Below, one piece after another: positions 1-64,000 of a stretch of 64,000 nucleotides of DNA. The notes under the pieces were generated by a model. That model was not told the origin of the DNA, made no database searches, and was given only the letters and a program-made list of their open reading frames with translations. The stretch comes from a bacterium (lineage in GTDB: Bacteria; UBP6; JAFGXH01). How positions within the stretch are numbered: position 1 is the stretch's first letter; each line of letters starts with the position of its first letter. Both the position numbers and the translations under genes were made by a program. Where the stretch lies: positions 5,040 through 69,039 of the forward strand of contig JAMOQH010000126.1 in assembly GCA_027064085.1 (NCBI GenBank), written 5' to 3'.

Positions 1-1123
1 ATGGAAAGGTGGTTGTAGCAGACATCTCTTTATCTAAATACAATGCCAATAAACCAAAAATCGCAATTATTGAAGAATATAAAAACACATATTTTCCGTA
101 AGTTAATCCTGATAATAATGCACCAACAAGCCCTCCTAATCCATAAGAAATACCTGATAAAAACAGCATAGCAATCTTTCGAGCATCTTTGTAAATATTG
201 TATAAATATAAAATTGTAGCAGAATAATAAAGGGCAAAGCTAATTGCATGAAGTGCTTGAGAAAAAAATGAAACATAGATATTTGAAGGAAATATAAATA
301 ATAAAAACCATCTTAGTACAGTTATTGATATAGAAAATTTTATAATTTTAACTAATCCGATTTTTAAAATAAAATCCTGAAAATATAAGATTATTACTTC
401 ACATATAACAGAAAATGACCATAAATAGCTTACCATATTCATGTTTATTCCGTGTTTTGTTTCGTATATAGTGAAAAAATTATAATATGCTCCAAAACTA
501 ATTTGAATTAAAAATACTGAAAGCCAAAAGCCCTTATGTTTTAATAAAGAGAGAGTTGCAGGAGCAGTTTTTACTTTATTTATTGAATTATCTCCATTAT
601 TATTACTACGATTTTTATCAAAAAGCATAGTTATTGAAATTAATACAAAAATTAAAGTTGCAAAAATATAAACAAGCAGTATCAATTTGTAATCTTCAGA
701 GAAATTAGATGCAATTAAAGATATAAAAATAAAACCTAAAGAGCCATAAAGCCTTGATTTACCATATTTTTCTTTTAAAATGTTCATGGTTATTAGCTCT
801 GTATAAGGATAAATAATAGTCATACCTATACCCGCTAAAAAATTGCTAAGTAAAAGCCAATAATAATGATTAATGGTAATTAGTAATAGTATAGAACTAG
901 CCAAAGAAGTAAATAAAGCAAAGGCAAATACTTTATCCGTTAATTTAAACTTTTTTAAAAAAACAAATGGTATTGAAAATCTAATTAGGGGAATTGTTGC
1001 AAATATGATTCCAATTTGCATAGATGAATATTTGAAATTATCTAATATTTTAGGAAGATAAATCATATATATTCCAATGGTGATATAAAAAAAGAAATAA
1101 AACGATGACAACTTTAAAAACAT
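1..1123 (-). CDS. MFS-type membrane transporter; start codon at 1123-1121, 3' end runs off the left edge of the window
   Basis: Hand translation of the minus strand from ATG (1123) gives MFLKLSSFYFFFYITIGIYMIYLPKILDNF... and continues as a ~370-aa hydrophobic protein with 10-12 predicted TM segments. Upstream in frame hits a stop at 1172-1174 with no earlier ATG. Absent from the ORF track because it is open at the window edge. Confidence 0.5.
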   Translation of the reverse strand, partial: MFLKLSSFYFFFYITIGIYMIYLPKILDNFKYSSMQIGIIFATIPLIRFSIPFVFLKKFKLTDKVFAFALFTSLASSILLLITINHYYWLLLSNFLAGIGMTIIYPYTELITMNILKEKYGKSRLYGSLGFIFISLIASNFSEDYKLILLVYIFATLIFVLISITMLFDKNRSNNNGDNSINKVKTAPATLSLLKHKGFWLSVFLIQISFGAYYNFFTIYETKHGINMNMVSYLWSFSVICEVIILYFQDFILKIGLVKIIKFSISITVLRWFLLFIFPSNIYVSFFSQALHAISFALYYSATILYLYNIYKDARKIAMLFLSGISYGLGGLVGALLSGLTYGKYVFLYSSIIAIFGLLALYLDKEMSATTTFP

Positions 1124-1328
1124 TTTTCTCCCGAAGAGTAAAAGAGAGAGTATATAGATTATTTAAAAAATATCAAATGTTTTTTGGGGATTTTTATTAT
1201 TAGAGTAGTGGTAGTAATTTTGTTTTCTAATAATTACTGAATTAGAACAATTTTACTCTCTCACCAAAGTAAAAAATTAATAATTACTACAAAATGAAAC
1301 CAGCAATCTTAAACTTTGCTTTAAGCAA

Positions 1329-4300
1329 TTAACGAAGTAGGCTCATTAAACCTTGACTTTGTTGATTAGCTTGAGCCAACATAGAAGTAGAAGCCTGAGA
1401 TAAAATCTGAGACTTAGACAACTTAGTTGTTTCTTGTGCAATATTAAGATCTCTGATTCTTGATTCTGCAGCTGTTTGGTTTTCAGATTGAACATCTAAA
1501 TTAGCCATAGTATGTTCAAGCCTATTAACCCATGCACCAATCTTAGCTCTTTCAGATGAAATTTTTTCTATCGCTTTATCAACTTGAGTTATAGCACTTT
1601 TTGCTTCATCAGCATCAGTTACTTGAACTTTGTCAATTTTTAGTGAGTGAGCATCAGATTGCATTATATTAACATTTAGAGTTTGACCTTGGTTTGCACC
1701 AATTTGAAAATCAGTTGAATTATTAACAATTTTCATCGTTTCTATTTTAGAACCATATTCACTTTTAAATACGAAATTTTTAGCTTTTGTATCATAAGAA
1801 GCTTGTAAGTCATAAGATTGGTCAACCTCTATTTCAACACCATCAACAATATTATGTATAATGTTATCACTAACGGTATCTGTTCCTACAACAGTACCAG
1901 ATAAACTATCTTTTACTGTTACATCTAGTTCATTTTCTGTAGCATTTTGAGTTTCAGATAATCCTAATGCAGTTTTTAATTGCTCACTACCTGATACAAA
2001 AATTCTACCATTTGCTCCAGATACTGCAGACCTAATAACGATAGAACCTTGTTGTGATTCTATAGAACCTGCTGTTGATTCTGTTACAAAACTAACAATA
2101 TTTTGGTCTAGTGCACTACTGCCTGTAGAAATGCCAAGTCCTCCATCCTCAACACCACTAGTAATTGCATTTCTTAATTTATCTACAACATCATTTAATG
2201 AATCTCCACCATCAATATAAACATCAGCTTTGTCACCATAAGCATTATATATTGAAAAAGTTTCTCCATTTTCGCCTAAAATAAATTGTCCATCTGCATT
2301 ATAAAATCTATCTATATCCTTAAGTGTTGTTGATGCCTGAACATCTCCTCCACCATTTTCTGTTGCTGTAAATGAAGCAGAACCATCAGTTGGTAAAGTA
2401 CCTGTATCATTTAATGAAAACTTTGCATCAACAGAGCCTAAACTAACATGACCATTTTCTTGATCCATATAAGCAACGCCTAAAGTAGTCATTTTCTCAT
2501 CTAAAGCACCATTATTGTGAGAGGTAACAACACCCATTTGATATTCACCTGATTTTGGGTCAAAAGCATCAATTCTTGTTAAATCCCCCTCTGTATTATG
2601 ATACCTTCTTGTAACAGTTGTATCAGCTGTTGTAATATTTCCGCCCACTTCTGAATGAGTCATAGTAAAATCATCACTTAAAGCAGAAAAATCTAATTGA
2701 TGATTTGTACTATCATAAACAACAGAAACAGCATTAGATAATTTGGTTCCGTCTGAACCAACAACTGAATTGAATTTTGTTATAAAATCTGTTGCAATCT
2801 CAGCTTCTGTTTTAGTTGCTGCATCTAAATCCACATCAAAATTGAATATTTCTCCAGCTACATCAATCTGCATAGAGATATTGCTATCTGCACCACTATC
2901 GGTAATATCAAGACTGTAATTATTGTAAACAATTCCACCTGCACTAGGATCAGCATTAGCATTATCATTCATTGCAATTAGAATTCTATCTCCTGCTTGG
3001 AAATTACCTGGAATACCATCATTAGTGAAAGCATTATTAAAATCCAAAGAATAATAACCATCAGTTGCGGTTTTGTCACTACCACTTCCATCCCAAATAT
3101 CCTCAACATAAGTCCAGCTATTTCCACCATCAAAACTAACCTTTGCATCAAGGCCTGCATCTCCAATACTACCATCTGTTGTAAATTCAACTAAAGCTGT
3201 TGTTCCATGGTGTGAGTTTGAAGAAGTTGTAAATGCTGCATCAGCTGTACTTCCAAGTTTTCCCATTCCAGTTACGAATTGTGCATCCCATATATCATCT
3301 GTATTAGTCATACCAAAAACAGTATCATTAGCTGCATCAACACCATCAACTTGAACTTTATAATCCAATGCTTTGTTTTCATTTATTGCATAAAATTTAA
3401 GCTCTAAACCGTCTGCTTCTGCTCTAATACTTTCATTTAGCCTATTATCTGCATTAAATGAATCTGCAAGAGCAGTAACTCCAGCTGCTGTCACTGCGGC
3501 AACACTACCAGTAAAGGTAATGGTATTATTTGGGTCTCCATCAAGATTAAAATCTAAACTAACTGCTCCAGTATTAGCAATAGTTAAATCTAAATCTAAT
3601 TTTGCTTCAGTAAAACCTGTTGAACCAGCTTTTAAACTACTTCCCATAATATGATAAATATCATCTTGATATGTTGTTGTAACATCCTGACCGCTAACCG
3701 TTTCAAGTCTATCGAGTATCATAGACCCATCACCTTTCTCATCAACAATTAAGTTATAGTTTGAATCTGAAGTTGGGGATGTTGTAAGATTATTAAGATT
3801 AGTAAACTCTGCAACTCCTGATTTAGAAGTACGATGTTGTACATCAAAAGTACCTTTTTGGTCAGCATTAAGATTTGTAATATTACCAGTGTTACCACCA
3901 GTTGCAGTTTCATCAATTTCTAATGTAAAATCTTTTGATGAATCTTTCATTGTAAAAATTGCTGTTTCTCCACTAATTGTTAAAGTCATTTTACTAGATA
4001 AACCTGCATCGGCACCAGCCCCACCTGCTGCTAAAAAAGCAGTTTGTAAATTACTCATTGAAGTGGTTAAGTCATCCTCATCAGCAACAGAATTAACTAG
4101 ATAATTTACTCCATCAACTTTAAAATCTAAATTAAGAGTTGTTGTATCTCCATTACCACCTGCTCCTAAATTTAAGCTTAATTTATGTTCAGCTGCAGAA
4201 GCATTTAAATCTTTACTTTCTACAGATTGAACACCATCTTTAACTCTAAAAATAGAAGATGCTTGAACTTGGTTTGTTCCTGCTTTGGCATTAATTTCTA

Positions 4301-4814
4301 GTTGGTATTCTCCATCAGAAACCTTACCGTCAGTAAAAACTGCACTCATTTTAGATGTAGAAAAAGATGCAAATCCTGTTGCGTCACCTGTTAATAATTT
4401 TTTGGTATTAAATTCTGTTCTTGTTGAAATACCATCAACTTCATCCTTTAAAGCATCAACTTCTTTTTGAACTTCTATTCTATCATTAGAAGTAAGTGTA
4501 CCATTAGAAGCTTGAACAGCTAATTCTCTCATTCTTTGAAGAATTGAATGTGTTTCGTTTAATGCACCTTCAGCTGTTTGAAGCATTGAAATACCATTCT
4601 GAGCATTTTCATTAGCTTTATTAAGACCTCTTATTTGAGTTCTCATTTTTTCACTAATTGCTAAACCTGAAGCATCATCACTAGCTTGATTAATTCTTAA
4701 ACCAGTTGATAATCTTTTAATTGAAGATGTTTGTGCTTTTGTTGCACCTTGTAAATTTGTTTTAGCAGTTAAAGCTGCCATATTGTTTAAAACTGATAAC
4801 ATAATTTCCTCCAT
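1329..4814 (-). CDS. Giant flagellin paralogue 1 (1161 aa): canonical flagellin N-terminal D0/D1 and C-terminal D1/D0 flanking a ~800-aa central insert
   Basis: N-terminus has LSTGLRINQASDDASGLAISEKMRTQIRGL...ILQRMRELAVQA...TEFNTKKLLTG. C-terminus has IGAWVNRLEHTMANL...ESRIRDLNIAQETTKLSKSQILSQASTSMLAQANQQSQGLMSLLR. GGAGG Shine-Dalgarno 7 nt before the ATG. Confidence 0.85.
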   Translation of the reverse strand: MEEIMLSVLNNMAALTAKTNLQGATKAQTSSIKRLSTGLRINQASDDASGLAISEKMRTQIRGLNKANENAQNGISMLQTAEGALNETHSILQRMRELAVQASNGTLTSNDRIEVQKEVDALKDEVDGISTRTEFNTKKLLTGDATGFASFSTSKMSAVFTDGKVSDGEYQLEINAKAGTNQVQASSIFRVKDGVQSVESKDLNASAAEHKLSLNLGAGGNGDTTTLNLDFKVDGVNYLVNSVADEDDLTTSMSNLQTAFLAAGGAGADAGLSSKMTLTISGETAIFTMKDSSKDFTLEIDETATGGNTGNITNLNADQKGTFDVQHRTSKSGVAEFTNLNNLTTSPTSDSNYNLIVDEKGDGSMILDRLETVSGQDVTTTYQDDIYHIMGSSLKAGSTGFTEAKLDLDLTIANTGAVSLDFNLDGDPNNTITFTGSVAAVTAAGVTALADSFNADNRLNESIRAEADGLELKFYAINENKALDYKVQVDGVDAANDTVFGMTNTDDIWDAQFVTGMGKLGSTADAAFTTSSNSHHGTTALVEFTTDGSIGDAGLDAKVSFDGGNSWTYVEDIWDGSGSDKTATDGYYSLDFNNAFTNDGIPGNFQAGDRILIAMNDNANADPSAGGIVYNNYSLDITDSGADSNISMQIDVAGEIFNFDVDLDAATKTEAEIATDFITKFNSVVGSDGTKLSNAVSVVYDSTNHQLDFSALSDDFTMTHSEVGGNITTADTTVTRRYHNTEGDLTRIDAFDPKSGEYQMGVVTSHNNGALDEKMTTLGVAYMDQENGHVSLGSVDAKFSLNDTGTLPTDGSASFTATENGGGDVQASTTLKDIDRFYNADGQFILGENGETFSIYNAYGDKADVYIDGGDSLNDVVDKLRNAITSGVEDGGLGISTGSSALDQNIVSFVTESTAGSIESQQGSIVIRSAVSGANGRIFVSGSEQLKTALGLSETQNATENELDVTVKDSLSGTVVGTDTVSDNIIHNIVDGVEIEVDQSYDLQASYDTKAKNFVFKSEYGSKIETMKIVNNSTDFQIGANQGQTLNVNIMQSDAHSLKIDKVQVTDADEAKSAITQVDKAIEKISSERAKIGAWVNRLEHTMANLDVQSENQTAAESRIRDLNIAQETTKLSKSQILSQASTSMLAQANQQSQGLMSLLR

Positions 4815-4997
4815 GAAATCATTATTAATAAAATAGCCAAATCCTTTTGACTCTGCTTATTGTAATTAAAATCTAGTTTTTAGATTCTCATTACACATAA
4901 TAAACTAAATAGTTTCATAAGTTCTCCTAAATTAATAATTAATAAAATTAAATATACTCTTGTTTCCTCCTTATATCACTTCTTATAATTTTTTATT

Positions 4998-7900
4998 TTA
5001 TCTCAATAAAGCCATAAGTCCTTGTGCTTGTTGGTTAGCTTGAGCAAGCATAGAAGTTGATGATTGAGCCAATATTTGAGACTTAGATAATTTAGTTGTC
5101 TCTTGTGCAATATTTAAATCTCTAATTCTTGATTCTGCTGCTGTTTGATTTTCTTCTTGTGCTCCAAGGTTATTGATTGTATGTTCTAATCTATTAACCC
5201 AGGCACCTATTTTTGCTCTAGCTGAAGAAACTTTAATAATGGCATTATCAACTTGAGTAATTGCTTCTTTTGCTTCATCTTGATCTGTAACTTGTACTCT
5301 ATCTACTTTAAGAGCATGAGCATCAGCTTGCATAATATTTGTATTTAGTGTTTGGCCTTGATTGGCACCAATTTGAAAGTCTGTTGAATTATCAACAACT
5401 CTCATTGTTTCTATATGTCTTCCTAAGTCACTTTCAAATACGAAAGATTTACTAGATTCATCAAAAGTTGCTTTAATATCATAATTTTGGTCTATTTCAA
5501 TATCAACACCTTTAACTATATTGTGCAGTATGTTATCACTTGTAACATCTCTTCCTACAAATTCACCGGTTAATGCATCATTAACAGTAATTTCTAATTC
5601 GTTTTCTTCTGCTTTATCTACATTAGAAATTCCTAGAGCTGTTTTTAATGCTTCACTTCCAGAAATAAATAATCTACCATTTGCTCCACTTTTAGGAGAA
5701 CGAATAACAATTGAGCCTTGTTGAGATTCTGTAGAATTTGGAATAGATTCTTTAACAAAACTAACTATATTTTCATCTAATTCAGAATTGCCGGTACTCA
5801 TTCCTAGTCCACCATCTACAACATCATTTGTAATTACATCTTTTAATTTATTTACTACATCTCTTAATGAATCACCTCCATCAATATAAACATCAGACTT
5901 ATCTCCATAAGCGTTGTATATAGAAAATGTTTCTCCATTTTGTCCAAGTATAAATTGTCCATCTGCATTATAAAATCTATCAATATCTCTTAGTTTTGTA
6001 GCTGCCTGGACATCTCCTCCGCCATTTTTATTAGCAGTAAAGCTAACTGTACCATCTGTTGGCAAAGTACCTGTTTCAGCTAAAGAAAATTTAGCATCAA
6101 CAGAACCTAAACTTGCTTGTCCACTAGTTTCATCAAAATAAGATACTTTTAAAGTTGTATTACTGTCATCAAGACTATTATTAGGATGGCTTGTTACTAC
6201 TCCCATTTCAAATTGTCCTGTTGTTGGATCAAATGCATCAACTCTTGTTAAATCACCATCTGTAGCTTGAAATCTTTTTGTAACAGAGCCATCTGCTGTT
6301 GTTATATTTCCACCTGTTTCAGAATGTGTCATAGTAAAATCGTCTTTTAAGGCAGTAAAGTTCATTTTATGTGTTCCTGAATCATAAGAAATACTCATAA
6401 CATCAGATAATTTTGTTCCATTACTACCAATTTGTGAATTAAAGTTAGAAATTAAATCACTTGCCATTTGGGCTTCTGTTTTGCTTGCTCCTTCTAGGTT
6501 TGTATTAAAATTGAATACTTCTCCTGCTACATCAATTTTTAATGATAAATTACTATCTGTAGCACTATCTGTAATATCTAAGCTTGTAGTATTATATGTT
6601 GTTGTATCTGGTATAGTATTTGCATTATCATTCATTGCTATCATAACTCTATCACCTGCTTTAAAACTACCAAGTAGCCCGTCATTTGTAAAGGCATTAT
6701 TGAAATCTAATGAATAATAACCATCTGTTGCTGTCTTATCTGTACCACTTCCATCCCAAATATTTTCTACATAAGTCCAACTACTTCCACCATCAAAGCT
6801 TACTTTTGCATCAAGTCCAGCACTACCAATGCTTCCATCTGTTGCAAATTCAATCAATGCACTAGTTCCACTATGGGAATTTGAATTTGCAGTAAATGCG
6901 GTATCCGCTGTAGCTCCCAATTTTCCTAAACCTGTTACAAATTGTGCATCATCAACTTCTCCTGCTGCAATTTGAGTAAAAAGAGCTGCATTTGCTCCAT
7001 CATCTCCAACCATTTGCATTTTATAATCAAGAGCTTTGTGTTGATCAAGAGCATAAAATTTAACTTCTCCTGTCGTTGTACTAGCCTCTGCTTTAATAAA
7101 CTGATTTAATCTATTATCTGCATTTATTGCATTTGCTAAAGTTACTGCATCAGTATTAGCATCAGCACCACCAAGAGCAACCTGAAAGTTAACTATATTA
7201 CTAGGGTTGCCATCTAAACTAAAGTTAATTTCAGCATTTCCAGCTCCACCAGCACCAGATAATGTCATAGGATAATCTAAATAAGCTTCTCTTAAACCTG
7301 TTGATCCTGCTTGTAGAGTAGTACCAATAATGTGATATATATCATCATCATAAGTTACACCACCATTTGCATCTTGGCCACTTACTGTTTCTAGGTTATC
7401 TAAAACCATACTTCCGTCACCCTTTTCATCAACTACAACTTTATAAGAGGCATCACTAGTAGGGCTATCAATTAAATTGTTTAAATTGGTAAATTCAGAT
7501 ATACCGTTTGCAGAACTTCTGTGAGTAACATTAAATAAGCCTTCTTCTCCAACAGCAAGGTTGTTACCCGCACCTGTTTCGTCAACTTTAAAAGTAAAGT
7601 CAACATTAGCATCTTTTGCTGTAAAAAGAACAGTATTGCCGTTAATAGTTAAATTCATTTTACTTGATAAACCTGCATCGGCTCCAGCTCCACCTGCTGC
7701 AAAAAATGCTGTTTGTAAATTACTTTGAGTTGTTGCTAAGTCAGTACCATCTATATTAGATGTAAAGCCATAGTCAACTCCATCTATTTTTATATTATAA
7801 TTACCTGTTGTAGTATTTGCTCCGTCAAGAGTAAAACTCATTTTATGTCGAGCTGGAGATGCGTTTAAGTCCTGAGATTCAACAGATTGAACTCCATCTT

Positions 7901-8474
7901 TAACTCTAAACATTGAAGTAGTTTGAACTTCTCCCTTTCCTGCAATAGCATTAACCTCTAATTGATATTCACCGTCTTTAACATGAGGTCCATAAAAATT
8001 AGCTTTCATTTGGCTTGTAGAAAAAGATGCAAATCCTGTTGCATCACCGGTTAGTAATTTTTTTGTATTAAATTCCGTTCTAGTTGAAATACCATCAATT
8101 TCATCTTTTAAAGCATCAACTTCTTTCTGAACTTCTATTCTATCATTTGAAGTAAGAGTACCATTAGAAGCTTGCACTGCCAATTCTCTCATTCTTTGTA
8201 ATATTGATTGAGTTTCGTTTAATGCACCTTCAGCGGTTTGAAGCATTGATATACCATTCTGAGAGTTTTCACTAGCTTTTTTAAGCCCTCTTATTTGAGT
8301 TCTCATTTTTTCACTAATTGCTAAACCACTAGCATCATCACTAGCATGGTTAATCCTCAGCCCTGTTGAAAGTCTTTGTATTGATTTGGTTTGTGCATTC
8401 GTTGCACCTTGTAAATTTGTTCTAGCCGTTAATGCAGCTAGATTTGTGTTGAATGATAACATAATTTCCTCCAT
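4998..8474 (-). CDS. Giant flagellin paralogue 2 (1158 aa), tandem to paralogue 1
   Basis: Same conserved N/C flagellin domains. The 20-nt leader and start (atttcatggaggaaattatg) are identical to paralogue 1. The terminal ~500 nt at each gene end are ~85-90% identical to paralogue 1 by eye, while the central region is diverged. Confidence 0.85.
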   Translation of the reverse strand: MEEIMLSFNTNLAALTARTNLQGATNAQTKSIQRLSTGLRINHASDDASGLAISEKMRTQIRGLKKASENSQNGISMLQTAEGALNETQSILQRMRELAVQASNGTLTSNDRIEVQKEVDALKDEIDGISTRTEFNTKKLLTGDATGFASFSTSQMKANFYGPHVKDGEYQLEVNAIAGKGEVQTTSMFRVKDGVQSVESQDLNASPARHKMSFTLDGANTTTGNYNIKIDGVDYGFTSNIDGTDLATTQSNLQTAFFAAGGAGADAGLSSKMNLTINGNTVLFTAKDANVDFTFKVDETGAGNNLAVGEEGLFNVTHRSSANGISEFTNLNNLIDSPTSDASYKVVVDEKGDGSMVLDNLETVSGQDANGGVTYDDDIYHIIGTTLQAGSTGLREAYLDYPMTLSGAGGAGNAEINFSLDGNPSNIVNFQVALGGADANTDAVTLANAINADNRLNQFIKAEASTTTGEVKFYALDQHKALDYKMQMVGDDGANAALFTQIAAGEVDDAQFVTGLGKLGATADTAFTANSNSHSGTSALIEFATDGSIGSAGLDAKVSFDGGSSWTYVENIWDGSGTDKTATDGYYSLDFNNAFTNDGLLGSFKAGDRVMIAMNDNANTIPDTTTYNTTSLDITDSATDSNLSLKIDVAGEVFNFNTNLEGASKTEAQMASDLISNFNSQIGSNGTKLSDVMSISYDSGTHKMNFTALKDDFTMTHSETGGNITTADGSVTKRFQATDGDLTRVDAFDPTTGQFEMGVVTSHPNNSLDDSNTTLKVSYFDETSGQASLGSVDAKFSLAETGTLPTDGTVSFTANKNGGGDVQAATKLRDIDRFYNADGQFILGQNGETFSIYNAYGDKSDVYIDGGDSLRDVVNKLKDVITNDVVDGGLGMSTGNSELDENIVSFVKESIPNSTESQQGSIVIRSPKSGANGRLFISGSEALKTALGISNVDKAEENELEITVNDALTGEFVGRDVTSDNILHNIVKGVDIEIDQNYDIKATFDESSKSFVFESDLGRHIETMRVVDNSTDFQIGANQGQTLNTNIMQADAHALKVDRVQVTDQDEAKEAITQVDNAIIKVSSARAKIGAWVNRLEHTINNLGAQEENQTAAESRIRDLNIAQETTKLSKSQILAQSSTSMLAQANQQAQGLMALLR

Positions 8475-8532
8475 GAAATATTTGTGAAACCGAGTCCGTT
8501 CGGTTTAGGAGAATCCTTTCTCCATATTTTGC

Positions 8533-8559
8533 TTATCGACCATTGTTTTTAAAACTAAA
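8533..8559 (-). promoter_or_regulatory. Sigma28 (FliA)-type promoter for flagellin paralogue 2
   Basis: The minus strand reads TTTAGTTT-N11-GTCGATAA, versus the consensus TAAAGTTT-N11-GCCGATAA (6/8 and 7/8 matches, correct spacing). It lies ~60 nt upstream of the ATG at 8474. Confidence 0.5.
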
Positions 8560-8592
8560 ATATTTTTTTTATTTTTTTTATTTTTTTATTTT

Positions 8593-8629
8593 TTGTGTAG
8601 AGACAAGGCAATGCCTTGTCTCTACACAA
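8593..8629. promoter_or_regulatory. Perfect 37-bp palindrome (18+1+18): ttgtgtagagacaaggca-a-tgccttgtctctacacaa
   Basis: Arms 8593-8610 and 8612-8629 are exact reverse complements. It sits in the divergent flagellin-2/flgI intergenic region just beyond a run of phased T8/T8/T7/T6 tracts. Confidence 0.6.
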
Positions 8630-8644
8630 TTTTAATATAATAAT

Positions 8645-8660
8645 AGGAAAATAGATTGCA
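8645..8660 (+). promoter_or_regulatory. Candidate sigma54 (-24/-12) promoter for flgI-flgJ
   Basis: aGGaaa-ataga-TTGCAt: GG(8646-8647)-N10-GC(8658-8659) with a TTGCA -12 element. It resembles the AT-rich TGGAAC-N5-TTGCTT variant. A 12-bp palindrome ctatccggatag (8662-8673) follows at the predicted start site. Confidence 0.3.
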
Positions 8661-8732
8661 TCTATCCGGATAGTATTACTAAATTTATATGTAATACCTT
8701 ATTTATGTAAACATTTTTTTGACGAGGTCAAT

Positions 8733-9821
8733 ATGTTGAAATATATTTTAATAATGATTATTTTTAGTTCTATTGCTTTTGGTTCAAGAATAAAAGATAT
8801 TTCTTATGTTAAAGGAGTTAGAAATAATAGTTTAATTGGTTATGGAATTATTGTCGGCCTTGATGGTACAGGTGATGATGATAAAGCTAAATTTACGATT
8901 AAATCTTTAGTAAATATGCTTGAAAAAATGGGAGTAAAATTTGATTCGAGGTCTTTAAAGGTAAAAAATGTAGCAGCTGTTATGGTAACTGCTAAGTTAC
9001 CACCATTTTCAAGAGTTGGTAATAAAATAGATATTGAAGTGTCATCAATTGGTAATGCCAAGTCATTAAGGGGTGGAGTTTTGATTATGACACCATTAAA
9101 AGGAGCTGATGGTAAAGTTTATGCTATTGCTCAAGGTAATCTGTCTGTTAATGGTTATTCTGTTAAAAGTGGGAAAACAAAATCTAAGGCAGTTAAAAAT
9201 CATTTAACTGTAGGCAGAATTCCTAATGGGGGTACTATAGAGAGAGAGTTAAAAAATTCTATTTTAAATAAATCATATTTAGATTTAATTTTAAAAAATC
9301 CAGATTTTACAACTGCATATAGATTAAAAAAAACAATTAATGAACAATTTGGTGAAAATTTGGCAAAAGCAATAGATAGTAATACCATAAGGGTAGTTCT
9401 TCCTGTTAGTTTAAAGGAAAATCCTATAAAATTTATTGCAATAGTTGAAAATTTAGATGTAAAAGTTGATACTCCTGCGAAAATTGTAATAAATGAAAGA
9501 ACTGGTACAATTATTATAGGTAAAAATGTAACAATTTCTTCTGTAGCTATTTCACATGGTAATTTAAATATTATTGTTGAAGAAAATGAAACCCTTAGTC
9601 AGCCTTCGGCTCTTAGTTTTGGAACAACTGCTAAAACTAAATCAACTAAAATAAAAGTAAAGGAAGATAATGCTGATTTTAGTTTATTACAAGATAAAGT
9701 TACTTTAGAAGATTTAGTTAAAGCTTTAAACTCTCTTGGTGTTTCAACTAGAGATATGATTTCTATTATTCAAGCCATAAAAGCTAGTGGAGCATTACAG
9801 GCTGAGTTGGAGATTATATGA
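8733..9821 (+). CDS. flgI: Flagellar P-ring protein FlgI
   Basis: Signal peptide, then [30 protein letters not shown]. Full-length similarity to the FlgI family, 362 aa. Confidence 0.85.
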   Translation: [362 protein letters not shown]

Positions 9822-10552
9822 TAAGTAAGAATATGTTGACAGAGCTTATTGGTAAGGATAAGACGATGTCCTATTCTACTACGAAGGCAACAGTTCATTC
9901 AGAGATAGGAAAACATAAGTCTTCTGCTAAAGATGAAAAAATTAAAAAAGTAGCAAAAGATTTTGAATCTTTATTAATAGGTGAAATATTTAAAGTAATG
10001 AGGAAATCTATTCATAAAACAGAACTAACTAAAGGTGGGTTTGGTGAAGATATATTTGAGTCTATGCTTGATGGAGAAATGTCTAAAAATTTAGCACAAA
10101 GAGATATGCTTGGTATATCAAAAATGCTTGAAAAGGAATTGCTTGGAAAAGCAAATAATACTATTCAAAAAAGTAGAAATTCAATATTACCAGCAATAGG
10201 TAGAATAACTTCTAAATTTGGAATGAGAGAGCATCCTATTACACATAAATTAAGCCATCATGATGGTGTTGATATCGCCTTAAAGGAAGGTACTCCAATA
10301 AAAGCTAGTTTAGGTGGCAAAGTTGTATTCTCTGGTAAACAAAATGGATATGGAAATGTTATTATTGTTAAAAATGGTGAATATGAAATGGTTTATGCTC
10401 ATTGTTCAAAATTATTGTTTAATAAGGGAGATAATGTAAAAAAAGGAGAAAAAATAGCTCTTTCTGGAAATACAGGTCGTTCAACAGGCCCTCATTTACA
10501 CTTTGAAGTAAGGCATAAAGGTAAAGCTATAGATCCATTTTCTCTATTTTAA
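9818..10552 (+). CDS. flgJ: FlgJ-like protein: N-terminal rod-binding domain fused to a C-terminal M23 (LytM) peptidase domain
   Basis: AKDFESLLIGEIFKVMRKS matches the FlgJ rod-binding motif. C-terminus has HHDGVDIA...GNTGRSTGPHLHFEV (M23 zinc-peptidase signature). The start ATGA overlaps the flgI stop. Confidence 0.7.
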   Translation: MISKNMLTELIGKDKTMSYSTTKATVHSEIGKHKSSAKDEKIKKVAKDFESLLIGEIFKVMRKSIHKTELTKGGFGEDIFESMLDGEMSKNLAQRDMLGISKMLEKELLGKANNTIQKSRNSILPAIGRITSKFGMREHPITHKLSHHDGVDIALKEGTPIKASLGGKVVFSGKQNGYGNVIIVKNGEYEMVYAHCSKLLFNKGDNVKKGEKIALSGNTGRSTGPHLHFEVRHKGKAIDPFSLF

Positions 10553-10582
10553 AAAAAAAGGGGCGAAAAGCCCCTTTTTTTT
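10551..10582. terminator. Bidirectional Rho-independent terminator between convergent flgJ and ppdK
   Basis: A9-GGGGC-gaaaa-GCCCC-T8: a perfect 5-bp GC stem flanked by an A-run on one side and a T-run on the other. Confidence 0.8.
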
Positions 10583-10607
10583 AGTCATACAATCTTATTA
10601 CATATTA

Positions 10608-13445
10608 CTATTTCTTCTTAAAAAAACCTTTTACTGCATCTACCGCTTTATTTGCAACTTCGCTTGCTTTATCAGCAACATCAGATGCAACATTACTAGC
10701 TAGCTCAAGAGCAGATTTGTCTTCTATCTTAGCTTGTGCAGATGCTAATCTAGCAATAGGCACTCTAAAAGGAGAACAGCTAACATAATTTAATCCTGTT
10801 TTATAGCAGAACTTAACACTTGATGGTTCTCCACCATGTTCACCACAAATACCAACTTTTAAATTAGGCTTACTACTTCTACCTTTATCTGTAGCCATTT
10901 CAACTAATTGACCAACACCAGTTTGGTCTAAAACTTGGAAAGGATCATTTTTATAAATACCTTTTTTTGAGTATTCAGAAATTAATGCAGCAGTATCATC
11001 TCTTGATAAACCAAATGACATTTGAGTTAGATCATTAGTTCCAAATGAGAAAAATTCAGCATGTTCTGCGATTGCATCAGCAGTTAGTGCTGCTCTTGGA
11101 ATTTCTATCATTGTTCCAACCATGTAATCAATTTTATTGTTTCTTTCCTCAAAAACTTTTTCTGCAGTTTCTCTAATTATTTTTTCTTGAGCTTTAAATT
11201 CTTTTACTTCACCTACAAAAGGAATCATTATTTCTGGTTTTGCTGTAATTCCTTTTTCTTTTAAATTTAATGCAGCTTCTATAATAGCTCTTGTTTGCAT
11301 TTCTGTAATTTCAGGATATGTATTTCCTAATCTACAACCTCTATGGCCTAACATTGGATTAAATTCTGCTAATGAATCAACTTTTTCTTTGATATATTCA
11401 ATAGATTTACCCATTTCATCAGCCATTTCTTTTTGGTTTGCTTCTTCATGAGGAACAAATTCATGCAAAGGTGGATCAAGTAATCTAACTGTTACAGGTA
11501 AGTCATGCATAGCAGTGAAAATACCTTCAAAGTCTTCTCGCTGAATAGGAAGTAATTTAGCTAACGCAACTTTTCTACCTTCTAAGTTTTCAGCAAGTAT
11601 CATTTCTCTGATAGCTTTAATTTTATCACCACCAAAAAACATATGTTCTGTTCTACATAAACCGATACCTTGTGCTCCAAAAGCTCTAGCAACTTTACTA
11701 TCTTCAGGCGTATCAGCATTTGTTCTTACTAACATTGTTGCATATTTATCTGTTAGTTTCATCAGTTTGCCAAAATCTCCACCTACTTCAGGGTTAACTG
11801 TAGCCACTTTACCATCGTAAATTTCACCAGTAGAACCATTTAATGAGATGAAATCACCTTCTTTATATGTTTTATCTCCCATTGTTAAAGTTCTTTCTTT
11901 ATAGTCAATTTTTATTTCACCAGCACCAGAAACACAACATTTTCCCATTCCTCTAGCAACAACGGCTGCATGACTAGTCATGCCACCTCTTGCTGTAAGA
12001 ATACCTTGTGCTAAATTCATTCCTTTTAAATCTTCTGGAGATGTTTCAATTCTAACTAATATAATATCTTCTTTTTTATCTTCAACCCAAGCTTCTGCTT
12101 CATCTGAAAAGAAAATAATTTTACCTGTTGCTGCACCTGGGCTTGCAGGAAGGCCCTTACCCATAACACTAGCTGAGCTTAAAGCTTCTTTAGCAAATAC
12201 AGGGTGAAGTAATTCATCTAATTTATTAGGTTCAACCCTCAGAATGGCTGTTTTTTCATCAATCATACCTTCATCAAGCATGTCCATAGCCATTTTAACC
12301 ATTGCGGCACCAGTTCTTTTACCGGTTCGAGTTTGTAAGAACCATAATTTACCATCTTGAATAGTAAATTCTAAGTCTTGCATATCAGAATAATGGTTTT
12401 CTAGTTTAGTTTCTAATGAAGATAATTCTGCATAAGCCTCTGGCATTGCTTCTTCTAGAGAAGGGTAGTTTTCTTTTCTATCTTCTTCTGTAACGCCTGC
12501 TAATTTAGCCCATCTTTTTGAACCTTCAAGAGTAATTTGTTGAGGTGTTCTGATTCCGGCAACAACATCTTCACCTTGAGCATTAATTAAATATTCTCCG
12601 TTAAAAATATCTTCACCGGTAGCAGCATCTCTTGTAAAAGCAACGCCTGTTGCACTATCTTCGCCCATATTTCCATAAACCATAGCTTGAACATTTACTG
12701 CTGTTCCCCATTCTTCAGGAATTTTATTCATTTGACGGTAGTATATAGCTCTATCTGTGTTCCAAGAATCAAAAACAGCCATTACTGCACCCCAAAGTTG
12801 ATCCCATGGATCTTCTGGGAAATCATGTCCAGTAAACTTTTTAACCACATCTTTAAAATCTAAAACGAGTTGCTTTAGGTCGTCAACTGATAATTCATTA
12901 TCATTTTTAACGCCTGCTTTTTTCTTAGCTTTTTCTAAAACAAGTTCAAATGGGTCTTTATCATCCATACCTTCTGGTTCAACACCTAAAACAACATCAC
13001 CATACATTTGAACAAATCTTCTGTATGAATCCCAAGCAAATTCAGGATTACCTGATTTAGTAGCAAGCCCTTCAACAGCATCATCATTTAAACCAAGGTT
13101 TAATACTGTGTCCATCATTCCAGGCATAGATACTCTTGCTCCACTACGAACTGATACTAAACATGGATTTTCTTGAGAACCGAATTTCGTTCCCATTAAA
13201 TCTTCTATATTTTTAATTCCTGCTTTAACATCTTCCATAAGTGCTTTAACAACAGCATCTTTTCCATGCTTATTATATTCTGTACAAACTTCGGTTGTAA
13301 TTGTAAAACCCGGAGGAACAGGAACTCCAACTAAGTTCATTTCAGCTAAATTAGCACCTTTTCCACCAAGCAAATTTTTCATCTCTGTTTTACCTTCGGC
13401 AAGACCATTACCAAAAGTATAAACTCTTTTTCTGTTTTTCAACAT
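10608..13445 (-). CDS. ppdK: Pyruvate, phosphate dikinase
   Basis: 945 aa. N-terminus is FGNGLAEGKTEMKNLLGGKGANLAEM. Contains the GGMTSHAAVVARGMGKCCV phosphohistidine region and a PEP-utilising C-terminal domain. Confidence 0.9.
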   Translation of the reverse strand: MLKNRKRVYTFGNGLAEGKTEMKNLLGGKGANLAEMNLVGVPVPPGFTITTEVCTEYNKHGKDAVVKALMEDVKAGIKNIEDLMGTKFGSQENPCLVSVRSGARVSMPGMMDTVLNLGLNDDAVEGLATKSGNPEFAWDSYRRFVQMYGDVVLGVEPEGMDDKDPFELVLEKAKKKAGVKNDNELSVDDLKQLVLDFKDVVKKFTGHDFPEDPWDQLWGAVMAVFDSWNTDRAIYYRQMNKIPEEWGTAVNVQAMVYGNMGEDSATGVAFTRDAATGEDIFNGEYLINAQGEDVVAGIRTPQQITLEGSKRWAKLAGVTEEDRKENYPSLEEAMPEAYAELSSLETKLENHYSDMQDLEFTIQDGKLWFLQTRTGKRTGAAMVKMAMDMLDEGMIDEKTAILRVEPNKLDELLHPVFAKEALSSASVMGKGLPASPGAATGKIIFFSDEAEAWVEDKKEDIILVRIETSPEDLKGMNLAQGILTARGGMTSHAAVVARGMGKCCVSGAGEIKIDYKERTLTMGDKTYKEGDFISLNGSTGEIYDGKVATVNPEVGGDFGKLMKLTDKYATMLVRTNADTPEDSKVARAFGAQGIGLCRTEHMFFGGDKIKAIREMILAENLEGRKVALAKLLPIQREDFEGIFTAMHDLPVTVRLLDPPLHEFVPHEEANQKEMADEMGKSIEYIKEKVDSLAEFNPMLGHRGCRLGNTYPEITEMQTRAIIEAALNLKEKGITAKPEIMIPFVGEVKEFKAQEKIIRETAEKVFEERNNKIDYMVGTMIEIPRAALTADAIAEHAEFFSFGTNDLTQMSFGLSRDDTAALISEYSKKGIYKNDPFQVLDQTGVGQLVEMATDKGRSSKPNLKVGICGEHGGEPSSVKFCYKTGLNYVSCSPFRVPIARLASAQAKIEDKSALELASNVASDVADKASEVANKAVDAVKGFFKKK

Positions 13446-13592
13446 AATTTCTCCTAAAAAAACAAAACAAAAATTACGGTATTAATATAACAGAAATGAG
13501 TAATAAACTCAATGTTTATTTGATTTATTTGTGAATTATCTCCGGTTATCTTACTACTAGTTTACTAATAATGCTTATTTATTTAACATATT

Positions 13593-14312
13593 TTAGGATA
13601 ACTCAAACCAACTGACTTTTCCTATAATCTTAAAGTTAAGTTTTTGAGTAAGGGATAATGAATTTTTATTTTTGATAATAACATATACAAATGGTATTTT
13701 TTTATTTTCAATAAGTTTATTTATTAAATATTTAGTAATTTTTTCACCATAACCTTTGCGTCTGTAGCTTTTTAATGTATGAAAAAATCCCATTGCTCCA
13801 TCATCTTGGGTTATAATCCAGGAGATTAGCTTGTCTCCAATAAAATAACCAACTGATTCTCCATCTTTTATGCGAGTTTTTACATAGTCTAAAGAATATT
13901 CTGATTTATAAGGCCAAAAATCATTAACTATATTTGTATTTGAAATAGTTAAAGGAGGATATTTTTTTATAGTAAAAGCTTTATTTTCTAGATAAGCAAG
14001 TTTATAACAATTTTCTTGCCATATTATTTTTTTGTTGTTTGCAATTATATTTACAAATTCAGTATTTGTAGCAGCAAAATATTTTTCATTTTTAATAAAG
14101 GGTATAAAATCTTTTAATTCATTAATGTCATTAGCAGACAAGTGTACCCAACCCTCTGAGCGATTTTGTTTTATTGCTACACAATTTTTGTAAATTTCAA
14201 TTTCAGAAATTTTATTATCATTTAGTAAATTAATCATTGCACAATTTAATATTTTATCTTTATATAATATTTTAAGAGCTTTTTCTTTTAGTTTAGAATT
14301 TATTATTTGCAT
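13593..14312 (-). CDS. GNAT-family N-acetyltransferase
   Basis: The C-terminal GFFHTLKSYRRKGYGEKITKYLINKL matches the acetyl-CoA-binding motif. Confidence 0.55.
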   Translation of the reverse strand: MQIINSKLKEKALKILYKDKILNCAMINLLNDNKISEIEIYKNCVAIKQNRSEGWVHLSANDINELKDFIPFIKNEKYFAATNTEFVNIIANNKKIIWQENCYKLAYLENKAFTIKKYPPLTISNTNIVNDFWPYKSEYSLDYVKTRIKDGESVGYFIGDKLISWIITQDDGAMGFFHTLKSYRRKGYGEKITKYLINKLIENKKIPFVYVIIKNKNSLSLTQKLNFKIIGKVSWFELS

Positions 14313-14336
14313 TTTAATTCCTAAATCATAAATATT

Positions 14337-17300
14337 TTAATAAACTCGGTTTCTATATGCTTCAATAAAGTTTATTATTTTGGTGTTATTAGATTCTAAA
14401 GCATAGGTAAAAGCATTTTTACCTTTTTTATCTTTTATATTTGGATTTGCTTTGTTTCTTAGTAGTGTTTTGACTGCATCTACATTTTGAATTTTTATTG
14501 CTGAAATTAATGGAGTCGAGCCGTCGGTTAATTGATTATTTATATCTAGTTTTAATGTTATTGTAAAATCTAAAATCCAAGGATTTTTTGAAAAGACAGC
14601 TAGATTAATTGAATTTGAGTTCATACTATTTTTTTGACTAATATTACAATGCTTTTTTACCAGTAATTTTAATATTTTTAAATTATTACCATAAGATGCT
14701 TCAAGAAAAGCAGAGCTATTGGTTTGGGTTGTTAAATTTAAATCAGCTTTATTTTCAATGAGAAACTTAGCTATTTTAAAGTAATTATTATATATTGCAA
14801 TCATTAGAGGAGTGTAACCTATTTTAGTTTGTAAATTAATTGTTTTAGTTGTTGTTAATAATTTTACAATGTTAAAATATCCATTAAATGAAGCAATATA
14901 TAAAGGAGATTCCCCTTGGCTATTAGAAATTGTAATATCTGCACCCGCTTTAATTAGTTTTCTAACAAAATCTTCTCTTCCAAAATAAGTGGATAGAGCT
15001 AATGCTGTATAACCCATAATATTTTTACTGTTTAATATCGTTTTGTTTCTTATAAATATATTGAAATACTTATTATTATTTGTATAAATTGTTTGTAGTA
15101 AAGGTGTGATACCATTTTTATTAACGATATTAGTATCTGCACCTTTTTTAATAAGATAATCTATAATTTTATTGGATTTTGTTGTAAATGAATACAGTAA
15201 TGGACTACCTAAATTAAAATCTTTTTTATTTATATTAGCTCCTTTATTTAATAAAAACTTTACAAAGTCTAATTTTGTATTGTTGCTTAGAGCTGCAATT
15301 AAAGGTGTTATTCCTGTTGTTAAATCTTGGTCGTTAACATTGGCACCTAAGTTTATTAACTTTTTAGCTATATCCCATTGTCCATCATATATAGCAAGTA
15401 CTAAAATAGGGGTTCCATTATTACTTCTTATAGAAAAATCTACTTTGTAATCTAATAAATAATCTATAATGTTCCAATATTTATTAGTTAGAGCTGTTAG
15501 TAGTGGAGAGTATCTATATTTATCTAGTATTTTAGGAGATGCCCCATGTTTGATTAAAGCTTTTATTGCATCTATGTTATTCATTGTAATCGCTTTTAAT
15601 AGATAAGTCATTCCATTTGATAATTTTCTATTTAAGTCTTCTTTACCATTTTTTAGATATAAATTTAATATTTTATTATTATTATACGAAAGAGCAATAT
15701 AAATTGGGGTTTCATTATTTAAGTCTAGTCCATTAAACATAAAATCCTTTTTTATAAAAAAATTTATGAAATCTATGTTTCCTATTTCTGTGAGCCATGA
15801 ATATATTTGTACTTCATATTTTTTATCATCTGGGTTTATCTCTTTATTATATATAATTTTTAAAAGATCTTTTTTGTTAATATCTTCTATCCTTTTAGAA
15901 ACTTTATTTTCTACTATCACTTTAAATAATTCAAAATTACCTTTCCTTAGAGGAATTTGTGTAGTTGTGATATTATTAACATTATAACTATCTAATATTG
16001 CTCCATTTTTAATTAACCATTTAACCATTTTTGAGTTATTTTTTAATAATGCCAACATTACTGCAGAGGTATTTAAATTATTTGCTTCATTAATATCAAT
16101 GCCTTTCTTAAGTAAATATTTAGCAAATTCAATATTTCCTTTCATTGCAGTTAAATTTAGTAGTGTGTTACCATCCATGTCTTTTTCTGAAACATTTGCT
16201 CCATTATCAATTAATAATTTAGCTATTTCCCACTCTCTATTTTTTATTGCAATAAGTATTGGTTTAATTTTATCTTTTCCTACTTTATCAGGTGAAACTC
16301 CGTTTTTTAATAAAACTTTAACTATTTTGGGGTTATAGCTTTTTATTGCTTGAGTTAAGTAGGTTTCATGTTCGTTATTGATTAAGTTTAAATTAATTCT
16401 ATTTGAAGATATTAGCTCTAAAGCAGATTGTATACTGTTATAAGAAATTGCATGGGATAATGCGGTATTTCCACTTTTATCTTTTAAATTTAAATTTGCA
16501 TTGTTTTCAATAAAAAATTTTACGATATTATAATTATTTTTAGATGCAGCAATCATTAATGCTGTTTTATTATTGAATTTCTTATCAATAAAAATACCAT
16601 GGTTTATTAGATATTTTACAATATCTAGATTTCCTCCTTCAGAGGCATAAGTTAAAATATCTATGTCTAAATCTTTTGAATCTCTAAAAATTGCACCTTT
16701 TTTTATCAGTAATTTAAATATATCATAGTTTCCATATTTTGCAGCAATATGTAATGGAGTTTCTTTTAATTTATTTTTTAAATAAAAATTATATGATTTG
16801 TTTTTCAATAAGTAAGAAACGAGTTCTGTATTTCCACTTCCTATCGCGTACACTAAGCATGAATTACCATTTTTATCTAAGTTGTATAAATCAAGATTTA
16901 ATGACTCTAAATATCTAAATATATTTATTTTACCTGATATTGAGGCCATAAAAAGAGCATTTTGAAGTTTAGTATTTTTTACAAAAATATTTGCCTTATG
17001 TTTTATTAATAATTTTAGTGTTTCTAGATTAGAATAATATGATGCAAGCAAAAATGGAGTATTTCCTTGATTATCAATTGCTTCTAAATTTTTATCATAT
17101 TCTAATACTTTTTCTATAATTTTTATATTTGAACCTTTTACTGCAAAGTGCAAAAGAGTATTATTATCTTTATCTCTTAAGTATGGGTTTGCCCCTTTTT
17201 TTAACAATACTTCAAAACTGTTATAATCTCCACTTTCAGCGGCTTTCATTAGTAATGTTTGTTGATTTATATCAAGGTGATTTACATTATTTTTATTTAT

Positions 17301-17435
17301 GCTTTCTAGATTTTTATAATAGGAGCTTTTTAATATATTATTTCTATATTTAGAGCTTTTTAAGTTGTGGTTTCCACAGCTTAAAAAGAAAATTAACATA
17401 GAAAATAAAACAACTAATCTCTTTTTTAATTTCAT
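14337..17435 (-). CDS. Giant ankyrin-repeat lipoprotein (1032 aa, ~28 ANK repeats)
   Basis: Lipobox LSCGN after the signal peptide. Reiterated TPLH/TALM...G...VK.LL..GA.N motifs throughout. Confidence 0.85.
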   Translation of the reverse strand: MKLKKRLVVLFSMLIFFLSCGNHNLKSSKYRNNILKSSYYKNLESINKNNVNHLDINQQTLLMKAAESGDYNSFEVLLKKGANPYLRDKDNNTLLHFAVKGSNIKIIEKVLEYDKNLEAIDNQGNTPFLLASYYSNLETLKLLIKHKANIFVKNTKLQNALFMASISGKINIFRYLESLNLDLYNLDKNGNSCLVYAIGSGNTELVSYLLKNKSYNFYLKNKLKETPLHIAAKYGNYDIFKLLIKKGAIFRDSKDLDIDILTYASEGGNLDIVKYLINHGIFIDKKFNNKTALMIAASKNNYNIVKFFIENNANLNLKDKSGNTALSHAISYNSIQSALELISSNRINLNLINNEHETYLTQAIKSYNPKIVKVLLKNGVSPDKVGKDKIKPILIAIKNREWEIAKLLIDNGANVSEKDMDGNTLLNLTAMKGNIEFAKYLLKKGIDINEANNLNTSAVMLALLKNNSKMVKWLIKNGAILDSYNVNNITTTQIPLRKGNFELFKVIVENKVSKRIEDINKKDLLKIIYNKEINPDDKKYEVQIYSWLTEIGNIDFINFFIKKDFMFNGLDLNNETPIYIALSYNNNKILNLYLKNGKEDLNRKLSNGMTYLLKAITMNNIDAIKALIKHGASPKILDKYRYSPLLTALTNKYWNIIDYLLDYKVDFSIRSNNGTPILVLAIYDGQWDIAKKLINLGANVNDQDLTTGITPLIAALSNNTKLDFVKFLLNKGANINKKDFNLGSPLLYSFTTKSNKIIDYLIKKGADTNIVNKNGITPLLQTIYTNNNKYFNIFIRNKTILNSKNIMGYTALALSTYFGREDFVRKLIKAGADITISNSQGESPLYIASFNGYFNIVKLLTTTKTINLQTKIGYTPLMIAIYNNYFKIAKFLIENKADLNLTTQTNSSAFLEASYGNNLKILKLLVKKHCNISQKNSMNSNSINLAVFSKNPWILDFTITLKLDINNQLTDGSTPLISAIKIQNVDAVKTLLRNKANPNIKDKKGKNAFTYALESNNTKIINFIEAYRNRVY

Positions 17436-17465
17436 GTTTTTCCTTATTAAAAGTTTTAAGTAATC

Positions 17466-18626
17466 TTAGAATACAAATTTTTTACTATCATAAAAATCTT
17501 GCCAAAGTTTTTCTTTTTTTCCTCTCTTTTTAACAATAGCATTAAAATAATTTTTTAAAACAGATATATCATCATAATTGTCCTTTATTAAACTTCCAGA
17601 TATATTTCTTGCAATGTGTAGAGGAGAAATATTTCCTTTATCGTAATAATGAGCATCAAGTGCTGCTAAATAGAAAACAGAAACTGCTTCAGCTGTAGAT
17701 ATAGTGGAGTTCATTTTCTCTAGCTTTTCACCATTTTTACCTACGCCATTTCTAAGTTCACTAAATGTTATTGCAAGCATTTCTACTAAGTTATTATTTA
17801 TTTCTATGTTTATATCGTTATAGGATAATAATTTCTTACTTTCTTTTTTTATGATTTCTGTTTCAAGCTTCAAGTTGTCAATGGGTTTAACTGTTTCAAA
17901 GTTAAATCTTCTTTTAAGTGCAGAGCTCATTTCATTAACTCCTCTATCTCTAGAGTTTGCTGTTGCAATAATATTGAAACCTTTTTGTGCAAATAATGTA
18001 GAATCTGTTTCTGGGATATTTAAAACTTTATCACTCATAATGCTTATTAGTGTATCTTGTATTTCAGATGGAACTCTTGTGATTTCTTCAAATCTTGTAA
18101 TAACACCTTTTTCCATGCCTACATAAATAGGGGAGGGAATTAATGCTTCTGGTATTGGCCCTTTTGACAGTAAAAGGGAATAGTTCCAACTATATTTAAT
18201 ACTATTTTCTGTAATACCTGCTGTTCCTTGGATAGTATTTTTACTGTTTCCTGAAATTGCAGCAGTAAGTAGTTCACTTAACATTGTTTTGGCTGTTCCA
18301 GGTTCACCTATTAGCATTAAGCCTCTATTACCAGTAAGAGTTATAATTGCTCTTTCTATAAGTGAGTCATTACCAAAATATTTTTGTTCAATAATAATTT
18401 CCTTTTCTTTTTTATCAACTTTATATTTTAATTTTTTTCCATTACTTCCTAGTATGAATGTTCTTACCATTTTAGGGGATAGTTTAAAAAAGCTTGGTTT
18501 AGGATAATTATCGTTTTGAGCTAATGCTTCGAGCTCATCTTTATAAATAAGCTCCATTGGAGGCTTTATTATATGTAGGTCTTTTTCCATTTTATCCTTT
18601 AATTTTTTTATAATATTTTTTAGCAA
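17466..18626 (-). CDS. AAA+ ATPase, AAA_5/MoxR-CbbQ-like, with an uncharacterised ~160-aa N-terminal region
   Basis: Walker A is LIGEPGTAKT. Walker B/sensor region is ITRFEEITRVPSEIQDTLISIM...FNIIATANSRDRG...SALKRRF. Confidence 0.5.
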   Translation of the reverse strand: MLKNIIKKLKDKMEKDLHIIKPPMELIYKDELEALAQNDNYPKPSFFKLSPKMVRTFILGSNGKKLKYKVDKKEKEIIIEQKYFGNDSLIERAIITLTGNRGLMLIGEPGTAKTMLSELLTAAISGNSKNTIQGTAGITENSIKYSWNYSLLLSKGPIPEALIPSPIYVGMEKGVITRFEEITRVPSEIQDTLISIMSDKVLNIPETDSTLFAQKGFNIIATANSRDRGVNEMSSALKRRFNFETVKPIDNLKLETEIIKKESKKLLSYNDINIEINNNLVEMLAITFSELRNGVGKNGEKLEKMNSTISTAEAVSVFYLAALDAHYYDKGNISPLHIARNISGSLIKDNYDDISVLKNYFNAIVKKRGKKEKLWQDFYDSKKFVF

Positions 18627-19272
18627 AAGTTAATACTTTTTTTATTTTTGCAACGGTAATCTTATAATGTTTTGCAACATTTATTATTGCTGAATTTAAT
18701 GAAATATGTTTGTTCCTTTTAAATTCTTGTGATATTTGTGCTAAAATTTGATAATCATATTGAAGCAAATAGTGTTTTATACCTTTTTTTTGTAGATTTT
18801 TTTTAGACAGATAATCATTAAATTTAACATTTAACTTAACTGATTTGTCTTTTAGTATTGCTTCGTAGTTAGCAACTACCCCTGAAAATCTTTCAACATA
18901 CATATGTTTGATATCTACAACTATATGTTTTCTTTTTTTCATATATTTATTGGTAAATTCTTCAAGAAATGCTTTTAATTCTTTAGCTCTTAAGTTATAT
19001 GGAATAGATATTTCATAATAAATATAATTATCACCTGTTTTTTTTATTTTTTTATTTTTATTTATTCTAAAATTTAAACCTAGTAACGACTCACCTTCTG
19101 CTGACTTATGATTATTAAAATCATCTGCAAATTTTATTGTTTTATCCATTAATATGTCAAGATTTGCAGGGTCTCTATAATCTTCTATGATACAAGATGT
19201 CATTAATATTGAAATTATAATAAATATGAAATAATTATTTTTTATTGTTTTCTTGTCGTTTAACAAATTCAT
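18592..19272 (-). CDS. Hypothetical lipoprotein, overlaps both neighbours (same operon)
   Basis: Signal/lipobox ILMTSC. No recognisable domain. 35-nt and 38-nt overlaps with the flanking genes. Confidence 0.4.
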   Translation of the reverse strand: MNLLNDKKTIKNNYFIFIIISILMTSCIIEDYRDPANLDILMDKTIKFADDFNNHKSAEGESLLGLNFRINKNKKIKKTGDNYIYYEISIPYNLRAKELKAFLEEFTNKYMKKRKHIVVDIKHMYVERFSGVVANYEAILKDKSVKLNVKFNDYLSKKNLQKKGIKHYLLQYDYQILAQISQEFKRNKHISLNSAIINVAKHYKITVAKIKKVLTFAKKYYKKIKG

Positions 19273-19564
19273 TTATTATTACTTTATCCTCATTACTTAT
19301 GTTCGTGAATTTTATACCCATTTGACCATTGTTTACCCATGCAATAATTCCTTCAGCATAAGCAACCTTATTATTTAGTTCCGGAAAATGTAAGTCTACA
19401 TATACTTCTGTTCCTACTTTTTCAAGTTGTGTTGCTATTATTTTAACTCCACCAACACTTACATCAATTATTTTCTGAAACATTAAAACTTCATTTCCTG
19501 TATAATCAATATATGCTTCACCGGATATTCGAACATGTTGTCTCTTTTGATTGTTTTCTGTCAT
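19235..19564 (-). CDS. PilZ-domain protein (c-di-GMP receptor-like)
   Basis: RQHVR (RxxxR) and DVSVGG (DxSxGG) PilZ signature motifs. Confidence 0.6.
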   Translation of the reverse strand: MTENNQKRQHVRISGEAYIDYTGNEVLMFQKIIDVSVGGVKIIATQLEKVGTEVYVDLHFPELNNKVAYAEGIIAWVNNGQMGIKFTNISNEDKVIINEFVKRQENNKK

Positions 19565-19567
19565 TTT

Positions 19568-20383
19568 TTAGTCTCCACATAGATAGAAAGGGTCATATCT
19601 TTTTATTTTTTTACAAAATTTATTTGCTTCTTTTTTATTTCCTATTAATGAATAAGTGTTTTCTATTTTTATTAATAATGAAATATTTTTATTGTTCTTT
19701 TTGTATAGACCTAGGAATACTTTAATAGCTTTATTGTAATGTTTTCTTTTTAGTAATCTTATAGCTTTCATATTTAATGCATTTTCTTCTGATGTGAAAC
19801 CTAAAGATATCTTAATCTTTCTAAGTTCTTTATTTCCAGCATCTCCTAATCCTGCAGGTAAAATAAAACTTGGTTCATTGTTTTGTGCAACATCTGAATC
19901 TTGATTATTATCTTCTGACTGAGGCATTGACTCAGGATGTCTAGGACGAGGCACCACCTCATCCTTACGAGCGAGAGCATTCTTTTTTAGATAGATGATT
20001 TCTACTTTTTCATTAGAGGCAAGATTTTGCTGTTTTATTTTTTTTACTCTTGTATAAATTTTATCATCAATCTTCAAAGAGTTGATGTTATCTTTTTTAA
20101 AGGTTACATCTCTTAAGTACTCAAATTTATCTAATTTATCCTCTTTAACAAATAATTTTAATTTTTTACCATTTATATTTCCTTTCATTAAATGATATAA
20201 AATGTATTGTTCACCTTCAAATTCTTGTTTAATTATTCTGAAAACAGATATCTCATTTTTATTTTGTGAAATAGTTGCTTTATTGCCCGATCCCATTGTA
20301 TTTACTTTCCAGTCACCAATATAAGAGTTTGAAAGTAAGATTGTTGTCAATGAGAAAAAAATTACCATTATCAAGTATTTCAT
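19568..20383 (-). CDS. Secreted hypothetical protein with a possible C-terminal TPR-like region
   Basis: N-terminal signal peptide. Acidic/Gln-rich linker. C-terminal helical repeat-like sequence. Confidence 0.35.
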   Translation of the reverse strand: MKYLIMVIFFSLTTILLSNSYIGDWKVNTMGSGNKATISQNKNEISVFRIIKQEFEGEQYILYHLMKGNINGKKLKLFVKEDKLDKFEYLRDVTFKKDNINSLKIDDKIYTRVKKIKQQNLASNEKVEIIYLKKNALARKDEVVPRPRHPESMPQSEDNNQDSDVAQNNEPSFILPAGLGDAGNKELRKIKISLGFTSEENALNMKAIRLLKRKHYNKAIKVFLGLYKKNNKNISLLIKIENTYSLIGNKKEANKFCKKIKRYDPFYLCGD

Positions 20384-20488
20384 TGCTCACTCCAAAGATA
20401 TATACCCTAATGATATCGTAATAGCTATAGAAAAATCAAATAAATTATCACAAAATGTTAAATATTGTCATTTTAAAGAAATAACTTA

Positions 20489-21223
20489 CTATTTTATAGA
20501 GTATAAAATAGTTTTTAGTTGCTTTTTAGGGATTCGAGAACCTAAAAAAGAAGCTGTGCCATTTTTGTTTTTCCATATAGCAACAGAAAAACCTTTTTTA
20601 TTTTGTATAAAATATGTTCTATTTTTAATTTTTAGTTTTTCAAATTTGGAAATGGAATCTAATTTATTTATATTTTTATATAATAACTTGTGACCTCTAT
20701 AGTGGTAATAAAGTAAGGGCTTTTTTTTATTAAAGGCCAAACCTAATGGGGTTATCTTTATTTTATTTTTATCAAATTGCAATAATTTAAATTTTTTATA
20801 GTTATGATACTTTATCCATTTTGATAGTTTTGTTTCATTATTTGACGCTATTTTTATGTCTTTTTTCAAATCTAATTTATAATCATTTGATAATGTAGAG
20901 TAGCCCATAGAAATTTTTGATATAAAAATAACTGATATAAATAGGGCTGCTATACTTGCCATTCCTTTTGTTGTAAAAAAATTGTAATTAATTGAAAATT
21001 GTTTTTTATTATTAAGAATTCTTTCTCTTAACTCAGAAGGTGCTTTTGGCATTGTTTTTTTTACTTCTGATTTTAAAAATTTATGAAATTCTGATTCATA
21101 ATTATATAAATTTCTACAAGTAACACAAGATTTTAGATGTTCTTCAACTTCCAAATACTCTTGTTCTGTAAGTTCATTATCTAGATAATTATATAGAAAC
21201 ATTTCAACCGTTTTACAATTCAT
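20489..21223 (-). CDS. Putative anti-sigma factor (zf-HC2-like N-terminus, single TM)
   Basis: N-terminal CxxC...H...C (HLKSCVTCRN) typical of ECF anti-sigma factors. Immediately downstream of the ECF sigma gene, with a 1-nt intergenic gap. Confidence 0.45.
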   Translation of the reverse strand: MNCKTVEMFLYNYLDNELTEQEYLEVEEHLKSCVTCRNLYNYESEFHKFLKSEVKKTMPKAPSELRERILNNKKQFSINYNFFTTKGMASIAALFISVIFISKISMGYSTLSNDYKLDLKKDIKIASNNETKLSKWIKYHNYKKFKLLQFDKNKIKITPLGLAFNKKKPLLYYHYRGHKLLYKNINKLDSISKFEKLKIKNRTYFIQNKKGFSVAIWKNKNGTASFLGSRIPKKQLKTILYSIK

Positions 21224-21224
21224 A

Positions 21225-21878
21225 TTATCCTACCAATTTTATAATTTTGTTGATATTTTTATTTGTTTTCTTATCTTCTTTTAATATACCCATTTCTTGA
21301 GCTCTTGCATATAATTTACTTTGAAGTTTTTTTCTTGCTCTAAATAATTGACTCATTACTGTTCCCATTGGAGCATCTATTATTTCTGAGATTTCTTTAT
21401 AGGAAAACTCATATACATCTGCATATAAAATCATCATTTTAAAGTTATCGGGAAGAGAGTCTAGTTCCTTATAAATATCTTCACCTAATTTTTTGAAAAA
21501 ATATTTATTTTCAGGAGAGCGATTTTCCTTTTTTACGCTATCTTCAAGCCAATTATAGTAAACACTTTCATTGTCGTTAAAATCCATAATTAAATTTTCT
21601 CTTCGTTTTTTTCTGTAATCATTTATAAATGTATTTGTTAGGATTCTAAACAACCATGCTTTTAGGTTTGTATCTTCTTTAAATTTTTTATAGTAGCGAA
21701 ATGCTTTTAGATATGTCTCTTGGACCAAATCAGAGGCTTTTGATTCATCTCTTGTAAATTTAAGAGCCAAGTAATATAAATTGTCCATATATCTTATCGC
21801 TTCTGTTTCAAACTTCTTTCTTTTATTATTAAACAAAATAATACCTCCTTCTATAATCAATATAAAATCAATTATCAT
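21225..21878 (-). CDS. ECF-family RNA polymerase sigma factor (sigma-70 region 2/4)
   Basis: LVQETYLKAFRYYKKF...LKAWLFRILTNTFINDYRK region-2 motif and a C-terminal region 4. The true start is probably internal (MDNLYY...). Confidence 0.7.
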   Translation of the reverse strand: MIIDFILIIEGGIILFNNKRKKFETEAIRYMDNLYYLALKFTRDESKASDLVQETYLKAFRYYKKFKEDTNLKAWLFRILTNTFINDYRKKRRENLIMDFNDNESVYYNWLEDSVKKENRSPENKYFFKKLGEDIYKELDSLPDNFKMMILYADVYEFSYKEISEIIDAPMGTVMSQLFRARKKLQSKLYARAQEMGILKEDKKTNKNINKIIKLVG

Positions 21879-21989
21879 ATAGTAAACAAAGTATGACGAT
21901 TTTTATTTCATACTCATTTATATATTAACAATAAAAAAAAAATTTGCAAGATTCTTGATTGAATGGTAAAAAGAATGTTTTAGAGTTTC

Positions 21990-22958
21990 ATGCTTAGATA
22001 TTTTTATATTTTAGTTTTTAGTTTATATTTATCTCCAAATTTATGTTTTAGTAATTTAACAGATAATAATGACCCAAAAAACATAGTCAAGAAAAAAGAT
22101 AATATCTTTATTTTAAGTAGTAGTAGAAATACAATTAATAATTTATTTAAATATTCAATACAAGGAATGGATTATTTATTTTCATTTGGTTATGGTTATA
22201 ATTCAGATAAAACTTCTTATATAGATTTTAAAATAGGTCCATTATTTGAAAAGTATAGTGATGAAATTTATAATTGGGATATCAATGCGAATATAATACT
22301 ACCAAATACAGAAAAAAGATTTCACTTGTTTATGAATAATCTGGAAACAAAATCTGATAATACGAGTTATTCTAAGTCTAAGGATATGGAAAAAAAACAA
22401 ACATTTATTTTAGGTTTACAATTTACTAAAACTTTTTTTAGTTATTTTACTCCGGGTATTTCACTTGGAGCAAAATTTAATTCATTTTATCCTGACCCTT
22501 TTTTAAGATCTTCTTTAAGAATAAAAATAAATCCAAGTAAAAGTTGGAGTATTAAATTAGGCGATTCTTTATATTATTTTTACTTTTATAAAATAGAAAA
22601 TAAAGCTTATTTAAATTTAACTTACTCAATTAACAAGAGAACTGAAATTATAAATTACAATAATTATCGTTATCGGGAGTATTTTAAATTACATGAAATA
22701 AAAAATGGACTAGGAATTTATCATATAATTTCTAGAACAATGATGCTAAATTATGAAATGGAAGTTTTAAGAAAAAAAGATAGGTTATTTTCTCTTGATA
22801 TCTCATACTATTATATAGGTTCAACATTTAAGCATATTTTTTATAGTGATTGGTTATATTATGAACTGAAGCCGGGATTTTATTTCAAGACAGAAAATAA
22901 TTTTAATATTAGTCCAAGAATTTTACTATATTTTGGTATTATTTTCAGGAGTGAATAA
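21990..22958 (+). CDS. Hypothetical outer-membrane beta-barrel-like protein (Tyr/Asn-rich)
   Basis: Signal peptide. Alternating hydrophobic pattern and aromatic-rich strands. Confidence 0.35.
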   Translation: MLRYFYILVFSLYLSPNLCFSNLTDNNDPKNIVKKKDNIFILSSSRNTINNLFKYSIQGMDYLFSFGYGYNSDKTSYIDFKIGPLFEKYSDEIYNWDINANIILPNTEKRFHLFMNNLETKSDNTSYSKSKDMEKKQTFILGLQFTKTFFSYFTPGISLGAKFNSFYPDPFLRSSLRIKINPSKSWSIKLGDSLYYFYFYKIENKAYLNLTYSINKRTEIINYNNYRYREYFKLHEIKNGLGIYHIISRTMMLNYEMEVLRKKDRLFSLDISYYYIGSTFKHIFYSDWLYYELKPGFYFKTENNFNISPRILLYFGIIFRSE

Positions 22959-23019
22959 AAATATTGAATTAATTGTTAAGAAATACTATATTCAACTATA
23001 GTTTTTTATTGGAGTATTT

Positions 23020-23256
23020 ATGGAGAAGAAAGAGATTTTCAACAAAGTTAAAGAGATTTTTAAAATTGAATTTACTGATTATAATAAGGAGATAACAATG
23101 AATACAACTTTTGATGATATAAAGGGGTATGAATTAAATAAAAAAGAATTCCTTTTACAAGTAGAGGAGTTTTTTGAAATTAAAATTGCTCCTAGAAATT
23201 TAGTTAAAATTAATATGATAAAAGATTTAGTTGAACATTTATATAGAATTGTTTAA
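23020..23256 (+). CDS. Small acyl-carrier-protein-like protein lacking the conserved phosphopantetheine-attachment Ser
   Basis: 78 aa. Helix pattern ...FDDIKGYELNKKEFLLQVEEFFEIKI parallels the ACP ...[24 protein letters not shown], but with no DSL serine. Confidence 0.3.
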   Translation: MEKKEIFNKVKEIFKIEFTDYNKEITMNTTFDDIKGYELNKKEFLLQVEEFFEIKIAPRNLVKINMIKDLVEHLYRIV

Positions 23257-23257
23257 T

Positions 23258-24136
23258 TTACTCTTCTTTACTTTCTAAATCTTCTTTTTTTCTAAATTTT
23301 TCAAGTAATATAACAAGAAAGATACTAAATAAATAAAGAATTATTAATGGTGCTGCCATTAACACTTGAGACATTATATCGGGTGGCGTTAATACTGCTG
23401 CTGTTAAAAAAATTAAAACTAATGCAAATTTAAAAAACTTAATTAACCCTCTTGATGAAATGATTCTCAAAAAAGCTAACATTAATAAAACAAGTGGTAA
23501 TTCAAAAATAATACCAAAACCGAGAAGCATTTTTGAAAATATTTTAAAGTATGCATCCATGGTTAATATTGGTGTTAAACCTGTTTTTGCAAAGCTTAAC
23601 GCAAAATCAATTATAAATGGAAAAACCAAGAAATAACCACTTAATGCTCCTCCAACAAATAAGATTGTTGCAAATATTACTATAGGTATAATAAAATGAG
23701 ATTCACTTTCTTTAAAAGCAGGAGCAAAAAAACGCCACATAAAATAGAATATAAATGGAAACGATATGAATAATCCTGTCAATAGTGCAACTTTTAAATA
23801 TATTAAAAATGGTTCAAATGGACCTTGGTAATACAAAGGGGATTTCTCAACAACAGAACCTAAATGTAATTGTATGGTATGAGCAATATTTGTTAATTCT
23901 GCTTTAGGTAAACTAGGAGAAATTTTATGTAGTAATGATACTAAATCAATTTCTGTTAAAGGCTTTGTGTTTAATTGAGGGAAATGTGCATCAATAGGCT
24001 TTCTTAATATATTGAATATATCCTCAGCCCAACTCCACGATATTAAAAATCCTACTAATAACGATAGAGATGAATACTTTAATGCCTTTCTTAAATCTTT
24101 GAGATGTTCTGTAAATGTGAGCTCTTGATCTCTCAA
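23258..24136 (-). CDS. tatC: Twin-arginine translocase subunit TatC
   Basis: TFTEHLKDLRKAL N-terminal motif and six TM segments. Confidence 0.8.
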   Translation of the reverse strand: MRDQELTFTEHLKDLRKALKYSSLSLLVGFLISWSWAEDIFNILRKPIDAHFPQLNTKPLTEIDLVSLLHKISPSLPKAELTNIAHTIQLHLGSVVEKSPLYYQGPFEPFLIYLKVALLTGLFISFPFIFYFMWRFFAPAFKESESHFIIPIVIFATILFVGGALSGYFLVFPFIIDFALSFAKTGLTPILTMDAYFKIFSKMLLGFGIIFELPLVLLMLAFLRIISSRGLIKFFKFALVLIFLTAAVLTPPDIMSQVLMAAPLIILYLFSIFLVILLEKFRKKEDLESKEE

Positions 24137-24137
24137 C

Positions 24138-24407
24138 TTACTTTCTTATACCTAAATCCTTGATTAACTTTTGGTATCTTTCATTAGATTTACCTTTTAA
24201 ATAAGTAAGAAGTTTTTTTCTTTTTGCAATCATTTTAAACAAACCTTGACGAGAATGATAATCGTGCTTATGTAATTTAAAATGTTCTGTTAATATTTTT
24301 ATCTTAGTTGTTAATATAGCAACTTGAACTTCTGGTGAACCTGTATCACCTTCATGTTGTTTAAAGTGATTAATGATAATTTCTTTTTCTTCTCTTAACA
24401 ATGCCAT
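24138..24407 (-). CDS. rpsO: 30S ribosomal protein S15
   Basis: 89 aa. [37 protein letters not shown]. Confidence 0.9.
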
Positions 24408-24442
24408 TTGTACTCTCCATATATTCTACAAACAAGACCCGT

Positions 24443-24471
24443 AATATAATCTATTTGTATTAAATTGTCAA
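24443..24471 (-). promoter_or_regulatory. Sigma70-type promoter for rpsO (TTGACA-N17-TATATT)
   Basis: On the minus strand: -35 TTGACA (24471-24466), a 17-nt spacer, -10 TATATT (24448-24443). ~35 nt upstream of the ATG. Confidence 0.45.
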
Positions 24472-24678
24472 GAGTAATTATACAAAAGTTAAACAAATTT
24501 TAAGTTTCAGTTACAAATATCAAACAAGTGATATACTAAAAACCAGTAAAACGCTGTAATTTGCTTAACTTTTCAAGTGAAAATGCGATAAGAGAGAGTA
24601 TATGTATTCACTTTGGTGAGCAGTTGAACGACAGTATAAAAGACAAATTTATTTGGCTTTTATACTCAAACACTATCC

Positions 24679-25320
24679 TTAATCCATATATAAAATATAT
24701 TTATAAAGTAACATAAATTGAGCCAAACTACCTAGTAATACAAAAATATGCCATAATTCATGAAAACCAAAATATTTAAAATCAGGTTTTTTAATTGTAT
24801 AAATTATTGCTCCAATAGAATAAAATGCTCCTTCTATTAAAAGCCAATCTAATGCACCGCTTGAAATGGACTTAGATAAAGGGTAAATCGCAATAAGTAC
24901 AAGCCAACCCATAAATAAGTAAAGCCCAACATATAACTTTCTAGGCATATCTAGCCAAAATAATTTTAAAAATAATCCTATAATTGTGATTCCCCACGCT
25001 ACACCAAATAAGCTCCATCCCCAAGCTCCTTTTAAGCCAATTAAGGTGATAGGAGTATAACTTCCTGCTATCATTACAAAAATCATAATGTGATCAATTT
25101 TTCTTAAAGTTTTTAATGTTTTAGCACCTACACTTGCCCAATGATAAACTGTACTAGATGTGTAAAGCATAATCATACTTGCTGAAAATATAGAAAATGA
25201 TACAACATGTAAGGTTTTCCCCATTTTTACAGCAGGAACTACTAATATAGGCAAAGAGGCTATCGCAAACAGTATTCCAATAAAATGTGTTGCTCCATTC
25301 ATCGGCTCTCTTAACTTCAT
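24679..25320 (-). CDS. Hemolysin III / PAQR-family channel protein
   Basis: 213 aa, 7 TM segments. Conserved HW...H motifs (YHWASVG, HELWHIFVL). Confidence 0.7.
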   Translation of the reverse strand: MKLREPMNGATHFIGILFAIASLPILVVPAVKMGKTLHVVSFSIFSASMIMLYTSSTVYHWASVGAKTLKTLRKIDHIMIFVMIAGSYTPITLIGLKGAWGWSLFGVAWGITIIGLFLKLFWLDMPRKLYVGLYLFMGWLVLIAIYPLSKSISSGALDWLLIEGAFYSIGAIIYTIKKPDFKYFGFHELWHIFVLLGSLAQFMLLYKYILYMD

Positions 25321-25518
25321 AAATATCTCTCAAAATAAATAAACAATACCATTAAAATTATATTAATACTATTTAACAATATGTCAATAAAAAAGATTGA
25401 TTTATTCAATAAAACTTCCCTAAAACTCAGGATTTATACTTTTCTTATAGATTATTGTAAAAAAAGATTGATTTATTATATAAAATTTTATATAATAACG
25501 AGTTTTAATGGAGGGATA

Positions 25519-25806
25519 ATGGCAAGAGTAACTGTAGAAGACTGCCTAGTGAAAATACCAAATAGATTTGCATTAGTAATTCTTGCAACACAAAGAACAA
25601 GAATGTTGCTTAGAGGAGCTGATCCAAAAATTGAAAGTGATAATAAATTTCCTGTTATTGCTCTTAGAGAAATCGCAGCAGGTTATGTAAGATTTACAAG
25701 AGATGTAGAAGAAGAATTAAAAGAAACATTTGATGAATTTAAAATCTCTTATTACTACCCAAAAGAAAAGAATACCGATGAAGTTTCAGGATTAACTCTT
25801 ATTTAG
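25519..25806 (+). CDS. rpoZ: DNA-directed RNA polymerase omega subunit
   Basis: [30 protein letters not shown]. Preceded by a GGAGGG Shine-Dalgarno. The track ORF start at 25381 adds 46 low-complexity residues and is probably not the real start. Confidence 0.75.
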
Positions 25807-26758
25807 TATTTTCTATTTTTATTTTTAAATAATTTGCAATTTCAGTATTATTTTCGTCTATAGCAATTTCAAAACTATTTTTTCCATTATTATTTTCTTG
25901 TGTAATATCAGCACCAGATTCAACAAGTACTTTTACTATTTCAAGGTTTTTGCTCATTACTGCACTCATTAAAGCGGTCCAGTTGAAGTTCGTTTTAGTG
26001 TTTACATTTGCTCCATAACCTAGAATAAGCATTACTGCATCGAGTTTTCCTGATTTAGCAGCACTCATTAATGTAGTCCAACCATCTCTATTTTGGGAGT
26101 TCATTTTTATACCTATAGAGTCTAAAAATGTCATCATTTCAATATTTCCTTTTTCTGAAGCAATTATCATTAAATTTGATTTGTTTTTATTTTTTCTCCA
26201 AAATTTAGGCATTTTAGTTTTAATATATTTAAGTATCTCTAAATTACCTCCTAACACAGCAAATTGAATTATTGTATAACCTTCATATAATCCTTCTTCT
26301 ATTTTAAATTTGATATGAACTTTATAGGTTTCTATTAATTTTTTGAAATTTTTATAATCCCCATTTTCTGTAACTATTGAAATTAAATTTCTACCATTAA
26401 AGTTAAATTTATTAAGTTTTGCTTTATTTTTTAATAATTCATTAAAAACTTTATATCTTTTATTTAAATAAGCAATTATTATTGGTGTATTATCTAAAGA
26501 ATCAGGTTCATTAATATCATTTATTTTATTTTTTATTAACCATATAGAAATATCATCGTAACCTTTTCTTATGGAATATATTAAAAAACTATCTGTTTTA
26601 TTTATTTTTTTATTTAACTTATAACCTTTTTGGTGAAATTCTTTTAAATCTTGTAAACGCCCTCTTTCTATTGCTTCAAGAGGTGTTTTAGCTTTACAAG
26701 ATGATAATATAATTAATAATATTATTAAAAATATATATAAGATTCTTTTAATTTTCAT
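25799..26758 (-). CDS. Ankyrin-repeat lipoprotein (319 aa)
   Basis: Lipobox ILSSCKA followed by 6-7 ANK repeats. Confidence 0.75.
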
Positions 26759-26765
26759 AACAACC

Positions 26766-27308
26766 TTAAAAATAAGTTCCTATACCTATATAATAATTAA
26801 GGTACAAACTAGTTGTATTTTTACCATTTATTAAGAAACTAGTAAAGTTATTATATGTATAAAGCCTTAATAAATTAAATAAAGAGAATTCTATACCTAT
26901 AGAGATAGATATTCCTAAGTCAAAATATGGATAAAGAGCTGTTTTTAACTCTAGCTTTGTATATAAAATTTCATATAATCTAAGCTTGTATCCCATTTCT
27001 ATTGTTGTTAAGGAGTTTATAATGTTATAGTTTACTTGCCCCGTTAATCCATTATAAAATAAGAAGTATTTATCAATTCCTATAGAAATTTTATCTACAT
27101 TAAATGAGAATTTACTATTATTTAAGTTGTTCCAAACCCAAATGCTTCCTCCTAGAGATGTATTTATTTGAATTCTATTTGTTAAGTCACTGATTTTAAG
27201 TGTGTTAAATTTTCTTATTTCTGGTTTAGGTATTTTATTTTCAGTGTATTTAGATAATAAGGGAGAGGAAAATATAAGAAATATAAAAAATATAAAAAAT
27301 TTATTCAT
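26766..27308 (-). CDS. Small outer-membrane-like beta-barrel protein (hypothetical), first of a tandem pair
   Basis: Signal peptide. Tyr/Asn/Gly-rich amphipathic strands. C-terminal aromatic residue. Confidence 0.35.
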   Translation of the reverse strand: MNKFFIFFIFLIFSSPLLSKYTENKIPKPEIRKFNTLKISDLTNRIQINTSLGGSIWVWNNLNNSKFSFNVDKISIGIDKYFLFYNGLTGQVNYNIINSLTTIEMGYKLRLYEILYTKLELKTALYPYFDLGISISIGIEFSLFNLLRLYTYNNFTSFLINGKNTTSLYLNYYIGIGTYF

Positions 27309-27796
27309 TAAAATTCTATCCTTATAAAAAAAACTCCACTTATTGACACTGCAATATATTTATTGGTTCCAATAAATGTATAAACAGAAGCTTCAGTACC
27401 AATTTTTAGTCTTTTCCATATATTGTAGGCATGAAATAGTGCTCCTCCATAAGCTCTAAAATAAATCAAATGATTTAAATTGTTATCATTTAGCATATAA
27501 TAACCTCCTCCATAACCAATAAAAGGATGAATATCAAAAAAATAAAATTCATACATCCAAGATAGTTCTAGTTGTATCTTTGATAATTTATTAAATTCAA
27601 AATTAGTAGAAATATTACTCTTAATATATAAGTTTTTACCTATATCAAAATTAAAAATTAATCCATTATGTATATTTTTGTAATCTTCAGTTTTTAGAGT
27701 CCTTATGTATGTCATTTCTGAATCAAAAGAAACCCAGTTTTTTGAAAAGATATTTATTGTAGCTGTAAATATAATTAAATATATAAATATTTTCAT
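27308..27796 (-). CDS. Small outer-membrane-like beta-barrel protein (hypothetical), second of a tandem pair
   Basis: Signal peptide. Tyr/Gly-rich, ends in F. Confidence 0.35.
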   Translation of the reverse strand: MKIFIYLIIFTATINIFSKNWVSFDSEMTYIRTLKTEDYKNIHNGLIFNFDIGKNLYIKSNISTNFEFNKLSKIQLELSWMYEFYFFDIHPFIGYGGGYYMLNDNNLNHLIYFRAYGGALFHAYNIWKRLKIGTEASVYTFIGTNKYIAVSISGVFFIRIEF

Positions 27797-28878
27797 TTAT
27801 CTATGTATTCTAGAACTTTTTTTAAAATTATTTCTTCTGTTTTTTGTTTAGGTAGTAAATCAAAGCTAGATTTCATTTCAGAATATTTTTCAGGAGAATT
27901 TTTTAATTCCATGATTTTACTGATTAGAATATCAGGAGTTAAATCTTTTTCTTCTATCATAATAGCTGAATTACTATCCACTAATTCTCGTGCATTTAAA
28001 ACTTGATGATTATCCGTAGCTTGTGGAAACGGTATTAAAATAGATGGTTTTTTAACTAGTTTTAATTCAGAAAGAGTAGTCGCTCCAGCTCTGCATATAA
28101 TTAAGTCTGCATTATTATAAGCAGTTGACATATCCTCTATAAATGTTGTTAATTCGATGTTTTCGGCTTTAGGATTAAATTTAGAGTATAATTCTCTAGT
28201 TTTGTCATAGGTGTATTTACCTGTTTGGTGAATGATATTAAAATCTTTTAAGTTAGGAGATGCTTCTGCAATAATTTCATTTATTTTTCTAGCTCCTTGA
28301 CTTCCACCAAATATTAAAATATTTTTGATTTCACTGTTACTTTTTTTTATTTCTATTTCTCTGATTGCTTTTCTTACTGGATTTCCACTAAATACAATTT
28401 TTTCTTTTTTAAAAAATTTATGTGAATATTCAAATGTTGTAAAAATATTATTTACAAACTTACTTAATATTTTGTTGGTAATACCTGGAACGGAGTTTTG
28501 TTCAAAGATAAATGTAGGATATTTCTCCATCCATGCAGATATTAATGCTGGCCCCGATGCATAACCTCCTAAACCAATAACAGCATCAGGAACAAAATTA
28601 TTTATTATTTCTTTGGATTTAAATATAGAACTTGGGATTTTAAATAAATTTTTTATAGTATTTTTTTTACTTGTACCTTTTATTCCGCCAATATCAATTA
28701 ACTCTAATTTAAAATTTGTTGCAGGAACTTTTTCCACTTCAATACCTTTTTTAGTTCCTATGAATAAAATATCTACATTTGTTAGGTTTTCTTTGAGATA
28801 GTTGGCAAATGCCAAGCCTGGAAATAGGTGGCCACCTGTTCCTCCTCCTGCAAAAATGAATCTATAATTTTTTTTCAT
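27793..28878 (-). CDS. murG: UDP-N-acetylglucosamine--N-acetylmuramyl-(pentapeptide) pyrophosphoryl-undecaprenol N-acetylglucosamine transferase
   Basis: FAGGGTGGHLFPGLAFANYL N-terminal G-loop plus a GT28 C-terminal domain. Confidence 0.85.
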   Translation of the reverse strand: MKKNYRFIFAGGGTGGHLFPGLAFANYLKENLTNVDILFIGTKKGIEVEKVPATNFKLELIDIGGIKGTSKKNTIKNLFKIPSSIFKSKEIINNFVPDAVIGLGGYASGPALISAWMEKYPTFIFEQNSVPGITNKILSKFVNNIFTTFEYSHKFFKKEKIVFSGNPVRKAIREIEIKKSNSEIKNILIFGGSQGARKINEIIAEASPNLKDFNIIHQTGKYTYDKTRELYSKFNPKAENIELTTFIEDMSTAYNNADLIICRAGATTLSELKLVKKPSILIPFPQATDNHQVLNARELVDSNSAIMIEEKDLTPDILISKIMELKNSPEKYSEMKSSFDLLPKQKTEEIILKKVLEYIDK

Positions 28879-29636
28879 ATCTCTATTGTTTCTCCCATTT
28901 TAGCAAATCTAATTCTATGATCTTTTATCTGTTTTACTTCCTCTATAACGGTATTCGTTACAGAAGGCTTAATATGGTATAAGTAGATAGGAACATCTTT
29001 TTTAATCTTTTTTAAATCTATAGCAAGTGTTGCAGGAGAATAATGTTTTGATGCATCTGCAACATCTTGAAGAGCATTAGAAAATGAAATTTCCATAAAA
29101 ATAGCCTTTAGGTTTTTCTTTCTATTTGCTGTTTTCCAAATTTGATCAGTATTGCTTGTATCTGATGAATAAATAAAACTTGATTTACCATCATCAATAA
29201 CAAATGCAGTTGATAAAACAGTGTGATTAACTTCAACAGAAGTTATTTTATATCCACCCATAGAAAACTTACTGTTAGGTTCGGTTCCTTTAAATTTAAA
29301 TACTGGATTTTCCTTTGTTGGAATAGATGTAAAATCTGGCCAAATTAACCAATTGAATATATTGTTTTTAACTACTTCTAAAGTTTTATGTGCTCCTCTA
29401 ACATTAATTGGAGGTCTTTGTCCAAAAATTAAATCACCCCATAAAGGCAGATCTTTTATGTGATCCATATGTGAATGGCTTAATAATAAGTTGTCAATTT
29501 TAAGCAATGATTCCATATCCATTGAATGCAATAAACCACCTGCATCAATTAATAATTTATCATCAATTAAATAACTTATGCTATGATTTTCAACTCCTAG
29601 TTCTCCACCACTTACGCCTAGCATTGATATTTTCAT
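28875..29636 (-). CDS. MBL-fold hydrolase resembling class II 3',5'-cyclic-nucleotide phosphodiesterase
   Basis: SHSHMDHIKDL fits the HxHLDH class-II PDE / metallo-beta-lactamase motif. Overlaps murG by 4 nt. Confidence 0.45.
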   Translation of the reverse strand: MKISMLGVSGGELGVENHSISYLIDDKLLIDAGGLLHSMDMESLLKIDNLLLSHSHMDHIKDLPLWGDLIFGQRPPINVRGAHKTLEVVKNNIFNWLIWPDFTSIPTKENPVFKFKGTEPNSKFSMGGYKITSVEVNHTVLSTAFVIDDGKSSFIYSSDTSNTDQIWKTANRKKNLKAIFMEISFSNALQDVADASKHYSPATLAIDLKKIKKDVPIYLYHIKPSVTNTVIEEVKQIKDHRIRFAKMGETIEI

Positions 29637-29644
29637 ATATTCTC

Positions 29645-30301
29645 CTAATTAAACTCTTTAAATCTTTCTTTTTTAGTTAAGTAATCAAAAAATTCACTAA
29701 ATACTTTAAAGTCAGGAATTTTAAAAATTGGACCATTTATTTGAATTAATAGCTCATTTCTAACTAATTTTGCCAAAACTTTTTTTATTATAATTGAGTC
29801 TATCATAATTGAAGATGCTATATCTGAAACAATTATAGTTAACTCTACTTCATTTTCTTCTTCTTTCATCACTTCAATGCCTTTCTCTCTTAAATAGTGA
29901 ACAACTCGGCTTTCTGGTGTTCTTAGAAGTAAGTTTTCTATTTGTAAGTCTGCTTGAGCAAGCCTAGTTGCGAGTTTTTGTAGCATTTTTATTGCAATAT
30001 CAGCATTTCCTCTTATCATTGCCTCAAAAGTAGACGGATTTATTACTAATATTTTTGAATCAACAGAAACTCTTATTGTTGCAGTTCTTGGTTTTCCATT
30101 AAGTATTGCCATTTCTCCAAAGAATTCTCCTTTTTGTAATGTTGCTAGTACTTTTTCTTGGCCACCTATTTTTTTTAAAACTTCAACTTCTCCTTCTTGA
30201 ATTACAAACATCTCATTACCCTTATCGTTATCATGAAAAAGGTATTCTCCTTGTTTAAAAGACTTTCCGTATTTATTAAATAATTGTTCTTCTGCACTCA
30301 T
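29645..30301 (-). CDS. Crp/Fnr-like cyclic-nucleotide-binding protein
   Basis: GEFFGEMAILNGKPRTATIRVSVDSKILVI cNMP-binding beta-roll. C-terminal helical segment PESRVVHYL. Confidence 0.55.
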   Translation of the reverse strand: MSAEEQLFNKYGKSFKQGEYLFHDNDKGNEMFVIQEGEVEVLKKIGGQEKVLATLQKGEFFGEMAILNGKPRTATIRVSVDSKILVINPSTFEAMIRGNADIAIKMLQKLATRLAQADLQIENLLLRTPESRVVHYLREKGIEVMKEEENEVELTIIVSDIASSIMIDSIIIKKVLAKLVRNELLIQINGPIFKIPDFKVFSEFFDYLTKKERFKEFN

Positions 30302-30310
30302 CTAATCTCC

Positions 30311-33292
30311 TTATTTAGTGGTCATTTTAAAGCTACCGTCCCAATTAGCGTCAGGAGGAGTTTCTTTAAAATGATTACATCTATCTATGTATTTTTCTGA
30401 AAGATAATCATTAGGCTTTATTTCTAATATTTTATTAAAAATAGCTATTGATTTATCCCAATTTCTATCCCAATAATATTGTATTCCTTGATTTGTTAAA
30501 TCGCAAATTCTTAATAATTCTGTATTATGTTTATGTTTGGATAATAATTCATAAATGATAACAGGCTCATTTTTACCTTTAACTTTAACTGCGTCTAGTT
30601 TTCTACAGAGCAGGGAATCTTTAACTAATTCGTATGTATATTCACTTATAATAATATTAGTTTTATATTGTTTATTGATACCTTCTAAACGAGAACCTAA
30701 ATTAACATGATCTCCCATTACGGTATAATCAAATCTTTGTTTTGATCCCATGTTTCCAACAGACATGTCTCCAGAATTAACTCCTATACCTATATCAATA
30801 ATAGGTAAGTTTCTTGCTTTAAATTCTTCTCCAAGAATTTTTAGTTCTTCCATCATTTTTAATGCAGTTAAGCAAGCTCTCATTGCATGGTCATCTTGTT
30901 TAATAGGGGCTCCAAAAAATGCCATAATAGCATCGCCCATATATTTATCTAGTGTTCCTTCATAATCAAAAACACATTGAGTCATTGGAGTAAGATAATC
31001 ATTCATAACGACTGATAATTGATCAGGTGTTAATCCCTCTGAAATAGTTGTAAATCCTCTAATATCACTAAATAACACAGAAATATTTTTTTTAACTCCA
31101 CCAAGTGCTAATTTAGAAGGGTCTTTTAGTACTTCGTCAACGACAGATTGGCTTAGGTAGTATTTAAAAGTTTTCTTAACCATTTGTTTTTCTTTTTCTT
31201 CACTAAAGTATCTAAATATTGTTATTGATAAAAACATTATAGATGGAGTAAGTAGGTGTATTAAAATATAGAGTAAATAGCCTTGGCTAAAGAAAAATTT
31301 TACATCAATTAGAAAGATTATATATGTTGCAAGAATTGTTATAATAACATTTATATAAATTTTTAAATATGAAAATAAAATACCTAGAAAGATTACAATA
31401 AATACTAAAAAGATAAGCTCTAAAGGTAAAAAATAGTATGGTCTTTTAAAATAACTACCGTCTAGAATATTTTCTATAAAAGTAGCATGAACTTCAACTC
31501 CAGGGTATGCTTGTGAGGGGTTATATGGAGATGATCTTAAATCAAGAAGGCCTGTTGCTGTTGTTCCAAATAAGATTATCTTTCCATTAATATATTTTTC
31601 TATTTCTTTATGAGATAACTTATCAGTTAAGATAGTTTTCATTGAGATATATTTGAATGTTTCTCTCGGACCATAATAATTTAATACTAAATATGGAGTG
31701 TCAGATTCTAGTTTTAGTTTTTTCTTACCTGAAAAATCAAAATAATAGCCTAACTCCGGTAATCCATTTACTTCATACCTAAGTGCAAAAGTATCTTCTT
31801 TTTTATTTTTATCTTGATAAAATACTTTTAATGCAGATAATCCAAGAGAATATAAAACATGCCTTTTCTTTTGTTCATCTTCTATAGTATATGCAGGATA
31901 ATAGTTTCTTGCAATTCCATCAACATCAGCAATTAGGTTAAATGATCCAAAGTTGTCAGTAGCAAGAACTCCCTCTGCTCTATCTAGCATATCCATTAAT
32001 TCTTCAGGGATTTCATCTTCAGCATTATCTATTTTTTTATTGATTTCATCTACTAGTTTTTTGGGAAGTGGTTTTTCTGCCCAAACGATATCTTTATATG
32101 GAGAATTTAATGCTTCAAACTCTGCAAAAGAAACATTTTTGTTCAAATTTCCTTCGATAAGCTTTACTTCTGCCCTTGATATTATGGAATTAAAGTTTTC
32201 TCTTTTTCTTTTTTCTGAAATATTAGCATCTTGAGAACCAAAAGAGTAACCTACATAACCTAGTATAACATTTCCTGCTTTTTTTATTGCTTTTGCAAAA
32301 ATTTTATCTGGTGATATTTCATTTGATTTTTTATTTAGAAAATCAAGATATTCTTTATTTTTACTTTTCAGGTCATTAAAGCTTATTCTGTATTGTTTTA
32401 TATTTTCTTCTATCGTTGCTATTATTTTTTTAGTTTGATAAATATTATTTTTTAATTGCTTTAATAGCTTTGTTTCTTTTATTGTTTTTGTTTGTATTTT
32501 TTTAGAAAGTTTTTTTCTATTTTTTTCTATTTTTTTAAGTGTTATTTGGGATTTATATAATCTTTTCTTTATTTTTTTTAATTCTAACTCCTTTTGTTTA
32601 ATTAATTCATTTAATTTTTTTATAATTTCACCATTTGAAGTTAGAGATATCTTTTGAAATTTATTATATAATTCTTTAGATGTTTTAATTGATTCATTAT
32701 TACTTGGATCAGCAAAAACCATATCAAATGCAACTGCTTTTGCTCCCATCTTTTTTAATTTTAAAACAATATTTGAAAGTTTTCTTCTATCTATAGGCCA
32801 ACCATATTTATCTAAAGTGGCATCATCCATATCAATAATAGTAACAGAATTAGAAACTTTTTTGATTCCTCTTGTGTTATATTTAAATTTTTCAATAGAG
32901 CGTTCTAAATAACCAAATACTCCAGAGTAAACATTATTATTAACCGTAAAATAATCTAATGTTACAACTAGTATAACTAAATACATTACAACAGCAAATG
33001 CTGATTTTGATGGATTTATCCTTGTTCTAGCTTTTTTATCAGTAGCTAACAAGGGAATTATTGGAGTCAGAATAAAAGATGATAAAAATAATAATATTAT
33101 TTTCTTTTTACTGTATTTTTGCTTTATAAGATAATAAAGCCAATATAAGAATATCGATGATACTCCAACAGCTATAGAAATATCTGTTCTTAATATTGAA
33201 AATAATGATAATAAAAATAGTACAAAGTTAATATATAACAATAGCACTAAGGGGTTTGTTTTGGGATTAATTATATTTATTAAAGCTTTCAT
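30311..33292 (-). CDS. CHASE2-sensor membrane adenylate/guanylate cyclase (class III) with a Lys-rich coiled-coil insertion
   Basis: N-terminal TM + CHASE2 (IIDMDDATLDKYGWPIDRR...AVAFDMVFADPS), a TM bundle, then a cyclase domain (VLFSDIRGFTTISE...YMGDAIMAFFGAP). Residues ~215-330 are KK/EL-rich heptad-like repeats. Confidence 0.75.
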   Translation of the reverse strand: MKALINIINPKTNPLVLLLYINFVLFLLSLFSILRTDISIAVGVSSIFLYWLYYLIKQKYSKKKIILLFLSSFILTPIIPLLATDKKARTRINPSKSAFAVVMYLVILVVTLDYFTVNNNVYSGVFGYLERSIEKFKYNTRGIKKVSNSVTIIDMDDATLDKYGWPIDRRKLSNIVLKLKKMGAKAVAFDMVFADPSNNESIKTSKELYNKFQKISLTSNGEIIKKLNELIKQKELELKKIKKRLYKSQITLKKIEKNRKKLSKKIQTKTIKETKLLKQLKNNIYQTKKIIATIEENIKQYRISFNDLKSKNKEYLDFLNKKSNEISPDKIFAKAIKKAGNVILGYVGYSFGSQDANISEKRKRENFNSIISRAEVKLIEGNLNKNVSFAEFEALNSPYKDIVWAEKPLPKKLVDEINKKIDNAEDEIPEELMDMLDRAEGVLATDNFGSFNLIADVDGIARNYYPAYTIEDEQKKRHVLYSLGLSALKVFYQDKNKKEDTFALRYEVNGLPELGYYFDFSGKKKLKLESDTPYLVLNYYGPRETFKYISMKTILTDKLSHKEIEKYINGKIILFGTTATGLLDLRSSPYNPSQAYPGVEVHATFIENILDGSYFKRPYYFLPLELIFLVFIVIFLGILFSYLKIYINVIITILATYIIFLIDVKFFFSQGYLLYILIHLLTPSIMFLSITIFRYFSEEKEKQMVKKTFKYYLSQSVVDEVLKDPSKLALGGVKKNISVLFSDIRGFTTISEGLTPDQLSVVMNDYLTPMTQCVFDYEGTLDKYMGDAIMAFFGAPIKQDDHAMRACLTALKMMEELKILGEEFKARNLPIIDIGIGVNSGDMSVGNMGSKQRFDYTVMGDHVNLGSRLEGINKQYKTNIIISEYTYELVKDSLLCRKLDAVKVKGKNEPVIIYELLSKHKHNTELLRICDLTNQGIQYYWDRNWDKSIAIFNKILEIKPNDYLSEKYIDRCNHFKETPPDANWDGSFKMTTK

Positions 33293-33419
33293 AAACCTAC
33301 ATTTAAAACTTAGTTAGACATTTTAAGATTAATATATTGAAATGTCAATTTTTTTTTATTATTTATCTATTGAAAGGGGGAGGCCCCTAAAAAAGTAAAC
33401 TCTTCTAGGGGATTTTTTA

Positions 33420-36410
33420 TTATCTTAATAAGCTCATTAAACCTTGAGCTTGCTGATTTGCTTGAGCCAGCATCGCTGTTGATGTTTGAGAAAGAATTTG
33501 TGATTTTGATAATTGAGTTGTTTCTCTTGCAACATCTAAATCTCTAATTGCTGATTCTGCGGCCGTAGTATTTTCTCTTTGGGCAGCTAAATTAGCCATA
33601 GTATATTCTAATCTATTTGCATAAGCTCCAATTCTTGCTCTTTCTGATGAAACCATATCAATAGCTTCATCAAGAGTTCTTATGGATTCTTGAGCTGGTT
33701 CAGGATCTGTTAATAACACCCTTGTTATTCCTAATGCTTGTGCATCCATTTGAGAAATAAATGCATTCATCATTTGCCCTTCGTTTGCTCCAATTTGAAA
33801 ATCCATAGAGTTATCTACTATGTTAATTGTTTCAGTTGATGTTTCATCTGTTGAAGTAAAATCAAAAGCTCTAGTTGCAGTATTCCAATTAACATTTAAG
33901 TTATAATTTGCATCAAATTCTATATCAATTCCATCTATAACACCTTGAAGCCTATTGTCACTAACGGTATCTTGCCCTACAAATTCGCCTGTAATTGCAT
34001 CTCTAACTGTAATGTCCATTTCATTGTTTTTTGCCTCTTGAATAGTAGAAACTCCTAGTGCATTTAATAAGTCTTCATTTGCTGCTAAATATAATCTACC
34101 ATCTTTATCTGTTTTAGGAGATCTAATAACAATAGAGCCTTGCTGATTTTCAAAAGTACCACTTGTTGGAGTATCTATATAATCGGCAACATGCTTATCT
34201 ACAACTACATCACCTGAAGACATTCCCAATCCTCCATCACTTTTATCACCAATTATCGCATTCTCTATTTTCTCAGATAAAACATCTAGTGTGTCTAAAC
34301 CATCGATTAGCACTGTTGAGCTATCTCCAACTCCATTATATACTGTAAGATATTGACCATGATCTCCAAGTATAAAATTTCCATCTGGGTCATAAAATCT
34401 ATCTAAATCAATTAATCTACTATGGCCACTACTATCACCACCGCCATTCATTACATTAAATGTTACTATACCATCACTTACAGGAACACCGGTAACAGAT
34501 TCATTAAAGCTTGTTGCCATAGTTCCAAATTCTATATGTCCTGTTTCTGTATTAATCCAACCTGCTTGTAATTCTGTTGATGCATTGTCTAAGGTGTTAT
34601 CAATATGACTAAATACTGCACCTTGCTGAGGTAAATTATTTGAAGGGTCAAATGCATCTACTCTTGTTAAATCCCTATTGGGAGTATTGTCATTATCATT
34701 AAGGGCAATCAGCATTCTATCTCCAATTTGATAGTTAGCTCCATTACCATTATTTGTAAAAGCTCTATTAAACTCTAATGTCTGTATTCCATCAGTTACA
34801 AGAGTATCAGTTGCTCCATTCCAAATATCATCAGCACTGTACCATGTATCTCCCTGATTAAATGACACTCTTGCATCTAGGCCAGCTGCCCCTAAGCTTC
34901 CATCTGATGTAAATTCAATAATCGCATAACCACCAGTTGCAGAATTACTATTAGTTGTGAATGCATCTGCTGCAGTAGTACCTAAATTACCTAAATTATT
35001 CGTAAATGCATGAAGTCCCTGATCTGCTACTTCAACTGTTGGATCCGCTCCTACAGTTAATGAATAATTGTTGCTTTGACTTGGGTCATCAACAGTAATT
35101 GTTACATTACCCGCACCATCATCATGGGCAGTAATATATTGATTTAAGTCTGTATTTGCATTAATTGCGTCTGCAATTTCAGTTCCATTACCTGCAACTG
35201 TACCTGTTGTTGTGTTTATTACAACAGGAATATCATCTCCACCTAAATTAAATGTTAAATTTACAGCTCCATTAACTGCTGTTGCTGTAATGTCTCCAGA
35301 CATTTGTGAGCTATTTAAACCATTTGAACCATCTTGTAAATATTGTCCAACCATTCCATATATATCATTGGCACCAACTTGTAAGTTTCCATCTGCTCCT
35401 TCGTCAATATTTATTTTATAGTTTGTTGTAGTTGATGGAATTAAACCAACAGTGTTTGAAACACCTGAGATACCCGCTTGAGATTCATTACCTCCTGAGA
35501 AAATATGTATTCCTTGGTCTAATGGGTCAACTCCAGAGCCACTAATCGTAGCTTGAAATCCATTGCCGGCAACACCAGTTTCTCTTGATGTGATTAAAAC
35601 ATCTCCTGTTGGAGTATAATTCGCAATAATACTATCATTTAATCTAGTATCATTATTTATTTGATCAACAATTTCTTGTGCATTATCTAAAATGGTTGCA
35701 CCAGTTGTTGTATAGTTAAAATCTATATCACCATTTCCAAAGTTAAAAATAACATCTACATTTCCTGCAATTGCTGTTGGAGTAATATTTCCTTGCATTG
35801 CTGCTTGTTGTCCAAATAGTGTTATGTCTCTAACGCCTTTGACACCATCTTTAATTCTAAAAACAGATGTTTGTAATACTTGAGGAACGCCTGGGTCTGC
35901 ATGTATTTCTAAGCTATAGGAACCGTCATCAACTTGACCTCTTACAAAAGCATTGATATCTCCTGTTGAAGCAGACCATAATGCACTTGATTCACCAGTT
36001 AAAAGTCTTTTTGTATTAAATTCAGTTCTTTTTGCTGTAGCATCGATTTCTTTAATAAGGGATTCAACTTCATGTTGAACTTCAAGTCTATCATCTGAAG
36101 TTAATGTACCATTAGATGCTTGAATTGCTAATTCTCTCATTCTATGTAGCATTCCATGAACTTCATTTAGAGCTCCTTCTGCTGTTTGAATAAGTGAAGT
36201 TGCTGATTGAGCGTTTTCTTCAGCTCTTGATAAACCTCTTATTTGTGTTCTCATTCTTTCAGATATTGATAAGCCTGATGGATCATCTGCTGCCGAGTTA
36301 ATTCTTAGACCACTTGAAAGTCTTGAGATGGACTTTGTAACCATACTGTTTGCAGTATTTAAGTCATTTTGAGCTGATAAAGCAGCTAAGTTATTATTAA
36401 TTGATAACAT
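33420..36410 (-). CDS. Giant flagellin paralogue 3 (996 aa)
   Basis: N-terminus has LSSGLRINSAADDPSGLSISERMRTQIRGL...TEFNTKRLLTG. C-terminus has RIGAYANRLEYTMANL...LSKSQILSQTSTAMLAQANQQAQGLMSLLR. The central region shares blocks with paralogues 1 and 2. Confidence 0.85.
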   Translation of the reverse strand: MLSINNNLAALSAQNDLNTANSMVTKSISRLSSGLRINSAADDPSGLSISERMRTQIRGLSRAEENAQSATSLIQTAEGALNEVHGMLHRMRELAIQASNGTLTSDDRLEVQHEVESLIKEIDATAKRTEFNTKRLLTGESSALWSASTGDINAFVRGQVDDGSYSLEIHADPGVPQVLQTSVFRIKDGVKGVRDITLFGQQAAMQGNITPTAIAGNVDVIFNFGNGDIDFNYTTTGATILDNAQEIVDQINNDTRLNDSIIANYTPTGDVLITSRETGVAGNGFQATISGSGVDPLDQGIHIFSGGNESQAGISGVSNTVGLIPSTTTNYKINIDEGADGNLQVGANDIYGMVGQYLQDGSNGLNSSQMSGDITATAVNGAVNLTFNLGGDDIPVVINTTTGTVAGNGTEIADAINANTDLNQYITAHDDGAGNVTITVDDPSQSNNYSLTVGADPTVEVADQGLHAFTNNLGNLGTTAADAFTTNSNSATGGYAIIEFTSDGSLGAAGLDARVSFNQGDTWYSADDIWNGATDTLVTDGIQTLEFNRAFTNNGNGANYQIGDRMLIALNDNDNTPNRDLTRVDAFDPSNNLPQQGAVFSHIDNTLDNASTELQAGWINTETGHIEFGTMATSFNESVTGVPVSDGIVTFNVMNGGGDSSGHSRLIDLDRFYDPDGNFILGDHGQYLTVYNGVGDSSTVLIDGLDTLDVLSEKIENAIIGDKSDGGLGMSSGDVVVDKHVADYIDTPTSGTFENQQGSIVIRSPKTDKDGRLYLAANEDLLNALGVSTIQEAKNNEMDITVRDAITGEFVGQDTVSDNRLQGVIDGIDIEFDANYNLNVNWNTATRAFDFTSTDETSTETINIVDNSMDFQIGANEGQMMNAFISQMDAQALGITRVLLTDPEPAQESIRTLDEAIDMVSSERARIGAYANRLEYTMANLAAQRENTTAAESAIRDLDVARETTQLSKSQILSQTSTAMLAQANQQAQGLMSLLR

Positions 36411-36680
36411 GGTAACCTCCCTGTACTAGCTTAATATTGAACCCTCTAAGCTAAAAAAATTATTGCTTTTAGTGGTCTTTCATTCGCTGACAATTTAAAC
36501 ATCGTCAACAAGGTGAAATACTAAAATTTTTTATCCTCTTTTCCTAAAGCAATGAACTTTCCTAAAATATTATTAATTTTAAAATTTAGTAAATACAGTA
36601 GGTTAGCTTTTGTTATTTAAGGTGAATTAAAATTTAATAGTTGTCAATATATTGTCATTATTTTGTAAGTGGCAAGTTTT

Positions 36681-37286
36681 TTATATAAAGTTTATGATTT
36701 TTTTAAGGTTATAGTTTAATTTAATTATTTCTTCAAAAAAAATCAAATCATTTTTATTTAAATAACAAATTGCTTCAATATAGCTTGATAGAAGAAGTTC
36801 TTTTCCTTTGCTATTTCCTGTTTCAAGATATGAGTGTGCCAAGTATAGTTTAATAAATATACTATTTTTTATGTTCTTTTCCTTTTTATAATTTTTTAAC
36901 AAATATGGGATGGCTCTATTGTAATTTTTTGAGATATAAAAAGATAACATTTTATTGATTTCTCTGTTTGGATTTTCATATATAATTAATTTATCAAAAA
37001 CTTTATATATTTTTGACTTTTTAATTTCATCTGATTTTATAAATCTGTATGAGGCTTCTTTGTATAGTCCATTTTTATAATAATAATTTGCTAGAACTTC
37101 ATAGTAAGTTAAATAAACTCCAGTTGCTAGTACTAAAAAATAAAAAATTGCCATTAGAATACTTATAATTGAACGAAATTTTATTCCATGATATCGTCTG
37201 TATATAATAACTCCAATAAAAAATATTGTTGAGCTTAAGATAAATAATAATACAGAATCATTTTTAAAATAATTAAAATCAAACAT
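36681..37286 (-). CDS. Hypothetical membrane protein
   Basis: Two predicted N-terminal TM helices, then a Tyr/Lys-rich helical region. Confidence 0.3.
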   Translation of the reverse strand: MFDFNYFKNDSVLLFILSSTIFFIGVIIYRRYHGIKFRSIISILMAIFYFLVLATGVYLTYYEVLANYYYKNGLYKEASYRFIKSDEIKKSKIYKVFDKLIIYENPNREINKMLSFYISKNYNRAIPYLLKNYKKEKNIKNSIFIKLYLAHSYLETGNSKGKELLLSSYIEAICYLNKNDLIFFEEIIKLNYNLKKIINFI

Positions 37287-37288
37287 TT

Positions 37289-38650
37289 TTATATGTTATT
37301 CCTTAAAGAATAAAGTACCTCATTCAAATTTCCCGCACCAACAGAAAATATAGTATAATTATCTTTAAATATAGATGTTACAAGGTTTCTAGCTTCAGTA
37401 TGGTTGTTAGCAAATTTTAAAAAATTATAGTCATTTTTATTTAACTTCTCAAATAAGTCACTTGCACTTGCTCCTTTAATTATTTCTTCACTTGCGGCAT
37501 ATTCTTTTAAGAGGACCAGGTTTTTAGGCATTTTTAATACTCTTACTATTTCATCAAAACTATCTCGTGTACGAGTATAACGATGTGGTTGATATAAAAT
37601 TATAATATTTTCTTTTCTTAAAATATTTTTAAATAATGCTTCCATTTCAATGGGATGATGAGCGTAATCATCGAATAGGGATATATTTTTTTCTTTATTT
37701 TTGTATATTAATTCACTGCGTCTTTTTACCCCTTTAAAATCAGAAAAGTCTAAATCTAATATATTAATATCGTCAAGCTGGTCAATGGAAGCAATAGCTG
37801 CAACGGTATTTAAAACATTGTATTTGCCGGTTAAAGGTAATTCATATTTTTTTATCTTTTTATTGTTTTTATATAAATCAAAATATGTGGTAAATCCTTT
37901 TTCTTCTATGTTTTTTGGGGTATAAACAGCATTGTCAGAAAATCCAAATGTTATTCCTACTGAAAATATTGATTTTAAATTTTTATCATCAGTGTTCCAA
38001 ATAGTAATTTTACTTTGTTTTGAAAAATTTAAAAAAGCTTTTTTTAGATTTTCAAAATTTCCATAATGGTCTAGATGTTCTGGATCTAAATTATTTAATA
38101 GGGTAATATTAGGAAGTAAATTTAAAAAAGAACCATCACTTTCATCTGCTTCTGTAACAAAAATACCCTTTTCTTTTATTTCTGAATTAGTGTTAAAGTT
38201 AGATAGTATTCCCCCAACATTGAATGAGATATCATTTCTTAAATTTTTTAAGGCATAAGTTATTAAAGCACTAGTTGTAGTCTTTCCATGACTTCCCGCT
38301 ACAGCAATAAGATTATATTCATTTGAAATTAAAGATAGAAATTCACCTCTAATTAAAATAGGGATATTTAATTTTTTTGCTTTAATCGTTTCTTCATTTT
38401 CTTTTACTGCAGATGTTTTTACTATTAATTCTACATTAGGGGTAATATTTGAGGCGACTTGAGAATAAAACACTTTAATTCCTTCATTTTCGAGGTTTTT
38501 AGTTAACTCTGAAGATTTTAAATCAGAACCAGTTACAGTATAATTTTTGGCTTTCATAATTCGAGCTAAAGCACTTACTCCAATTCCACCAATTCCAATA
38601 AAGTGAATCGTTTTTATATTCTTTAAGTTATCAATAGTAAAATTAATCAT
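37289..38650 (-). CDS. murC: UDP-N-acetylmuramate--L-alanine ligase
   Basis: GIGGIGVSALARIM...GSDL N-terminal motif. Mur-ligase central motif AVAGSHGKTTT. Confidence 0.85.
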   Translation of the reverse strand: MINFTIDNLKNIKTIHFIGIGGIGVSALARIMKAKNYTVTGSDLKSSELTKNLENEGIKVFYSQVASNITPNVELIVKTSAVKENEETIKAKKLNIPILIRGEFLSLISNEYNLIAVAGSHGKTTTSALITYALKNLRNDISFNVGGILSNFNTNSEIKEKGIFVTEADESDGSFLNLLPNITLLNNLDPEHLDHYGNFENLKKAFLNFSKQSKITIWNTDDKNLKSIFSVGITFGFSDNAVYTPKNIEEKGFTTYFDLYKNNKKIKKYELPLTGKYNVLNTVAAIASIDQLDDINILDLDFSDFKGVKRRSELIYKNKEKNISLFDDYAHHPIEMEALFKNILRKENIIILYQPHRYTRTRDSFDEIVRVLKMPKNLVLLKEYAASEEIIKGASASDLFEKLNKNDYNFLKFANNHTEARNLVTSIFKDNYTIFSVGAGNLNEVLYSLRNNI

Positions 38651-38715
38651 AATTACCTCAAAAAAGCAAGATACTATAGCATAATTTTAAAAAAAAATCT
38701 TGTAGAAATTGAACT

Positions 38716-40107
38716 TTAAATTATGATTTCTTCTAAGAATAGTAGGGGCTTTGTGTAAATTGTCTGCCCGAATTTTTTATTTGTTGTTGAATATGTTAAA
38801 AATAAATTTTCTTTTGCTCTTGTAATTCCAACATAAAAAAGCCTTCTTTCTTCTTCAATATTAGTATCTTTTCTTAAAAATATTTCTTCTCCCAAATAAG
38901 GAAGAAAAACAGTATTAAATTCTAGTCCTTTTGCACTATGATATGTAATAACTCTAATTCCATTTCCTCTATTATCAAGCTCTAGTTCTATTTTTTCCTC
39001 ATCGCTTAAAGATGTGGTAAACTCTATGTTATTATTTTGTAAGTATGGTATTAATTTTTTAATTTGCGAGTTATATCTCAATAAAATGGCGATAGAGTTG
39101 GAGTTTTTACCCATATTTATAAAAGATTTTAATTTTTCTATAATAAAATAATTTTCTTGATCTTGCTCTAAAAATACTTTTTTCTCTATTATCCCTATAT
39201 CTAAATTTGTATTATCAAGTGTTTTTTTATATCTAAATTTATTGTTTTTTATTAAAGAATTAGCTATTTTTACGATTTTTTTACTTGAACGATAGTTTAT
39301 TAATAATTTTGTTACTTTTGTGCCTTTAAACTGTTCCTCAAAGCGTAATATATTTTCAATTTTAGCATCTCTAAAACCATATATAGATTGGTCATCATCG
39401 CCAACGGCAAAAAGGTTTATTTTATTGTTTAATTTTATAATTTCTTGTATTAAGTTTAGCTGTAGAAGTGATGTATCTTGGTATTCGTCTATTAATATAT
39501 GGGAAAATTTATTTTTAAAAACTTCTCTGAATTTTTTATTGTTTTTTATGTTTTTTATTAAAACTAAGAGCATATTTTCATAATCAATCCTTTTTTGCTT
39601 AATTAATGCTGCTTCATATAATTCATAAGCTTTTTTTAAGAAAACTTCCATAGTATTATTTTTATTGACAACGAGTTCAGTATAAAATAAGCCATTTCTT
39701 TTTAGCTTTTCAATTTGAGCCATAAATGGGTCAATATAAGAACTTTTCAATTGTAATCTCTTAATACTCTCTTCAAAAAACTCTCTTTTTTCTTCTCCTT
39801 GTAAAATTATTGGAGAATAATTAAGCAAATTATATTCATTTATTAGTTTTAATGAAAAAGAGTGAAATGTACCAATATATTTTAAATAAACTCCTATCTT
39901 TTCTATTCTTTCTTCCATTTCAAGTGCTGCTTTATTTGAAAATGTTAATAATGCAATTTTTTTAGGCTCAATTGAGTTTTCTATTGTTAATTTCAATATT
40001 CTATTAATAATAACAGTGGTTTTTCCTGTACCTGCTCCTGCAATTACTAAATTAAATTGACTTTTTGAATTAACTGCTTTTTCTTGTTTTTTATTTAAGT
40101 TTATCAT
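38716..40107 (-). CDS. Short (463 aa) UvrD/PcrA-like superfamily-1 helicase
   Basis: Walker A is AGAGTGKTTVIINRIL. DExx region is ILIDEYQDT. C-terminal motif VGITRAKENLFL. Much shorter than canonical UvrD. Confidence 0.55.
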   Translation of the reverse strand: MINLNKKQEKAVNSKSQFNLVIAGAGTGKTTVIINRILKLTIENSIEPKKIALLTFSNKAALEMEERIEKIGVYLKYIGTFHSFSLKLINEYNLLNYSPIILQGEEKREFFEESIKRLQLKSSYIDPFMAQIEKLKRNGLFYTELVVNKNNTMEVFLKKAYELYEAALIKQKRIDYENMLLVLIKNIKNNKKFREVFKNKFSHILIDEYQDTSLLQLNLIQEIIKLNNKINLFAVGDDDQSIYGFRDAKIENILRFEEQFKGTKVTKLLINYRSSKKIVKIANSLIKNNKFRYKKTLDNTNLDIGIIEKKVFLEQDQENYFIIEKLKSFINMGKNSNSIAILLRYNSQIKKLIPYLQNNNIEFTTSLSDEEKIELELDNRGNGIRVITYHSAKGLEFNTVFLPYLGEEIFLRKDTNIEEERRLFYVGITRAKENLFLTYSTTNKKFGQTIYTKPLLFLEEIII

Positions 40108-41503
40108 TATCTATATCTAGTCTTTTTACCATTTCTACAAATGTCGTTCTTTTAAGCTTTAAAAATTCAGAAGCCTTTTTTTTATTCCAATTAAACTTTT
40201 TTAAAGAATATAGAATAATCTCTTTTTGATAAGATTCCATCATTTTTTTAAAATCAAATTGTTCATTGCTATTAGTATAAAATAATGAATTATAATTGTT
40301 TTCTGAAGATTTATTTATATCTTGAACTATTTTTTTGGGTAAATCTTTAACTTCAACATAACCTTCATCTTTTATAACAGAAATTCTCTCTATCATATTT
40401 TGTAGTTCTCTAACATTACCTGGCCATGAATAATTTATAAAGTAATCTAATGCTTCATGTGTTATTCCTTGAATATTAGTCTCGTATTCTTTGTTGTTTT
40501 CTTCTATGAAAAATGAAACGAGGGCAGGTATGTCAATTTTTCTTTCTCTGAGAGGAGGTAAATTGATTGGGATTACATTTATTCTATAAAATAAATCCTC
40601 TCTAAATTTTTTATCTTTAATTGCTTCTTCAATATTTATATTTGTTGCACTAACAAGCCTGAAATCTATATTTTTAGAGTATTTGCCTCCAACAGGTGTA
40701 ATATTCTTTTCTTGTAAAACTCTTAAGAATTTTACTTGCATATCTAAAGATAATTCGCCTATTTCATCTAAAAAGAGTACTCCCTTATGAGACATTTCTA
40801 TCCTTCCTATTTTATCACTTATTGCTCCAGTAAAAGAGCCTTTTGCGTGTCCAAATAATTCTGATTCTATTAACTCTCTTGGAATCGCTCCACAGTTTAT
40901 TGGAACAAATGGAGCTTCTTTTCTTTTTGATAAACGATGAATCGCTTTGGCAACTAATTCTTTACCAGTACCACTTTCCCCATAAATAAATACTGAAACT
41001 TTTTTATTTGCAATTAGTTCAATAAATTTTATAATTTCAATTATTGGTGATTTTTTACTCATAACCATTTCGGCTTTTTTTATATATTTTACTTTATTAT
41101 TTACTATTGGTTTATTATCATTTTGATTTAATATTAGATTATCATAGCTTTCAAGTCTTTTTAATTCTGTTTCTAATTCATTAAAGGATATAGGTTTTTC
41201 TAAAAAAGCATCAACTTTCCCTTTAATTGCTTTTAAAGTTAATTCAATAGTTATAAATCCAGTAATTAACATAACTTTTATATTAGGATATTTTTTTTTG
41301 GTGTAATTTAATAATTCAATACCATCACTTTCAGGCATAACTATATCACTTACAATAGTATTTATATTATATTTATCTAGAATCTTTTTAGCATCTTTAA
41401 CATTTGAGGCAATAGAAACATTATATCCTATTTTTGATAAAAATTTAGATAAATTTATGCAAATTGTTTGTTCATCATCAACAATTAATATATTTTTTCC
41501 CAT
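40091..41503 (-). CDS. Sigma54-dependent response regulator (NtrC/FlgR-like: receiver + AAA+ sigma54-interaction + Fis-type HTH)
   Basis: Receiver domain with the Asp in IVSDIVMP. GESGTGKELVAKAIH Walker A. GSFTGA (GAFTGA variant). C-terminal ASEFLKLKRTTFVEMVKRL helix-turn-helix. Confidence 0.8.
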   Translation of the reverse strand: MGKNILIVDDEQTICINLSKFLSKIGYNVSIASNVKDAKKILDKYNINTIVSDIVMPESDGIELLNYTKKKYPNIKVMLITGFITIELTLKAIKGKVDAFLEKPISFNELETELKRLESYDNLILNQNDNKPIVNNKVKYIKKAEMVMSKKSPIIEIIKFIELIANKKVSVFIYGESGTGKELVAKAIHRLSKRKEAPFVPINCGAIPRELIESELFGHAKGSFTGAISDKIGRIEMSHKGVLFLDEIGELSLDMQVKFLRVLQEKNITPVGGKYSKNIDFRLVSATNINIEEAIKDKKFREDLFYRINVIPINLPPLRERKIDIPALVSFFIEENNKEYETNIQGITHEALDYFINYSWPGNVRELQNMIERISVIKDEGYVEVKDLPKKIVQDINKSSENNYNSLFYTNSNEQFDFKKMMESYQKEIILYSLKKFNWNKKKASEFLKLKRTTFVEMVKRLDIDNDKLK

Positions 41504-41549
41504 TTCCCCTCCAAAATCATTAAGTGTGTCGGATTTTTGTCAAAAAATA

Positions 41550-42629
41550 TTAATTTTTTTGTTTAAGTTCTAGAACTTCACCATGTTTATGAAAAGCATA
41601 TCCTTTTGTTAAAATTTTGTTCAAAAAGTCATATAATTGTTTTTTTGTTAATTTAGCATCAAAATATCTATTTTTTAGTATAAAATTATATTTTTTTATT
41701 TCTTTTTTAAGATTTTTATAATCTTTATCAAGTATATGTATTTTAGTTTTGCCTTCTATAATTGCTTTTATAAAAGGTTTAACTGAATTCATTCCTTTTA
41801 TTTTTATTTTATCTCCGTTTTTTTTAGCAATATAGGAGTTTCCATTAGTATTATATATCCATACATTTTCTTTTTTTAAAAAAACACTGTATTCAACTGG
41901 TAACTTTTTATTTTTAAAATTCCAACCTGTTAATTTAATTGATATATTGAGATTTTTAAATTTCTTTTCACCTAAATCACCTGATGCAACCAAAGAACCT
42001 TCAATTTTATTTGGTAACTGACTCTCTACTTTATAGAATTCTCTCACTATTGTTTGTTTGTTTGGTAAAGTTTTACCCTTATATGAATAAACTTTATTTA
42101 TCCAGTTTTTATCTAAGTAGAGATATGAAATACTAATATTATTTTTATATGTATCATTATGTATATTTTGAATGAGTGCTTTTAAAGGGTAGCTTCTAGT
42201 TTTACCTGGATAAATAACTGTTTTTAGCTTATGGACTTCTGGAACGGCATGTTCTTTTCTACCAGCTAATTTTTTATTGGAGTAATATTTCATATTAAAT
42301 CTTTTACCTTTCCTAAATTGATGTTTTAAAGCTTTTAAGTATGTTGTCCCTCTATAGTATCTTGTTGTCGTTGGATCGGCAATTTGTATTGCAATAACAG
42401 TAATAGGATATAAGCCCCTATTAGTTATTTGAACTTTAATATCAGTAAGGGTACCTTGAGCTATCGTTTGAGGATATATTAATTTAGCAACAAGGGGATT
42501 ATTTGTATCAATTTTTTCTTTATGCATACAACTTGTTATATTAAATATTAAAAGTATAAAAATAAAGAAAAAATTAAAGTTCTTTTTCAATTTCGATCCT
42601 TTTAATTTGTAGGTATTTTGTTTTTGCAT
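41550..42629 (-). CDS. Hypothetical lipoprotein
   Basis: Lipobox NITSCMH. No recognisable domain. Confidence 0.35.
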   Translation of the reverse strand: MQKQNTYKLKGSKLKKNFNFFFIFILLIFNITSCMHKEKIDTNNPLVAKLIYPQTIAQGTLTDIKVQITNRGLYPITVIAIQIADPTTTRYYRGTTYLKALKHQFRKGKRFNMKYYSNKKLAGRKEHAVPEVHKLKTVIYPGKTRSYPLKALIQNIHNDTYKNNISISYLYLDKNWINKVYSYKGKTLPNKQTIVREFYKVESQLPNKIEGSLVASGDLGEKKFKNLNISIKLTGWNFKNKKLPVEYSVFLKKENVWIYNTNGNSYIAKKNGDKIKIKGMNSVKPFIKAIIEGKTKIHILDKDYKNLKKEIKKYNFILKNRYFDAKLTKKQLYDFLNKILTKGYAFHKHGEVLELKQKN

Positions 42630-43674
42630 TTTCTAACCTCTTTAAAGTTTTTTTAATCCAAAGATTATTCTCTGATAATCTTTCTGACATTGCAATATTT
42701 TCTTCAAATATTGCAATTGCTTTTTTTAATAAGTTTTGTATTCTTATTTTTAATTCTTCTTTATATACAATTTTTTCTTCAAATGTTAATTTTACATTTA
42801 TTTTTGCTTTAACTATTTGATTATAAAATATATCATACATCTCACCTATTCTATAGCCACTTGCTGTTGCCCAGTATTTATCTTTAAAATTCATACTATT
42901 CATATAATAATTTTGTGCTCTTAAAACTAATTCAGACTTTTTATCTAAAATTTTAGTCATTTTTTTCACAGTTCCAATAATTTTTATTTCCTTAAATCTT
43001 TTATGAGTTATTTCGCCTACAAAAAAATACCCCATACTTAAGAAATATCTTTGCTCTCTTGATAAATAGGAAAATATTTTTCTATGTTTCTTAAATTTCC
43101 TATAAGCTTTTAAACTTGTAAATTCAGCATCATCAAATCTATTTTTATGATATAAAGCAACTTCATAGCGAATAGATAATTCAATATAATCCCATTTATT
43201 ATCTATAAAATTAAATTTTTTATAATATTTATCTAGTAATTCATTTATTTTAGTCCATTTTTTGTTTTTTCCATATATTTCTGTGATATTTATTATAATA
43301 TCTATTAAAAATTGCTTATCTATATTTTTGTTTTTTAATAAATTTAGGTAAATTTCCAAAGATTTATCAAATTTGTTCATTTTGTAATATGTTACTGCAA
43401 TATTATAGTTTAATAATGGTTTATCTTCTTTAGAAATTATAGTTTTTAACTTATTATAAGTTAAAAGTGCATTTTTGTAGTCATTTGATAATACAAAGTC
43501 ATTAGCTTTTTTAAATAGTTCAGATAGTGAAAGTATTTTATCTTTTTTTACAATGAGTGGTTCCATCTCAATTATTTCTTCTTGAACAGTTGAATCAAGG
43601 TGTTTTTTTTTAATAGTTTTATGGTTACAAGAAGATAATATAAAAATTAAGAATAAAATTATTAGCTTATTCAT
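42574..43674 (-). CDS. TPR-repeat lipoprotein
   Basis: Lipobox ILSSCNH. Multiple TPR-like helical pairs (ALLTYNKLK..., LEIYLNLLK...). Confidence 0.45.
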   Translation of the reverse strand: MNKLIILFLIFILSSCNHKTIKKKHLDSTVQEEIIEMEPLIVKKDKILSLSELFKKANDFVLSNDYKNALLTYNKLKTIISKEDKPLLNYNIAVTYYKMNKFDKSLEIYLNLLKNKNIDKQFLIDIIINITEIYGKNKKWTKINELLDKYYKKFNFIDNKWDYIELSIRYEVALYHKNRFDDAEFTSLKAYRKFKKHRKIFSYLSREQRYFLSMGYFFVGEITHKRFKEIKIIGTVKKMTKILDKKSELVLRAQNYYMNSMNFKDKYWATASGYRIGEMYDIFYNQIVKAKINVKLTFEEKIVYKEELKIRIQNLLKKAIAIFEENIAMSERLSENNLWIKKTLKRLENAKTKYLQIKRIEIEKEL

Positions 43675-43706
43675 ATAGTTAATACTCTCAATGAATAATT
43701 TTAAAA

Positions 43707-43781
43707 TGCCCTAGGCAGGGATTGAACCTGCGGCAGACGCGGTTTAGGAAACCACCGCTCTATCCACTGAGCTACTAGGGC
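43707..43781 (-). tRNA. tRNA-Arg (anticodon CCU)
   Basis: The minus strand folds as acceptor stem GCCCTAG/CTAGGGC, D-arm GCTC-AGTGGATA-GAGC, anticodon stem GTGGT/ACCGC with loop TTCCTAA, and T-arm GCAGG-TTCAATC-CCTGC. The block is GC-rich within an AT-rich background. CCA is not encoded. Confidence 0.7.
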
Positions 43782-43785
43782 TAAT

Positions 43786-45702
43786 ATGAGGATAATACAA
43801 AATCTTGATATAAGTGTCAAGATTTTTAATTATTATTTGACAAGTGAGGCAGATTCATATTATCATAGCTCGTATATAAAATTAGGAGGCCAAATAATGG
43901 TATATGAAGGAATTTATAAGAACTTAAATGAAATGTTTCAAAAAAGGGTTGAAAAGAACCCATCTGGTACCGCTTTAATGAATAAAGTGGACGGTAAATG
44001 GGAACATACAAGCTGGGCTGAATATTATGAAGCATCAAAAAATATTGGTATGGCTTTAAGAGAGTTGGGATTTAAGAAAGGTGAAAAGGTGGCTCTTCTT
44101 TCTAACTCTAGAATAGAATGGGTTATGGCTGATATGGGAATTGTTGGAGTTGGAGGTGCAACTGTTGCTATATATCAATCTAATACATCAGAAGAATGTG
44201 AGTATATTTTAGATAATAGTGATAGTTCTTTTGTATTTTTAGAAGATTTATCTCAATTAGAAAAAATGAAAGAAATTAAGGGGAATTTACCACTTTTAAG
44301 AAAAGCGATACTGTTTTCTGGTAAAAATAGTGATAATTTAGATTGGGTAATGACTCTTGATGAATTAATTGAAATTGGCCAGAAGCATGATTTGGAAGAA
44401 TTTAAGAAAATTGGTTTAGAGATTCAAGATACTGATGCGGCTGGTTTTATTTATACATCTGGAACAACAGGAAATCCTAAAGGTGCAATAATTACACACA
44501 AATCTTTACTTGCAGATGCAGAAGGTATAGTAAATGTAATTACCAAAAACAATGAAATCAAAGAGGGGGATGATACATTAATGTTCTTGCCTTTAGCACA
44601 TGTTTTTGCTAAAATTATTCATATTTTAACTATTTATCATGGAGTAAGAACTTCATTTGCTGAAAGTATTCCCAAATTAGTTGATAATATTGGAGAAACT
44701 AGGCCTCACTTAATGGGTAGTGTTCCTAGAATTTATGAAAAGGTTTATGCTAAAATTATTGGTGATGTAGAAACTGCTGGTGGTCTTAAAAAGAAAATCT
44801 TTTATTGGAGTTTAGGTGTTGGCCGAGAAGTTTCTCAAGCTATTCAAGCCAACAAGTCACTATCTCCTATTTTGAATGCAAAATATAAAATAGCTCAAAA
44901 GTTGGTTTTTAATAAACTAAAAGATAAATTTGGAGGAAGATTAAAATTCTTTGTTTCAAGTGGTGCTCCATTAGCAAAAGAAATAGCAGAATTTTTTCAT
45001 GCTGCGGGTATATTGATTCTAGAAGCTTATGGCTTAACTGAAGTTTCAGGAGCAATGACTCTTAACTTACCGGATCATTTTAAATTTGGAACAGTTGGGC
45101 CGGCAATGACTACGGTAGATGTTAAAATTGCTAGTGATGGAGAAGTTCTCTGTAAAGGCCCCATCGTAATGGACGGCTATTTTAAAAGACCGGAAGCAAC
45201 AGCTGAAGCTATTGATAAAGATGGATGGTTTCATACTGGGGATATTGGAGAACTAGATAGTGATGGTTTTTTAAAAATTACAGATAGAAAAAAAGATATT
45301 ATTGTTACTGCTGCAGGTAAAAATATTGCGCCTCAAAATCTTGAGAATTATATGAAAGGCGATAGACATATTAGTCAAATAATTGTTTTAGGTGATAAAA
45401 AGAAATATTTGGTTGCATTATTAAATATAAACAATGAAGAAGTTGCTAAGTTTGCAAATAAAAATAATATTCCATATAAAAACAACGAAGAGTTAGCTGC
45501 ACACCCTAAAGTTGTAGAATTCATAGAAGGAATTATAAATGAGAAGAATAAAGAACTTCCTAGTTATAATACTATTAAATATTTTAGAATTGTTGCACAA
45601 GAATTTAGTGTTGAAACAGGAGAATTAACTCCTACTCTTAAAGTTAAAAGAAAGTATTGTACCCAAAAATATAATGACTTAATTGAGGCTATGTACCAAT
45701 AG
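43786..45702 (+). CDS. AMP-dependent synthetase/ligase (long-chain-fatty-acid--CoA ligase-like)
   Basis: IYTSGTTGNPKGA AMP-binding P-loop. 638 aa. C-terminal FACS-type domain. Confidence 0.8.
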   Translation: MRIIQNLDISVKIFNYYLTSEADSYYHSSYIKLGGQIMVYEGIYKNLNEMFQKRVEKNPSGTALMNKVDGKWEHTSWAEYYEASKNIGMALRELGFKKGEKVALLSNSRIEWVMADMGIVGVGGATVAIYQSNTSEECEYILDNSDSSFVFLEDLSQLEKMKEIKGNLPLLRKAILFSGKNSDNLDWVMTLDELIEIGQKHDLEEFKKIGLEIQDTDAAGFIYTSGTTGNPKGAIITHKSLLADAEGIVNVITKNNEIKEGDDTLMFLPLAHVFAKIIHILTIYHGVRTSFAESIPKLVDNIGETRPHLMGSVPRIYEKVYAKIIGDVETAGGLKKKIFYWSLGVGREVSQAIQANKSLSPILNAKYKIAQKLVFNKLKDKFGGRLKFFVSSGAPLAKEIAEFFHAAGILILEAYGLTEVSGAMTLNLPDHFKFGTVGPAMTTVDVKIASDGEVLCKGPIVMDGYFKRPEATAEAIDKDGWFHTGDIGELDSDGFLKITDRKKDIIVTAAGKNIAPQNLENYMKGDRHISQIIVLGDKKKYLVALLNINNEEVAKFANKNNIPYKNNEELAAHPKVVEFIEGIINEKNKELPSYNTIKYFRIVAQEFSVETGELTPTLKVKRKYCTQKYNDLIEAMYQ

Positions 45703-45819
45703 GCAAAGCTAAGTTACTGTAAAAATAAATTTATGTCTAATAATTACTGAGCTTTATTGTTATCATTTGCAATTTAATTTAATTTAATATAAAATGTATT
45801 GTTACTTTTAGGAGGCCTA

Positions 45820-46113
45820 ATGAAGTCTTTTCTTTTTCTTTTAGTATTTATTCTTTTTGCATCATTTTTATCTTCATGTACTTCAAAAGAAGATAGATGT
45901 GAACAAATTGCTTTTGCAATGATGAAACAAAATGCAATAACTGCATCAAAATATCGTTCTCAGGCTGTACAAAGGCAATGTGTAAAACATTATGATGACA
46001 GAGGATATGGTGATTGGCGTTCATGTATGCTTAGTGCAGAAGACTCCTTAAAAGAGATGCAAGAATGTAAAATTCCGCCATTTATAAGTATGGCACTTTT
46101 AAATGATATATAA
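45820..46113 (+). CDS. Small Cys-containing lipoprotein (97 aa)
   Basis: AGGAGG Shine-Dalgarno 8 nt before the ATG at 45820 (the track ORF begins at an upstream TTG). Lipobox FLSSCTS. Confidence 0.4.
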   Translation: MKSFLFLLVFILFASFLSSCTSKEDRCEQIAFAMMKQNAITASKYRSQAVQRQCVKHYDDRGYGDWRSCMLSAEDSLKEMQECKIPPFISMALLNDI

Positions 46114-46125
46114 AAAAGGAGGAGT

Positions 46126-48480
46126 ATGAAAATAGTTATATTGGTATTAATAAGTATATTTTCGGTATTTTTATCTAGTTGTGGAGGAGATAATACTTCT
46201 AAAACTGAAAAAAAATGTGAGCCTGCGTGTCAGGAATGGAAAGCTTGTAATAATGGTCACTGTGAGTTAAGGCTTGATAGATGTGATACCAATAAGGATT
46301 GTGAGGATAGAAATGATAATAAAATCAGTTGTAATACTGAACTACATGAATGTGTTAAAGAAAATGATACACCTATATGTACTGCAAATGAAAAAAGATG
46401 TAATGAAAATAAGCTAGAAACCTGTAATTTAGAGGGAACTGCATGGGATTTAACAGAAGATTGTGTTCAAGATAATAAAACTTGTGATATTGAAACTTTT
46501 ACTTGTAAAGTAAAGCAAGATACTTGTATAGGTATGTCATTTGATACAATTGAGGTGAAGCGATATAAAAATGAGCTTATTGGTATTAATGGAGAGTATC
46601 AGTTAACAATAGGTTTTTATGATGCAGATTCTCCTGTTGGTGTATATGATTTAGGAGAAAGTAATAATAAAAACTATTCTACATGTAATCAGTGTACTAC
46701 GGTTAGTAAATTTAATGGGGAAGAACTTGATAAAACATTTTTTCAAGTGTCTGGTTCTTTAGAAATAACTGAAGGTGATGGGAAAACCGGGGAATCAGTT
46801 GGAGAGATAACAAATATAAAATTAACAGAAGTTACTATAGAAGACGGAACATTTATTTCAACTTCCGTAGAAAATGGGGAATGTATTGAAATTGAGACAG
46901 GAGCACAATGGAAATGGAATACATTATGTACTCAAGGAAATAAAAGGTGTAATTCAGACGATAATACAATTGAAGTTTGCCAAGCAGACCATTCATGGGC
47001 AGTTGAAACGGCTTGTTTAGAAACCGAAGAATGTACCATAGATGTTGATAATGGAATTTATTGTAAAGCTTCTTATTGTGTTGTTGGTGATAAAAGATGT
47101 AATGATAATGGTAATGTTCAAATATGCAAAGAAGACAATAATGGTAATTTTTGGGATATATTTGAGAACTGTACAAATGGAACAGTTTGTGAAGATGTTG
47201 GTTTTACATGTGTTGAACCTCCTTGTACAAATGGGGATAAAAAATGTAATGCTGATAATACAGGAGTAAAAACTTGTATAAATAATTCATGGGAAGAAGA
47301 ATTATGTGCTATTGATAGTGGTGAAATATGTATGGGAACAGGAAGTTTGGTAACATGTGGGATACCATCATCAGATGCAAATTGGGTGAAAGTTAGTGCA
47401 AATAGTGTTCAGTCATGTGGGATAAAAAGTGTTGCTGGAGTGAACAAATTATATTGCTGGGGAACAGGAAGTTTTGGAAGACTCGGAAATGGAACTGATG
47501 AAAATAAATTAACTCCAACAGAAGTAAATATTACTGAAAATAGTGGCTGGACAGATGTTTCTGTTGGTGGATATCATGCCTGCGGATTAAAAAACGGCAA
47601 AATTTATTGCTGGGGTAAAAATGATAAAGGACAACTAGGAACGGGTAATTATACTGATTCAAATATTCCTGTTGAAATTAGTGGAGATAATACCGGATAT
47701 CTTGATGTAGAAAGTGGGGGATACCATAGTTGTGGTATTAAGGCAAATGGAAAATTATACTGTTGGGGTAGAAATGACAACGGGCAGATTGGCAATGATT
47801 CTCTTGATAATGTTACAACTCCTATTGAAATACCTGGAAATTGGATAAATGTTTCTTTAGGGGATAAGCATAGTTGTGGGATACAAGATATTAATGGAGT
47901 AAATACGCTTTATTGTTGGGGGTATAATTCTTATGGAAGGCTAGGTATAGATAGTGATAGTGTAATAGAATTTAAAATACCACAGAAAGTTTATGGAACT
48001 AATGGTGATACACTAAATAAAGATTGGACTAGTGTTTATGTGGGGCATGATAGTAGTTGTGCAATTAAAACAACAGGTAAAATGTATTGTTGGGGGCATG
48101 GAAATAATCATAAATTAGGAACAGGAAATACTGATAATCAGCAAATACCAACTGAAATTACTGGAGAAAACTGGGTTAGTGCGGGGATAGGTTACAGTCA
48201 TATTTGTGGGATTAAAAATCTTAGTGGTGTTAAAACTGCTTTTTGCTGGGGTAAAGCTACAAATGGAAGGCTAGGGCTTAATAGTGAAACTGAAATGAAT
48301 ACTCCTACTCAATTAACTTTAACTGGTTGGACTGAAATAACAGCAGGATTAAGCCATACTTGTGGGATAAAAGAAGAAAATGGTGGTAAAATGCAATTAT
48401 ACTGTTGGGGAAAAGCTTCAAGTGGAAGATTAGGAACAGGTAATGAAGATGATAAATGGATTCCTGCTTTAATTCCTTAG
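46126..48480 (+). CDS. Secreted RCC1/BLIP-II beta-propeller lipoprotein with four N-terminal Cys-rich ~45-aa repeats
   Basis: Lipobox LSSCGG. Repeats of the form [N/G][E/D]K[R/K]CN..N......C.......W....E.C......C. Seven RCC1 blades (YCWG.N..GQLG..). Confidence 0.7.
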   Translation: MKIVILVLISIFSVFLSSCGGDNTSKTEKKCEPACQEWKACNNGHCELRLDRCDTNKDCEDRNDNKISCNTELHECVKENDTPICTANEKRCNENKLETCNLEGTAWDLTEDCVQDNKTCDIETFTCKVKQDTCIGMSFDTIEVKRYKNELIGINGEYQLTIGFYDADSPVGVYDLGESNNKNYSTCNQCTTVSKFNGEELDKTFFQVSGSLEITEGDGKTGESVGEITNIKLTEVTIEDGTFISTSVENGECIEIETGAQWKWNTLCTQGNKRCNSDDNTIEVCQADHSWAVETACLETEECTIDVDNGIYCKASYCVVGDKRCNDNGNVQICKEDNNGNFWDIFENCTNGTVCEDVGFTCVEPPCTNGDKKCNADNTGVKTCINNSWEEELCAIDSGEICMGTGSLVTCGIPSSDANWVKVSANSVQSCGIKSVAGVNKLYCWGTGSFGRLGNGTDENKLTPTEVNITENSGWTDVSVGGYHACGLKNGKIYCWGKNDKGQLGTGNYTDSNIPVEISGDNTGYLDVESGGYHSCGIKANGKLYCWGRNDNGQIGNDSLDNVTTPIEIPGNWINVSLGDKHSCGIQDINGVNTLYCWGYNSYGRLGIDSDSVIEFKIPQKVYGTNGDTLNKDWTSVYVGHDSSCAIKTTGKMYCWGHGNNHKLGTGNTDNQQIPTEITGENWVSAGIGYSHICGIKNLSGVKTAFCWGKATNGRLGLNSETEMNTPTQLTLTGWTEITAGLSHTCGIKEENGGKMQLYCWGKASSGRLGTGNEDDKWIPALIP

Positions 48481-48549
48481 TTTTTATGGCATTTCAAAGC
48501 CTTAAAAGTCTTTTCCATGCAAAAAAGTAACTAGCAAAGCTATTTCTTT

Positions 48550-49110
48550 TTAATTTATAATTTTTTTCAATGATTTATAGACATTTTCATAGTTTTGGGC
48601 ATCACTATCAGAATCTAATATAACTCTTAAAAAGTCATCATTTAGAAATTTAACATAAAATGATTTAATGTATGGATAAGAATAAGATTTATTAATATAT
48701 GGATAGATGTATTTTTTACTTGGTGTTAGTTGCATGAAAATATATAAAGAAAATGTTATTAATATTATAACTTCAGGAATAATTAAAATTAATTTTACAC
48801 TTTTTTTAACTCGTTTATTTTCTATATATTTTTTGCCAAATTTAGAAATTAATTTTCTTAAAGAAAATAATATTAATAAATTAAATAAAAATCCAATTAT
48901 TATTGTTGTTGTATGAGTATCAGGTTTTATTATATATAGTTTTTGTAAAAATAACCCTATTTTGTTAGAAAACCTTGCACTTGTACTTAATATTATAAAA
49001 ATTTGAACATAATCTAGTAATCTTGTGTGAATTTCTTTTTTATAGCTGTAAATAATCAGGTATATTGTTATAATTAAAAAAAATATATCTATGATAAAAT
49101 AGAATTTCAA
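48550..49110 (-). CDS. Hypothetical integral membrane protein
   Basis: 186 aa with 4-5 predicted TM helices. Confidence 0.3.
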   Translation of the reverse strand: MKFYFIIDIFFLIITIYLIIYSYKKEIHTRLLDYVQIFIILSTSARFSNKIGLFLQKLYIIKPDTHTTTIIIGFLFNLLILFSLRKLISKFGKKYIENKRVKKSVKLILIIPEVIILITFSLYIFMQLTPSKKYIYPYINKSYSYPYIKSFYVKFLNDDFLRVILDSDSDAQNYENVYKSLKKIIN

Positions 49111-49250
49111 TTAGCCTCACTCAAGAAAGATACTATACTAACATAAATTAATGTAAAATATCAAAAAAGAAACAGTTTACTGGTTATTTTTTTAATAGTG
49201 AAGATATAGAAGTAAGGCTAGTACTTACATCTATAGCTAAACGATATAAA

Positions 49251-50963
49251 TCAAGACTTTTCAAGGCTTGATTTACCCAATTCTATAAATTTAATTAATC
49301 CTTCTATTGCTATCCAAAGAATAATTACAATTATAATTGAATTAATTACTGTTAAAAAGTATTTTTGTCCATTTAAAAAGTTGATTTCATTATCTATAGC
49401 CGCCCAAACGGTTACTATAGTCATAAAAATTGCAGGAAGCCCCGCTACTAACCATTTTTTACCTCCTTTATCTCTTAAATAAAGAGTGATAATTATTAAA
49501 GCTAGTGCAGATAAAGTTTGATTTACTGCCCCAAATAATGGCCACATAGATAAAGCACCTTTACCATCTGCTCCAGTAATAAATGCTAATAGAGCTGCTG
49601 TAATTACTGCAAATGCTGTTGCAACAAAACGGTTTTTAAATATATTCATTTTTAAGCCAACAAAAAGCTCTGTAACTATATATCTTTGTATTCTAGTTGC
49701 TGAATCAAGAGTAGTTGATGCAAATGAAGCTACAAAAACTCCCATAATTGTCAGAGCAATAAATTGAGGTATTCCTAATGTTGTAATCATATTACTGCTA
49801 CCCATTACAAATGCACCTATTTTTGAACCTAAACCTTTTGCTGCATTCCAAGATTCATAATGATGTTGCCATGCTTCTATGCCATGAAGACCATGAAAGC
49901 CCAAGCCTATTCCACCTGCAACAGCAATTAAAACTAAAATTGCAAGTACTCCTTCCATTAGCATAGATCCATAACCTACAAATAAAGCATCTTTTTCACT
50001 AATCACTTGTTTTGAGCTTGTTCCTGATGAAACCAGTGAATGGAAACCACTGATTGCTCCACATGCTATAGTAATAAATAAAAATGGTAATAAAGGAGGT
50101 GCATCTTTAGGGGCATAATCAAATGCAGGAGCAACAATAGTCATGTCTTTCATGAACACAGCCCCAAAAACACCTAAAATTAGTAAAGTCATTGCTACTA
50201 TTAATTGATAAGCATTAATATAGTCTCTTGGTTGAAGTAAAATTGTAACAGGTAATACAGATGCAATAAATGCATAAATTAATAAAATAATAGTCCAAAT
50301 CCCTGTTGGGGGAATACCAAATATAGATGGCATTTCAAATTTTAAATAATATCCAATAGCAACAGTTGAATACATTGCAATTAAAGCTAAAACAGACCAA
50401 ATAGTAATATTTTTTCCTTTTTTATAAACAAAGAAACCTAGAGTCATAGCTATAGGTATTTGAGCCCAAACAGGAAAAACGGAAGAAGGATAGATTTTAA
50501 AAATAATTGCAATCACTAATCCGAAAATAGCTATAACTATCCATAACTCTAAAAAAACAACAGCAAAAAATAATAATTTCGTTCTATTATTTAAATATTT
50601 TGCAGTATATTCAGAAATACTTTTACCTTCATTTCTCATAGAAATAACAAGAGAGCCTAAATCATGAACAGCTCCCATTACTACAGAGCCTAAAAATATC
50701 CATATAATTGCAGGAAGCCAACCCCATATAACAGCAATTGCAGGCCCTACAATAGGTCCCGTTCCTGCTATAGAGGTATAGTGATGTCCAAATATAATCT
50801 CTTTTTTGGTTGGAACATAATCAACTCCGTCTTCCATAGAAATAGAAGGGGCGATGTTTGATTCAGATAAATTAAATATTTTTTTACTTAAAAATTTACC
50901 ATAAAATCGGTACATGATAACATAGCCTACAAATGGTAAAAGCATTAATAATAAAATATCCAT
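49251..50963 (-). CDS. cstA: Carbon starvation protein A (peptide/pyruvate transporter family)
   Basis: 570 aa polytopic membrane protein. N-terminal LLMLLPFVGYVIMYRFYGKFLSKKIF... matches the CstA family. Confidence 0.75.
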   Translation of the reverse strand: MDILLLMLLPFVGYVIMYRFYGKFLSKKIFNLSESNIAPSISMEDGVDYVPTKKEIIFGHHYTSIAGTGPIVGPAIAVIWGWLPAIIWIFLGSVVMGAVHDLGSLVISMRNEGKSISEYTAKYLNNRTKLLFFAVVFLELWIVIAIFGLVIAIIFKIYPSSVFPVWAQIPIAMTLGFFVYKKGKNITIWSVLALIAMYSTVAIGYYLKFEMPSIFGIPPTGIWTIILLIYAFIASVLPVTILLQPRDYINAYQLIVAMTLLILGVFGAVFMKDMTIVAPAFDYAPKDAPPLLPFLFITIACGAISGFHSLVSSGTSSKQVISEKDALFVGYGSMLMEGVLAILVLIAVAGGIGLGFHGLHGIEAWQHHYESWNAAKGLGSKIGAFVMGSSNMITTLGIPQFIALTIMGVFVASFASTTLDSATRIQRYIVTELFVGLKMNIFKNRFVATAFAVITAALLAFITGADGKGALSMWPLFGAVNQTLSALALIIITLYLRDKGGKKWLVAGLPAIFMTIVTVWAAIDNEINFLNGQKYFLTVINSIIIVIILWIAIEGLIKFIELGKSSLEKS

Positions 50964-50972
50964 AGTTTCTCC

Positions 50973-52130
50973 TTATTTAGCTTTTTTTACTTTTTTTACT
51001 TTTTGCCAGTATTTTTTTACTGCTTTTAGGTGGTCTGCATAATTTGTTGTAAATGTATGAGTGCCATCGTTATTTGATACAAAATACAGATATTTTGTTT
51101 TTACAGGTTTTACAGCGGCTTCTATTGACTTATAGTTTGGATTTCCAATAGGTCCAGGTGGAAGCCCTTTATAAATGTAAGTGTTATAAGGATTTGTTGG
51201 GTCTTCAAGCATTTTTTTGGTAATTCCTGCATGATATTTTGTTGATTTTCTACCTGTTACCTGATATATTACCGTCGGGTCTGTTTGAAGAAGCATGTTT
51301 ATTTTTAGTCTATTGTGAAAAACAGATGAGACTTTAAATCTTTCACTATCAGTTGTTGTTTCTTTACCGATAATTGATGCAATTGTCACAAGCTGATGAG
51401 TGCTCCAGCCTAGTTTTTTTCTTTCTTTGTCGTAATTTTTTATTCTAGTTTTCATACTTTTTACTAATCTATCTAAAACTATTTCAGGTTTTGTCCAGTG
51501 TTTAAATTTATATGTTTCTGGATACAAGTATCCTTCTAATGTTGGTTTATAGTTTTCTCTGTCTTTTGGTATAACATAATCTATGTTATACTTCTTTAAC
51601 ATTTTTTTTGATTCACATAATTTAATAAAAGCTTGTGCCTTTGTAACTTCAGCTTTTTCTAAAAGCAGGGCAATTTCTTGATAAGTGAGATTTTCAGGAA
51701 GAGTTACTTGATATTGTGCTTCTTTTCCTTCTATTAATACCTTTAAAACATCATTAGGTAGTAAATCTGTATAAAATTCAAATTCACCGTTTTTAATTTT
51801 TTTATCCATTGCTTTTAGTCTTACAAATATTACAAAAGACTTAACATCAGTAATAACTTTTTTCTTTTTAAGTAATTTTGCAATTTGCTTTACAGATGTT
51901 TTAGGTATAACAATATTTATTTTTGTATGTTTTGCAGATGGTTTTTTATTTATATATTTAAAAAAATCGCTAGAGCTATATTTTTTTATAAAGAGTAACT
52001 TTAGTACATATTTTAAGTTAGCTCCTTTATTTTCGTTTGAAAATTTACTATATTCTAAGCCAATGTAAGTACTAATTCCTCCAGCAATTAATAAAATTGT
52101 AACTAAGATAATAATTATAATCTTTTTCAT
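50973..52130 (-). CDS. mltG: Endolytic murein transglycosylase MltG (YceG-like)
   Basis: Single N-terminal TM. C-terminal YceG domain (YLYFVSNNDGTHTFTTNYADHLKAVKKY). Confidence 0.7.
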   Translation of the reverse strand: MKKIIIIILVTILLIAGGISTYIGLEYSKFSNENKGANLKYVLKLLFIKKYSSSDFFKYINKKPSAKHTKINIVIPKTSVKQIAKLLKKKKVITDVKSFVIFVRLKAMDKKIKNGEFEFYTDLLPNDVLKVLIEGKEAQYQVTLPENLTYQEIALLLEKAEVTKAQAFIKLCESKKMLKKYNIDYVIPKDRENYKPTLEGYLYPETYKFKHWTKPEIVLDRLVKSMKTRIKNYDKERKKLGWSTHQLVTIASIIGKETTTDSERFKVSSVFHNRLKINMLLQTDPTVIYQVTGRKSTKYHAGITKKMLEDPTNPYNTYIYKGLPPGPIGNPNYKSIEAAVKPVKTKYLYFVSNNDGTHTFTTNYADHLKAVKKYWQKVKKVKKAK

Positions 52131-52546
52131 TTATTCCTCTTTAAATAATCTAAATAATTTTGTAAAAATATTGTTGCAGCTATTCTATCTACATTTTCTT
52201 TTCTTGTCCTTTTAGAAACCTTTCCTATAGTTAGTATTTTTTCTGCAGAAACAGAAGAAAGTCTTTCATCCCAGTAAACAATTTCTATATTAAATTTTTC
52301 TTCTAATAATGAACCAAATTCTCTTACATATTTTGCAAAATGTTCTTCTCTACCTGTTAAAGTTAAAGGAAGTCCAAGTAGTATTTTGCCTATTTGATTT
52401 TCTTTTATTAAGTTTTTTATTATATCAAAATCATTTTCATTATTAGTTCTATGTATGGTTGTTAAGGGAGTGGCTACAGAAATAATAGTATTTGCTTTTG
52501 CAACACCAATTCGTTTAGTTCCTATGTCGAGTGCTAAAATTCTCAA
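52127..52546 (-). CDS. ruvX: Putative pre-16S rRNA nuclease / Holliday-junction resolvase-like YqgF
   Basis: MRILALDIGTKRIGVAKAN RNase H-fold N-terminus. Conserved ruvX-mltG gene neighbourhood. Confidence 0.8.
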   Translation of the reverse strand: MRILALDIGTKRIGVAKANTIISVATPLTTIHRTNNENDFDIIKNLIKENQIGKILLGLPLTLTGREEHFAKYVREFGSLLEEKFNIEIVYWDERLSSVSAEKILTIGKVSKRTRKENVDRIAATIFLQNYLDYLKRNK

Positions 52547-53253
52547 AATATAAATATTACTCCTAATTTAAATCTTAAAAACATATTAAAATCACCATTA
52601 TTTATTTCTTTACCAATTTGAAAATCTTGAGATTCTTCAAAAGCAAAATTATTTGATATAAAGAATTTAAAACCAACTCCCATTGCCAGAGTTGATGGTA
52701 TATAGATAGCATCACTTGTGAAATAAGGATTTAATACTAGTCCTAATTTAATAAATGGTTTCATAAAACGAGTTAATCTAGGTAAATTATATTTTGCACC
52801 ACCTTCAAGATGTAATAAAAAATATTTATCAATTGCGCCTGCTCCAATATTGGCATAAATTGCTAGAGTATTGTAAATCAACCCCGTATTGTATTCAAAA
52901 TCAGAGCTTATAGTAAAAAAGCTGTCTGTTATACCTGAGAATACCGAATTAAAGTTAATTGTTGGAATGATAAAAACTCTACCCATATCTTCGGCTTTGG
53001 GCATGATGAAGTCTTCTTTTTTAACGGGTTCTAACTCATTTTCATTAGGTGAATCATTGTTTTCTTTGGTAGAGGGTTGTTGAGCTTCTTTTTTTTCTTC
53101 TTTAGTTGTAACAACAATATTCTTTTTCTTGTTAGTAGTAGCTTCTTTATTATTTTTTTTGACAGTAGGGACGCTTTTTACTGTATTATCTTCTATCTTT
53201 AAACCAAATATTGTTGTTGAAATTGTGATTATCAAAATAATTAAGTATTTCAT
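52543..53253 (-). CDS. Outer-membrane beta-barrel protein with a Lys/Glu-rich N-terminal linker
   Basis: Signal peptide, low-complexity KKEEKKEAQQ linker, C-terminal beta-barrel strands ending ...LGVIFIF. Confidence 0.4.
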   Translation of the reverse strand: MKYLIILIITISTTIFGLKIEDNTVKSVPTVKKNNKEATTNKKKNIVVTTKEEKKEAQQPSTKENNDSPNENELEPVKKEDFIMPKAEDMGRVFIIPTINFNSVFSGITDSFFTISSDFEYNTGLIYNTLAIYANIGAGAIDKYFLLHLEGGAKYNLPRLTRFMKPFIKLGLVLNPYFTSDAIYIPSTLAMGVGFKFFISNNFAFEESQDFQIGKEINNGDFNMFLRFKLGVIFIF

Positions 53254-53266
53254 ATATCCCTCAAAA

Positions 53267-54301
53267 TTACTGTTGACTTATTTTATAACCTTTTTTTCTT
53301 AAAAGTTCAATTATTCCCTCTTTTCCTATTAAATGTCCGCCTCCAACTACCACAAAATAGCTATTTTTATCTGTTTTTAACATTTTATCCAGTTTTTTAG
53401 CCATATTTATGTTTCTATCAATTAAAAGTTTTTTGTAGTAAATTTTTAATTCAGGATACTTATTGGCATATTTATAGGAAAGGTTTGTAAGAGTTTTGGT
53501 TTTTCCTATTTTCCATTCATTAAACATTTTATCAAGAAGTCCTTGATATTTGTCCCAATCTTTGAGCATTAATTTAATATTTAATATATTTAATTCTTTA
53601 CTAAAACCTGCTAATAAGTCTAATTGGAATTCTCCTGTTTCAAGTTCAAGAATATTTTTATTATCTTTTTTAGCCAATGTTAAAAAGTGTAAGTCAATAC
53701 CTGATTGCGGGTCATAACCTAGTTTTTTCATTTGAAATATTGTTAAACTTAAACTTGCAAGCCAAGGCTTCATTTTATTTATGGCAAGCATAGGCAAACC
53801 TATTTCTGTTGCTCTTTTAGAAAATTCAGCATATAAACTAGATGGTAATACATCTTTTAGTGTTTTATTTTTAAACATTCCTACTTGCATTGTTTTCATT
53901 TGTAAGGATATTTGATCTTTTTGAACATCTACTTCAACAACTAAATTTTTACTATTTTTATATGCATTTGTGATTTTAGAATTTAATGGGTAAAGAGATG
54001 GCTTTGCAACATGTATAGAACCTAATAAGTACATGTTAGATTTACCATTTTCAACTTTCCACATAAAGGTTTTAGTATTTTGCTTTTCTGCTTTCTGCTT
54101 AGAGGCAATCTTTAAATCAACTTTTATATCTTTATTATTATTATTTGTAGTTTTAGTAACTGTAGTTTTTTGTATTTCTTTCTTTGTGTTTAAGTCTTGA
54201 GCAAGGCTTTTTTTGTTACAAGATATAGCTATAAAGGTCAATAATATTAATAGTAGTAATTTTTTCATGTTATCTCCAAATAATTTAACCACTTTTAACA
54301 T
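53267..54301 (-). CDS. TraB/GumN-family protein
   Basis: NMYLLGSIHVAKPSLYPLNSKI...VVEVD and the later GGGHLIG motif are typical of TraB/GumN. Confidence 0.6.
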   Translation of the reverse strand: MLKVVKLFGDNMKKLLLLILLTFIAISCNKKSLAQDLNTKKEIQKTTVTKTTNNNNKDIKVDLKIASKQKAEKQNTKTFMWKVENGKSNMYLLGSIHVAKPSLYPLNSKITNAYKNSKNLVVEVDVQKDQISLQMKTMQVGMFKNKTLKDVLPSSLYAEFSKRATEIGLPMLAINKMKPWLASLSLTIFQMKKLGYDPQSGIDLHFLTLAKKDNKNILELETGEFQLDLLAGFSKELNILNIKLMLKDWDKYQGLLDKMFNEWKIGKTKTLTNLSYKYANKYPELKIYYKKLLIDRNINMAKKLDKMLKTDKNSYFVVVGGGHLIGKEGIIELLRKKGYKISQQ

Positions 54302-54586
54302 ATAATAGATAAAAATGCAAAATTAATAAGAGTCTGCTTTTAAAAGATGTAGCACTTTTACTTGATTTATTATCCTACCCTTATAATTTCCAAAATCTTA
54401 TTGTTTTATGCAATATTACTTAAATTTTAATATTTCCCCTTATTTTTCCTTGGAAAATGCCATAAGAATAAGGCTACAATCTAAGTTTTTCTTAATTTAT
54501 ATCTGTAGTTGCACATTAGTTATATTGCTAATTTTAATTATGAAACAGTAAAATAGCAAATATTGTCAATCAATAGCCCCTAAATC

Positions 54587-54615
54587 TTGACTTTAATAAC
54601 AAATCACAATATACT
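54587..54615 (+). promoter_or_regulatory. Sigma70-type promoter (TTGACT-N17-TATACT) for the giant surface protein
   Basis: -35 at 54587-54592, a 17-nt spacer, -10 at 54610-54615. AGGTG Shine-Dalgarno at 54629-54633. ATG at 54640. Confidence 0.45.
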
Positions 54616-54639
54616 TTTATTATCTTTTTAGGTGTTGTT

Positions 54640-57600
54640 ATGTTGAAATTATTAAATAAATTATATTTTTTTATACTATTACTAACTTTATTTTCTGTCA
54701 ATATTTTTGCTATAGTTGAAGGGACTTATCCCGATAGTACAAATTTGAAAAAATATTCAGTATTTGGTTCTGTTGTAACAACAGGAAATACCATGATGGC
54801 TACAACTCCTCCAGGTAATGTAAATGACATATTACTTTCAGAAAGTAGTGGAGATTTAAAAAATATGCCTTTTGATGCTGAAATTGTATCTGCACATATT
54901 TTTTGGTCTGGATCTCTTGGGCCAAGTTTGTTTGTACCAGATGACAATATAACACTTTTAACTAAAGATAATGATATTCATAATATTCAAGCTGATAGTT
55001 GTAAAGTTGTTACAAATATGGAAGGCTTTTATTATTGTTCTGCAGATATAACTACAACTATTGTTAATCAAAATATTGTAAATTACAATGGTCGTTATAC
55101 TGTTAGTAATTTAAAGGGAGATGTTGGAGATTGCGAAACGAATCCATATATTTGCCAAGCAAAATATGCTGCATGGAGTATGGTTGTTGTTTATAAGTCT
55201 AAGAGTGCAAAGGTAAAAAGGGAAATCTTACTTTATGATAGTTTTTTACATTTAGATGAAAGAGAAGATAGTATAGGTATAACTCATTTTGATATTACAA
55301 ATTTAACAGTAAATAGCCCTGCAAGAGGAGAATTTACTTATTTTGGCCTCGAAGGAGACAGGTTTTTAGGTGTTCCTCCTCAAGATGCTCCTGAAAATCA
55401 ATATCCATGTGACACTTGTTATGATTTTATATCATTAAACAATGTAAAATTATACGATGATTTAAATCCTCCTAACAATATATGGAACTCATCTATTGCA
55501 ACTGCTGTAGATATAGATACTTTTAAAATTGGAAATCAAGGTTTAAATATTTTAAGAAGTGGAACCAATAAGACTATACATGTGAAACTTGGAAGTGGTG
55601 ATGGAATTATTCCGAATGAACACCCTGAAGCAGGTGGAGGAGAATCTGTATTTTTAGGTTATGTGTTGCTTGCTCTTGATACAATTTCGCCTAATTTTAG
55701 AACAACTAATACAAATTTGATTGTTGATAGAACGGTTGCGTCTCAAGGAGATGAATTAACTTATATTTTAACAGTTACTAATGATGGTTCTAAAATTGCT
55801 CATAATGTAATTGTTTCTAATCTTATTCCTCCTGAAACAACTTATGTGGATAATTCAACTTATATAGATGGAGTACTTGCAAGTAACGATATTGCTACTC
55901 CAATGGGATTAAATATTGGCACTATAGATTTTAGAGGCACAAATAATAAAAAAATTATTACTTTTAGAGTAAAAATAAAGTCTACTGCTATTGATGGAAC
56001 TTATGTTTATAATAAAGCAAAAATTATAAGTGATGAAACAATCAATGACCCAAGTTTAACAAATCAAGTTAAAACATTAATAAATGCTCCAGTATTACAA
56101 ACTCCAATATTAACAGTTAGAGACGAAAATGGAGGAAGTTATTTACCTGGAGAATGGGTAGAGTATAGTGTTAAAATTTTAAATAATAGCAATAATCCTA
56201 TATCAAATTTAGTTTATGAAAATACTTTAGGTCTTGATTTTACTCAAATAATGCTTAGCTCTATTCCTTTTAATGCAAGCGATAACTCAAATTTAGCAAA
56301 CAAAAAAATAAGTATTTCATCAATTCAAGTTCCTGCAAGAAGTGCTATTTTTATTAAATATAGAGCTAAAATTAAAACAATACAAGAATATATTGATTCT
56401 GGTACGCCAGAAGATCAAATAAACAATAAAAGTATCTCTAATCAAGGAGAACTATCTATTTCAACAAGGCCAGAACTTATACTTACAGATAATGACAATG
56501 GTGGAAATGAGCATGATCCAACGGTATTTACTATAAAAAAAGAAGTAAATGCGAATTTTTCTGATTCAACTATGACAGTTGAAAATACTAATGGAAGTAG
56601 TGAATTTCATCCTGGAGATAGAGTTAAATATACTATAAAAGTTAAAAATTCAGCAACAGCAACAGTTAATGCTATAAATGTATTAAATGACATAGATGAA
56701 AATTATTTTGAGGAAATTACCGTTAATAATGGTTTTTATGATGGGGATAAATTAACATGGCTCATAGCTTCCTTAGCTCCAAGTGCAGAAACAACATTAA
56801 TTTTTACTGCAAAAATTAAAAAGCCACAAGCTAATGGACTTGTTATTCAAAATCAAGCAAGTATTTTTGTTGCAGGACGCTCAGATTTAACAGATGATCC
56901 AACAACTACCATTTTAGATGATCCAACTAAGTTTACAATTACAGCAAGTTCATCAAATTTTATATTTTCAACTAAAGAAGTAATAGATGAAAATGGAGGA
57001 ACTTATTTTCAACAAGGAGATTATGTTACTTATGTTATAAAAATTAAGAATACAGGCGAAGCCGTAGGGGGAAATTTAACCGTAGAAGATTCAATTAATA
57101 GTAATCTTGTCGATATAGAGGTATTTAATAATGGAGTTTATAATAATAATAAAATAACTTGGAATTATATCAATACCCCAGAATTAGTAAATGTATCAGG
57201 CGAAGTTACTCTTAAATTTAGAGCAAAAATCAAAAGTACAGTAGCAAATGGTACTGTAATATCAAATCAAGCTTTTATTAGTTCTACAGACAGTCCTAGA
57301 ACATATTTAACAGACGATCCAACAACTTCTAGTGTAAGTGATAGTACAAATTTTACTGTTAACTCAGCTGCAGAATTAACAGAATCATATAAAACCTACG
57401 AAGATTTAAATGGTGGTGATATAGAGCCAGGCGATGAGATAAAATATACTATTCAGTTAAGAAATACAGGTAACTTAGAAGTTACAAATATCTCTGTTAT
57501 TGATAATGTAGATACAAATAATCTTGAAAATATTATAGTGGAAGATAATGGAATTTATAGTAATGGCAACATAAATTGGGCAGGTATTACTAGTCTTGCT

Positions 57601-60600
57601 CCACATACAAATTTAGAACTACATTTTACGGCTAAAATAAAAGAAAACACTACTCATAATACAAAGATATCAAATCAAGCTATAATTATGAGTACAGAAA
57701 TACCATTTGCATTCACTGATGATCCAAATACAGCAGAAAAAGACGATGCAACTAGCTTTTTAGTTATGGCAATTCCTGATTTGTCTTTTACTAAAACAGT
57801 TGTAAATACAAATGGAACTACAGAATTTAAAATAGGTGATAGAGTAAAATATACCATTAATATAGTAAATAATTCTTCTTCTGAAACTGGAAATATAACA
57901 ATTACAGATTTAATACCTCGTGATTTAGAAAATGTAACTCTTTCAAGTGGAGGAATACTAAATGGTAATCAAGCATATTTTTATTTACAACCTATAACTT
58001 CTCCTATAGCTTTAACTATAGAAGGTGATATTAAAGCTAGTGGTGAAATATGTAATCAAGCAAGCCTTGAAGATGTGAATTTTAATTATACTATTAACTC
58101 TGACGATCCTAATACCTTAAGTGAAAATGACAGTACTTGTTTTAATGTTATACAAGTTATAAAAGTTGAAAATTTCAAAAAAACATTTACAGATATCAAT
58201 GGTGGTAATATAGAACCTAATGATATTATTGAATATGAATTAAGTTTTGACAATAATAGTGATGTAAGTTTGAACAATTTGGTTATTACAGATAATATTG
58301 ACACTAATTTAACAGATATAAACTTAATAGATGGTGGATATTTTAACGGAAATATTATTACATTTAATTCTTTAAATACTCCTAAATTAGCAAATATTGC
58401 TCCAAACACTAGTGTTATTATTAAATTTAGGGCAAAAATTAAAACTCCACTTGCAAATAATACTGTTATTTCAAATCAAGCAGAATTAAACATTGAAGAT
58501 ATTAACTTAGTTTCTGATAATCCTAATACTCCTATTGAAAATGATGCTACAGAGTTTAATATTGTTTCTTCTCCTAAAATAAAATTTACTAAAGTTGTTA
58601 AAAATGTAAATAACTCAACAGAATATAAACCAAATGATAATGTCATGTATACTATAACTGCTTTAAATACAGGTACAGAAATAGCAAATAACATACTAAT
58701 AAAAGATATATTAAGTAATGATTTAACTAATTTATCAGCATCTCAAGGTAGTTTCAATAATAACGAATTTACATTAAATTTACCTCAATTAAATGTAAAT
58801 CAACCTATAACTATAACAATTAATGCAAAAATCAAAGATAGCGTTAGTAATAATACAGTAATTTCAAATCAAGCTTCTTTAGATAGTGATAATACTAATC
58901 AAATACTTTCTGACGATTCTGATACCCCTATTGCTAATGACCAAACTAAATTTACTGTAACTAGAGAAACTTTGCCTACAAATTTAAAAGCTTATAAAAC
59001 TAGTGATAAAAAAATATATTTTAATAATGATATAGTAACTTATACCATAGAGCTTAAAAATGAAGGGCAAACTACCGTAAATAATATTATTTTAACTGAT
59101 GAATTAAATAGTAACTTAGAATTTATTTCTGCAACAAATAATGCAGTATTTACTAATGGAGTAATAAAATGGGATTACAATACTAGCCCTGATTTGCTGT
59201 CTATTATGCCTAATAACTCGGTAAATATTACTATAAAAGCAAAAGTAAAAAATACTGTTAGTGATTCTACTATTATAGAAAATCAAGCAAGCTTTACATT
59301 TAACAATGAGCCTGAAATTCACCTTACTGACGACCCTAGTACTCCACAATTCGATACAACTAAAATTACTGTTGCTAGTTATGATGTTTCTGATTCAACA
59401 AAAGAGGTTTTTGATTCTAATAATGATGGTGCATTTGTTCCAAATGAGGAGTTAACATATAAAATTACTATTAAAAATAGCTCCAGTATTACAACAATTA
59501 GAGATATAAATGTAGTTGACTATTTTCCATTTTCAAAACTAGATTTATTGGATACTACCGGTTTAATTATCAATGAAACAAGTAAAACTATTACTTTTAC
59601 TCCAGAAAATTTTCCTGAATTACTAGAATTAGCTCCTAATACTAGTGTAGAACTTATATTAAGGGCAAAAATTAAAGATTTAGCCACAAATGGAACTACA
59701 ATAAGTAATCAAGCATTTATTTCATTTAATGGAGAAAATCAAAATATTCCAACAGATGATCCTAAAACTACTGATATAGATGATGCAACTAATTTTAAAC
59801 TTTCTGCAAAAGCAGATTTATCAGATTTTACTAAAACAGTAGCATCAGATAATGGATATTTTCCTAATGAAGAAATCAGATATACCATTAAAGTTAAAAA
59901 TAAAGGAACCGCAAAAGCTAAAAACTTAATAATTACCGATTCTATAGATGATAATCTTGAAATTATAGATGCTCAAGAAGGTGAAATAACAGCTAATAAA
60001 ATATTGTTTCACTATAATAACATTGATACATTAAAAGAGTTAAAGTCAAATGAAGAAGTGTCATTTGTTATCAAAGCAAAGATAAAAGATGGAGTAAATA
60101 ACAATAAAATAATATCTAATCAAGCTATACTTAATTCTGAATCAATTCCTAATTCAGAGCTTAGCGATGACCCAACTACTACCCAAGAAAATGATGCTAC
60201 TATATTTAAAGTAATTAATTCCTCTAAATTATATGCAGAAAAGATAGCAATAGATTTAAATGCGGGTAAAATAGAAATTGGCGATATAATAAGATATCAA
60301 ATAAAAGTATATAATAAAGGTTACAAAACATCTTTTGATACCAAATTATACGATGAAATTCCTTCTTATACTCAATATATAGAAAATTCAACAAAATTAA
60401 ATGATGAAACTGTAGCTGACAATAACGGTGTTGCCCCTTTTATAGATGGAATGGATTTAGGAGATATAGATATTTATGATAATACAGATAATACCGTTAA
60501 AATAATTACTTTTGAAGTTAAAATACTTGATACTGCCCCTGATGGAGCTAAAATAGAAAATCAAGCAAGTATAGAAAATGCAGATGGAGAGAAAGCTGTT

Positions 60601-63600
60601 ACTGATGATCCAAATACTAGTCAAGAAAATGATGCTACTGTAATTTATTTAGATGATAGCTCTTCTATTTTTAATAAATTTGATAAAACCGCAATACTTG
60701 AAGATACAAATAATAATGGTAAAGCAGATATAGGGGAGCTTATAAAATATCAAATAGAATTAGATATTAAAGATTTGCCAGAAACTATTACTATAGAAGA
60801 TGCAATACCACAAAATACTAACTATGTTTTTGGTAGTTTACAAGTAAATAGAATACATCAAACAGATGAACAAGATACTGATATGGCATATTTTGAAAAC
60901 AATAAAGCTTATTTTAAAATTTATCCTTTTGAAGATACTAATACTAAAGCTAGTCTTTCTTTTAAAGTAGAAATAAAAGAAGGAAATAAAGTTGTAAATC
61001 AAGCAAAAACATTTTTTGATAATAAAACTTATTTAAGCGATGACCCTAATACTCCTATCAAAAACGATGCAACTATAACTTACATAGGAGATACACAAGA
61101 AGCTAATTTATCTATAAAAAAAGAAGTAAAAGATATTAATGGGGGCATTACTTTAGCAAACGACGAATTAGAATATAAAATTACTGTCCAAAATACTGGT
61201 AATAAAGAGGCTGAAAATAGTGAAATTATAGATGATTTACCTGAAAGTTTGGAGTATATTTCTAATAGTGAAGAACTTTCTGATGTTTCTGCTCATTATA
61301 TTTATAATCCTAATATAGGCAATGGACAAATCAAAATTTATGGATTGAATATAGACAAAGCTGGTAAATTTATTGTAAAATTTAGAGTTAAGATAAAAGA
61401 TACTGTTCAAAAAGCTGATAAAATTACAAATATTGCAACTTTAAATAATGAAAAACAGAGTAGTGCTTCTGTAGTTATAGGAGCTAGTGCTGGAACAGCA
61501 TCTATTTACGGAGATTTATCATATTTTAATGAAAATAATGAAAAAATAGCTCTAAAAAACTATAAAATTGAAATAACAGAAATCAAAAAAGCAGAAAATC
61601 TAAAAGTTTATACTACTACAACAGATGAAGATGGTTTATTTAGAATTGATAATATCAAACCTGCAGAATATTTATTAAAATATTATAATTCAAATGGTAC
61701 TTTCTTTGGAGAGAAAAAATTAAATTATTTAAGTTCTGAAAACGATAACAAGCTCAATCTTGTTTTTATTCCTACTGGTTTTATTTATAACTCTAAAACA
61801 AAATCCAAAATAGATAATGCAAGAATTTATTTATATAATAAAACAGCAAATGACAACATAATTCATTCAAATTGTTTTGATTTAGACTTAGTTACTCTTC
61901 CTACAAATCAACAAGGTCAATTACTAGAAAGCAATGGTTTATATAAATTTACTGTTAAAGATACTAACTATGATAAGCTAGGTATATGTGTGATGGGATA
62001 TCCAAAATATACTTTCCCTTCTAGCCTTAAAAAACCTTCTTTTGGTGAAGTTGAAAATGAAAATGGACATATTTCTAATAATAAATATTATCTTGAATTT
62101 ACTCCAACTGATAATTTAGACATTCTTAATAATAATAATATAGCTCTTGACCCAATTGAAAACTCAATTAAAATCACAAAGTCAGTTGACCAAAAAACTT
62201 CTACAGCAAATTCTATTATTACATATAGAATTAAAGCTCAAAATAAATCTAGCTATTCTTTTGAAGGAACAAATGGTGTTTTTATATATGATTTACTACC
62301 TAAAAACTTTAAGTTAATCAATAAATCATACAAAGCAATAATAACTAGCTTAGATGGAAGTCAAAAAGTAATAAAAGATATAGCTATTAATTTATCATCT
62401 CAAAATTTAACATTTGGTCCTATAGATTTTAAAGAAGGTGATGAGATAGAAATATCATATAGAGTTGCAATAGGTTCCAATGTTAAATTAGGTAAATATA
62501 AAAATATTGCCTATGTATTAGATAGTAATTTAGAAAAATTATCTTTTGAAGCTAGTGCTGTTATACAAATTAAATATGATTTTGATTTTGATATGGGAGC
62601 GGTAATAGGTAAAGTCTATTGTGATGACAATAAAAACTCATATCAGGATATAGGAGAAATAGGTTTAAAGAATGTTGATATTTATAATGATGAAGGCTTT
62701 GTTTCTAAAACTGATGAATATGGAAGATACCACTTTACAGTATTAAAACCAGGGGCTCATTTAATAAAATTAGATAAAAATACTTTATTATCAGGAATAA
62801 AACCTATTGAAGAAAAAAGAACTATAAGGATAACAAAAGGTTTATTATCAAAAGTAAATTTCCCCGTTGATTGTAAAGAAGTAAATAAAGATAAAAAGTT
62901 TTTAGCTATAAATAAGAAAAAAGCTAAACTTAGCCCTATCAAGGATTTAATAACATTAAGGGGCAATTTAAATAAAAGAATCTTTTTGGGTAATAAAGAA
63001 ATAACTGTAAAAAATTATATATTAAAACAAAATAAAAAATTAGTCACAGAAGATGAAGAAAATACTTATTTTATTAAAGATTTAAATGATAAAGTTTTAG
63101 TAAATTATTATATTTATAAATTTGATAAAGAATTATTTAGCAACAAAACTAAATTAACAGATTTATATAGATTTATACAACAACGGGGTAAATTAAAGAT
63201 AAAATTACCTGCAAATCAGTATCTTGTTTTTGCTGAAATAGTAAAAAATAATAAAATTTACAGAACTGCTCCTATAATTTCTATGTCTCAAAGAATACCA
63301 AATGAAAAGGGAGAAGGGTTAATAAGTTTTAAAAAGCTAAAATTTGAGTTTAATCCACAATTATTTATTAATGGAAGGCTAATAAATAGCTCAAAATCAG
63401 GTAATCTATTTCATGTTTTTCATAAAGATAATCTAAAAAATGCCTCAATACTCTATAAAGCTCCTAATGGTATATCTGTAAATGAACTAATGGCTTTAGC
63501 TGTTAGTTCTAGTAAGAGTGTTGCTTCTCGTAATCATGTTAGTATTGATGGTATTGGTGCTAGTGTTATTGAAAATACTGAAGTCGGTGCTAGTGCTAGT

Positions 63601-64000
63601 TCAGCTTCAGCTGTTAGTGCTGGTAATAGTGTTAGTTCTGGTGCTAGCAATAGAGTTAGTGTTGGTGATAACAGTAATAGTATTAGTGATAGTAGTGGTT
63701 ATTTGGATAAATTTTTATCTAAAAAAGATAAAAATGATATAAAAACTCAATATGATTCTTTTGGTGAAGATAGAATTACAAAAGAATTTGCTTCACAAAT
63801 TAAAAAAGAACAGTACATTAAAAATTTTTATGGATTGAGGCTAGCTCTTCCTGTTGAGGGTGCAATTATTCATTCTGATTCTATAAATATACATGGATTT
63901 CAACCTGAAAATTATGAAATTACTATAAATAATAATAAAGTTATAGCAAATGCAGATGGCTATTTCGATTTAGAATTAAAATTGAGTAATAAAACTAAAC
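54640..64000 (+). CDS. Giant surface protein/adhesin with DUF11 repeats, >3120 aa and 3'-truncated by the window edge: signal peptide, ~390-aa N-terminal domain, ~16 DUF11 'conserved repeat' modules, CnaB/SdrD-B-like domains, and a Ser-rich low-complexity segment
   Basis: Frame 1 is open from the ATG at 54640 to the end of the window. It is not in the ORF track because no stop occurs in-window. Repeats follow the pattern ...GD.V.YTI.V.N.G...A.N..I.D.L.......NG.......I.W.......P......F.AKIK....NGT.ISNQA......TDDPNT...DD.T.F.V. Later sequence includes YTTTTDEDGLFRIDNIKPAEY (CnaB-like) and GKVYCDDNKNSYQDIGEIGLKNVDIYNDEGFVSKTDEYGRYHF (SdrD-B-like). Confidence 0.8.
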   Translation, partial: MLKLLNKLYFFILLLTLFSVNIFAIVEGTYPDSTNLKKYSVFGSVVTTGNTMMATTPPGNVNDILLSESSGDLKNMPFDAEIVSAHIFWSGSLGPSLFVPDDNITLLTKDNDIHNIQADSCKVVTNMEGFYYCSADITTTIVNQNIVNYNGRYTVSNLKGDVGDCETNPYICQAKYAAWSMVVVYKSKSAKVKREILLYDSFLHLDEREDSIGITHFDITNLTVNSPARGEFTYFGLEGDRFLGVPPQDAPENQYPCDTCYDFISLNNVKLYDDLNPPNNIWNSSIATAVDIDTFKIGNQGLNILRSGTNKTIHVKLGSGDGIIPNEHPEAGGGESVFLGYVLLALDTISPNFRTTNTNLIVDRTVASQGDELTYILTVTNDGSKIAHNVIVSNLIPPETTYVDNSTYIDGVLASNDIATPMGLNIGTIDFRGTNNKKIITFRVKIKSTAIDGTYVYNKAKIISDETINDPSLTNQVKTLINAPVLQTPILTVRDENGGSYLPGEWVEYSVKILNNSNNPISNLVYENTLGLDFTQIMLSSIPFNASDNSNLANKKISISSIQVPARSAIFIKYRAKIKTIQEYIDSGTPEDQINNKSISNQGELSISTRPELILTDNDNGGNEHDPTVFTIKKEVNANFSDSTMTVENTNGSSEFHPGDRVKYTIKVKNSATATVNAINVLNDIDENYFEEITVNNGFYDGDKLTWLIASLAPSAETTLIFTAKIKKPQANGLVIQNQASIFVAGRSDLTDDPTTTILDDPTKFTITASSSNFIFSTKEVIDENGGTYFQQGDYVTYVIKIKNTGEAVGGNLTVEDSINSNLVDIEVFNNGVYNNNKITWNYINTPELVNVSGEVTLKFRAKIKSTVANGTVISNQAFISSTDSPRTYLTDDPTTSSVSDSTNFTVNSAAELTESYKTYEDLNGGDIEPGDEIKYTIQLRNTGNLEVTNISVIDNVDTNNLENIIVEDNGIYSNGNINWAGITSLAPHTNLELHFTAKIKENTTHNTKISNQAIIMSTEIPFAFTDDPNTAEKDDATSFLVMAIPDLSFTKTVVNTNGTTEFKIGDRVKYTINIVNNSSSETGNITITDLIPRDLENVTLSSGGILNGNQAYFYLQPITSPIALTIEGDIKASGEICNQASLEDVNFNYTINSDDPNTLSENDSTCFNVIQVIKVENFKKTFTDINGGNIEPNDIIEYELSFDNNSDVSLNNLVITDNIDTNLTDINLIDGGYFNGNIITFNSLNTPKLANIAPNTSVIIKFRAKIKTPLANNTVISNQAELNIEDINLVSDNPNTPIENDATEFNIVSSPKIKFTKVVKNVNNSTEYKPNDNVMYTITALNTGTEIANNILIKDILSNDLTNLSASQGSFNNNEFTLNLPQLNVNQPITITINAKIKDSVSNNTVISNQASLDSDNTNQILSDDSDTPIANDQTKFTVTRETLPTNLKAYKTSDKKIYFNNDIVTYTIELKNEGQTTVNNIILTDELNSNLEFISATNNAVFTNGVIKWDYNTSPDLLSIMPNNSVNITIKAKVKNTVSDSTIIENQASFTFNNEPEIHLTDDPSTPQFDTTKITVASYDVSDSTKEVFDSNNDGAFVPNEELTYKITIKNSSSITTIRDINVVDYFPFSKLDLLDTTGLIINETSKTITFTPENFPELLELAPNTSVELILRAKIKDLATNGTTISNQAFISFNGENQNIPTDDPKTTDIDDATNFKLSAKADLSDFTKTVASDNGYFPNEEIRYTIKVKNKGTAKAKNLIITDSIDDNLEIIDAQEGEITANKILFHYNNIDTLKELKSNEEVSFVIKAKIKDGVNNNKIISNQAILNSESIPNSELSDDPTTTQENDATIFKVINSSKLYAEKIAIDLNAGKIEIGDIIRYQIKVYNKGYKTSFDTKLYDEIPSYTQYIENSTKLNDETVADNNGVAPFIDGMDLGDIDIYDNTDNTVKIITFEVKILDTAPDGAKIENQASIENADGEKAVTDDPNTSQENDATVIYLDDSSSIFNKFDKTAILEDTNNNGKADIGELIKYQIELDIKDLPETITIEDAIPQNTNYVFGSLQVNRIHQTDEQDTDMAYFENNKAYFKIYPFEDTNTKASLSFKVEIKEGNKVVNQAKTFFDNKTYLSDDPNTPIKNDATITYIGDTQEANLSIKKEVKDINGGITLANDELEYKITVQNTGNKEAENSEIIDDLPESLEYISNSEELSDVSAHYIYNPNIGNGQIKIYGLNIDKAGKFIVKFRVKIKDTVQKADKITNIATLNNEKQSSASVVIGASAGTASIYGDLSYFNENNEKIALKNYKIEITEIKKAENLKVYTTTTDEDGLFRIDNIKPAEYLLKYYNSNGTFFGEKKLNYLSSENDNKLNLVFIPTGFIYNSKTKSKIDNARIYLYNKTANDNIIHSNCFDLDLVTLPTNQQGQLLESNGLYKFTVKDTNYDKLGICVMGYPKYTFPSSLKKPSFGEVENENGHISNNKYYLEFTPTDNLDILNNNNIALDPIENSIKITKSVDQKTSTANSIITYRIKAQNKSSYSFEGTNGVFIYDLLPKNFKLINKSYKAIITSLDGSQKVIKDIAINLSSQNLTFGPIDFKEGDEIEISYRVAIGSNVKLGKYKNIAYVLDSNLEKLSFEASAVIQIKYDFDFDMGAVIGKVYCDDNKNSYQDIGEIGLKNVDIYNDEGFVSKTDEYGRYHFTVLKPGAHLIKLDKNTLLSGIKPIEEKRTIRITKGLLSKVNFPVDCKEVNKDKKFLAINKKKAKLSPIKDLITLRGNLNKRIFLGNKEITVKNYILKQNKKLVTEDEENTYFIKDLNDKVLVNYYIYKFDKELFSNKTKLTDLYRFIQQRGKLKIKLPANQYLVFAEIVKNNKIYRTAPIISMSQRIPNEKGEGLISFKKLKFEFNPQLFINGRLINSSKSGNLFHVFHKDNLKNASILYKAPNGISVNELMALAVSSSKSVASRNHVSIDGIGASVIENTEVGASASSASAVSAGNSVSSGASNRVSVGDNSNSISDSSGYLDKFLSKKDKNDIKTQYDSFGEDRITKEFASQIKKEQYIKNFYGLRLALPVEGAIIHSDSINIHGFQPENYEITINNNKVIANADGYFDLELKLSNKTK
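55830..61480 (+). repeat. Tandem array of ~16 DUF11-type ~120-aa coding repeats inside the giant surface protein gene
   Basis: Periodic recurrence of AKIK...ISNQA...TDDP(N/T)T motifs every ~360-380 nt in frame 1. Bounds are approximate. Confidence 0.6.

Follow-up and report, generated by a model that had tools for sequence, protein, structure and literature searches.

The window analyzed here, a stretch of 64,000 nucleotides whose positions are counted from its first letter, contains two tandem open reading frames on the minus strand (1161 and 1158 aa), which lie exactly at the positions claimed for them in an earlier note made from the DNA alone, and a third, more distant paralogue. Fla1 and Fla2 are genuine flagellin genes of an uncultured bacterium. 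The three genes and the terminal segments of Fla1 are as follows.

1329..4814, minus strand: Fla1 flagellin gene, 1161 aa with the first ATG as start, 1157 aa with the more probable start at 4802
4998..8474, minus strand: Fla2 flagellin gene, 1158 aa with the first ATG as start, 1154 aa with the more probable start at 8462
33420..36410, minus strand: Fla3, the third paralogue, 996 aa, with modules A and B and without module C
4380..4814, minus strand: Fla1 N-terminal D0/D1 helices, residues 1-145 (Flagellin_N 9-145; model helices H3-36, H48-103, H109-132)
1329..1604, minus strand: Fla1 C-terminal D1/D0 helix and stop codon, residues 1071-1161 (Flagellin_C 1076-1160)

Pfam models demonstrate flagellin identity at both ends of all three proteins. 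Flagellin_N (PF00669) matches residues ~8-145 with 136, 142 and 134 bits in Fla1, Fla2 and Fla3, respectively (gathering cutoff 26.6), and Flagellin_C (PF00700) matches the last ~85 residues with 80, 77 and 82 bits (cutoff 23), stopping one residue short of the stop codon. The best NCBIfam matches are flagellin models as well (254-260 bits; flagellin models overall score 190-260 bits). The Pfam scan between the termini of Fla1 and Fla2 found no further family, and nine separate insert segments scanned at E ≤ 10 returned noise only. The two flagellin families thus pass their thresholds at the ends alone, and the HMM test that the earlier note proposed for the termini comes out in its favor. Fla1 and Fla2 share 69% identity from end to end, and Fla3 can be aligned to Fla1 residues 5-620 and 744-1161 and is 95% identical to its own orthologue (P0121). 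Fla1 and Fla2 thus combine a length of >1000 aa with D0/D1 termini, and Fla3, at 996 aa, falls just under that length.

The first ATG lies within ATGGAGGAAATTATG, whose GGAGGA, 5 nt ahead of the second ATG, is a ribosome-binding site, and on public copies of the two genes the second ATG was chosen by gene callers, giving proteins of 1157 and 1154 aa; a public contig of 99.98% identity, for instance, has a 1154-aa flagellin gene (P0005) called where Fla2 lies. Based on the GGAGGA before the second ATG and on the public gene calls that begin there, the true starts are probably at 4802 (Fla1) and 8462 (Fla2). A look-up of the 1161-aa product gave no exact match, because the public calls start at the second ATG.

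Genomic setting and upstream sequences

Flagellar genes and candidate regulatory elements adjoin the flagellin genes.

8733..10552, plus strand: flgI, for the P-ring protein (362 aa), and a flgJ-like gene with rod-binding and peptidase M23 domains (244 aa), divergent from Fla2
8535..8559, minus strand: sigma-28-like promoter motif TTTAGTTT-N11-GTCGAT, ~70 nt upstream of Fla2
36501..36525, minus strand: sigma-28-like promoter motif TTTAGTAT-N11-GACGAT, ~90 nt upstream of Fla3
8462..8523, minus strand: Fla2 5' leader, forming three hairpins with GGA within or overlapping each loop, the first part of the ribosome-binding site lying in the last loop
4802..4852, minus strand: Fla1 5' leader with a GGA-loop hairpin and a hairpin over the ribosome-binding site (z = -2.0)

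A flagellar apparatus in the host genome is supported by the adjoining flgI and flgJ-like genes, both of which recur in an independent assembly (L082; PF02119 FlgI, and PF10135 Rod-binding with PF01551 Peptidase_M23), and by flaG and flgE, which lie near a fourth flagellin paralogue on a related contig. The host, an uncultured bacterium of low GC content, is deep-branching and has an outer membrane. GTDB species genomes scanned with Fla1 peptide patterns yielded no relative, and the neighboring pyruvate phosphate dikinase gene is uninformative on taxonomy, since its product showed 72-78% identity to many unrelated phyla in the GTDB scan.

The pattern TTTAGT-N13-GNCGAT has only two matches in the window, each of them upstream of a flagellin gene; the match count alone is not significant, as two or more matches also occur in 17 of 100 shuffles. 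The motif before Fla2 is conserved upstream of the Fla2 orthologue at a second locus (L001) and resembles the FliA consensus, TAAAGTTT-N11-GCCGATAA. Upstream of Fla1 no sigma-28 -10 element was recognizable, and a terminator search found none between Fla2 and Fla1 and none after Fla1. The Fla2 leader RNA folds with -15.9 kcal/mol (z = -2.1), and its middle hairpin persists in the orthologue, where both arms of the stem have changed; the GGA-loop hairpin of the Fla1 type is also found upstream of the P0001 and P0002 genes. These leader hairpins are suggestive of CsrA-type sites. Expression would thus probably be late flagellar, with sigma-28-like promoters before Fla2 and Fla3 and possible CsrA control through the leaders of Fla1 and Fla2.

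A Geovibrio-type scaffold with three added modules

The closest solved or characterized relative is the flagellin of Geovibrio thiophilus (EP073_12645, 793 aa), for which a cryo-EM filament structure exists (PDB 9AU6, outer-domain "cluster #41"); this filament is 24 nm in diameter, its subunit has four outer domains, D2-D5, and the genome carries two neighboring flagellin genes and a third elsewhere (PMC11532411). Neither this filament nor Fla3 (33420..36410) figured in the earlier note.

Homology of Fla1 to 9AU6 is demonstrated by both sequence and predicted structure. The phmmer match to 9au6_A (E 1.4e-107) consists of domains at residues 8-423 and 768-1160, the latter scoring 210 bits, with only partial alignment over about residues 200-780, and Foldseek matches the full AlphaFold2 model of Fla1 to 9AU6 with E 9.8e-46 and a target-normalized TM-score of 0.65. 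Compared with the G. thiophilus paralogue P0105, the N-terminal ~195 residues (4-199) are 60% identical and Fla1 residues 781-1161 are 37% identical. The first outer segment (146-200) and the C-terminal outer region (741-1070) are homologous to those of Geovibrio, and the segment lengths of the latter region are conserved in all 77 aligned relatives. As in Geovibrio, the proteins are strongly acidic, with a pI of ~4.1-4.4 and a net charge of -73 to -87 for each subunit, and two neighboring flagellin genes are accompanied by a third elsewhere.

The span between the Pfam-defined ends of Fla1 and Fla2 is about 930 aa, longer than the ~800 aa first given for it. Its composition favors D, T, G, S, A and N and lacks Cys altogether, in keeping with the Gly/Thr/Ser/Asp/Asn-rich insert that had been described, and the beta-strand-like character ascribed to it agrees with the full-length AlphaFold2 model of Fla1 (mean pLDDT 81.9), in which the inter-terminal region is mostly beta-strand; the outer part is presumably surface-exposed. 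Residues 150-745, searched with phmmer against 1.84 billion representatives, matched 5 proteins, of which the full-length ones are flagellins of the same clade; at that sensitivity, therefore, the middle region has no detectable relatives outside the clade. BLASTP of Fla1 against itself revealed no internal repeats. The outer region divides as follows.

3825..4214, minus strand: Fla1 module A, residues ~201-330 (Fla2 ~7512-7874; Fla3 ~35481-35825)
3300..3602, minus strand: Fla1 module B, residues ~405-505 (Fla2 ~6963-7265; Fla3 ~35028-35288)
2595..2939, minus strand: Fla1 module C, residues ~626-740 (Fla2 ~6264-6602; missing in Fla3)
1605..2594, minus strand: Fla1 outer-domain region common to Geovibrio-type flagellins, residues 741-1070 (aligned with 9au6 396-700)

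Unlike the Geovibrio subunit, which has D2-D5 only, the proteins described here carry three extra modules beyond the scaffold, each of ~95-130 aa and together about 340 aa, and hence differ from it in domain count and architecture. The three discrete insertions are visible in the segment lengths of the 77 relatives. At the site of module A, the Geovibrio-type relatives of 755-881 aa have 3-22 aa, that is, no module, while relatives of 860-950 aa possess it; module C is restricted to flagellins of at least 1110 aa.

Homology among the modules emerged only through profile-profile comparison. In hhalign, A and B align with 98.4% probability (E 5.5e-15) and A and C with 74.7% (E 2.6e-5, 81 columns), while the direct match of B to C is weak (E 0.013); a joint alignment displays a common residue pattern, and the AlphaFold2 model predicts the same strand-strand-helix-strands topology for all three. 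By these profile alignments, A, B and C are homologous copies of one small module. We suggest that modules of this topology were inserted at three different points of a Geovibrio-type scaffold. Their number among the relatives rises in steps, with none in the ~755-881-aa forms, A in those of ~860-950 aa, A and B in Fla3, and all three in those of ~1110-1175 aa.

The module fold resembles the outer domains of Pseudomonas aeruginosa FliC (D2) and Helicobacter pylori FlaA, FliD D2/D3 and phage tail-sheath decorations, and comparison with these domains gave no significant sequence similarity, no Pfam match above threshold and no Foldseek match at E ≤ 0.001. The Pfam model for the flagellin hook IN motif (PF07196) stayed below threshold, matching 4 of 37 module copies (best E 0.2) and none of those in Fla1. 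A module profile run against a collection of 5.8 billion proteins returned nothing and also missed the source proteins, which makes that search uninformative; filters or the E-value scaling of a very large database are the suspected reason.

Proposed filament assembly and competing readings

Taken together, the evidence favors, with a probability of roughly 85%, the reading that all three proteins, the more distant Fla3 among them, are flagellins that form filaments and owe their large size to repeated modules on a Geovibrio-type scaffold. The N- and C-terminal helices, the latter an unbroken H1068-1160 in the Fla1 model, would form the usual D0/D1 polymerization core, and everything between them would project outward from the filament. 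D0 and D1 are present at full length, with 85-99% amino acid identity among paralogues and orthologues and dN/dS of 0.04-0.13, and D0/D1 residues are invariant across the whole family of 750-1175 aa. Purifying selection acts on every region: all segments, modules included, have a dN/dS of 0.04-0.24 in comparison with orthologues. Divergence between Fla1 and Fla2 is greatest in the modules (amino acid identity 58% in A, 41% in B and 61% in C; 85-90% in the core).

A rival proposal is that these proteins are flagellin-derived and non-polymerizing and leave the cell through the flagellar type III system to act as adhesins or on the cell surface, on the model of Campylobacter FlaC and the cell-surface flagellin homologues of Sphingomonas A1. 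A very large, acidic outer region could hinder packing, one of several paralogues could have diverged in role, and the PDB matches include the Sphingomonas "cell-surface flagellin" structures, via the D1 region only. The full-length, constrained and partly invariant polymerization domains argue against this proposal, as does the closest characterized relative, which makes a filament with its four outer domains in place, and we consider the proposal improbable.

Hook-filament junction proteins (FlgL/HAP3) also carry Flagellin_N, the FlgL annotation is given to several giant PF00669 proteins in UniProt, and the proteins studied here have sub-threshold matches to the TIGR02550 FlgL and HAP3 models. 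TIGR02550 FlgL, however, gives 81-84 bits, under its cutoff of 127 (127.2), against 190-260 bits for flagellin models; Flagellin_C is matched at 77-82 bits, the N-terminal ~195 residues have the close similarity to the G. thiophilus flagellin given above, and a set of three to four paralogues, in tandem or scattered, is usual for flagellins and not for FlgL. We therefore reject a junction role as very unlikely and retain filament-forming flagellins as the favored reading.

The earlier note had brought in flagellinolysin as a described giant flagellin, and what is common to Clostridium haemolyticum FliA(H) and its relatives is a flagellin whose filament displays a large insert; weak matches to the NCBIfam flagellinolysin model (NF033876) and the enzymatic nature of the large inserts of some flagellins (PMC7643111) would accord with a catalytic domain on the filament. 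In contrast to flagellinolysin, the HExxH motif (0 of 77 family members) and the metalloprotease domain are absent. The NF033876 match covers residues ~961-1092 only, the C-terminal part that adjoins D1, and reaches 58-63 bits, far under the cutoff of 205; no insert segment contains a Pfam enzyme domain, and structure prediction gives small decoration domains rich in beta-strand. The comparison does not apply, and an enzymatic flagellin is rejected as exceedingly improbable.

Finally, an assembly or frameshift artefact fusing a normal flagellin with an unrelated gene, conceivable in a window from a metagenome-type assembly and named as a risk in the earlier note, is excluded because the same ORFs are intact in the independent assembly L082 (99.98% identity) and at the orthologous locus L001 (~83% nucleotide identity), and it is further opposed by the same intact architecture in P0002-P0009 and P0013 (JGI, ENA, NCBI, Logan), by the selection acting throughout, by the Flagellin_C helix in frame at the end and by an AlphaFold2 model that is confident across the insert.

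Predicted filament properties and other giant flagellins

If they polymerize as proposed, the filament-forming flagellins of this locus would build a thick, unsheathed filament with a strongly acidic surface, roughly 29 nm across if the packing density is as in Geovibrio. This value scales the diameter reported in PMC11532411 (24 nm x sqrt(1157/793) = about 29 nm) and is uncertain, as is the placement of the domains, because the pTM of the Fla1 model is only 0.59. Thick filaments are expected here since the Oceanospirillales species with giant flagellins, such as Bermanella marisrubri (1020 aa) and Oleibacter marinus (1190 aa), have filaments of at least 30 nm (Thomson et al. 2018, PMC6248924); the Salmonella filament, for comparison, measures 24 nm.

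Because it is in the added modules that the paralogues diverge most, the cell is probably able to present different surfaces. A bolder extension, which we think unlikely, is that the modules add a further protein layer, the outermost one and extremely acidic, and provide paralogue-specific surfaces for switching. Such a filament, at about 29 nm or more, would be the thickest unsheathed flagellar filament of known architecture, and would act beyond its propeller role as a swappable adhesive surface; switching could serve, for example, adherence to positively charged minerals or evasion of flagellotropic phages.

The earlier note regarded giant flagellins as described only rarely and ~1160 aa as lying at the extreme of their range, and the literature supports neither statement. 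Thomson et al. (2018, PMC6248924) listed 92 UniProt proteins of >1000 aa with a flagellin N-terminal domain as of 2017, from many phyla and including those of Deferribacter desulfuricans (1168 aa), Calditerrivibrio (1141 aa) and Denitrovibrio (1284 aa); the longest bacterial entries have ~1930-1965 aa, and the top entry, of 2628 aa, is filed under a fungus. Since giant flagellins are already well documented, the locus is a tidy new example and no surprise, and the picture of flagellar biology is unchanged, for it has already been published that they occur in many phyla and grow by duplicating domains. What the locus adds is a clean case of flagellin gigantism, in which one small decoration domain appears to have been copied and inserted three times into a scaffold that was large to begin with and is of solved structure, with zero-, one- and two-copy intermediates extant and one of these, Fla3, residing in the same genome as Fla1 and Fla2. 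With this locus, acidic flagellins of the Geovibrio type are also seen in an uncultured lineage remote from all named taxa. At about 45% larger than the largest flagellin solved to date (793 aa), Fla1 and Fla2 would bear on how extra outer layers pack over the 11-protofilament core.

Like the Oceanospirillales giants, Fla1 and Fla2 exceed 1000 aa and appear to have grown step by step as an internal outer-domain unit was duplicated. Unlike them, they are built on another scaffold and carry their copies at three separate points, whereas the Oceanospirillales copies, the DE regions with their IN-motif unit, are in tandem with the glycine-rich DX insert between them. An hhalign comparison of the module profile with the second half of the DE region gave 34% probability, which is not significant, with E 4e-4 over 62 columns; controls reached at most 2%. 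The tie of the module to PF07196 or to the DE region of Thomson et al. is thus suggestive only, and the duplicated unit of Oceanospirillales may be of the same "IN-motif" type as the module found here.

Flagellin genes, their starts and their integrity

The two giant open reading frames are present where the earlier note placed them, and a third flagellin gene is found ~25 kb away from this tandem:

1329-4814, reverse strand: Fla1, open reading frame of 1161 aa from the first ATG
4998-8474, reverse strand: Fla2, open reading frame of 1158 aa from the first ATG
33420-36410, reverse strand: Fla3, 996 aa

Pfam searches place Flagellin_N at residues ~8–145 (136 bits in Fla1 and 142 bits in Fla2; cutoff 26.6) and Flagellin_C over the final ~85 residues (80 and 77 bits; cutoff 23), with no Pfam family between them in either protein; the claim of flagellin identity, carried by the termini only, is thus borne out. 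Fla3 scores 134 and 82 bits for the same two domains. The top NCBIfam models are flagellin (Hag, 254–260 bits); FlgL was rejected at 81–84 bits, under its cutoff of 127. Fla1 and Fla2 are 69% identical over their full length.

The first ATG of Fla1 and Fla2 falls within ATGGAGGAAATTATG, which identifies GGAGGA as a ribosome-binding site 5 nt ahead of the second ATG. In public annotation of this DNA both genes start at the second ATG, giving 1157 aa for Fla1 and 1154 aa for Fla2. The start based on the open reading frame (MEEIM...; 4803-4814 and 8463-8474, reverse strand) is probably wrong, and translation of both genes likely begins at the second ATG behind GGAGGA.

An assembly artefact as the source of the long reading frames is excluded by intact frames in other contigs and by low dN/dS. 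Over window bases 1-18462, the ENA metagenome contig ERZ27262656:k141_122640 matches at 99.98% identity and also carries both frames, and an orthologous locus in JGI 3300026544 (~83% nucleotide identity) holds an intact tandem pair adjoining flgI and flgJ. Nei-Gojobori dN/dS against orthologues, calculated for 11 segments per protein with the inserted parts included, is 0.04–0.09 across all segments of Fla1 and 0.05–0.24 across those of Fla2. About ten full-length relatives of 1110–1175 aa occur across JGI, ENA, NCBI and Logan data.

A Geovibrio scaffold with three related modules

The best solved-structure match by far is 9au6_A (E = 1.4e-107), aligned in two stretches, residues 8–423 and 768–1160. 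The protein in that structure, a Geovibrio thiophilus flagellin of 793 aa, forms a 24-nm filament solved by cryo-EM and has four beta-rich outer domains (D2–D5) and an unusually negative surface; the paper presents it as the largest flagellin with a determined structure (PMC11532411). An AlphaFold2 model of Fla1, built from an alignment of 77 relatives (mean pLDDT 81.9, pTM 0.59), returned the same structure in Foldseek (E = 9.8e-46, target-normalised TM-score 0.65); on these sequence and structure matches, the window flagellins contain the Geovibrio scaffold. They resemble the G. thiophilus protein in acidity, with net charges of -87, -73 and -83 for Fla1, Fla2 and Fla3 and a pI of 4.1–4.4. 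The G. thiophilus genome also has three flagellin genes, of which two are near neighbours and the third stands at a distance (PMC11532411). Sequence composition reveals no Cys in the window flagellins, and a motif check found no HExxH. The earlier reading of the outer region as displayed on the surface is, we infer, right.

The origin of the extra ~360 residues was traced by projecting the 77-sequence alignment onto segments of Fla1. The D0/D1 termini, residues 146–200 and residues 741–1070 are nearly constant in length in all relatives of 755–1175 aa. The segment at residues 201–330 (module A) measures 3–22 aa in the 755–881-aa proteins of Geovibrio, Deferribacteres and Chrysiogenetes type, and ~110–180 aa in relatives of 860–950 aa and in all three window proteins. 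Among the 77 aligned sequences, module B (~408–505) occurs only in Fla3 and in proteins of at least 1110 aa, while module C (626–740) is limited to the latter and so is missing from Fla3. Fla3, whose public orthologue P0121 is 95% identical, aligns to Fla1 over residues 5–620 and 744–1161 and therefore lacks ~125 residues; it retains modules A and B.

In the Fla1 model, each module runs in the same order: two strands, a helix of 12–14 residues and three strands. Profile-profile comparison relates module A to B with 98.4% probability (E = 5.5e-15) and A to C with 74.7% (E = 2.6e-5, 81 columns); the match of B to C is weak (E = 0.013) yet full-length, and comparison of the modules with six other outer segments gave at most 8%. 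A joint alignment reveals a common pattern, F-x-F/L-x-G followed by a helix that closes with A-I-N-A-D/N, and after it L-x-x-x-I-x-A and then D-Y-x-hydrophobic. Judged by these profiles and this pattern, modules A, B and C are homologous to one another. Their homology and stepwise presence indicate that the giant flagellins arose by copying of one small domain into three different scaffold sites, and intermediates survive.

Fla1 and Fla2 differ most in these added outer modules, where identity falls to 58% (A), 41% (B) and 61% (C) against 85–90% in the core; dN/dS between the two proteins is 0.32–0.54 in the modules.

Giant flagellins are less exceptional than the earlier note supposed when it called them rare and put 1161 aa at the extreme of their range. 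Thomson et al. (2018, PMC6248924) counted 92 UniProt proteins above 1000 aa with a flagellin N-terminal domain, reported filaments no thinner than 30 nm where the flagellin was 1020 or 1190 aa long, and described growth by internal duplication; the bacterial proteins in their table reach 1965 aa, with those from Deferribacteres at 1141–1284 aa, so that ~1157 aa is mid-range among giant flagellins. What is new is the architecture, in which three paralogous modules are scattered through a Geovibrio scaffold, together with the stepwise module series inside one family and one genome, and the host lineage.

Upstream elements and candidate regulation

The window has exactly two copies of the element TTTAGT-N13-GNCGAT, ~70–90 nt upstream of Fla2 and Fla3, and the element is kept upstream of the Fla2 orthologue; as a count alone, two matches are not significant (two or more turned up in 17 of 100 shuffles). 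The element resembles the FliA consensus, TAAAGTTT-N11-GCCGATAA.

The 5' leaders form hairpins with GGA in the loops:

4802-4852, reverse strand: Fla1 leader
8462-8523, reverse strand: Fla2 leader

One such hairpin sits over the ribosome-binding site, and the leader folds have z of about -2. The hairpins recur, with changes on both sides of one stem, upstream of the orthologous or paralogous genes for P0001, P0006 and P0002. They match the arrangement of CsrA sites in the hag mRNA of Bacillus; by this analogy, the two leaders may be under CsrA/FliW-type translational control.

The spacer that separates flgI from the divergently transcribed Fla2 gene contains a hairpin of 37 nt whose 17-bp stem is perfect (8593-8629; TTGTGTAGAGACAAGGCAATGCCTTGTCTCTACACAA), followed on the Fla2 strand by long A-rich runs. 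The orthologous spacer of the public contig L001 lacks this hairpin. As no upstream gene would call for a terminator here, the hairpin may instead be an operator or a repeat element.

Directly downstream of Fla3 is a cyclic-nucleotide signalling cluster (28875-33292, reverse strand) encoding a CHASE2 adenylate/guanylate cyclase (993 aa), a cNMP-binding protein (218 aa) and a 253-aa metallo-beta-lactamase-fold protein that also matches the class-II cAMP phosphodiesterase family. A link between this cluster and flagellin control is possible.

Host lineage and other genes

GC content is 28%. The relatives of MurC (37289-38650, reverse strand) are a small set of metagenomic proteins only, at 46–83% identity, and no named taxon exceeds 40%; this drop in a protein sequence places the host in an uncultured, deep-branching lineage. 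The neighbouring PPDK is 72–78% identical to PPDK of Chlorobiota, Cloacimonadota and Bacteroidales and may have a history different from that of the rest of the genome. The presence of flgI, and hence of a P-ring, points to a host with an outer membrane.

Two related public contigs of 28% GC (L083, 10001-13480; L084, 1776-5255) encode a further giant paralogue, the fourth, P0002; it is 1159 aa long, shares 76% identity with Fla1, and has its gene immediately upstream of flaG, with flgE nearby. The genome to which the window belongs may hold a similar fourth flagellin copy outside the window.

Several other genes stand out:

14337-17435, reverse strand: 1032-aa protein, almost all ankyrin repeats (Ank_2, 429 bits)
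17466-18626, reverse strand: MoxR-type AAA ATPase adjoining the 1032-aa protein
25799-26758, reverse strand: second ankyrin-repeat protein, 319 aa
46126-48480, forward strand: 784-aa protein, seven-bladed RCC1-repeat propeller
~54640-64000, forward strand: one reading frame of over 3100 codons, still open at the right edge of the window

Such ankyrin-repeat content is unusual for a bacterium. GC skew is very strong (+0.41) around the RCC1-repeat gene. The longest frame begins with the signal-peptide-like MLKLLNKLYFFILLLTLFSVNIFA, and its product resembles a very large protein that is secreted or exposed on the surface.

Follow-up and report, generated by a model that had tools for sequence, protein, structure and literature searches.

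In the 64-kb stretch of DNA analysed here, referred to as the window, an uncultured, flagellated, low-GC (28%) bacterium encodes two adjacent, co-oriented genes for giant flagellins, and the tandem arrangement goes back to an old duplication that has remained stable; it is not an active recombination system. Taken as a whole, the pair is probably best explained as an old tandem duplication of a Geovibrio-type giant flagellin carrying additional modules, with gene ends under purifying selection and gene conversion local to the D1-N segment.

Architecture of the giant flagellins

The downstream gene of the pair, f1 (1329..4802, minus strand), encodes a protein of 1157 amino acids, and the upstream gene, f2 (4998..8462, minus strand), one of 1154 amino acids with the same architecture. 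Their assignment as flagellins in an earlier note is borne out by Pfam and NCBIfam matches, among them full-length matches to Flagellin_N (E 1.2e-39 for f1 and 1.7e-41 for f2) and matches to Flagellin_C (E 1.7e-22 and 2e-21). A third giant flagellin paralogue, f3 (996 aa; 33420..36410, minus strand), is located 25 kb away and matches the same two families (E 3.7e-39 and 4.7e-23). The flagellar context of the f1/f2 pair consists of the adjoining flgI gene, encoding the P-ring protein, and a flgJ-like gene (Rod-binding and Peptidase_M23 domains; Pfam), which lie divergent from f2 at 8733..10552 on the plus strand.

The translation starts were corrected to positions 4802 (f1) and 8462 (f2), the second ATG in each gene, yielding the N-termini MLSV... 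and MLSF..., respectively. The second ATG is taken as the true start because f2 read from this codon matches the database protein P0005 exactly and the third paralogue starts with MLSINNN; the first ATG, within ATGGAGGAAATTATG, belongs to the Shine-Dalgarno sequence (GGAGG).

In f1, the D0/D1-N (aa 1-142) and D0/D1-C (aa 1043-1157) domains flank an outer region spanning aa 143-1042, and the AF2 model (pLDDT 81.7) displays long terminal helices at residues 3-137 and 1064-1156. The closest match of f1, in structure (Foldseek, E 1e-47, TMt 0.69) as well as in sequence (phmmer, E 2.5e-107; f1 764-1156 aligned to chain residues 396-792, with a weaker N-terminal stretch), is the Geovibrio thiophilus flagellin (PDB 9AU6), which represents outer-domain cluster #41 of Sonani et al. 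2024 (PMC11532411). The homology reaches beyond D0/D1 into the outer domains, although sequence identity over the structural alignment is just 23%. The two systems share further features: the G. thiophilus genome encodes three flagellin paralogues, two adjacent and one apart, which is also the layout of f1, f2 and f3, and its outer region is strongly acidic (PMC11532411). In f1, f2 and f3 the (D+E)/(K+R) ratio of the outer region is 2.7, 2.3 and 3.9, respectively, compared to 1.0-1.3 in D0/D1, as a measure of composition and not of calculated surface. Deferribacteres and Chrysiogenetes also possess related flagellins.

The proteins encoded by f1 and f2 are about 360 aa longer than the G. thiophilus type (793-801 aa, D2-D5), and their domain complement differs by three extra blocks of ~100 aa. 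These are the modules M1 (aa 199-325), M2 (aa 412-520) and M3 (aa 653-758), which in f1 are set into the Geovibrio-type scaffold and have no counterpart in the ~800-aa proteins of G. thiophilus, Calditerrivibrio, Deferribacter and Chrysiogenes. Homology between M1 and M2 is clear from hhalign (87.7%, E 3e-6), and the M2-M3 comparison gives E 1e-3; the modules are read as three copies of one ~100-aa alpha/beta unit at three scaffold sites. The third paralogue, f3, shares this scaffold and carries M1 and M2 while lacking M3; it is also more diverged in D0/D1 (65-73% to f1). A Foldseek search with the module model returned no PDB match at E <= 0.001; weak matches were obtained to phage sheath decoration domains (E 0.012) and to P. 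aeruginosa FliC 4nx9 (E 0.098), the latter being the sole link of the module to the Oceanospirillales DE region.

Giant flagellins of more than 1000 aa with conserved D0/D1 are known from Bermanella, Oleibacter and others, a size class which f1 and f2 enter and of which f3 falls just short; Deferribacteres and Chrysiogenetes are listed among the lineages possessing them (Thomson et al. 2018, PMC6248924). As in f1/f2, their size was gained by internal duplication and insertion of a repeated outer module, but the repeats described there are in tandem, whereas the M modules are dispersed over three sites. Flagellinolysin (NF033876) was rejected as an alternative identity, as the NCBIfam scores (58-63 bits) are far below the cutoff of 205 and the match is confined to the C-terminal portion of the profile, lying on the C-terminal outer region and the start of C-terminal D1. 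Reading the f1 translation by eye revealed no HExxH metalloprotease motif.

Based on this architecture, f1, f2 and f3 would serve as filament subunits, with the terminal D0/D1 helices forming the filament core and the large, acidic, beta-rich, multi-domain outer region coating it. The extra length (~1155 compared to ~800 aa) derives from the three module copies inserted in the outer scaffold.

Divergence, selection and gene conversion

Conserved ends with a variable middle are the textbook pattern of flagellins, and the f1/f2 pattern is the usual one. Over their whole length the two genes share 73% nucleotide and 70% amino acid identity, and, as described previously, they form a direct repeat on the minus strand with a spacing of 3660-3669 nt. 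The stretch that the earlier note had singled out (4441-4814 compared to 8101-8474) is gap-free and 86.1% identical. Conservation is highest at the 5' end, where the first 500 nt are 84.2% identical, whereas identity in the central 2.45 kb is 70.2% (chi-square p=2e-10). The claim that both ends are conserved at about 85-90% holds for this end only: the last 500 nt are 73.8% identical and not significantly different from the core (p=0.12), where 500-nt windows reach 77% at best. "Near-identical" is too strong for either end, given that the longest exact common run is 41 nt, followed by runs of 32 nt (in the core) and 27 nt. The core does contain indels, as had been noted, seven in number and of 1-6 codons each (19 codons in total), but is otherwise collinear, and two islands of 40 codons within it (aa 553-593 and 833-873) show 84-87% nucleotide and 93-95% amino acid identity. 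Amino acid identity is 0.90 in D0/D1-N, 0.83 in D0/D1-C and 0.71 in the scaffold, and the modules are the most diverged parts of the proteins (M1 0.58, M2 0.48, M3 0.61).

The proposal that filament packing constrains the termini agrees with the low pN values at both of them (0.02-0.07 in D0/D1-N and 0.05-0.14 in D0/D1-C) compared to pS values of 0.36-0.67, and between orthologues both genes are constrained as well (pN 0.02-0.14). Since synonymous sites at the 3' end are saturated (pS 0.67), conservation there reflects purifying selection only. The sliding-window dN/dS never exceeded 1 (maximum about 0.6), with the reservation that Nei-Gojobori dS, dN/dS and event timing are rough because synonymous sites are near saturation, both between the paralogues and between the available genomes. 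As no window lies above 1, diversifying, "antigenic" selection on the core is not indicated.

Two related metagenomic genomes, L001 and L005, encode f2-f1 pairs orthologous to that of the window, and the duplication is thus older than the split of these genomes; the comparison comprises two relatives only, one of them represented by just 107 codons of its f1. Over the whole gene, quartet site patterns comprised 398 orthology-type, 59 concerted-type and 54 cross (noise) sites, placing the concerted type on par with noise. In the core, orthologues are 80-90% identical at the nucleotide level compared to 55-80% for paralogues, and paralogues are not closer than orthologues along the gene. The f2-f1 pair is preserved whole in three diverged genomes, and the copy-number change and the collapsed or hybrid alleles envisaged earlier have thus left no trace. 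Moreover, two assemblies from one population differ by 3 SNPs over 18 kb and show no rearrangement.

Concerted evolution, invoked earlier for both ends, was detected locally, at approximately nt 90-450 (codons ~31-150), while the 3' end is unconverted. For the window and L001, nt 151-450 contain 10 orthology, 10 concerted and 2 cross sites; for the window and L005, the first 321 nt contain 17 orthology, 19 concerted and no cross sites (binomial p=4e-6); and between L001 and L005 the concerted-to-cross ratio is 19:0. Outside nt 151-450 concerted-type sites follow the noise pattern. The paralogue pair of L005 has a pS of 0.15 (aa 31-107), compared to 0.52-0.64 between orthologues over the same codons. 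In the window's own pair the converted segment has a pS of 0.36-0.39, a footprint that is old or weak, and a Sawyer-type run test on this pair was not significant (p about 0.1). Conversion is thus clear in one relative, where it took place recently, whereas here its traces are old or weak.

As an alternative, the low 5' synonymous divergence would stem from selection on synonymous sites, acting on the codon usage or the mRNA structure of a gene expressed at a very high level. The run test result is compatible with it, and pS between orthologues is also a little lower at aa 31-150 (0.38-0.48 compared to 0.44-0.54 elsewhere) and in the 5' segment (0.37-0.43 compared to 0.44-0.55), so that constraint on codons or mRNA, instead of conversion, could account for part of the low 5' pS. 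As a replacement for conversion, however, we regard this explanation as very improbable, because synonymous constraint cannot yield genome-specific shared derived states of the kind seen in the three concerted-to-cross comparisons (19:0, 19:0 and 10:2) and in the low pS of the L005 pair.

The opposite alternative is that the pair is an actively recombining direct-repeat system similar to flaA/flaB of Campylobacter, its ends kept by ongoing concerted evolution that drives core conversion, copy-number change and antigenic variation. In C. jejuni, flaA and flaB are ~95% identical along their length. Intragenomic recombination between them is documented (PMC5126078, citing Meinersmann & Hiett 2000, Wassenaar 1995 and Harrington 1997). 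The likeness is real in that f1 and f2 are tandem, co-oriented paralogues with some intragenomic gene conversion, a significantly more similar 5' end and footprints at codons ~31-150; in both systems, flagellin paralogues within one genome also appear to use different sigma factors. The systems differ in that overall identity is 73% instead of ~95%, conversion in f1/f2 spans no more than about 300-350 nt of the 5' D1 segment, and the f1/f2 duplication, unlike flaA/flaB, is stably orthologous across genomes. The saturated 3' end, the short exact runs, the noise-level concerted sites elsewhere, the near-identity of the same-population assemblies and the dN/dS profile likewise stand against active recombination, which we consider improbable overall and, as regards the core and the 3' end, already refuted for the most part.

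In the preferred account of an old duplication, conservation of the ends stems mainly from purifying selection on the filament-core helices, and the D1-N segment has occasionally been homogenised by short conversion tracts between the tandem copies. Divergence of the core is graded under relaxed purifying selection, being highest in the M modules, lower in the scaffold and lowest in D0/D1. The outcome would be two stable isoforms with different surfaces.

Leaders, promoters and isoform use

The "identical leader" reported for the two genes was found to comprise 20 nt, ATTTCATGGAGGAAATTATG, present 5' of both, while the sequences farther upstream are unrelated. Directly 5' of the true ATG of f1, the leader (4803..4822, minus strand) is predicted to form the hairpin ATTTC-ATGGAG-GAAAT, presenting the Shine-Dalgarno/GGA sequence; it was the ATG of this hairpin that had earlier been read as the start of the ORF. 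The ATG of f2 is likewise preceded by this Shine-Dalgarno hairpin, ATTTCATGGAGGAAATT (8463..8482, minus strand), and the leader of f3 differs from both. Since the leader is kept in relatives whose flagellins are only 54-76% identical at the protein level, it is a regulatory or translation signal and not a remnant of conversion.

Secondary structures were assessed by single-sequence folds and an RNAalifold consensus. The consensus comprises two hairpins with compensatory changes in 4/11 pairs, and the Shine-Dalgarno hairpin is conserved in 10 leaders. Additional hairpins with GGA in the loop, candidate CsrA sites, are predicted farther upstream on the minus strand: AGTCAAA-AGGA-TTTGGCT in the f1 leader (approximately 4829..4848), with compensatory changes across loci in three stem pairs, and GGAGAA-AGGA-TTCTCC together with AAACCGA-ACGGAC-TCGGTTT in the f2 5' UTR (approximately 8483..8525), both conserved in L001 and L005. 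The 20-nt leader would accordingly be a ribosome-binding site within a small hairpin, preceded by GGA-loop hairpins. GGA motifs in 5'-UTR hairpin loops, one of them overlapping the Shine-Dalgarno sequence, are likewise a feature of the CsrA-FliW systems that control flagellin mRNA in B. subtilis (hag) and C. jejuni (flaA) (PMC4894983, PMC6529632). A tblastn search identified neither csrA nor fliW in the 64-kb window; in a relative, L006, both genes are located directly upstream of a flagellin gene. Most likely, the leader hairpins serve translational control of the CsrA/FliW type, with CsrA binding predicted from these motifs.

Upstream of f2, a sigma-28 (FliA)-like promoter, TTTAGTTT-N11-GTCGATAA (8533..8559, minus strand), matches 13/16 consensus positions with correct spacing. 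The match is weak on its own, since the window contains 5 such matches compared to 1.5 expected by chance; a sigma-28-like motif occurs at the same place in L001, L005, L006 and L008, pointing to a putative sigma-28-like promoter class for f2. For f1 no promoter was recognised. The f2-f1 spacer contains a conserved 12-codon micro-ORF (MKLFSLLCVMRI; 4880..4918, minus strand) with its own Shine-Dalgarno sequence and counterparts in L001 (MKLLILLCVLRE) and L005 (MKLLVLICVLRE). No terminator was found in this spacer, and co-transcription of f1 by read-through from f2 is therefore possible.

The two isoforms may be co-assembled or used alternatively. Phase variation by an invertible promoter is known from Salmonella fliC/fljB, and an analogous switch, operating through an invertible promoter or through different sigma factors, would make f1/f2 a surface-switching system instead of a co-assembling one. 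The differing upstream regions are consistent with this, f2 having the sigma-28-like promoter and two GGA hairpins and f1 one hairpin and the micro-ORF, as are a sigma-54-like GG-N10-GC / TTGC motif at f3 and its orthologues and a sigma-54 activator gene at 40091-41503. However, sigma-54 consensus matches are at chance level in this AT-rich window, and read-through from f2 into f1 is possible. Neither component of the Salmonella hin/fljBA switch was found at f1/f2: no invertible element with flanking inverted repeats above chance was detected, the only strong inverted repeat being an 18-nt palindrome at 8593-8629, and no recombinase is present among the annotated neighbours. We therefore regard alternative switching as unlikely.

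Stepwise enlargement of flagellins

A broader reading joins these observations and is advanced only tentatively. The scaffold with M1-M3 acquired stepwise would constitute an undescribed outer-domain architecture, in which the modules form the outermost, fast-evolving layer, the isoforms differ mainly in that layer, and recurrent conversion is confined to D1-N. The series may run from ~800 aa with no module, through ~900 aa with M1 and 996 aa with M1 and M2, to ~1155 aa with M1-M3. Within this reading, conversion stopping sharply at codon ~30 would leave the N-termini paralogue-specific. If it is true, a module layer differing between isoforms might serve adhesion to minerals or surfaces, or evasion of flagellotropic phages.

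Beyond annotation the significance is small. The flagellin type already has a solved structure (9AU6), and f1-f3 could be of interest to structural groups that catalogue the outer domains of flagella. The pair provides an example of gene conversion restricted to the D1-N coding segment, and the locus offers a clean natural series for the stepwise enlargement of flagellins by insertion of a repeated module into a solved scaffold.

Tandem flagellin genes and their surroundings

The two giant flagellin genes of the pair lie on the minus strand, the downstream gene f1 in the ORF 1329-4814 and the upstream gene f2 in the ORF 4998-8474. Full-length Pfam Flagellin_N and Flagellin_C matches were found in both, and an NCBIfam search likewise classed both as flagellins; the central ~900 residues had no other Pfam match, and no enzymatic domain was detected in the pair with Pfam or NCBIfam. 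The first ATG of each ORF, contained in ATGGAGGAAATTATG, belongs to a Shine-Dalgarno sequence (GGAGG), and translation really begins at the second ATG (4802 in f1, 8462 in f2), so that f1 has 1157 aa (beginning MLSVLNN...) and f2 1154 aa (beginning MLSFNTN...). The database protein P0005 equals f2 when read from its second ATG. GC content is 33-35% in the flagellin genes and 28% in the window. The third paralogue, f3, lies at 33420-36410, likewise on the minus strand, and encodes 996 aa beginning MLSINNN.

A flgI gene and a flgJ-like gene adjoin the pair and are divergently transcribed. To tell constraint from conversion, orthologous loci were retrieved, among them L001 (JGI 3300026544), with a complete f2'-f1' pair, and L005 (GCA_054075425.1), with f2' and codons 1-107 of f1'; another, L004, comes from the window's own population, from which it differs by 3 SNPs in 18 kb. 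Synteny near the pair differs among window 1-10552, L001 and L005: in the window PPDK is followed by flgJ-flgI, which lie on the opposite strand, and these in turn by f2-f1-MFS; in L001 the order f2-f1-MFS-flgI-flgJ keeps a single orientation throughout; and L005 has four additional genes between flgI and f2, one with a PEGA domain.

Elsewhere in the window, an ORF of at least 3141 codons (54577-63999, plus strand), which continues past the window end, probably encodes a giant secreted or surface protein, since it has an N-terminal hydrophobic segment. Three further ORFs were grouped as eukaryote-like repeat proteins: one of 1032 aa (14337-17435, minus strand) looks ankyrin-like by eye from its translation and has no Pfam match listed, one of 319 aa (25799-26758, minus strand) has confirmed ankyrin repeats, and one of 784 aa (46126-48480, plus strand) has confirmed RCC1 repeats and lies within strong positive GC skew (0.41).

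Conserved ends, variable core and inserted modules

Aligned by codons, f1 and f2 share 70% protein and 73% DNA identity. Identity is 84.2% over the 5' 500 nt and 70.2% over the central 2.45 kb, a significant difference (p=2e-10), whereas the 3' 500 nt, at 73.8%, do not differ significantly from the core (p=0.12). The earlier note had described near-identical gene ends of ~85-90% identity around a diverged core; that range stands for the 5' part, at about 84-86%, and for the segment offered as an example (86.1%), but at the DNA level it fails for the 3' part, and "near-identical" is too strong for either end. Divergence of the core is also uneven, with nucleotide identity ranging from 56% to 87% across 40-codon windows and two islands (aa 553-593 and 833-873) matching the 5' end in conservation (93-95% aa). 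Only seven indels separate the genes, each of 1-6 codons, and the longest exact common runs are 41, 32 and 27 nt.

The structure of f1 was modelled with AlphaFold2 from 119 sequences (mean pLDDT 81.7). In the PDB the model matched 9au6, the flagellar filament of Geovibrio thiophilus, better than any other entry and by a wide margin (Foldseek E 1e-47, TMt 0.69); phmmer also picked this structure (E 2.5e-107), with homology reaching past D0/D1, the terminal filament-core helices. Set against relatives of ~800 aa, f1 has additional sequence at aa 199-325, 412-520 and 653-758; these three blocks are copies (M1, M2 and M3) of a ~95-aa beta-beta-beta-alpha-beta-beta module. The repeats were detected by profile-profile comparison alone (M1-M2, 87.7% probability, E 3e-6; M2-M3, E 1e-3; M1-M3, E 0.013), a BLASTP self-comparison finding no internal repeats. 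The module has no Pfam match; identification with Pfam Flagellin_IN was dropped because none of the eight module copies matched it in a Pfam scan at E <= 10. Its PDB fold matches were weak (phage sheath decoration domains, E 0.012; P. aeruginosa FliC, E 0.098). Relatives of 895-907 aa carry M1 only, f3 carries M1 and M2, and f1 and f2 carry all three. Amino-acid identity between f1 and f2 is lowest in the modules (M1 0.58, M2 0.48, M3 0.61), compared with 0.71 in the remaining outer scaffold, 0.90 in D0/D1-N and 0.83 in D0/D1-C. The (D+E)/(K+R) ratio of the outer region is 2.3-3.9 across f1, f2 and f3.

Constraint, conversion and the age of the duplication

Synonymous sites of f1 and f2 are near saturation over most of the gene (Nei-Gojobori; whole-gene pS 0.53, dS about 0.94). 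At the 3' end pS is 0.60-0.68 and pN 0.12-0.16; because synonymous sites there are close to saturation, the conservation of the C-terminal protein sequence is attributable to purifying selection alone. Codons ~31-150 have a lower pS (0.34-0.38), with pN 0.02-0.07.

Core nucleotide identity is 80-90% between orthologues against 55-80% between paralogues. Four-taxon site patterns between the window and L001 gave 398 sites supporting orthology, 59 concerted and 54 cross, so that over the whole gene concerted sites equal the noise pattern and the duplication is older than the split of these genomes. Within nt 151-450, the same comparison gave 10 orthology, 10 concerted and 2 cross sites, a concerted-to-orthology ratio that differs from that outside the segment (Fisher p=4e-5), and over the first 321 nt the corresponding counts are 17, 19 and 0 for the window with L005 and 19, 19 and 0 for L001 with L005 (binomial p=4e-6). 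In the alignment, codons 1-28 have paralogue-specific states, and from about nt 90 on the states are shared within a genome. Over aa 31-107 the L005 paralogue pair has a pS of 0.15 versus 0.52-0.64 for orthologues, while the window pair, at 0.39, resembles orthologue values (0.33-0.45). Site patterns and this pS contrast together show that gene conversion has acted, in the D1-N segment only; in L005 it was recent, in the genome of the window old. For the window pair, no significant tract emerged from a Sawyer-type run test (p about 0.1).

Both filament-packing constraint and concerted evolution had been put forward for the conserved ends. Constraint accounts for them; concerted evolution contributes some 5' conversion in D1-N and does not extend to the 3' end, with its near-saturated synonymous sites. 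The further proposal of a direct repeat active in recombination and antigenic variation is contradicted by the stable orthology of the pair and by sliding windows along f1 and f2, none of which has dN/dS above about 0.6.

Leader elements, further paralogues and known systems

The leader reported as identical is so for 20 nt common to both genes; further upstream the sequences are unrelated. This string is predicted to fold as AUUUC-AUGGAG-GAAAU, with the SD/GGA in the loop, and the element also precedes flagellin genes in six related loci (L001, L002, L005, L006, L008 and L014), whose products are down to 54% identical to f1. Further upstream, every leader has one or two more hairpins whose loop contains GGA, and RNAalifold, run on an alignment from locus references, recovers both hairpins with compensatory changes in 4/11 pairs. 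CsrA sites on flagellin mRNAs have the layout seen in these leaders (PMC4894983, PMC6529632), and the similarly arranged hairpins are candidate CsrA sites. In L006, csrA and fliW adjoin flagellin; neither gene was found within the 64-kb window.

Upstream of f2 lies a sigma-28-like promoter, TTTAGTTT-N11-GTCGATAA (8533-8559); the pattern by itself is weak (5 matches versus 1.5 expected), and the position of the motif is kept in four other loci. A sigma-70 and terminator scan recognised no promoter or terminator in the f2-f1 spacer, giving nothing useful for f1, and no invertible element was found. The spacer holds a 12-codon micro-ORF (4880-4918, minus strand) with its own Shine-Dalgarno, MKLFSLLCVMRI, whose peptide is kept in L001 (MKLLILLCVLRE) and L005 (MKLLVLICVLRE) though the nucleotides change. 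Between flgI and the f2 promoter, a perfect 18+18-nt palindrome (8593-8629; TTGTGTAGAGACAAGGCA / TGCCTTGTCTCTACACAA), followed by an A-rich run on the minus strand and not conserved in L001, could be a bidirectional terminator or insulator. The L001 spacer (L001 6284-6480) contains a ~190-nt insert in which a strong REP/MITE-like hairpin, CAGCGTGAAAAC...GTTTTCACGCTG, occurs twice; in the region upstream of f2 in L005 (about 9300-9400) the heptamer TCTTGAC is repeated about 12 times in tandem.

The paralogue f3 lacks M3, is clearly more diverged in D0/D1 (65-73% aa to f1) and has a different leader. In its upstream region (36411-36680) is a sigma-54-like GG-N10-GC/TTGC motif, AGGAAAGTTCATTGCT (36548-36563), which recurs as TTGGAAAAATGATTGCTT before the f3 orthologues of two related loci (L009 and L010). 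A consensus search of the window was at chance level (209 matches versus 175 expected), and the putative promoter is called solely from this conservation. A sigma-54 activator response regulator is encoded at 40091-41503. A scan of genome contigs with f1 gave no close relatives, one with the core-region alignment only distant relatives, in two MAGs, and a metagenome scan no tandem pairs beyond those already found. A further flagellin lineage (P0002 and P0003; loci L002/L003/L014), with proteins 1159-1175 aa long that share 75-76% identity with f1, is found at another locus, flanked by an RND efflux operon and flaG; since it occurs in the same metagenomes, four giant flagellin genes may be present in genomes of the clade.

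The flagellin of G. thiophilus has four beta-rich outer domains and a strongly acidic surface, and this species has three paralogues, two adjacent and one apart (PMC11532411), so that paralogue layout and outer-region acidity are alike in the two systems. The tandem paralogues of Campylobacter, a classic case of concerted evolution, are about 95% identical (PMC5126078); f1 and f2 have diverged much further and are stably orthologous. Thomson et al. 2018 (PMC6248924) described giant flagellins, some of them enlarged by repeated domains and some found in Deferribacteres and Chrysiogenetes. The feature is genuine yet ordinary and belongs among Geovibrio-type and giant flagellins, the three-module insertion series being its sole mildly new element.

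Follow-up and report, generated by a model that had tools for sequence, protein, structure and literature searches.

Organization of the operon

The present study identifies a five-gene operon, real and undescribed, in which genes for a PilZ protein and a YehL-type MoxR ATPase stand together with genes for three exported proteins, and whose function we can only infer. On balance we put at about 40% the proposal that it encodes a c-di-GMP-modulated cytoplasmic chaperone for export or assembly of its ankyrin, lipoprotein, and TPR proteins, possibly within a flagellar regulon. In the window, by which we mean the whole 64,000-nucleotide stretch of bacterial DNA analyzed, the genes follow the conserved order secreted lipocalin-like/TPR protein, PilZ, lipoprotein, YehL-type MoxR AAA+ ATPase, and ankyrin lipoprotein (Table 1), and the block is carried by uncultured flagellated bacteria of low GC content that together form a small group. 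From gene 1 to gene 5 the junctions are a gap of 3 nt, an overlap of 38 nt, and gaps of 1 nt and 30 nt. The two cytoplasmic products, the PilZ protein and the ATPase, evolve slowly, while the exported TPR protein, lipoprotein, and ankyrin protein evolve fast. No matching described system was found in the literature consulted or in PADLOC, which agrees with a preliminary description of this DNA in which the combination was not recognized.

Table 1. Features of the operon and its immediate surroundings in the window.
Feature	Product	Position	Strand	Basis or remark
Promoter-like motif	TTTATTTGATTTTT-N10-TTACGATA	20413..20444	-	Ends about 30 nt upstream of gene 1 ATG
Gene 1	Secreted protein, 271 aa	19568..20383	-	Always first in the block
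Gene 2	Stand-alone PilZ protein, 109 aa, cytoplasmic	19235..19564	-	PF07238
Gene 3	Lipoprotein, 226 aa	18592..19272	-	Signal peptide and lipobox; overlaps PilZ by 38 nt
Gene 4	YehL-subfamily MoxR AAA+ ATPase, 374 aa, cytoplasmic	17466..18590	-	BLASTP to E. coli YehL; AAA_5
Gene 5	Ankyrin-repeat lipoprotein, 1032 aa	14337..17435	-	Ank_2
GNAT gene	FR47/GNAT acetyltransferase, 239 aa	13593..14312	-	Pfam FR47, 56.6 bits

The preliminary description had drawn the unit at 13593-19564, with five co-directional genes for PilZ, a lipoprotein, a MoxR ATPase with a novel N-terminus, an ankyrin protein, and a GNAT protein. Five minus-strand ORFs are indeed present there, and the overlap of PilZ and lipoprotein genes is genuine, being seen again in L001, L008, L011, and L013. 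A second overlap, of 35 nt between the lipoprotein and ATPase genes, arose artifactually from a TTG lying upstream in the same frame; the conserved start is the ATG at 18590, which follows AAAGGA, lies one base past the TAA stop of the lipoprotein gene, and leaves only the 1-nt gap. The short gaps described further downstream hold, i.e. 30 nt between ATPase and ankyrin genes and 24 nt between ankyrin and GNAT genes. The borders, in contrast, were wrong, in that gene 1 belongs to the unit and had been missed, and the GNAT gene lies outside the conserved unit. The GNAT domain itself was correctly called, but no homolog was detected by tblastn in any related locus (L001 and L002 are without it, and other contigs stop at or before the ankyrin end), and its 90% cluster has a single member. 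Being adjacent to the ankyrin gene, it may be co-transcribed in the window strain. What stands of the candidate operon system is thus the PilZ/lipoprotein/AAA_5/ankyrin block, and what falls is GNAT membership and the novelty of the ATPase. The PilZ start lies in frame with gene 1, 3 nt past its stop codon. A single apparent TPR-PilZ fusion was an artifact of table-4 gene calling, and no true fusion exists.

Encoded proteins

The PilZ domain named in the preliminary description scores 46.6 bits against PF07238 (cut-off 22.5 bits, E = 4.6e-12), and the residues R8xxxR12 and D34xS36xxG39 are invariant in six orthologs that are 77–93% identical; on these motifs the stand-alone protein is a predicted c-di-GMP receptor. 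A search of the PDB gave no sequence relative. The gene 3 lipoprotein has no Pfam or NCBIfam match and no known domain, and belongs to a very small family, with six homologs in a word-indexed search and six 50% clusters in an exhaustive HMMER search. Its lipobox reads ..L[MV][TS]SC, with Cys27 invariant across 11 sequences, and lipidation is predicted; its AF2 model (pLDDT 62) gave no PDB fold match at E <= 0.001. A distant homolog (31% identity) has no PilZ gene upstream. The gene 1 protein has only 11 homologs among 5.8 billion proteins. It begins with a signal peptide and continues with a lipocalin-like barrel of eight strands, a disordered linker, and two C-terminal TPRs, with C257 and C269 invariant near its C-terminus. 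In its AF2 model the mean pLDDT is 66, with 70–90 in the barrel and TPR regions, and Foldseek matched it to TPR proteins at an rmsd of about 1.5 Å and weakly to lipocalins; the L008 ortholog reaches sub-threshold Pfam scores for TPR_2 (24.7 bits, cut-off 27) and TPR_19 (24.3 bits, cut-off 25).

The ankyrin protein is built of tandem 33-residue repeats; it matches Ank_2 in 13 stretches (428.6 bits, E = 3.4e-131), and an iterated repeat HMM gave 29 repeat matches, so that the 28 repeats previously counted become about 28–29. Its description as an exported lipoprotein also holds, with a signal peptide, an invariant lipobox cysteine, and predicted lipidation; signal peptide and L-[SG]-C lipobox are conserved in the window, L014, L001, and L008, the orthologs reading FFL[SG]C or YFLSC. 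Colinear orthologs are 89%, 67%, and 52% identical to the window protein. Genes for ankyrin and other eukaryote-like repeats abound in the genome, among them a second ankyrin gene (25799-26758) and one of the RCC1 type (46126-48480).

An alternative explanation could be that the block serves in NTPase-based conflict or in defense against phages, the MoxR ATPase being the switch and the ankyrin protein a sensor or effector. Ternary conflict systems of the MoxR-vWA kind are on record (PMC7159879), and PADLOC returned repeat-level matches of the ankyrin protein to its PDC-M72A, Ankyrin, and MzaA models, but the strong matches come from the ankyrin repeats only and the protein is a lipoprotein. 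For the ATPase PADLOC gave one weak partial match, to REase_II (E = 6.3e-05, 19.3 bits), and none for the PilZ, lipoprotein, TPR, or GNAT proteins. With no nuclease, protease, or TIR effector domain, and with housekeeping and flagellar flanks rather than a defense island, such a role appears extremely unlikely.

The assignment of gene 4 to the MoxR/AAA_5 type was borne out (PF07728, 108.9 bits) and may be narrowed to YehL, one of seven named MoxR subfamilies (PMC3893208). BLASTP aligned residues 6-370 with residues 7-358 of E. coli YehL at 45% identity (E = 6e-114), the Walker A motif is GEPGTAKT, the Walker B motif is FEE as in YehL, and no hydrophobic segment was found. The 374-aa reading is the public gene call and fits the homologs, which number about 8000 and of which most top matches have 370–375 aa. 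The N-terminal region, held in the preliminary description to be novel and about 160 aa long, is actually about 90 aa, the AAA_5 domain starting at residue 91 (residue 103 in a 386-aa reading), and its alignment with E. coli YehL begins at residue 6. By this alignment the ATPase, N-terminus included, is an ordinary full-length YehL-subfamily MoxR protein. Membership of the CbbQ, GvpN, or NorQ families was rejected: the GvpN model TIGR02640 gave 21.6 bits against a cut-off of 266.8 bits, and the PDB matches at E <= 0.01, namely MoxR-like 2r44, two chains of McrB type, and a weaker match to one unrelated chain, included neither CbbQ nor NorQ.

Proteins usually encoded beside YehL-subfamily ATPases are DUF4132 (YehI), DUF5682 (YehM), VWA_CoxE (YehP), and SWIM (YehQ), and we saw such neighborhoods in four phyla, in E. 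coli, Tepidibacter, Tannerella, and Pyrinomonadaceae; their conservation extends over Gammaproteobacteria, Clostridia, Bacteroidota, and Acidobacteriota. Searches for VWA_CoxE, DUF5682, YehQ, and DUF4132 by tblastn and profile HMMs gave no match to the window or to any of eight related loci, in keeping with the earlier remark that no VWA gene is nearby; the window covers 64 kb of a 92-kb contig, and the canonical partners could sit elsewhere in the genome. The subfamily elsewhere does pair with the VWA protein YehP. The further suggestion that the ankyrin scaffold stands in place of the VWA partner meets the difficulty that the ankyrin protein is exported and therefore unable to be a cytoplasmic adaptor as a VWA protein is. 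Although its domains and co-directionality were confirmed and VWA genes are missing nearby, the unit as first drawn, with ankyrin replacing VWA, is very unlikely, given a GNAT gene without counterpart in related loci, an unremarkable N-terminus, a TPR gene and promoter motif outside its span, and this topology.

Distribution of the block

At least five lineages, all metagenomic, have the five-gene block, in three different upstream neighborhoods and two downstream. ECF sigma and anti-sigma genes lie upstream in the window, L001/L002, and L014, divergent fliLMN in L008, and a radical-SAM gene with two unknown genes in L013, whose context is without flagellar genes; downstream, GNAT and then PPDK follow in the window, as against a convergent ftsA in L001 and L002. 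Comparison of gene neighborhoods, the check proposed in the preliminary description, thus found that the PilZ, lipoprotein, AAA_5, and ankyrin block has come intact through the rearrangements of several related lineages. Relative to the window, the block loci show identities of 79–95% for the ATPase, 77–92% for PilZ, 48–81% for the TPR protein, 48–85% for the lipoprotein, and 52–89% for the ankyrin protein. The ATPase is present on every contig that extends beyond the lipoprotein gene. Toward one neighbor its gene is spaced by 1–8 nt or overlaps by 4 nt, toward the other the gap is about 30 nt, and no version of the block without the ATPase was found.

Solo ATPases, 71–79% identical, occur in sister lineages in four unrelated contexts: beside a signal peptidase and a DUF285/EGF protein (L003), beside an MCP and a B12-binding protein (L006), beside a KTI12-type kinase and ferritin (L007), and on its own (L009). 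The association of ATPase and block is therefore young and narrow, and the ATPase can work without the five-gene operon. Monophyly of the module-bearing ATPases received no more than 58% NJ bootstrap. The ATPase is of a YehL clade without the canonical partners nearby and has become fixed mid-block in one sub-lineage.

These patterns bear on the main rival to the chaperone proposal, which is co-expression without interaction: a mobile, free-standing general MoxR chaperone would have landed in an envelope/PilZ operon, to share its transcript and be kept there by inheritance. We regard this as possible, and it is consistent with the solo ATPases beside unrelated genes, with the separation of a cytoplasmic ATPase and PilZ protein from three exported proteins, with a lipoprotein family that is older than the block because the context in L018 differs, and with a genome rich in ankyrin and other eukaryote-like repeats. 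It would not readily account for the observation that the ATPase gene is tightly spaced in mid-block and not at the edge, that the arrangement has outlasted rearrangement of its flanks, at least three times upstream and twice downstream, while neighboring proteins fall to about 50% identity, or that no ATPase-less block was found. Since the metagenomic contigs that carry the block all come from a narrow group, inheritance may account for part of its conservation.

Upstream motif and flagellar genes

Both parts of the promoter-like motif upstream of gene 1 are invariant in six loci with differing upstream genes, while the remaining intergenic region has diverged. The motif may alternatively be read as TTGATTTT-N11-TACGATAT, which has sigma-28 geometry. 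The sigma-28 consensus is TAAAGTTT-N11-GCCGATAA, and this reading matches it at 5/8 and 5/8 positions with correct spacing. A near-consensus flagellin promoter at 8559-8533, TTTAGTTT-N11-GTCGATAA, has the same geometry; the flagellin promoters of the window share N11 and a CGAT core with the operon motif, but they fit sigma-28 better and their -35 half differs from that of the motif. The pattern common to both had 3 matches against 0.7 expected. The motif is unlike the region upstream of the neighboring ECF sigma gene. Given its sigma-28 geometry, the motif may place expression of the operon among that of the late flagellar genes, like ycgR in E. coli. Flagellar genes close by in the window are flgI, flgJ, and those of three giant flagellins.

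It could be argued that the operon is instead a flagellar accessory module, in which the exported trio would form a periplasmic scaffold round the motor of an unusually thick, giant-flagellin flagellum, the PilZ protein would serve as a c-di-GMP brake in the manner of YcgR, and the ATPase would assist in assembly. Campylobacterota motor structures include PflA and PflB, which are TPR proteins, and the lipoprotein FlgP, and these would be the proposed analogs of the trio. The sigma-28 geometry, the flgI, flgJ, and giant flagellin genes of the window, and the divergent fliLMN of L008 are consistent with this, as is the control by FliA of the PilZ protein YcgR in E. coli and of other c-di-GMP proteins (PMC8669469). 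Like effectors of the YcgR type, the PilZ protein is small, and it has an intact c-di-GMP motif; here, however, the PilZ domain is alone, without the YcgR N-terminal domain, and the promoter is of putative class and sigma-28-like only in geometry. The accessory module is rather unlikely, as the proteins have no sequence or fold likeness to any known flagellar component, L013 has no flagellar genes in its context, and the promoter assignment on which it leans is putative.

Proposed function and comparison with known systems

Under the chaperone proposal, the ATPase would form a cytoplasmic hexamer dedicated, as chaperone or holdase, to the exported clients of its own operon. Chief among these would be the 1032-residue ankyrin solenoid, whose folding is expected to be too rapid for the post-translational Sec route. 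This protein would be held by the ATPase in an export-competent state, or the ATPase would aid assembly of an ankyrin/lipoprotein/TPR complex in the envelope, and c-di-GMP-bound PilZ would tune the ATPase, replacing the VWA adaptor as regulatory partner. Fast-folding designed ankyrin proteins are translocated poorly by the post-translational Sec route (PMC9594773). That a cytoplasmic MoxR ATPase can act on a protein ahead of its export has a precedent in M. tuberculosis, where RipA requires MoxR1 for its export by Tat (PMC4810496). RipA, however, is a peptidoglycan hydrolase using Tat, whereas the signal peptides of this operon contain no twin-arginine motif and the client proposed here is an ankyrin lipoprotein. 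Speaking for the proposal are the constancy of the block amid changing flanks, the invariant motif upstream, a YehL-type ATPase whose usual partners are missing nearby, the intact PilZ motifs, and the split between exported and cytoplasmic products. Against it stand the solo ATPases of sister lineages, the low bootstrap value, the narrow range of contigs, the partial sigma-28 match, the distant lipoprotein homolog without PilZ, canonical partners that could sit elsewhere, and the absence of any gene fusion. The proposal has a topology problem, in that exported proteins are set against a cytoplasmic PilZ protein and ATPase, and the block encodes no membrane-spanning component of the inner membrane to link them. 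In its fullest form, a VWA-independent MoxR system in which PilZ couples c-di-GMP to a YehL-type chaperone that exports or assembles a giant ankyrin lipoprotein complex, timed by the flagellar sigma factor, it is doubtful. If true, it would for the first time assign a client and a regulator to an ATPase of the YehL subfamily, and would also be the first case of a chaperone dedicated to exporting bacterial ankyrin proteins.

Among known systems, NorQ/NorD, CbbQ/CbbO, and RavA/ViaA belong to the same AAA+ clade and likewise place the ATPase gene beside presumed maturation targets, but the present operon has no VWA/MIDAS adaptor and its neighbors are envelope proteins rather than a metalloenzyme. 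Bat/aerotolerance operons are built as MoxR-DUF58-VWA-TPR around an MRP-subfamily ATPase (AAA_3). They similarly have a MoxR ATPase co-transcribed with TPR and membrane or envelope proteins, whereas no MRP-type AAA_3, DUF58, or VWA occurs here. The closest likeness in the ATPase itself is to E. coli yehI/yehLMPQ, where it is full-length and includes the N-terminal region of about 90 aa and the FEE Walker B motif, while in this operon a PilZ protein and three exported proteins are found where YehI, YehM, YehP, and YehQ stand.

Results

The five-gene block on the minus strand of the window is a real and selectively maintained unit, but a young and narrow one. The five minus-strand open reading frames of the preliminary description, which ran from PilZ to GNAT, were present, and Pfam matches bore out the PilZ, AAA_5, ankyrin, and GNAT domains. 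The borders drawn there were wrong at both ends: the gene for a secreted TPR protein upstream of PilZ belongs to the unit and the GNAT gene does not, with no GNAT homologue in any related locus searched. The order of PilZ, lipoprotein, ATPase, and ankyrin genes recurred in related lineages, in a layout of a 247–279-aa secreted protein, PilZ, a 223–229-aa lipoprotein, ATPase, and ankyrin lipoprotein. This block was present in the related loci L014/L015, L001/L002, L013, and L008, whose ATPases were 95, 91, 89, and 79% identical to that of the window, respectively; only its first genes were carried on three short contigs (L011, L012, L017), and a metagenome search with the lipoprotein profile added just two short contigs. 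Upstream of the block were an ECF sigma/anti-sigma pair in the window, L001, and L014, a divergent fliL-fliM-fliN in L008, and a radical-SAM gene with two unknown genes in L013, and 3′ of the ankyrin gene were GNAT and PPDK in the window and a convergent ftsA-ftsQ-ddl in L001/L002. PilZ and the ATPase remained at least 77–79% identical to the window proteins, and identity dropped to 48–52% for the three exported proteins. The L008 ankyrin orthologue aligned colinearly with that of the window across 434 residues, which is more than repeat similarity.

The nearest relatives of the ATPase (71–95% identity, P0001–P0015) formed one clade with 100% neighbor-joining (NJ) bootstrap, and the canonical partners of such ATPases were absent near all clade members examined. 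Four members, in L003, L009, L006, and L007 (79, 77, 72, and 71% identity), stood alone in four unrelated contexts, with no homologue of PilZ, the lipoprotein, the TPR protein, or the ankyrin protein within reach. In L003 the solo ATPase gene adjoins one for an EGF/DUF285 protein. The block-bearing ATPases tended to cluster together, with NJ bootstrap of only 58%. A single-sequence ATPase search of genome contigs gave one irrelevant match, at 41%. The lipoprotein and the TPR protein are very small families, with 6 and 11 matches in a word-indexed search of 5.8 billion proteins and, for the lipoprotein, six clusters when 1.84 billion representatives were searched exhaustively with HMMER. The sole distant lipoprotein homologue with gene context (L018, 31% identity) had no PilZ gene before it and instead followed genes of a LysM protein and a second lipoprotein. 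The ATPase was recruited into the block after losing its canonical partners.

Features of the window, with coordinates
Feature	Coordinates (strand)	Length (aa)	Content
Secreted lipocalin-like/TPR protein	19568-20383(-)	271	First gene of the block
PilZ protein	19235-19564(-)		PF07238, E = 4.6e-12
Lipoprotein	18592-19272(-)	226
ATPase	17466-18590(-)	374	AAA_5 PF07728, E = 2.6e-31
Ankyrin lipoprotein	14337-17435(-)	1032	Nearly all ankyrin repeats, about 28–29 by iterated repeat HMM; Ank_2, E = 3.4e-131
GNAT protein	13593-14312(-)		FR47/GNAT acetyltransferase domain
ECF sigma and zf-HC2 anti-sigma pair	20489-21878(-)		1-nt gap; directly upstream of the operon, in this lineage only; not present in L008 or L013
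Giant flagellin	1329-4814(-)	1161	Normal Flagellin_N and Flagellin_C ends, insert of about 800–930 aa in the three giant flagellins
Giant flagellin	4998-8474(-)	1158	As above; sigma-28-like promoter
Giant flagellin	33420-36410(-)	996	As above; sigma-28-like promoter
Site upstream of flagellin gene 4998-8474	8559-8533		TTTAGTTT-N11-GTCGATAA
Site upstream of flagellin gene 33420-36410	36525-36499		TTTAGTAT-N11-GACGATGT
Third pattern site	24565-24591(+)		TTAACTTT-N11-GCGATAA; antisense, no obvious downstream gene; between presumed rpsO (by synteny with L001) and HlyIII gene
flgI	8733-9821
FlgJ-like protein	9818-10552(+)		Rod-binding domain fused to M23 peptidase in place of muramidase; directly 3′ of flgI
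Second ankyrin-repeat protein	25799-26758(-)	319
Cyclic-nucleotide signalling cassette	28875-33292(-)	993, 218, 253	Three consecutive genes: CHASE2 with class III cyclase; cNMP-binding; metallo-beta-lactamase/class II cAMP-phosphodiesterase-like
RCC1-repeat protein	46126-48480(+)	784
Giant secreted repeat protein	54640-64000(+)	at least 3120 in the window	Signal peptide, DUF11, DUF7619, DUF7507, SdrD_B; frame runs past the window end

The 35-nt overlap reported between the lipoprotein and ATPase genes was the product of an in-frame upstream TTG, and the ATPase starts at the ATG at 18590 (junction ...AAAGGATAA A ATG...). This start gives the length of the public gene call and agrees with the 370–375 aa of homologues, and orthologous loci have a 4-nt overlap or a 7–8-nt gap at this junction. 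With it, the true junctions through the block and on to GNAT are +3, -38, +1, +30, and +24 nt. The region before AAA_5 shrinks likewise from the approximately 160 aa first described to approximately 90 aa and aligns to E. coli YehL from residue 6. A 361-aa TPR-PilZ fusion (P0151; L011 855-1940) was considered as Rosetta-stone evidence and rejected as a gene-call artefact, because a TGA stop separates the two genes on this low-GC contig, which the public annotation translated with genetic code 4, reading TGA as Trp; the long intact frames of the window establish TGA as a stop codon here.

Sequences 5′ of the first gene, aligned from six loci, held two invariant blocks, TTTATTTGATTTTT and TTACGATA, with 10 variable bases between them, and the other spacer sequence had diverged; this motif ends about 30 nt 5′ of a GGAG ribosome-binding site and ATG. 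The alignment establishes that the unit begins at the TPR gene. Read as TTGATTTT-N11-TACGATAT, it shares the geometry of the sigma-28 consensus, TAAAGTTT-N11-GCCGATAA, and similar sequences lie upstream of two flagellin genes. The common pattern TTNANTTT-N11-NNCGATNN had three sites in the window, where 0.7 were expected; the flagellin promoter positions account for two. Sigma-28 control of the operon is a lead suggested by these motifs, not a result. The motif was also considered as an autoregulated promoter of the neighbouring ECF sigma factor, but the conserved region upstream of the sigma gene was sigma-70-like and lacked it, and L008, L013, and L011 retained the motif with no adjoining sigma gene. 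Generic sigma-70 and terminator scans gave counts at chance level.

By sequence, though not by neighbourhood, the ATPase belongs to the YehL subfamily. In a comparison of the E. coli yeh locus proteins with those of the window it was 45% identical to YehL over the whole length (E = 6e-114), and it falls outside the CbbQ/GvpN/NorQ group. Most of its approximately 8000 homologues have 365–375 aa and share 55–60% identity, in Clostridia, Bacilli, Bacteroidota, and Acidobacteriota alike. YehL names one of seven MoxR subfamilies in a passage of PMC3893208 that cites Snider and Houry. The Walker B motif of the family, including E. coli YehL, is FEE (window ATPase residues approximately 165–170), where MoxR 2r44 has ADE, the usual Asp being Glu across the subfamily. 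The usual neighbourhood is very stable, comprising DUF4132 (YehI), YehL, DUF5682 (YehM), VWA_CoxE (YehP), and a SWIM-type protein (YehQ), and was observed in E. coli, Tepidibacter, a Tannerella MAG, and a Pyrinomonadaceae MAG; Tepidibacter hydrothermalis (L004 5390-16421) has two tandem YehL-DUF5682-VWA_CoxE sets, with a HEAT-repeat protein before and a SWIM-like protein after. The rule that MoxR pairs with VWA proteins thus holds for the YehL family, and the window ATPase, with no VWA partner nearby, is a true exception to it. E. coli and Tepidibacter partners used as tblastn queries had no match in the 64-kb window, part of a 92-kb contig, or in eight related loci, nor did profile HMMs of the partners (4–5 sequences each; three for DUF4132).

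All PilZ orthologues kept RxxxR and DxSxxG; PilZ as a sequence query of the PDB found no close solved relative, and there were no GGDEF/EAL genes among the window frames scanned. In hydropathy plots of the block the only hydrophobic segments were the three N-terminal signals, and none of the proteins was polytopic, so that the operon encodes two cytoplasmic and three exported proteins. The 271-aa protein was modelled (AF2) as a signal helix, an eight-strand barrel matching lipocalins weakly, a disordered linker some 80 residues long, and a pair of TPRs within about 1.5 Å rmsd of TPR structures; its two invariant C-terminal Cys would fit a periplasmic disulfide. The lipoprotein had no Pfam or NCBIfam match. 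It has a signal peptide and a lipobox, with Cys27 invariant in 11/11 family members found, and the ankyrin protein likewise has a conserved signal peptide with an L-[SG]-C end. The lipoprotein model (pLDDT 62, low confidence) gave no fold match. The lipoprotein and TPR protein were also considered as hidden VWA/DUF5682 relatives; neither AF2 model had a VWA-like match (a weak negative for the low-confidence lipoprotein model; pLDDT 66 for the TPR protein), and partner profile HMMs found nothing.

Discussion

The preliminary description proposed the ankyrin protein as a scaffold in place of VWA, but this fails on topology, since a cytoplasmic ATPase cannot take a periplasmic protein as adaptor. 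The anatomy is best matched by an ATPase acting on the exported products of the operon before or during export, and it may be a dedicated holdase or remodeller for the 1032-residue ankyrin lipoprotein. This is plausible because designed ankyrin proteins fold too fast for efficient export by post-translational Sec (PMC9594773), and a MoxR ATPase is required for RipA export in M. tuberculosis (PMC4810496). PilZ, translationally coupled in the operon, would be the natural candidate regulator. Should sigma-28 drive the promoter, expression of the operon would coincide with that of late flagellar genes, as for ycgR (PMC8669469). To this composite, with the ATPase as a chaperone for exported products, PilZ as its regulator, and possible sigma-28 timing, we assign a probability of about 0.4.

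The main alternative, which we consider only somewhat less probable, would be co-expression without interaction, on the basis that sister lineages carry the ATPase alone. The source is a low-GC (approximately 27%), flagellated diderm MAG with many eukaryote-like repeat proteins in its genome, which makes it likelier that an ankyrin gene adjoins any given gene by chance. It is from gene order only, in a narrow uncultured lineage, that the functional link is drawn. Were co-expression all there is, the locus would be an ordinary operon specific to its lineage; if the chaperone link is real, it would tie c-di-GMP signalling to AAA+ chaperone activity and hint at a way in which bacteria export ankyrin solenoids that are very large and fold fast.

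The combination of PilZ, MoxR ATPase, and ankyrin protein corresponded to no described system in the literature search or PADLOC, and a defence-system reading was set aside, as the PADLOC matches come from ankyrin repeats only. The arrangement is new, a MoxR operon with non-VWA partners. Literature searches on DUF5682 and yehLMP function found no function described for YehL, and for the subfamily, whose thousands of members include a protein of E. coli K-12, neither a function nor a client is known. A natural variant that does without the four canonical partners, placed between a c-di-GMP receptor and a few exported proteins, is a simpler system that supplies candidate clients and a candidate regulator for a YehL-type ATPase, and thereby a simple route into a widespread, uncharacterised subfamily. 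Compared with canonical YehL clusters, the window ATPase has no YehI, YehM, YehP, or YehQ nearby and adjoins PilZ and exported proteins.

Follow-up and report, generated by a model that had tools for sequence, protein, structure and literature searches.

A CHASE2 cyclase, a CRP-like receptor and a class-II-type MBL phosphodiesterase in a compact, probable cAMP signalling operon beside murG

Three consecutive genes between a giant flagellin gene and murG raise the question whether they form a cyclic-nucleotide signalling unit of their own and, if so, which messenger it uses and whether it serves motility. We analysed a window of 64,000 nucleotides of bacterial DNA, i.e., the whole stretch around the locus; its features of interest are collected in Table 1. 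The ORF list places the trio on the minus strand with products of 993 aa, 218 aa and 253 aa, separated by spacers of 9 nt (cyclase-binder) and 8 nt (binder-MBL). Both gaps hold a GGAGA ribosome-binding site (Shine-Dalgarno), and the junction sequence shows the MBL gene overlapping murG by 4 nt (ATGA). An earlier note on this DNA had reported three consecutive minus-strand genes, the 9-nt gap and the 4-nt overlap, all of which are confirmed by the ORF list and the junctions. The phosphodiesterase (PDE) gene and murG are probably co-transcribed, with the three tightly packed genes that follow as the probable distal portion of the cassette operon. Their products are two signal-peptide proteins with terminal aromatic residues (162 aa and 180 aa), judged from sequence features to be putative outer-membrane proteins, and a 319-aa ankyrin lipoprotein (Ank domains); the relative L001 keeps the order of this group.

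We consider it likely that the trio is a self-contained cAMP signalling operon of a CHASE2 cyclase, a CRP-like receptor and a class-II-type MBL phosphodiesterase. The Pfam families that the earlier note had named, i.e., CHASE2 and Guanylate_cyc, cNMP_binding and PF02112, are all matched, and its reading as synthesiser, receptor and degrader holds with regard to domains, folds and intact residues, the PDE activity being predicted. That is, its observation is confirmed and its interpretation partly supported.

Table 1. Features of the cassette and its surroundings, in the direction of cassette transcription (positions within the window).
Feature	Position	Strand	Basis
Giant flagellin gene, 996 aa, upstream of cassette	33420..36410	-	Pfam Flagellin_N and Flagellin_C
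Hairpin directly after flagellin stop codon (CCCCTAGAAGAGT/ACTTTTTTAGGGG)	33384..33411	-	Comparison with L001
Candidate sigma70-like promoter TTGACA-17-TAAAAT, ending about 28 nt upstream of cyclase ATG	33320..33348	-	11/12 consensus match
CHASE2 receptor adenylyl cyclase gene (predicted)	30311..33292	-	ORF; Pfam CHASE2 and Guanylate_cyc; CyaB match
Four N-terminal hydrophobic segments, aa ~12-119	32936..33259	-	Kyte-Doolittle scan
CHASE2 sensor domain, aa 131-636	31385..32902	-	Pfam; profile positions 31-255 of 257 covered
Lys-rich (25% K) coiled-coil-like insertion in CHASE2, aa ~205-330	32303..32680	-	Composition; weak SMC coiled-coil match, aa 205-327
Three transmembrane segments, CHASE2-to-catalytic linker, aa ~617-694	31211..31444	-	Hydropathy scan
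Class III cyclase catalytic domain, aa 735-910	30563..31090	-	Six catalytic residues in alignment A2
Conserved C-terminal extension of cyclase, aa 915-993, ending PPxxxWDG...TK	30314..30550	-	Alignment A2
CRP-like cyclic-nucleotide receptor gene	29645..30301	-	ORF; PF00027; AlphaFold; Foldseek
cNMP-binding beta-roll, aa 13-97, phosphate-binding cassette FGEMAILNGKPRTAT	30011..30265	-	Pfam; alignment A4
Predicted winged helix-turn-helix, aa 129-197	29711..29917	-	DSSP of model, pLDDT mostly 84-96
Extra C-terminal helix, aa 198-215, conserved tail (L)xEFLEFLEMKEKFG	29657..29710	-	Model
Class-II-type MBL-fold cyclic-nucleotide phosphodiesterase gene (predicted), 253 aa	28875..29636	-	PF02112; Foldseek
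Metal-binding signature H54-S-H56-M-D58-H59, inside SHSHMDH	29460..29477	-	Invariant residues
murG	27793..28878	-	TIGR01133, 324 bits vs cutoff 250
Three further tightly packed genes	25799..27796	-	ORF coordinates; gaps <=7 nt or overlaps

The trio is found again in L001, L002, L003 and L086, and the gene order of the cassette is kept in relatives whose proteins are 87%, 61% and about 50% identical; murG adjoins it in L001, L002 and L003. The binder-PDE pair also occurs in unrelated contexts (L088, L089, L059), with the two genes adjacent in 3/3 distant homologs checked and in L040, L059, L068 and L081. At every cassette-type locus examined the binder gene is followed directly by the PDE gene, and no other neighbour is common to these loci. 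In 36/80 genome loci the gene immediately upstream of the MBL gene encodes a CHASE2 cyclase, and 25 of these 36 loci also carry a cNMP-domain gene downstream. Because gene order recurs in relatives and parts of the arrangement recur across phyla, the arrangement is not a product of chance, and synteny supports the trio as a functional unit.

The adjacency to a cyclase gene might nevertheless mislead with regard to the MBL protein, i.e., its substrate could be a different phosphodiester than cAMP, e.g., 2',3'-cyclic nucleotides or the 3' end of an RNA or tRNA. There is a precedent in SpdA, encoded at the cyaD1-clr locus of Sinorhizobium meliloti, for which cAMP PDE activity had been predicted but 2',3'-specificity was found (PMC4222275). 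Furthermore, sequence and fold searches give scores near that of PDE1 for RNase Z, PhnP and YhfI-type MBLs; the separation of class II PDEs from RNase Z-like MBLs is modest (55.9 vs 50.2 bits; TMq 0.83 vs 0.75). We still regard this reading as unlikely. The protein scores 42.5 bits for PDEase_II (PF02112, 5.8e-11; Lactamase_B_2 is matched too), above the gathering score of 23.7, and stays far under the cutoffs of the RNase Z profile TIGR02651 (44 vs 293 bits) and of PhnP (34 vs 272 bits). With regard to the RNase Z affiliation that the earlier note had considered, the profile alignment of the family also jumps over RNase Z residues 154-200, which we take to be the tRNA-binding flexible arm. 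The best PDB match of the family profile is yeast PDE1 (4ojv, 3.6e-14), a solved cAMP PDE with which the family has the motif FNDxIWPD (FNxxIWPD) in common. The MBL-fold model (pLDDT 95.1) has YhfI (TM 0.8) and PDE1 (TMq 0.83) as its nearest folds by Foldseek, and H54, H56, D58, H59, H138, D159, H198 and H221 are invariant in the family, all metal ligands included, whose signature is [ST]HxH[LMI..]DH. The strong tie of the family to adenylyl cyclase genes, and to cNMP-binding genes across phyla, argues in the same direction. By curated thresholds the protein is thus classed from its sequence with the class II PDEs and not with RNase Z; we infer cyclic AMP as the substrate that it probably destroys.

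The binder matches cNMP_binding (PF00027, 7.4e-25, 87 bits) and has a canonical phosphate-binding cassette; G62, E63, R72 and A74 are invariant in the alignment of its family. Its confident AlphaFold model (pLDDT 86.6) shows a C-helix, a winged helix-turn-helix and a wing, and DSSP resolves the DNA-binding-type part of the model into aD, a strand, aE (158-165), aF (169-181) and a beta-hairpin wing. Full-length Foldseek matches are GlxR, Mtb CRP, CAP, Clr (7pzb) and Vfr with E about 1e-15, the first four being cAMP-bound CRP regulators. The Pfam search gave no HTH match for the binder of the window, and PF13545 HTH_Crp_2 is found in many homologs of 41-49% identity that are named Crp/Fnr regulators. 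The earlier note had made its reading depend on a DNA-binding or effector region, and the model provides one in its C-terminal CRP-type winged helix, through which the protein would bind DNA.

Alternatively, the binder may be no sequence-specific transcription factor and instead work by protein contacts of its C-terminal helix, e.g., as a cAMP-gated regulator of the PDE. This would fit the constant adjacency of binder and PDE genes as well as the pattern of conservation, i.e., conservation in the family is lowest in the recognition helix and the wing (entropy of aE/aF/wing about 2.1-2.2 bits) and higher in the extra C-terminal helix (1.24 bits, L208 and F214 invariant). It would also fit that no shared operator was found upstream of 10 loci; a search for a CRP box near the cassette of the window gave none either. 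On the other hand, the modelled fold is a complete CRP-type winged helix-turn-helix whose relatives match HTH_Crp_2, regulators often adjoin their target genes, and a recognition helix can change in step with the operators nearby. In addition, a perfect CRP box lies upstream of the L086 cassette. We therefore hold this alternative to be rather improbable and keep the binder as a predicted DNA-binding cAMP receptor.

The earlier note had further proposed that the cassette tunes motility or filament composition, given its position beside the third flagellin. The flagellin gene is indeed adjacent in the window, as it is in L001 and L002, the relatives with 87% identity; the window holds three flagellin genes (this being the third) along with flgI and flgJ, and flagellar genes of other bacteria are under cAMP-CRP control. 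However, the flagellin gene is set apart from the cassette by a hairpin and a conserved candidate promoter. The hairpin keeps its pairing in L001 by a compensatory A-T to G-C change and is likely a terminator or a 3' stabiliser of the flagellin transcript; it has no clear T-tract, for which reason the terminator scan passed it over. Both promoter hexamers are conserved in L001, and the site is a candidate only because promoter-like sites in this AT-rich region are not enriched over shuffles. The flagellin gene is thus probably a separate transcription unit outside the cassette. Furthermore, L003 and L086 have the trio but no flagellin next to it (L086 has no adjacent murG either), and no flagellin is found beside the binder-PDE pair elsewhere, i.e., the adjacency is limited to close relatives, while the tight coupling of the cassette is on the murG side. 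The comparison shows no conserved tie of the trio to flagellin; support for the proposed link stops at adjacency, and a cassette dedicated to flagellin choice or motility seems doubtful to us at best.

The cyclase combines CHASE2 (2.2e-43, 149 bits) and Guanylate_cyc (1e-22, 81 bits), and its top solved-structure match is the adenylyl cyclase CyaB of P. aeruginosa (3r5g, E 4e-41). The topology of its N-terminal hydrophobic segments is ambiguous in the Kyte-Doolittle scan: the canonical pre-CHASE2 transmembrane helix is the last segment only, preceded by KKARTR, and the first three are missing from L003 and L018 in the cyclase alignment. CHASE2 is taken to be extracytoplasmic. Its stretch in the window is about twice as long as the profile, and the Lys-rich insertion is present in the window, L001, L003 and L086 but not in the betaproteobacterial L018. 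The C-terminal extension has zero Pfam matches; Y940, W945, D946, R971, P979, P980, W984, D985, G986, T992 and K993 are invariant in it, L018 included.

The catalytic residues D743 and D787 (metal), K783 and T857 (substrate), N864 and R868 (transition state) are all invariant in the alignment. The Lys/Thr pair K783/T857 is shared with CyaB and CyaC, both adenylyl cyclases, and is replaced by E/G in Cya2, a guanylyl cyclase; cAMP is therefore the likely product. The earlier note had left the messenger as cAMP/cGMP and pointed to these specificity residues, which are adenylyl-type and favour cAMP over this open pair. A role of cGMP or another cNMP is suggested by the top sequence matches of the binder, i.e., apicomplexan cGMP-dependent kinases, by the R-T-A in the binder's own cassette, as in PKG, and by the related Myxococcus class II enzyme PdeE, which hydrolyses both cAMP and cGMP. 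Besides the cyclase residues, the variable position after Arg72 in the binder family (T, S, N or A) and the cAMP-CRP proteins among its structural neighbours speak against it, and we judge a messenger other than cAMP to be quite unlikely.

A Pycsar-like anti-phage system of cyclase, cNMP-sensing effector and built-in Apyc1-like nuclease is already disfavoured and has hardly any probability left: PADLOC PycC models match the cyclase domain (98 bits), Pycsar TIR-effector models match the cNMP domain of the binder and precomputed Pfam annotation puts Anti-Pycsar_Apyc1 on the MBL family, but the PADLOC matches are domain-level only with none for the MBL protein. Moreover, the binder has a CRP-type winged helix at its C-terminus and the locus is devoid of killing domains (TIR, TM or other), the cyclase has adenylyl-type residues and the build of a membrane receptor with CHASE2, and the locus is stably chromosomal beside murG in diverged genomes.

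Among known systems, the nearest characterised analogue of the cAMP cassette is the S. meliloti cyaD1-clr-spdA locus, which likewise brings together a CHASE2 class III cyclase, a CRP-family cAMP receptor and a PDE gene (PMC4222275, PMC13001267). The CHASE2 adenylyl cyclases of that species are CyaD1, CyaD2 and CyaK, the CRP-like protein is Clr and the PDE is SpdA (PMC4222275, PMC13001267). In contrast to the compact polycistron with 8-9 nt spacers described here, the S. meliloti genes are separate transcription units with others in between. SpdA is a class III metallophosphoesterase without MBL fold and specific for 2',3'-cNMPs (PMC4222275), while the PDE of the window is of class-II type; and Clr has the defined box TGTT-N8-AACA, whereas our operator search found none in common.

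With the class II PDEs (PF02112: yeast PDE1, Dictyostelium PdsA, Vibrio fischeri CpdP), the PDE of the window has the MBL fold and HxH[L/M]DH in common. Myxococcus xanthus PdeE, named in the reference list of PMC13087886, is a class II PDE as well and presumably of the same subfamily. The protein of the window is much shorter than yeast PDE1 (253 vs 369 aa), without PDE1 insertions, and, unlike CpdP, cytoplasmic with no signal peptide. It resembles the 'atypical class II' MBL PDEs, i.e., Rv1339, B. subtilis YhfI/YfhI, C. glutamicum CpdA (PMC9293780) and phage Apyc1, in length (about 250 aa), in [T/S]HxHxDH and, most closely, in overall fold (Foldseek: YhfI 6kns E 5e-17, TM about 0.8; Apyc1 TM 0.72). 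Sequence kinship to them is weak (YhfI 30-48 bits, Apyc1 31 bits; NF041851 38 bits vs cutoff 400), and the family has the PDE1-type FNxxIWPDF motif in addition to the atypical features. The CyaB-Vfr-CpdA system of P. aeruginosa, two members of which appear among the structural matches above, follows the same logic of membrane cyclase, CRP-type receptor and signal-resetting PDE. However, the CyaB sensor is MASE2 and not CHASE2, CpdA is a class III PDE, and the genes are dispersed in the genome.

Built from known parts, the trio recurs across bacterial phyla. In the proposed mechanism, its own sigma70-type promoter probably drives a transcript that probably extends through murG and the three small envelope-protein genes. 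The CHASE2 receptor, seated in the inner membrane and equipped with a catalytic domain of class IIIb (Lys/Thr), would make 3',5'-cAMP on a signal of presumed envelope or periplasmic origin. The cAMP would then bind to the CRP-family protein, a dimer, at its phosphate-binding cassette and alter its putative winged-helix DNA binding, with the own operon or a small regulon as the simplest target. Finally, the cytoplasmic class-II-type MBL phosphodiesterase would hydrolyse cAMP to 5'-AMP, which would reset the signal and set its amplitude and duration.

The three minus-strand ORFs that an earlier note had read as synthesiser, receptor and likely degrader of a cyclic nucleotide were all recovered with identical boundaries, and this reading proved correct at the level of parts. 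As overall scheme, a closed cAMP loop is the best-supported reading and in our judgement probable. That is, a membrane receptor cyclase would make cAMP, a CRP-family receptor (the binder) would bind it and a class-II-type phosphodiesterase (PDE) of the MBL fold would remove it, with all three produced from one mRNA such that the protein ratios would be fixed. Coordinates of these and all further features are collected in the table.

The spacers between cyclase and binder (9 nt, TAA-GGAGA-TTAG-ATG) and between binder and MBL gene (8 nt, TAGGAGA-ATAT-ATG) are each little more than a Shine-Dalgarno sequence. The MBL gene ends and murG begins within a common ATGA, and via this overlap murG is predicted to be translationally coupled to the PDE gene. 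An ORF of 162 aa, one of 180 aa and an ankyrin lipoprotein gene follow 3' of murG with overlaps or gaps of at most 7 nt. Given this tight packing beyond murG, the transcription unit likely comprises seven genes headed by the cyclic-nucleotide trio. The 162-aa and 180-aa ORFs gave no Pfam match; their N-termini resemble signal peptides, their C-termini end on aromatic residues (…IRIEF, …IGTYF), and both may encode small beta-barrel proteins of the outer membrane that are co-transcribed with murG. Upstream of murG lies murC; the roughly 8.4 kb between both hold a 201-aa gene, a flagellin gene and the trio, and no further genes of the cell-division/cell-wall cluster are located nearby.

Coordinates of the features discussed (positions in the window unless another locus is named)
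Feature	Coordinates	Strand	Description
Giant flagellin	1329-4814	-	1161 aa
Giant flagellin	4998-8474	-	1158 aa
FlgJ-like protein	9818-10552	+	Rod-binding and Peptidase_M23 domains, not glucosaminidase
Ankyrin protein	14337-17435		1032 aa
PilZ protein with ECF sigma factor and zf-HC2 anti-sigma pair	19235-19564, 20489-21878		PilZ stand-alone, 109 aa
Ankyrin lipoprotein	25799-26758		319 aa, last gene of putative operon
162-aa and 180-aa ORFs	26766-27796	-	
murG	27793-28878		
MBL PDE gene	28875-29636	-	ORF, 253 aa
CRP-like binder gene	29645-30301	-	ORF, 218 aa
CHASE2 cyclase gene	30311-33292	-	ORF, 993 aa
C-terminal extension of the cyclase	30314-30550	-	aa 915-993
Giant flagellin	33420-36410	-	996 aa
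murC	37289-38650		
tRNA	43707-43781		
RCC1-repeat protein	46126-48480		784 aa
Large open frame	54577-63999	+	at least 3141 aa, runs past the window end
CRP-box consensus in L086	4845-4860		
Signalling island in L018	3471-16053		

With regard to gene order, the two closely related loci L001 and L002 (MBL 87% identity) are identical to the window (murC, 201-aa gene, flagellin, cyclase, binder, PDE, murG, two small genes, Ank). The locus L003 (MBL 61%, MurG 51% identity) keeps cyclase, binder, PDE and murG, lacks the flagellin and has other distal genes, while L086 (binder 49%) keeps only cyclase, binder and PDE with unrelated genes on either side. For more distant binder homologs on long contigs, a PDEase_II gene is found 3-15 nt downstream in 3/3 cases with nothing else in common, and the binder-PDE pair also occurs in four genome loci (L040, L059, L068, L081). 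A scan revealed at least 593 stretches in species-representative genomes that encode an MBL-family member, and we counted the neighbourhoods of the MBL gene in the best 80 of these. A CHASE2 cyclase is encoded directly upstream in 36/80 loci (mostly Burkholderiales, Gallionellaceae and Azonexus), 25 of which also have a cNMP-domain gene just downstream; a full-length CRP-like binder gene is directly upstream in 4/80, and neither of the two in 27/80 (mostly Bacteriovoracia). In the betaproteobacterial locus L018, the downstream cNMP-domain gene encodes a cNMP-rhodanese fusion, i.e., a different partner. From this neighbourhood pattern, the relationships conserved at the core are those of the PDE with the cyclase and with the binder, and the full trio is one combination that recurs. 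The adjacency to murG holds at the level of the lineage, that to the flagellin among close relatives only.

The L018 locus is part of a larger signalling island. Reading domain names from the translations, its order is CHASE2-Ser/Thr kinase, PP2C phosphatase, FHA protein, CHASE2 cyclase (738 aa), MBL PDE, cNMP+rhodanese protein (362 aa), GAF-fused type II/IV secretion ATPase and HD-domain protein.

The binder matches PF00027 (cNMP_binding) alone in Pfam, with 87 bits. Its phosphate-binding cassette FGEMAILNGKPRTAT is canonical (FGEMA...PRTAT), and none of G62, E63, R72 and A74 varies among 38 members of the binder family. An effector region is present as well: a C-terminal winged HTH is seen in the structural model, in Foldseek matches and in the full-length homologs (41-49% identity), many of which contain HTH_Crp_2 and are named Crp/Fnr regulators in their sources; in the window protein HTH_Crp_2 is below detection by Pfam. 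The AlphaFold model (mean pLDDT 86.6; 84-96 for the larger part of the C-terminal half) places a long C-helix at 100-125 and behind it aD, a strand, aE (158-165), aF (169-181) and a β-hairpin wing. Using Foldseek, about 200 of the 218 residues align to cAMP-bound GlxR, M. tuberculosis CRP, E. coli CAP, S. meliloti Clr and Vfr (E about 1e-15), where the modest TM-scores of 0.42-0.48 are attributed to a different relative domain orientation in the monomer model. DNA binding is thus plausible from the modelled fold, and we consider a DNA-binding output fairly likely. The most parsimonious output would be local autoregulation, possibly reaching the co-transcribed murG and envelope genes.

A non-DNA output of the binder was considered in view of its conservation profile. 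HTH and wing, oddly, show the lowest conservation within the family (column entropy about 2.1 bits; recognition helix 2.08), compared to 0.6 bits for the phosphate-binding cassette and 0.73 for the C-helix; a further helix at the C-terminal end (aa 198-215, consensus LxEFLEFLEMKEKFG) is conserved as well, with 1.24 bits. No recognition motif of the R-E-x-x-x-R type was found in the binder's helix, no common palindrome or inverted repeat was detected upstream of cassette or binder in ten loci, and the canonical CRP box TGTGA-N6-TCACA is absent near the cassettes of the window and L001. An inverted repeat of 13 nt across the candidate promoter of the window cassette was discarded as operator, since L001 does not keep it. 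The charge of the HTH does not discriminate either, as canonical CRP is also near neutral. Searching exhaustively with the C-terminal domain alone returned 3 representatives, all of the binder's own family, and no new architecture. L086 carries the perfect CRP-box consensus TGTGATATTTATCACA about 130 nt upstream of its cyclase-binder-PDE cassette, for an expectation of about 0.2 sites with at most one mismatch in that locus; among window, L001 and L086, it is the only one with a CRP box at the cassette.

A specific variant of a non-DNA output is that binder and PDE form an obligate two-gene unit, in which the binder, on binding cAMP, gates the PDE or another partner via its C-terminal helix instead of reading DNA sequence. 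In line with this reading, the pairing is invariant, the recognition helix hypervariable, the tail conserved and no operator was found. Nevertheless, the evidence gives it no preference over ordinary local autoregulation, and we rate it as improbable.

Concerning the PDE, the MBL protein scores 42.5 bits for PF02112 (gathering threshold 23.7), similar to its score for the generic Lactamase_B_2, and PF02112 is precomputed on 120/120 listed homologs. It does not qualify as RNase Z, for which the family models yield scores far below their cutoffs (TIGR02651: 44 vs. 293 bits; NF000801: 34 vs. 252), and it is also far under the PhnP equivalog cutoff of NCBIfam. Searching the PDB with a profile of 16 family sequences ranks yeast PDE1, a solved class II cAMP PDE, on top (3.6e-14), and the motif hlFNDxIWPD, near-invariant in the family, is common to both. 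RNase Z comes second (1.9e-12) with an alignment in two pieces that skips B. subtilis residues 154-200, which we take to be the tRNA-binding flexible arm. Given these scores, the skipped stretch and a length of only 253 aa, we rejected an assignment as RNase Z. Family members are of uniform size (about 254 aa) and named '3',5'-cyclic-nucleotide phosphodiesterase', 'cAMP phosphodiesterase' or 'ribonuclease BN' in their sources, the last of which is in our view wrong.

Eight putative metal ligands (H54, H56, D58, H59, H138, D159, H198, H221) are invariant. The signature of the window protein is S-H-S-H-M-D-H, i.e., Met replaces Leu of HxHLDH, and the textbook form is present in 16/39 family members. 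Class II PDEs have been divided into a typical (HxHLDH, PF02112) and an 'atypical' group ([T/S]HxHxDH, PF12706) in the work on Rv1339 (PMC9293780); the window family fits both patterns and sits between the groups. The model (pLDDT 95.1, pTM 0.92) shows the MBL fold and is closest to B. subtilis YhfI (TM about 0.8) and yeast PDE1 (TMq 0.83), followed by RNase Z (0.75) and Apyc1 (0.72). The fold alone does not discriminate the MBL class, while sequence motif, curated thresholds and gene context do. Since no signal peptide is present, the PDE is expected to be cytoplasmic. Through guilt by association, we consider 3',5'-cAMP to be its likely substrate. The alternative of a non-cAMP substrate has a precedent in S. 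meliloti, where the CHASE2 cyclase CyaD1, Clr and SpdA share one locus and SpdA, predicted from that locus to be a PDE, proved 2',3'-specific (PMC4222275). This is the closest characterised analogue of the window trio, such that the precedent cuts both ways.

For the cyclase, Pfam identifies both CHASE2 (PF05226; 2.2e-43, 149 bits) and Guanylate_cyc (1e-22; 81 bits for PF00211 at a gathering score of 21.9). The solved structure closest to the catalytic domain is P. aeruginosa CyaB (3r5g, E 4e-41), with Synechocystis Cya2 and Spirulina CyaC next. We considered cGMP as messenger. In class III cyclases, ATP is specified by Lys plus Thr/Asp and GTP by Glu plus Gly/Cys/Ser, and the guanylyl cyclase Cya2 has Glu/Gly at these sites (IDEFMGD, KYGVVG). 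The window cyclase, unlike Cya2, shows the ATP-type Lys/Thr, i.e., K783 in LDKYMGD and T857 in DYTVMGD, corresponding to IDKFVGD and DYTIIG in CyaB and to the same residues in CyaC. The metal-binding D743 and D787, the substrate residues K783 and T857 as well as N864 and R868 for the transition state are invariant in 5/5 aligned orthologues (window, L001, L003, L086, L018). Given the invariance of these six class III residues, the cyclase is predicted to be an active enzyme with ATP as its specific substrate, and the messenger is very probably cAMP rather than cGMP. We take the Lys/Thr catalytic domain to be of class IIIb type; a subset of such cyclases responds to bicarbonate or CO2.

CHASE2 is standardly assumed to be periplasmic, with a canonical layout of one transmembrane segment before and three after the domain. 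Here, the match spans aa 131-636 (about 500 residues) for profile positions 31-255 of 257, stretched by a coiled-coil-like insertion of 25% lysine at aa ~205-330 and a second, smaller one. These insertions are present in window, L001, L003 and L086 and missing from the betaproteobacterial version. Three transmembrane segments follow CHASE2, as in canonical receptors; preceding it, four hydrophobic segments are found in window, L001 and L086 compared to the canonical single one in L003 and L018. Applied to the N-terminal segments, the positive-inside rule yields no clear orientation of CHASE2. Periplasmic sensing by the domain seems reasonably likely to us. At its other end, the cyclase carries an extension of about 80 residues, for which Pfam yields no family match. 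It ends with PPxxxWDG…TK, is kept even in L018 and has invariant Y940, W945, D946, R971, P979, P980, W984, D985, G986, T992 and the terminal K993.

The earlier note had further tied the cassette to motility via the adjoining flagellin, and a dedication to flagellar control was therefore among the readings considered. Beside the restriction of this neighbourhood to close relatives, the 127-nt spacer between flagellin and cyclase starts with a 13-bp hairpin that shows a compensatory A-T to G-C change in L001. The hairpin is followed by TTGACA-17-TAAAAT; L001 keeps the two hexamers as well as the stretch from there to the ATG. Since promoter-like matches are not enriched in this AT-rich region, we treat it as candidate promoter only. 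Together with synteny, hairpin and candidate promoter indicate that the flagellin gene would be a transcription unit separate from the cassette, which leaves the motility link unsupported. A scan of 25500-38800 called no minus-strand terminator-like sites, and no Rfam elements or riboswitches were found near the cassette, the sole match being a tRNA. The ORF that precedes the cassette in L003 shows no relation to the 201-aa gene of the window. A Pycsar-like defence system was rejected, since PADLOC matches are domain-level only, with effector models covering just the cNMP part, and the binder C-terminus is a wHTH with no TIR/TM killing domain.

The window has a GC content of about 27%. MurC identities are 46-54% for unnamed MAGs ('[bacterium]') and drop to 34-38% in Myxococcota and Thermodesulfobacteriota. 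Among the matches listed, the closest MBL relatives in named genomes are from Bdellovibrio and Bacteriovoracaceae (at most 44%); the closest binder relatives are from Myxococcales (about 47%). The host belongs to an uncultured, deep-branching and poorly sampled lineage. The flagellin upstream of the cyclase is the third giant one within the window; all three have normal Flagellin_N and Flagellin_C ends with a variable middle of 800-900 aa, and flgI and the FlgJ-like gene lie between them. The large open frame at the window's end, with 11 DUF11 repeats as well as DUF7619, DUF7507 and SdrD_B, looks like a giant surface/adhesin-like protein; the region seems ORF-poor in the ORF listing because the frame runs past the window end. 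The eukaryote-like ankyrin and RCC1 repeat proteins hint at a host-associated or predatory lifestyle. Given the PilZ protein, which adjoins the sigma/anti-sigma genes, c-di-GMP signalling components are also present near the cassette.

The trio is a tidy example of a system type already known, not of a new one, and changes no concept; we consider the finding a solid annotation and a lead for experiment. In the usual description of cAMP circuits in bacteria, the genes are dispersed and the phosphodiesterases belong to class III. Class II PDEs are regarded as rare in bacteria (PMC13087886), while the compact PDE family is widespread and uncharacterised, and across several phyla its genes are linked to those for CHASE2 adenylyl cyclases and for proteins that bind cNMPs. 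Worth following up are this family and how closely it pairs with a CRP-like protein of atypical kind, as well as the modified form of the CHASE2 sensor and the murG coupling. If gating of the PDE by the binder were true, it would constitute a protein-level feedback device, which in the lineage of the window would in addition take its input from a CHASE2 envelope sensor and be coupled in translation to murG and the genes for envelope proteins. The trio also provides a ready-made three-protein system for studying what CHASE2 domains sense. Finally, the predicted murG coupling echoes the link between cAMP and peptidoglycan reported for Rv1339 (PMC9293780) and yields the testable hypothesis that envelope sensing may be connected with cell-wall synthesis.
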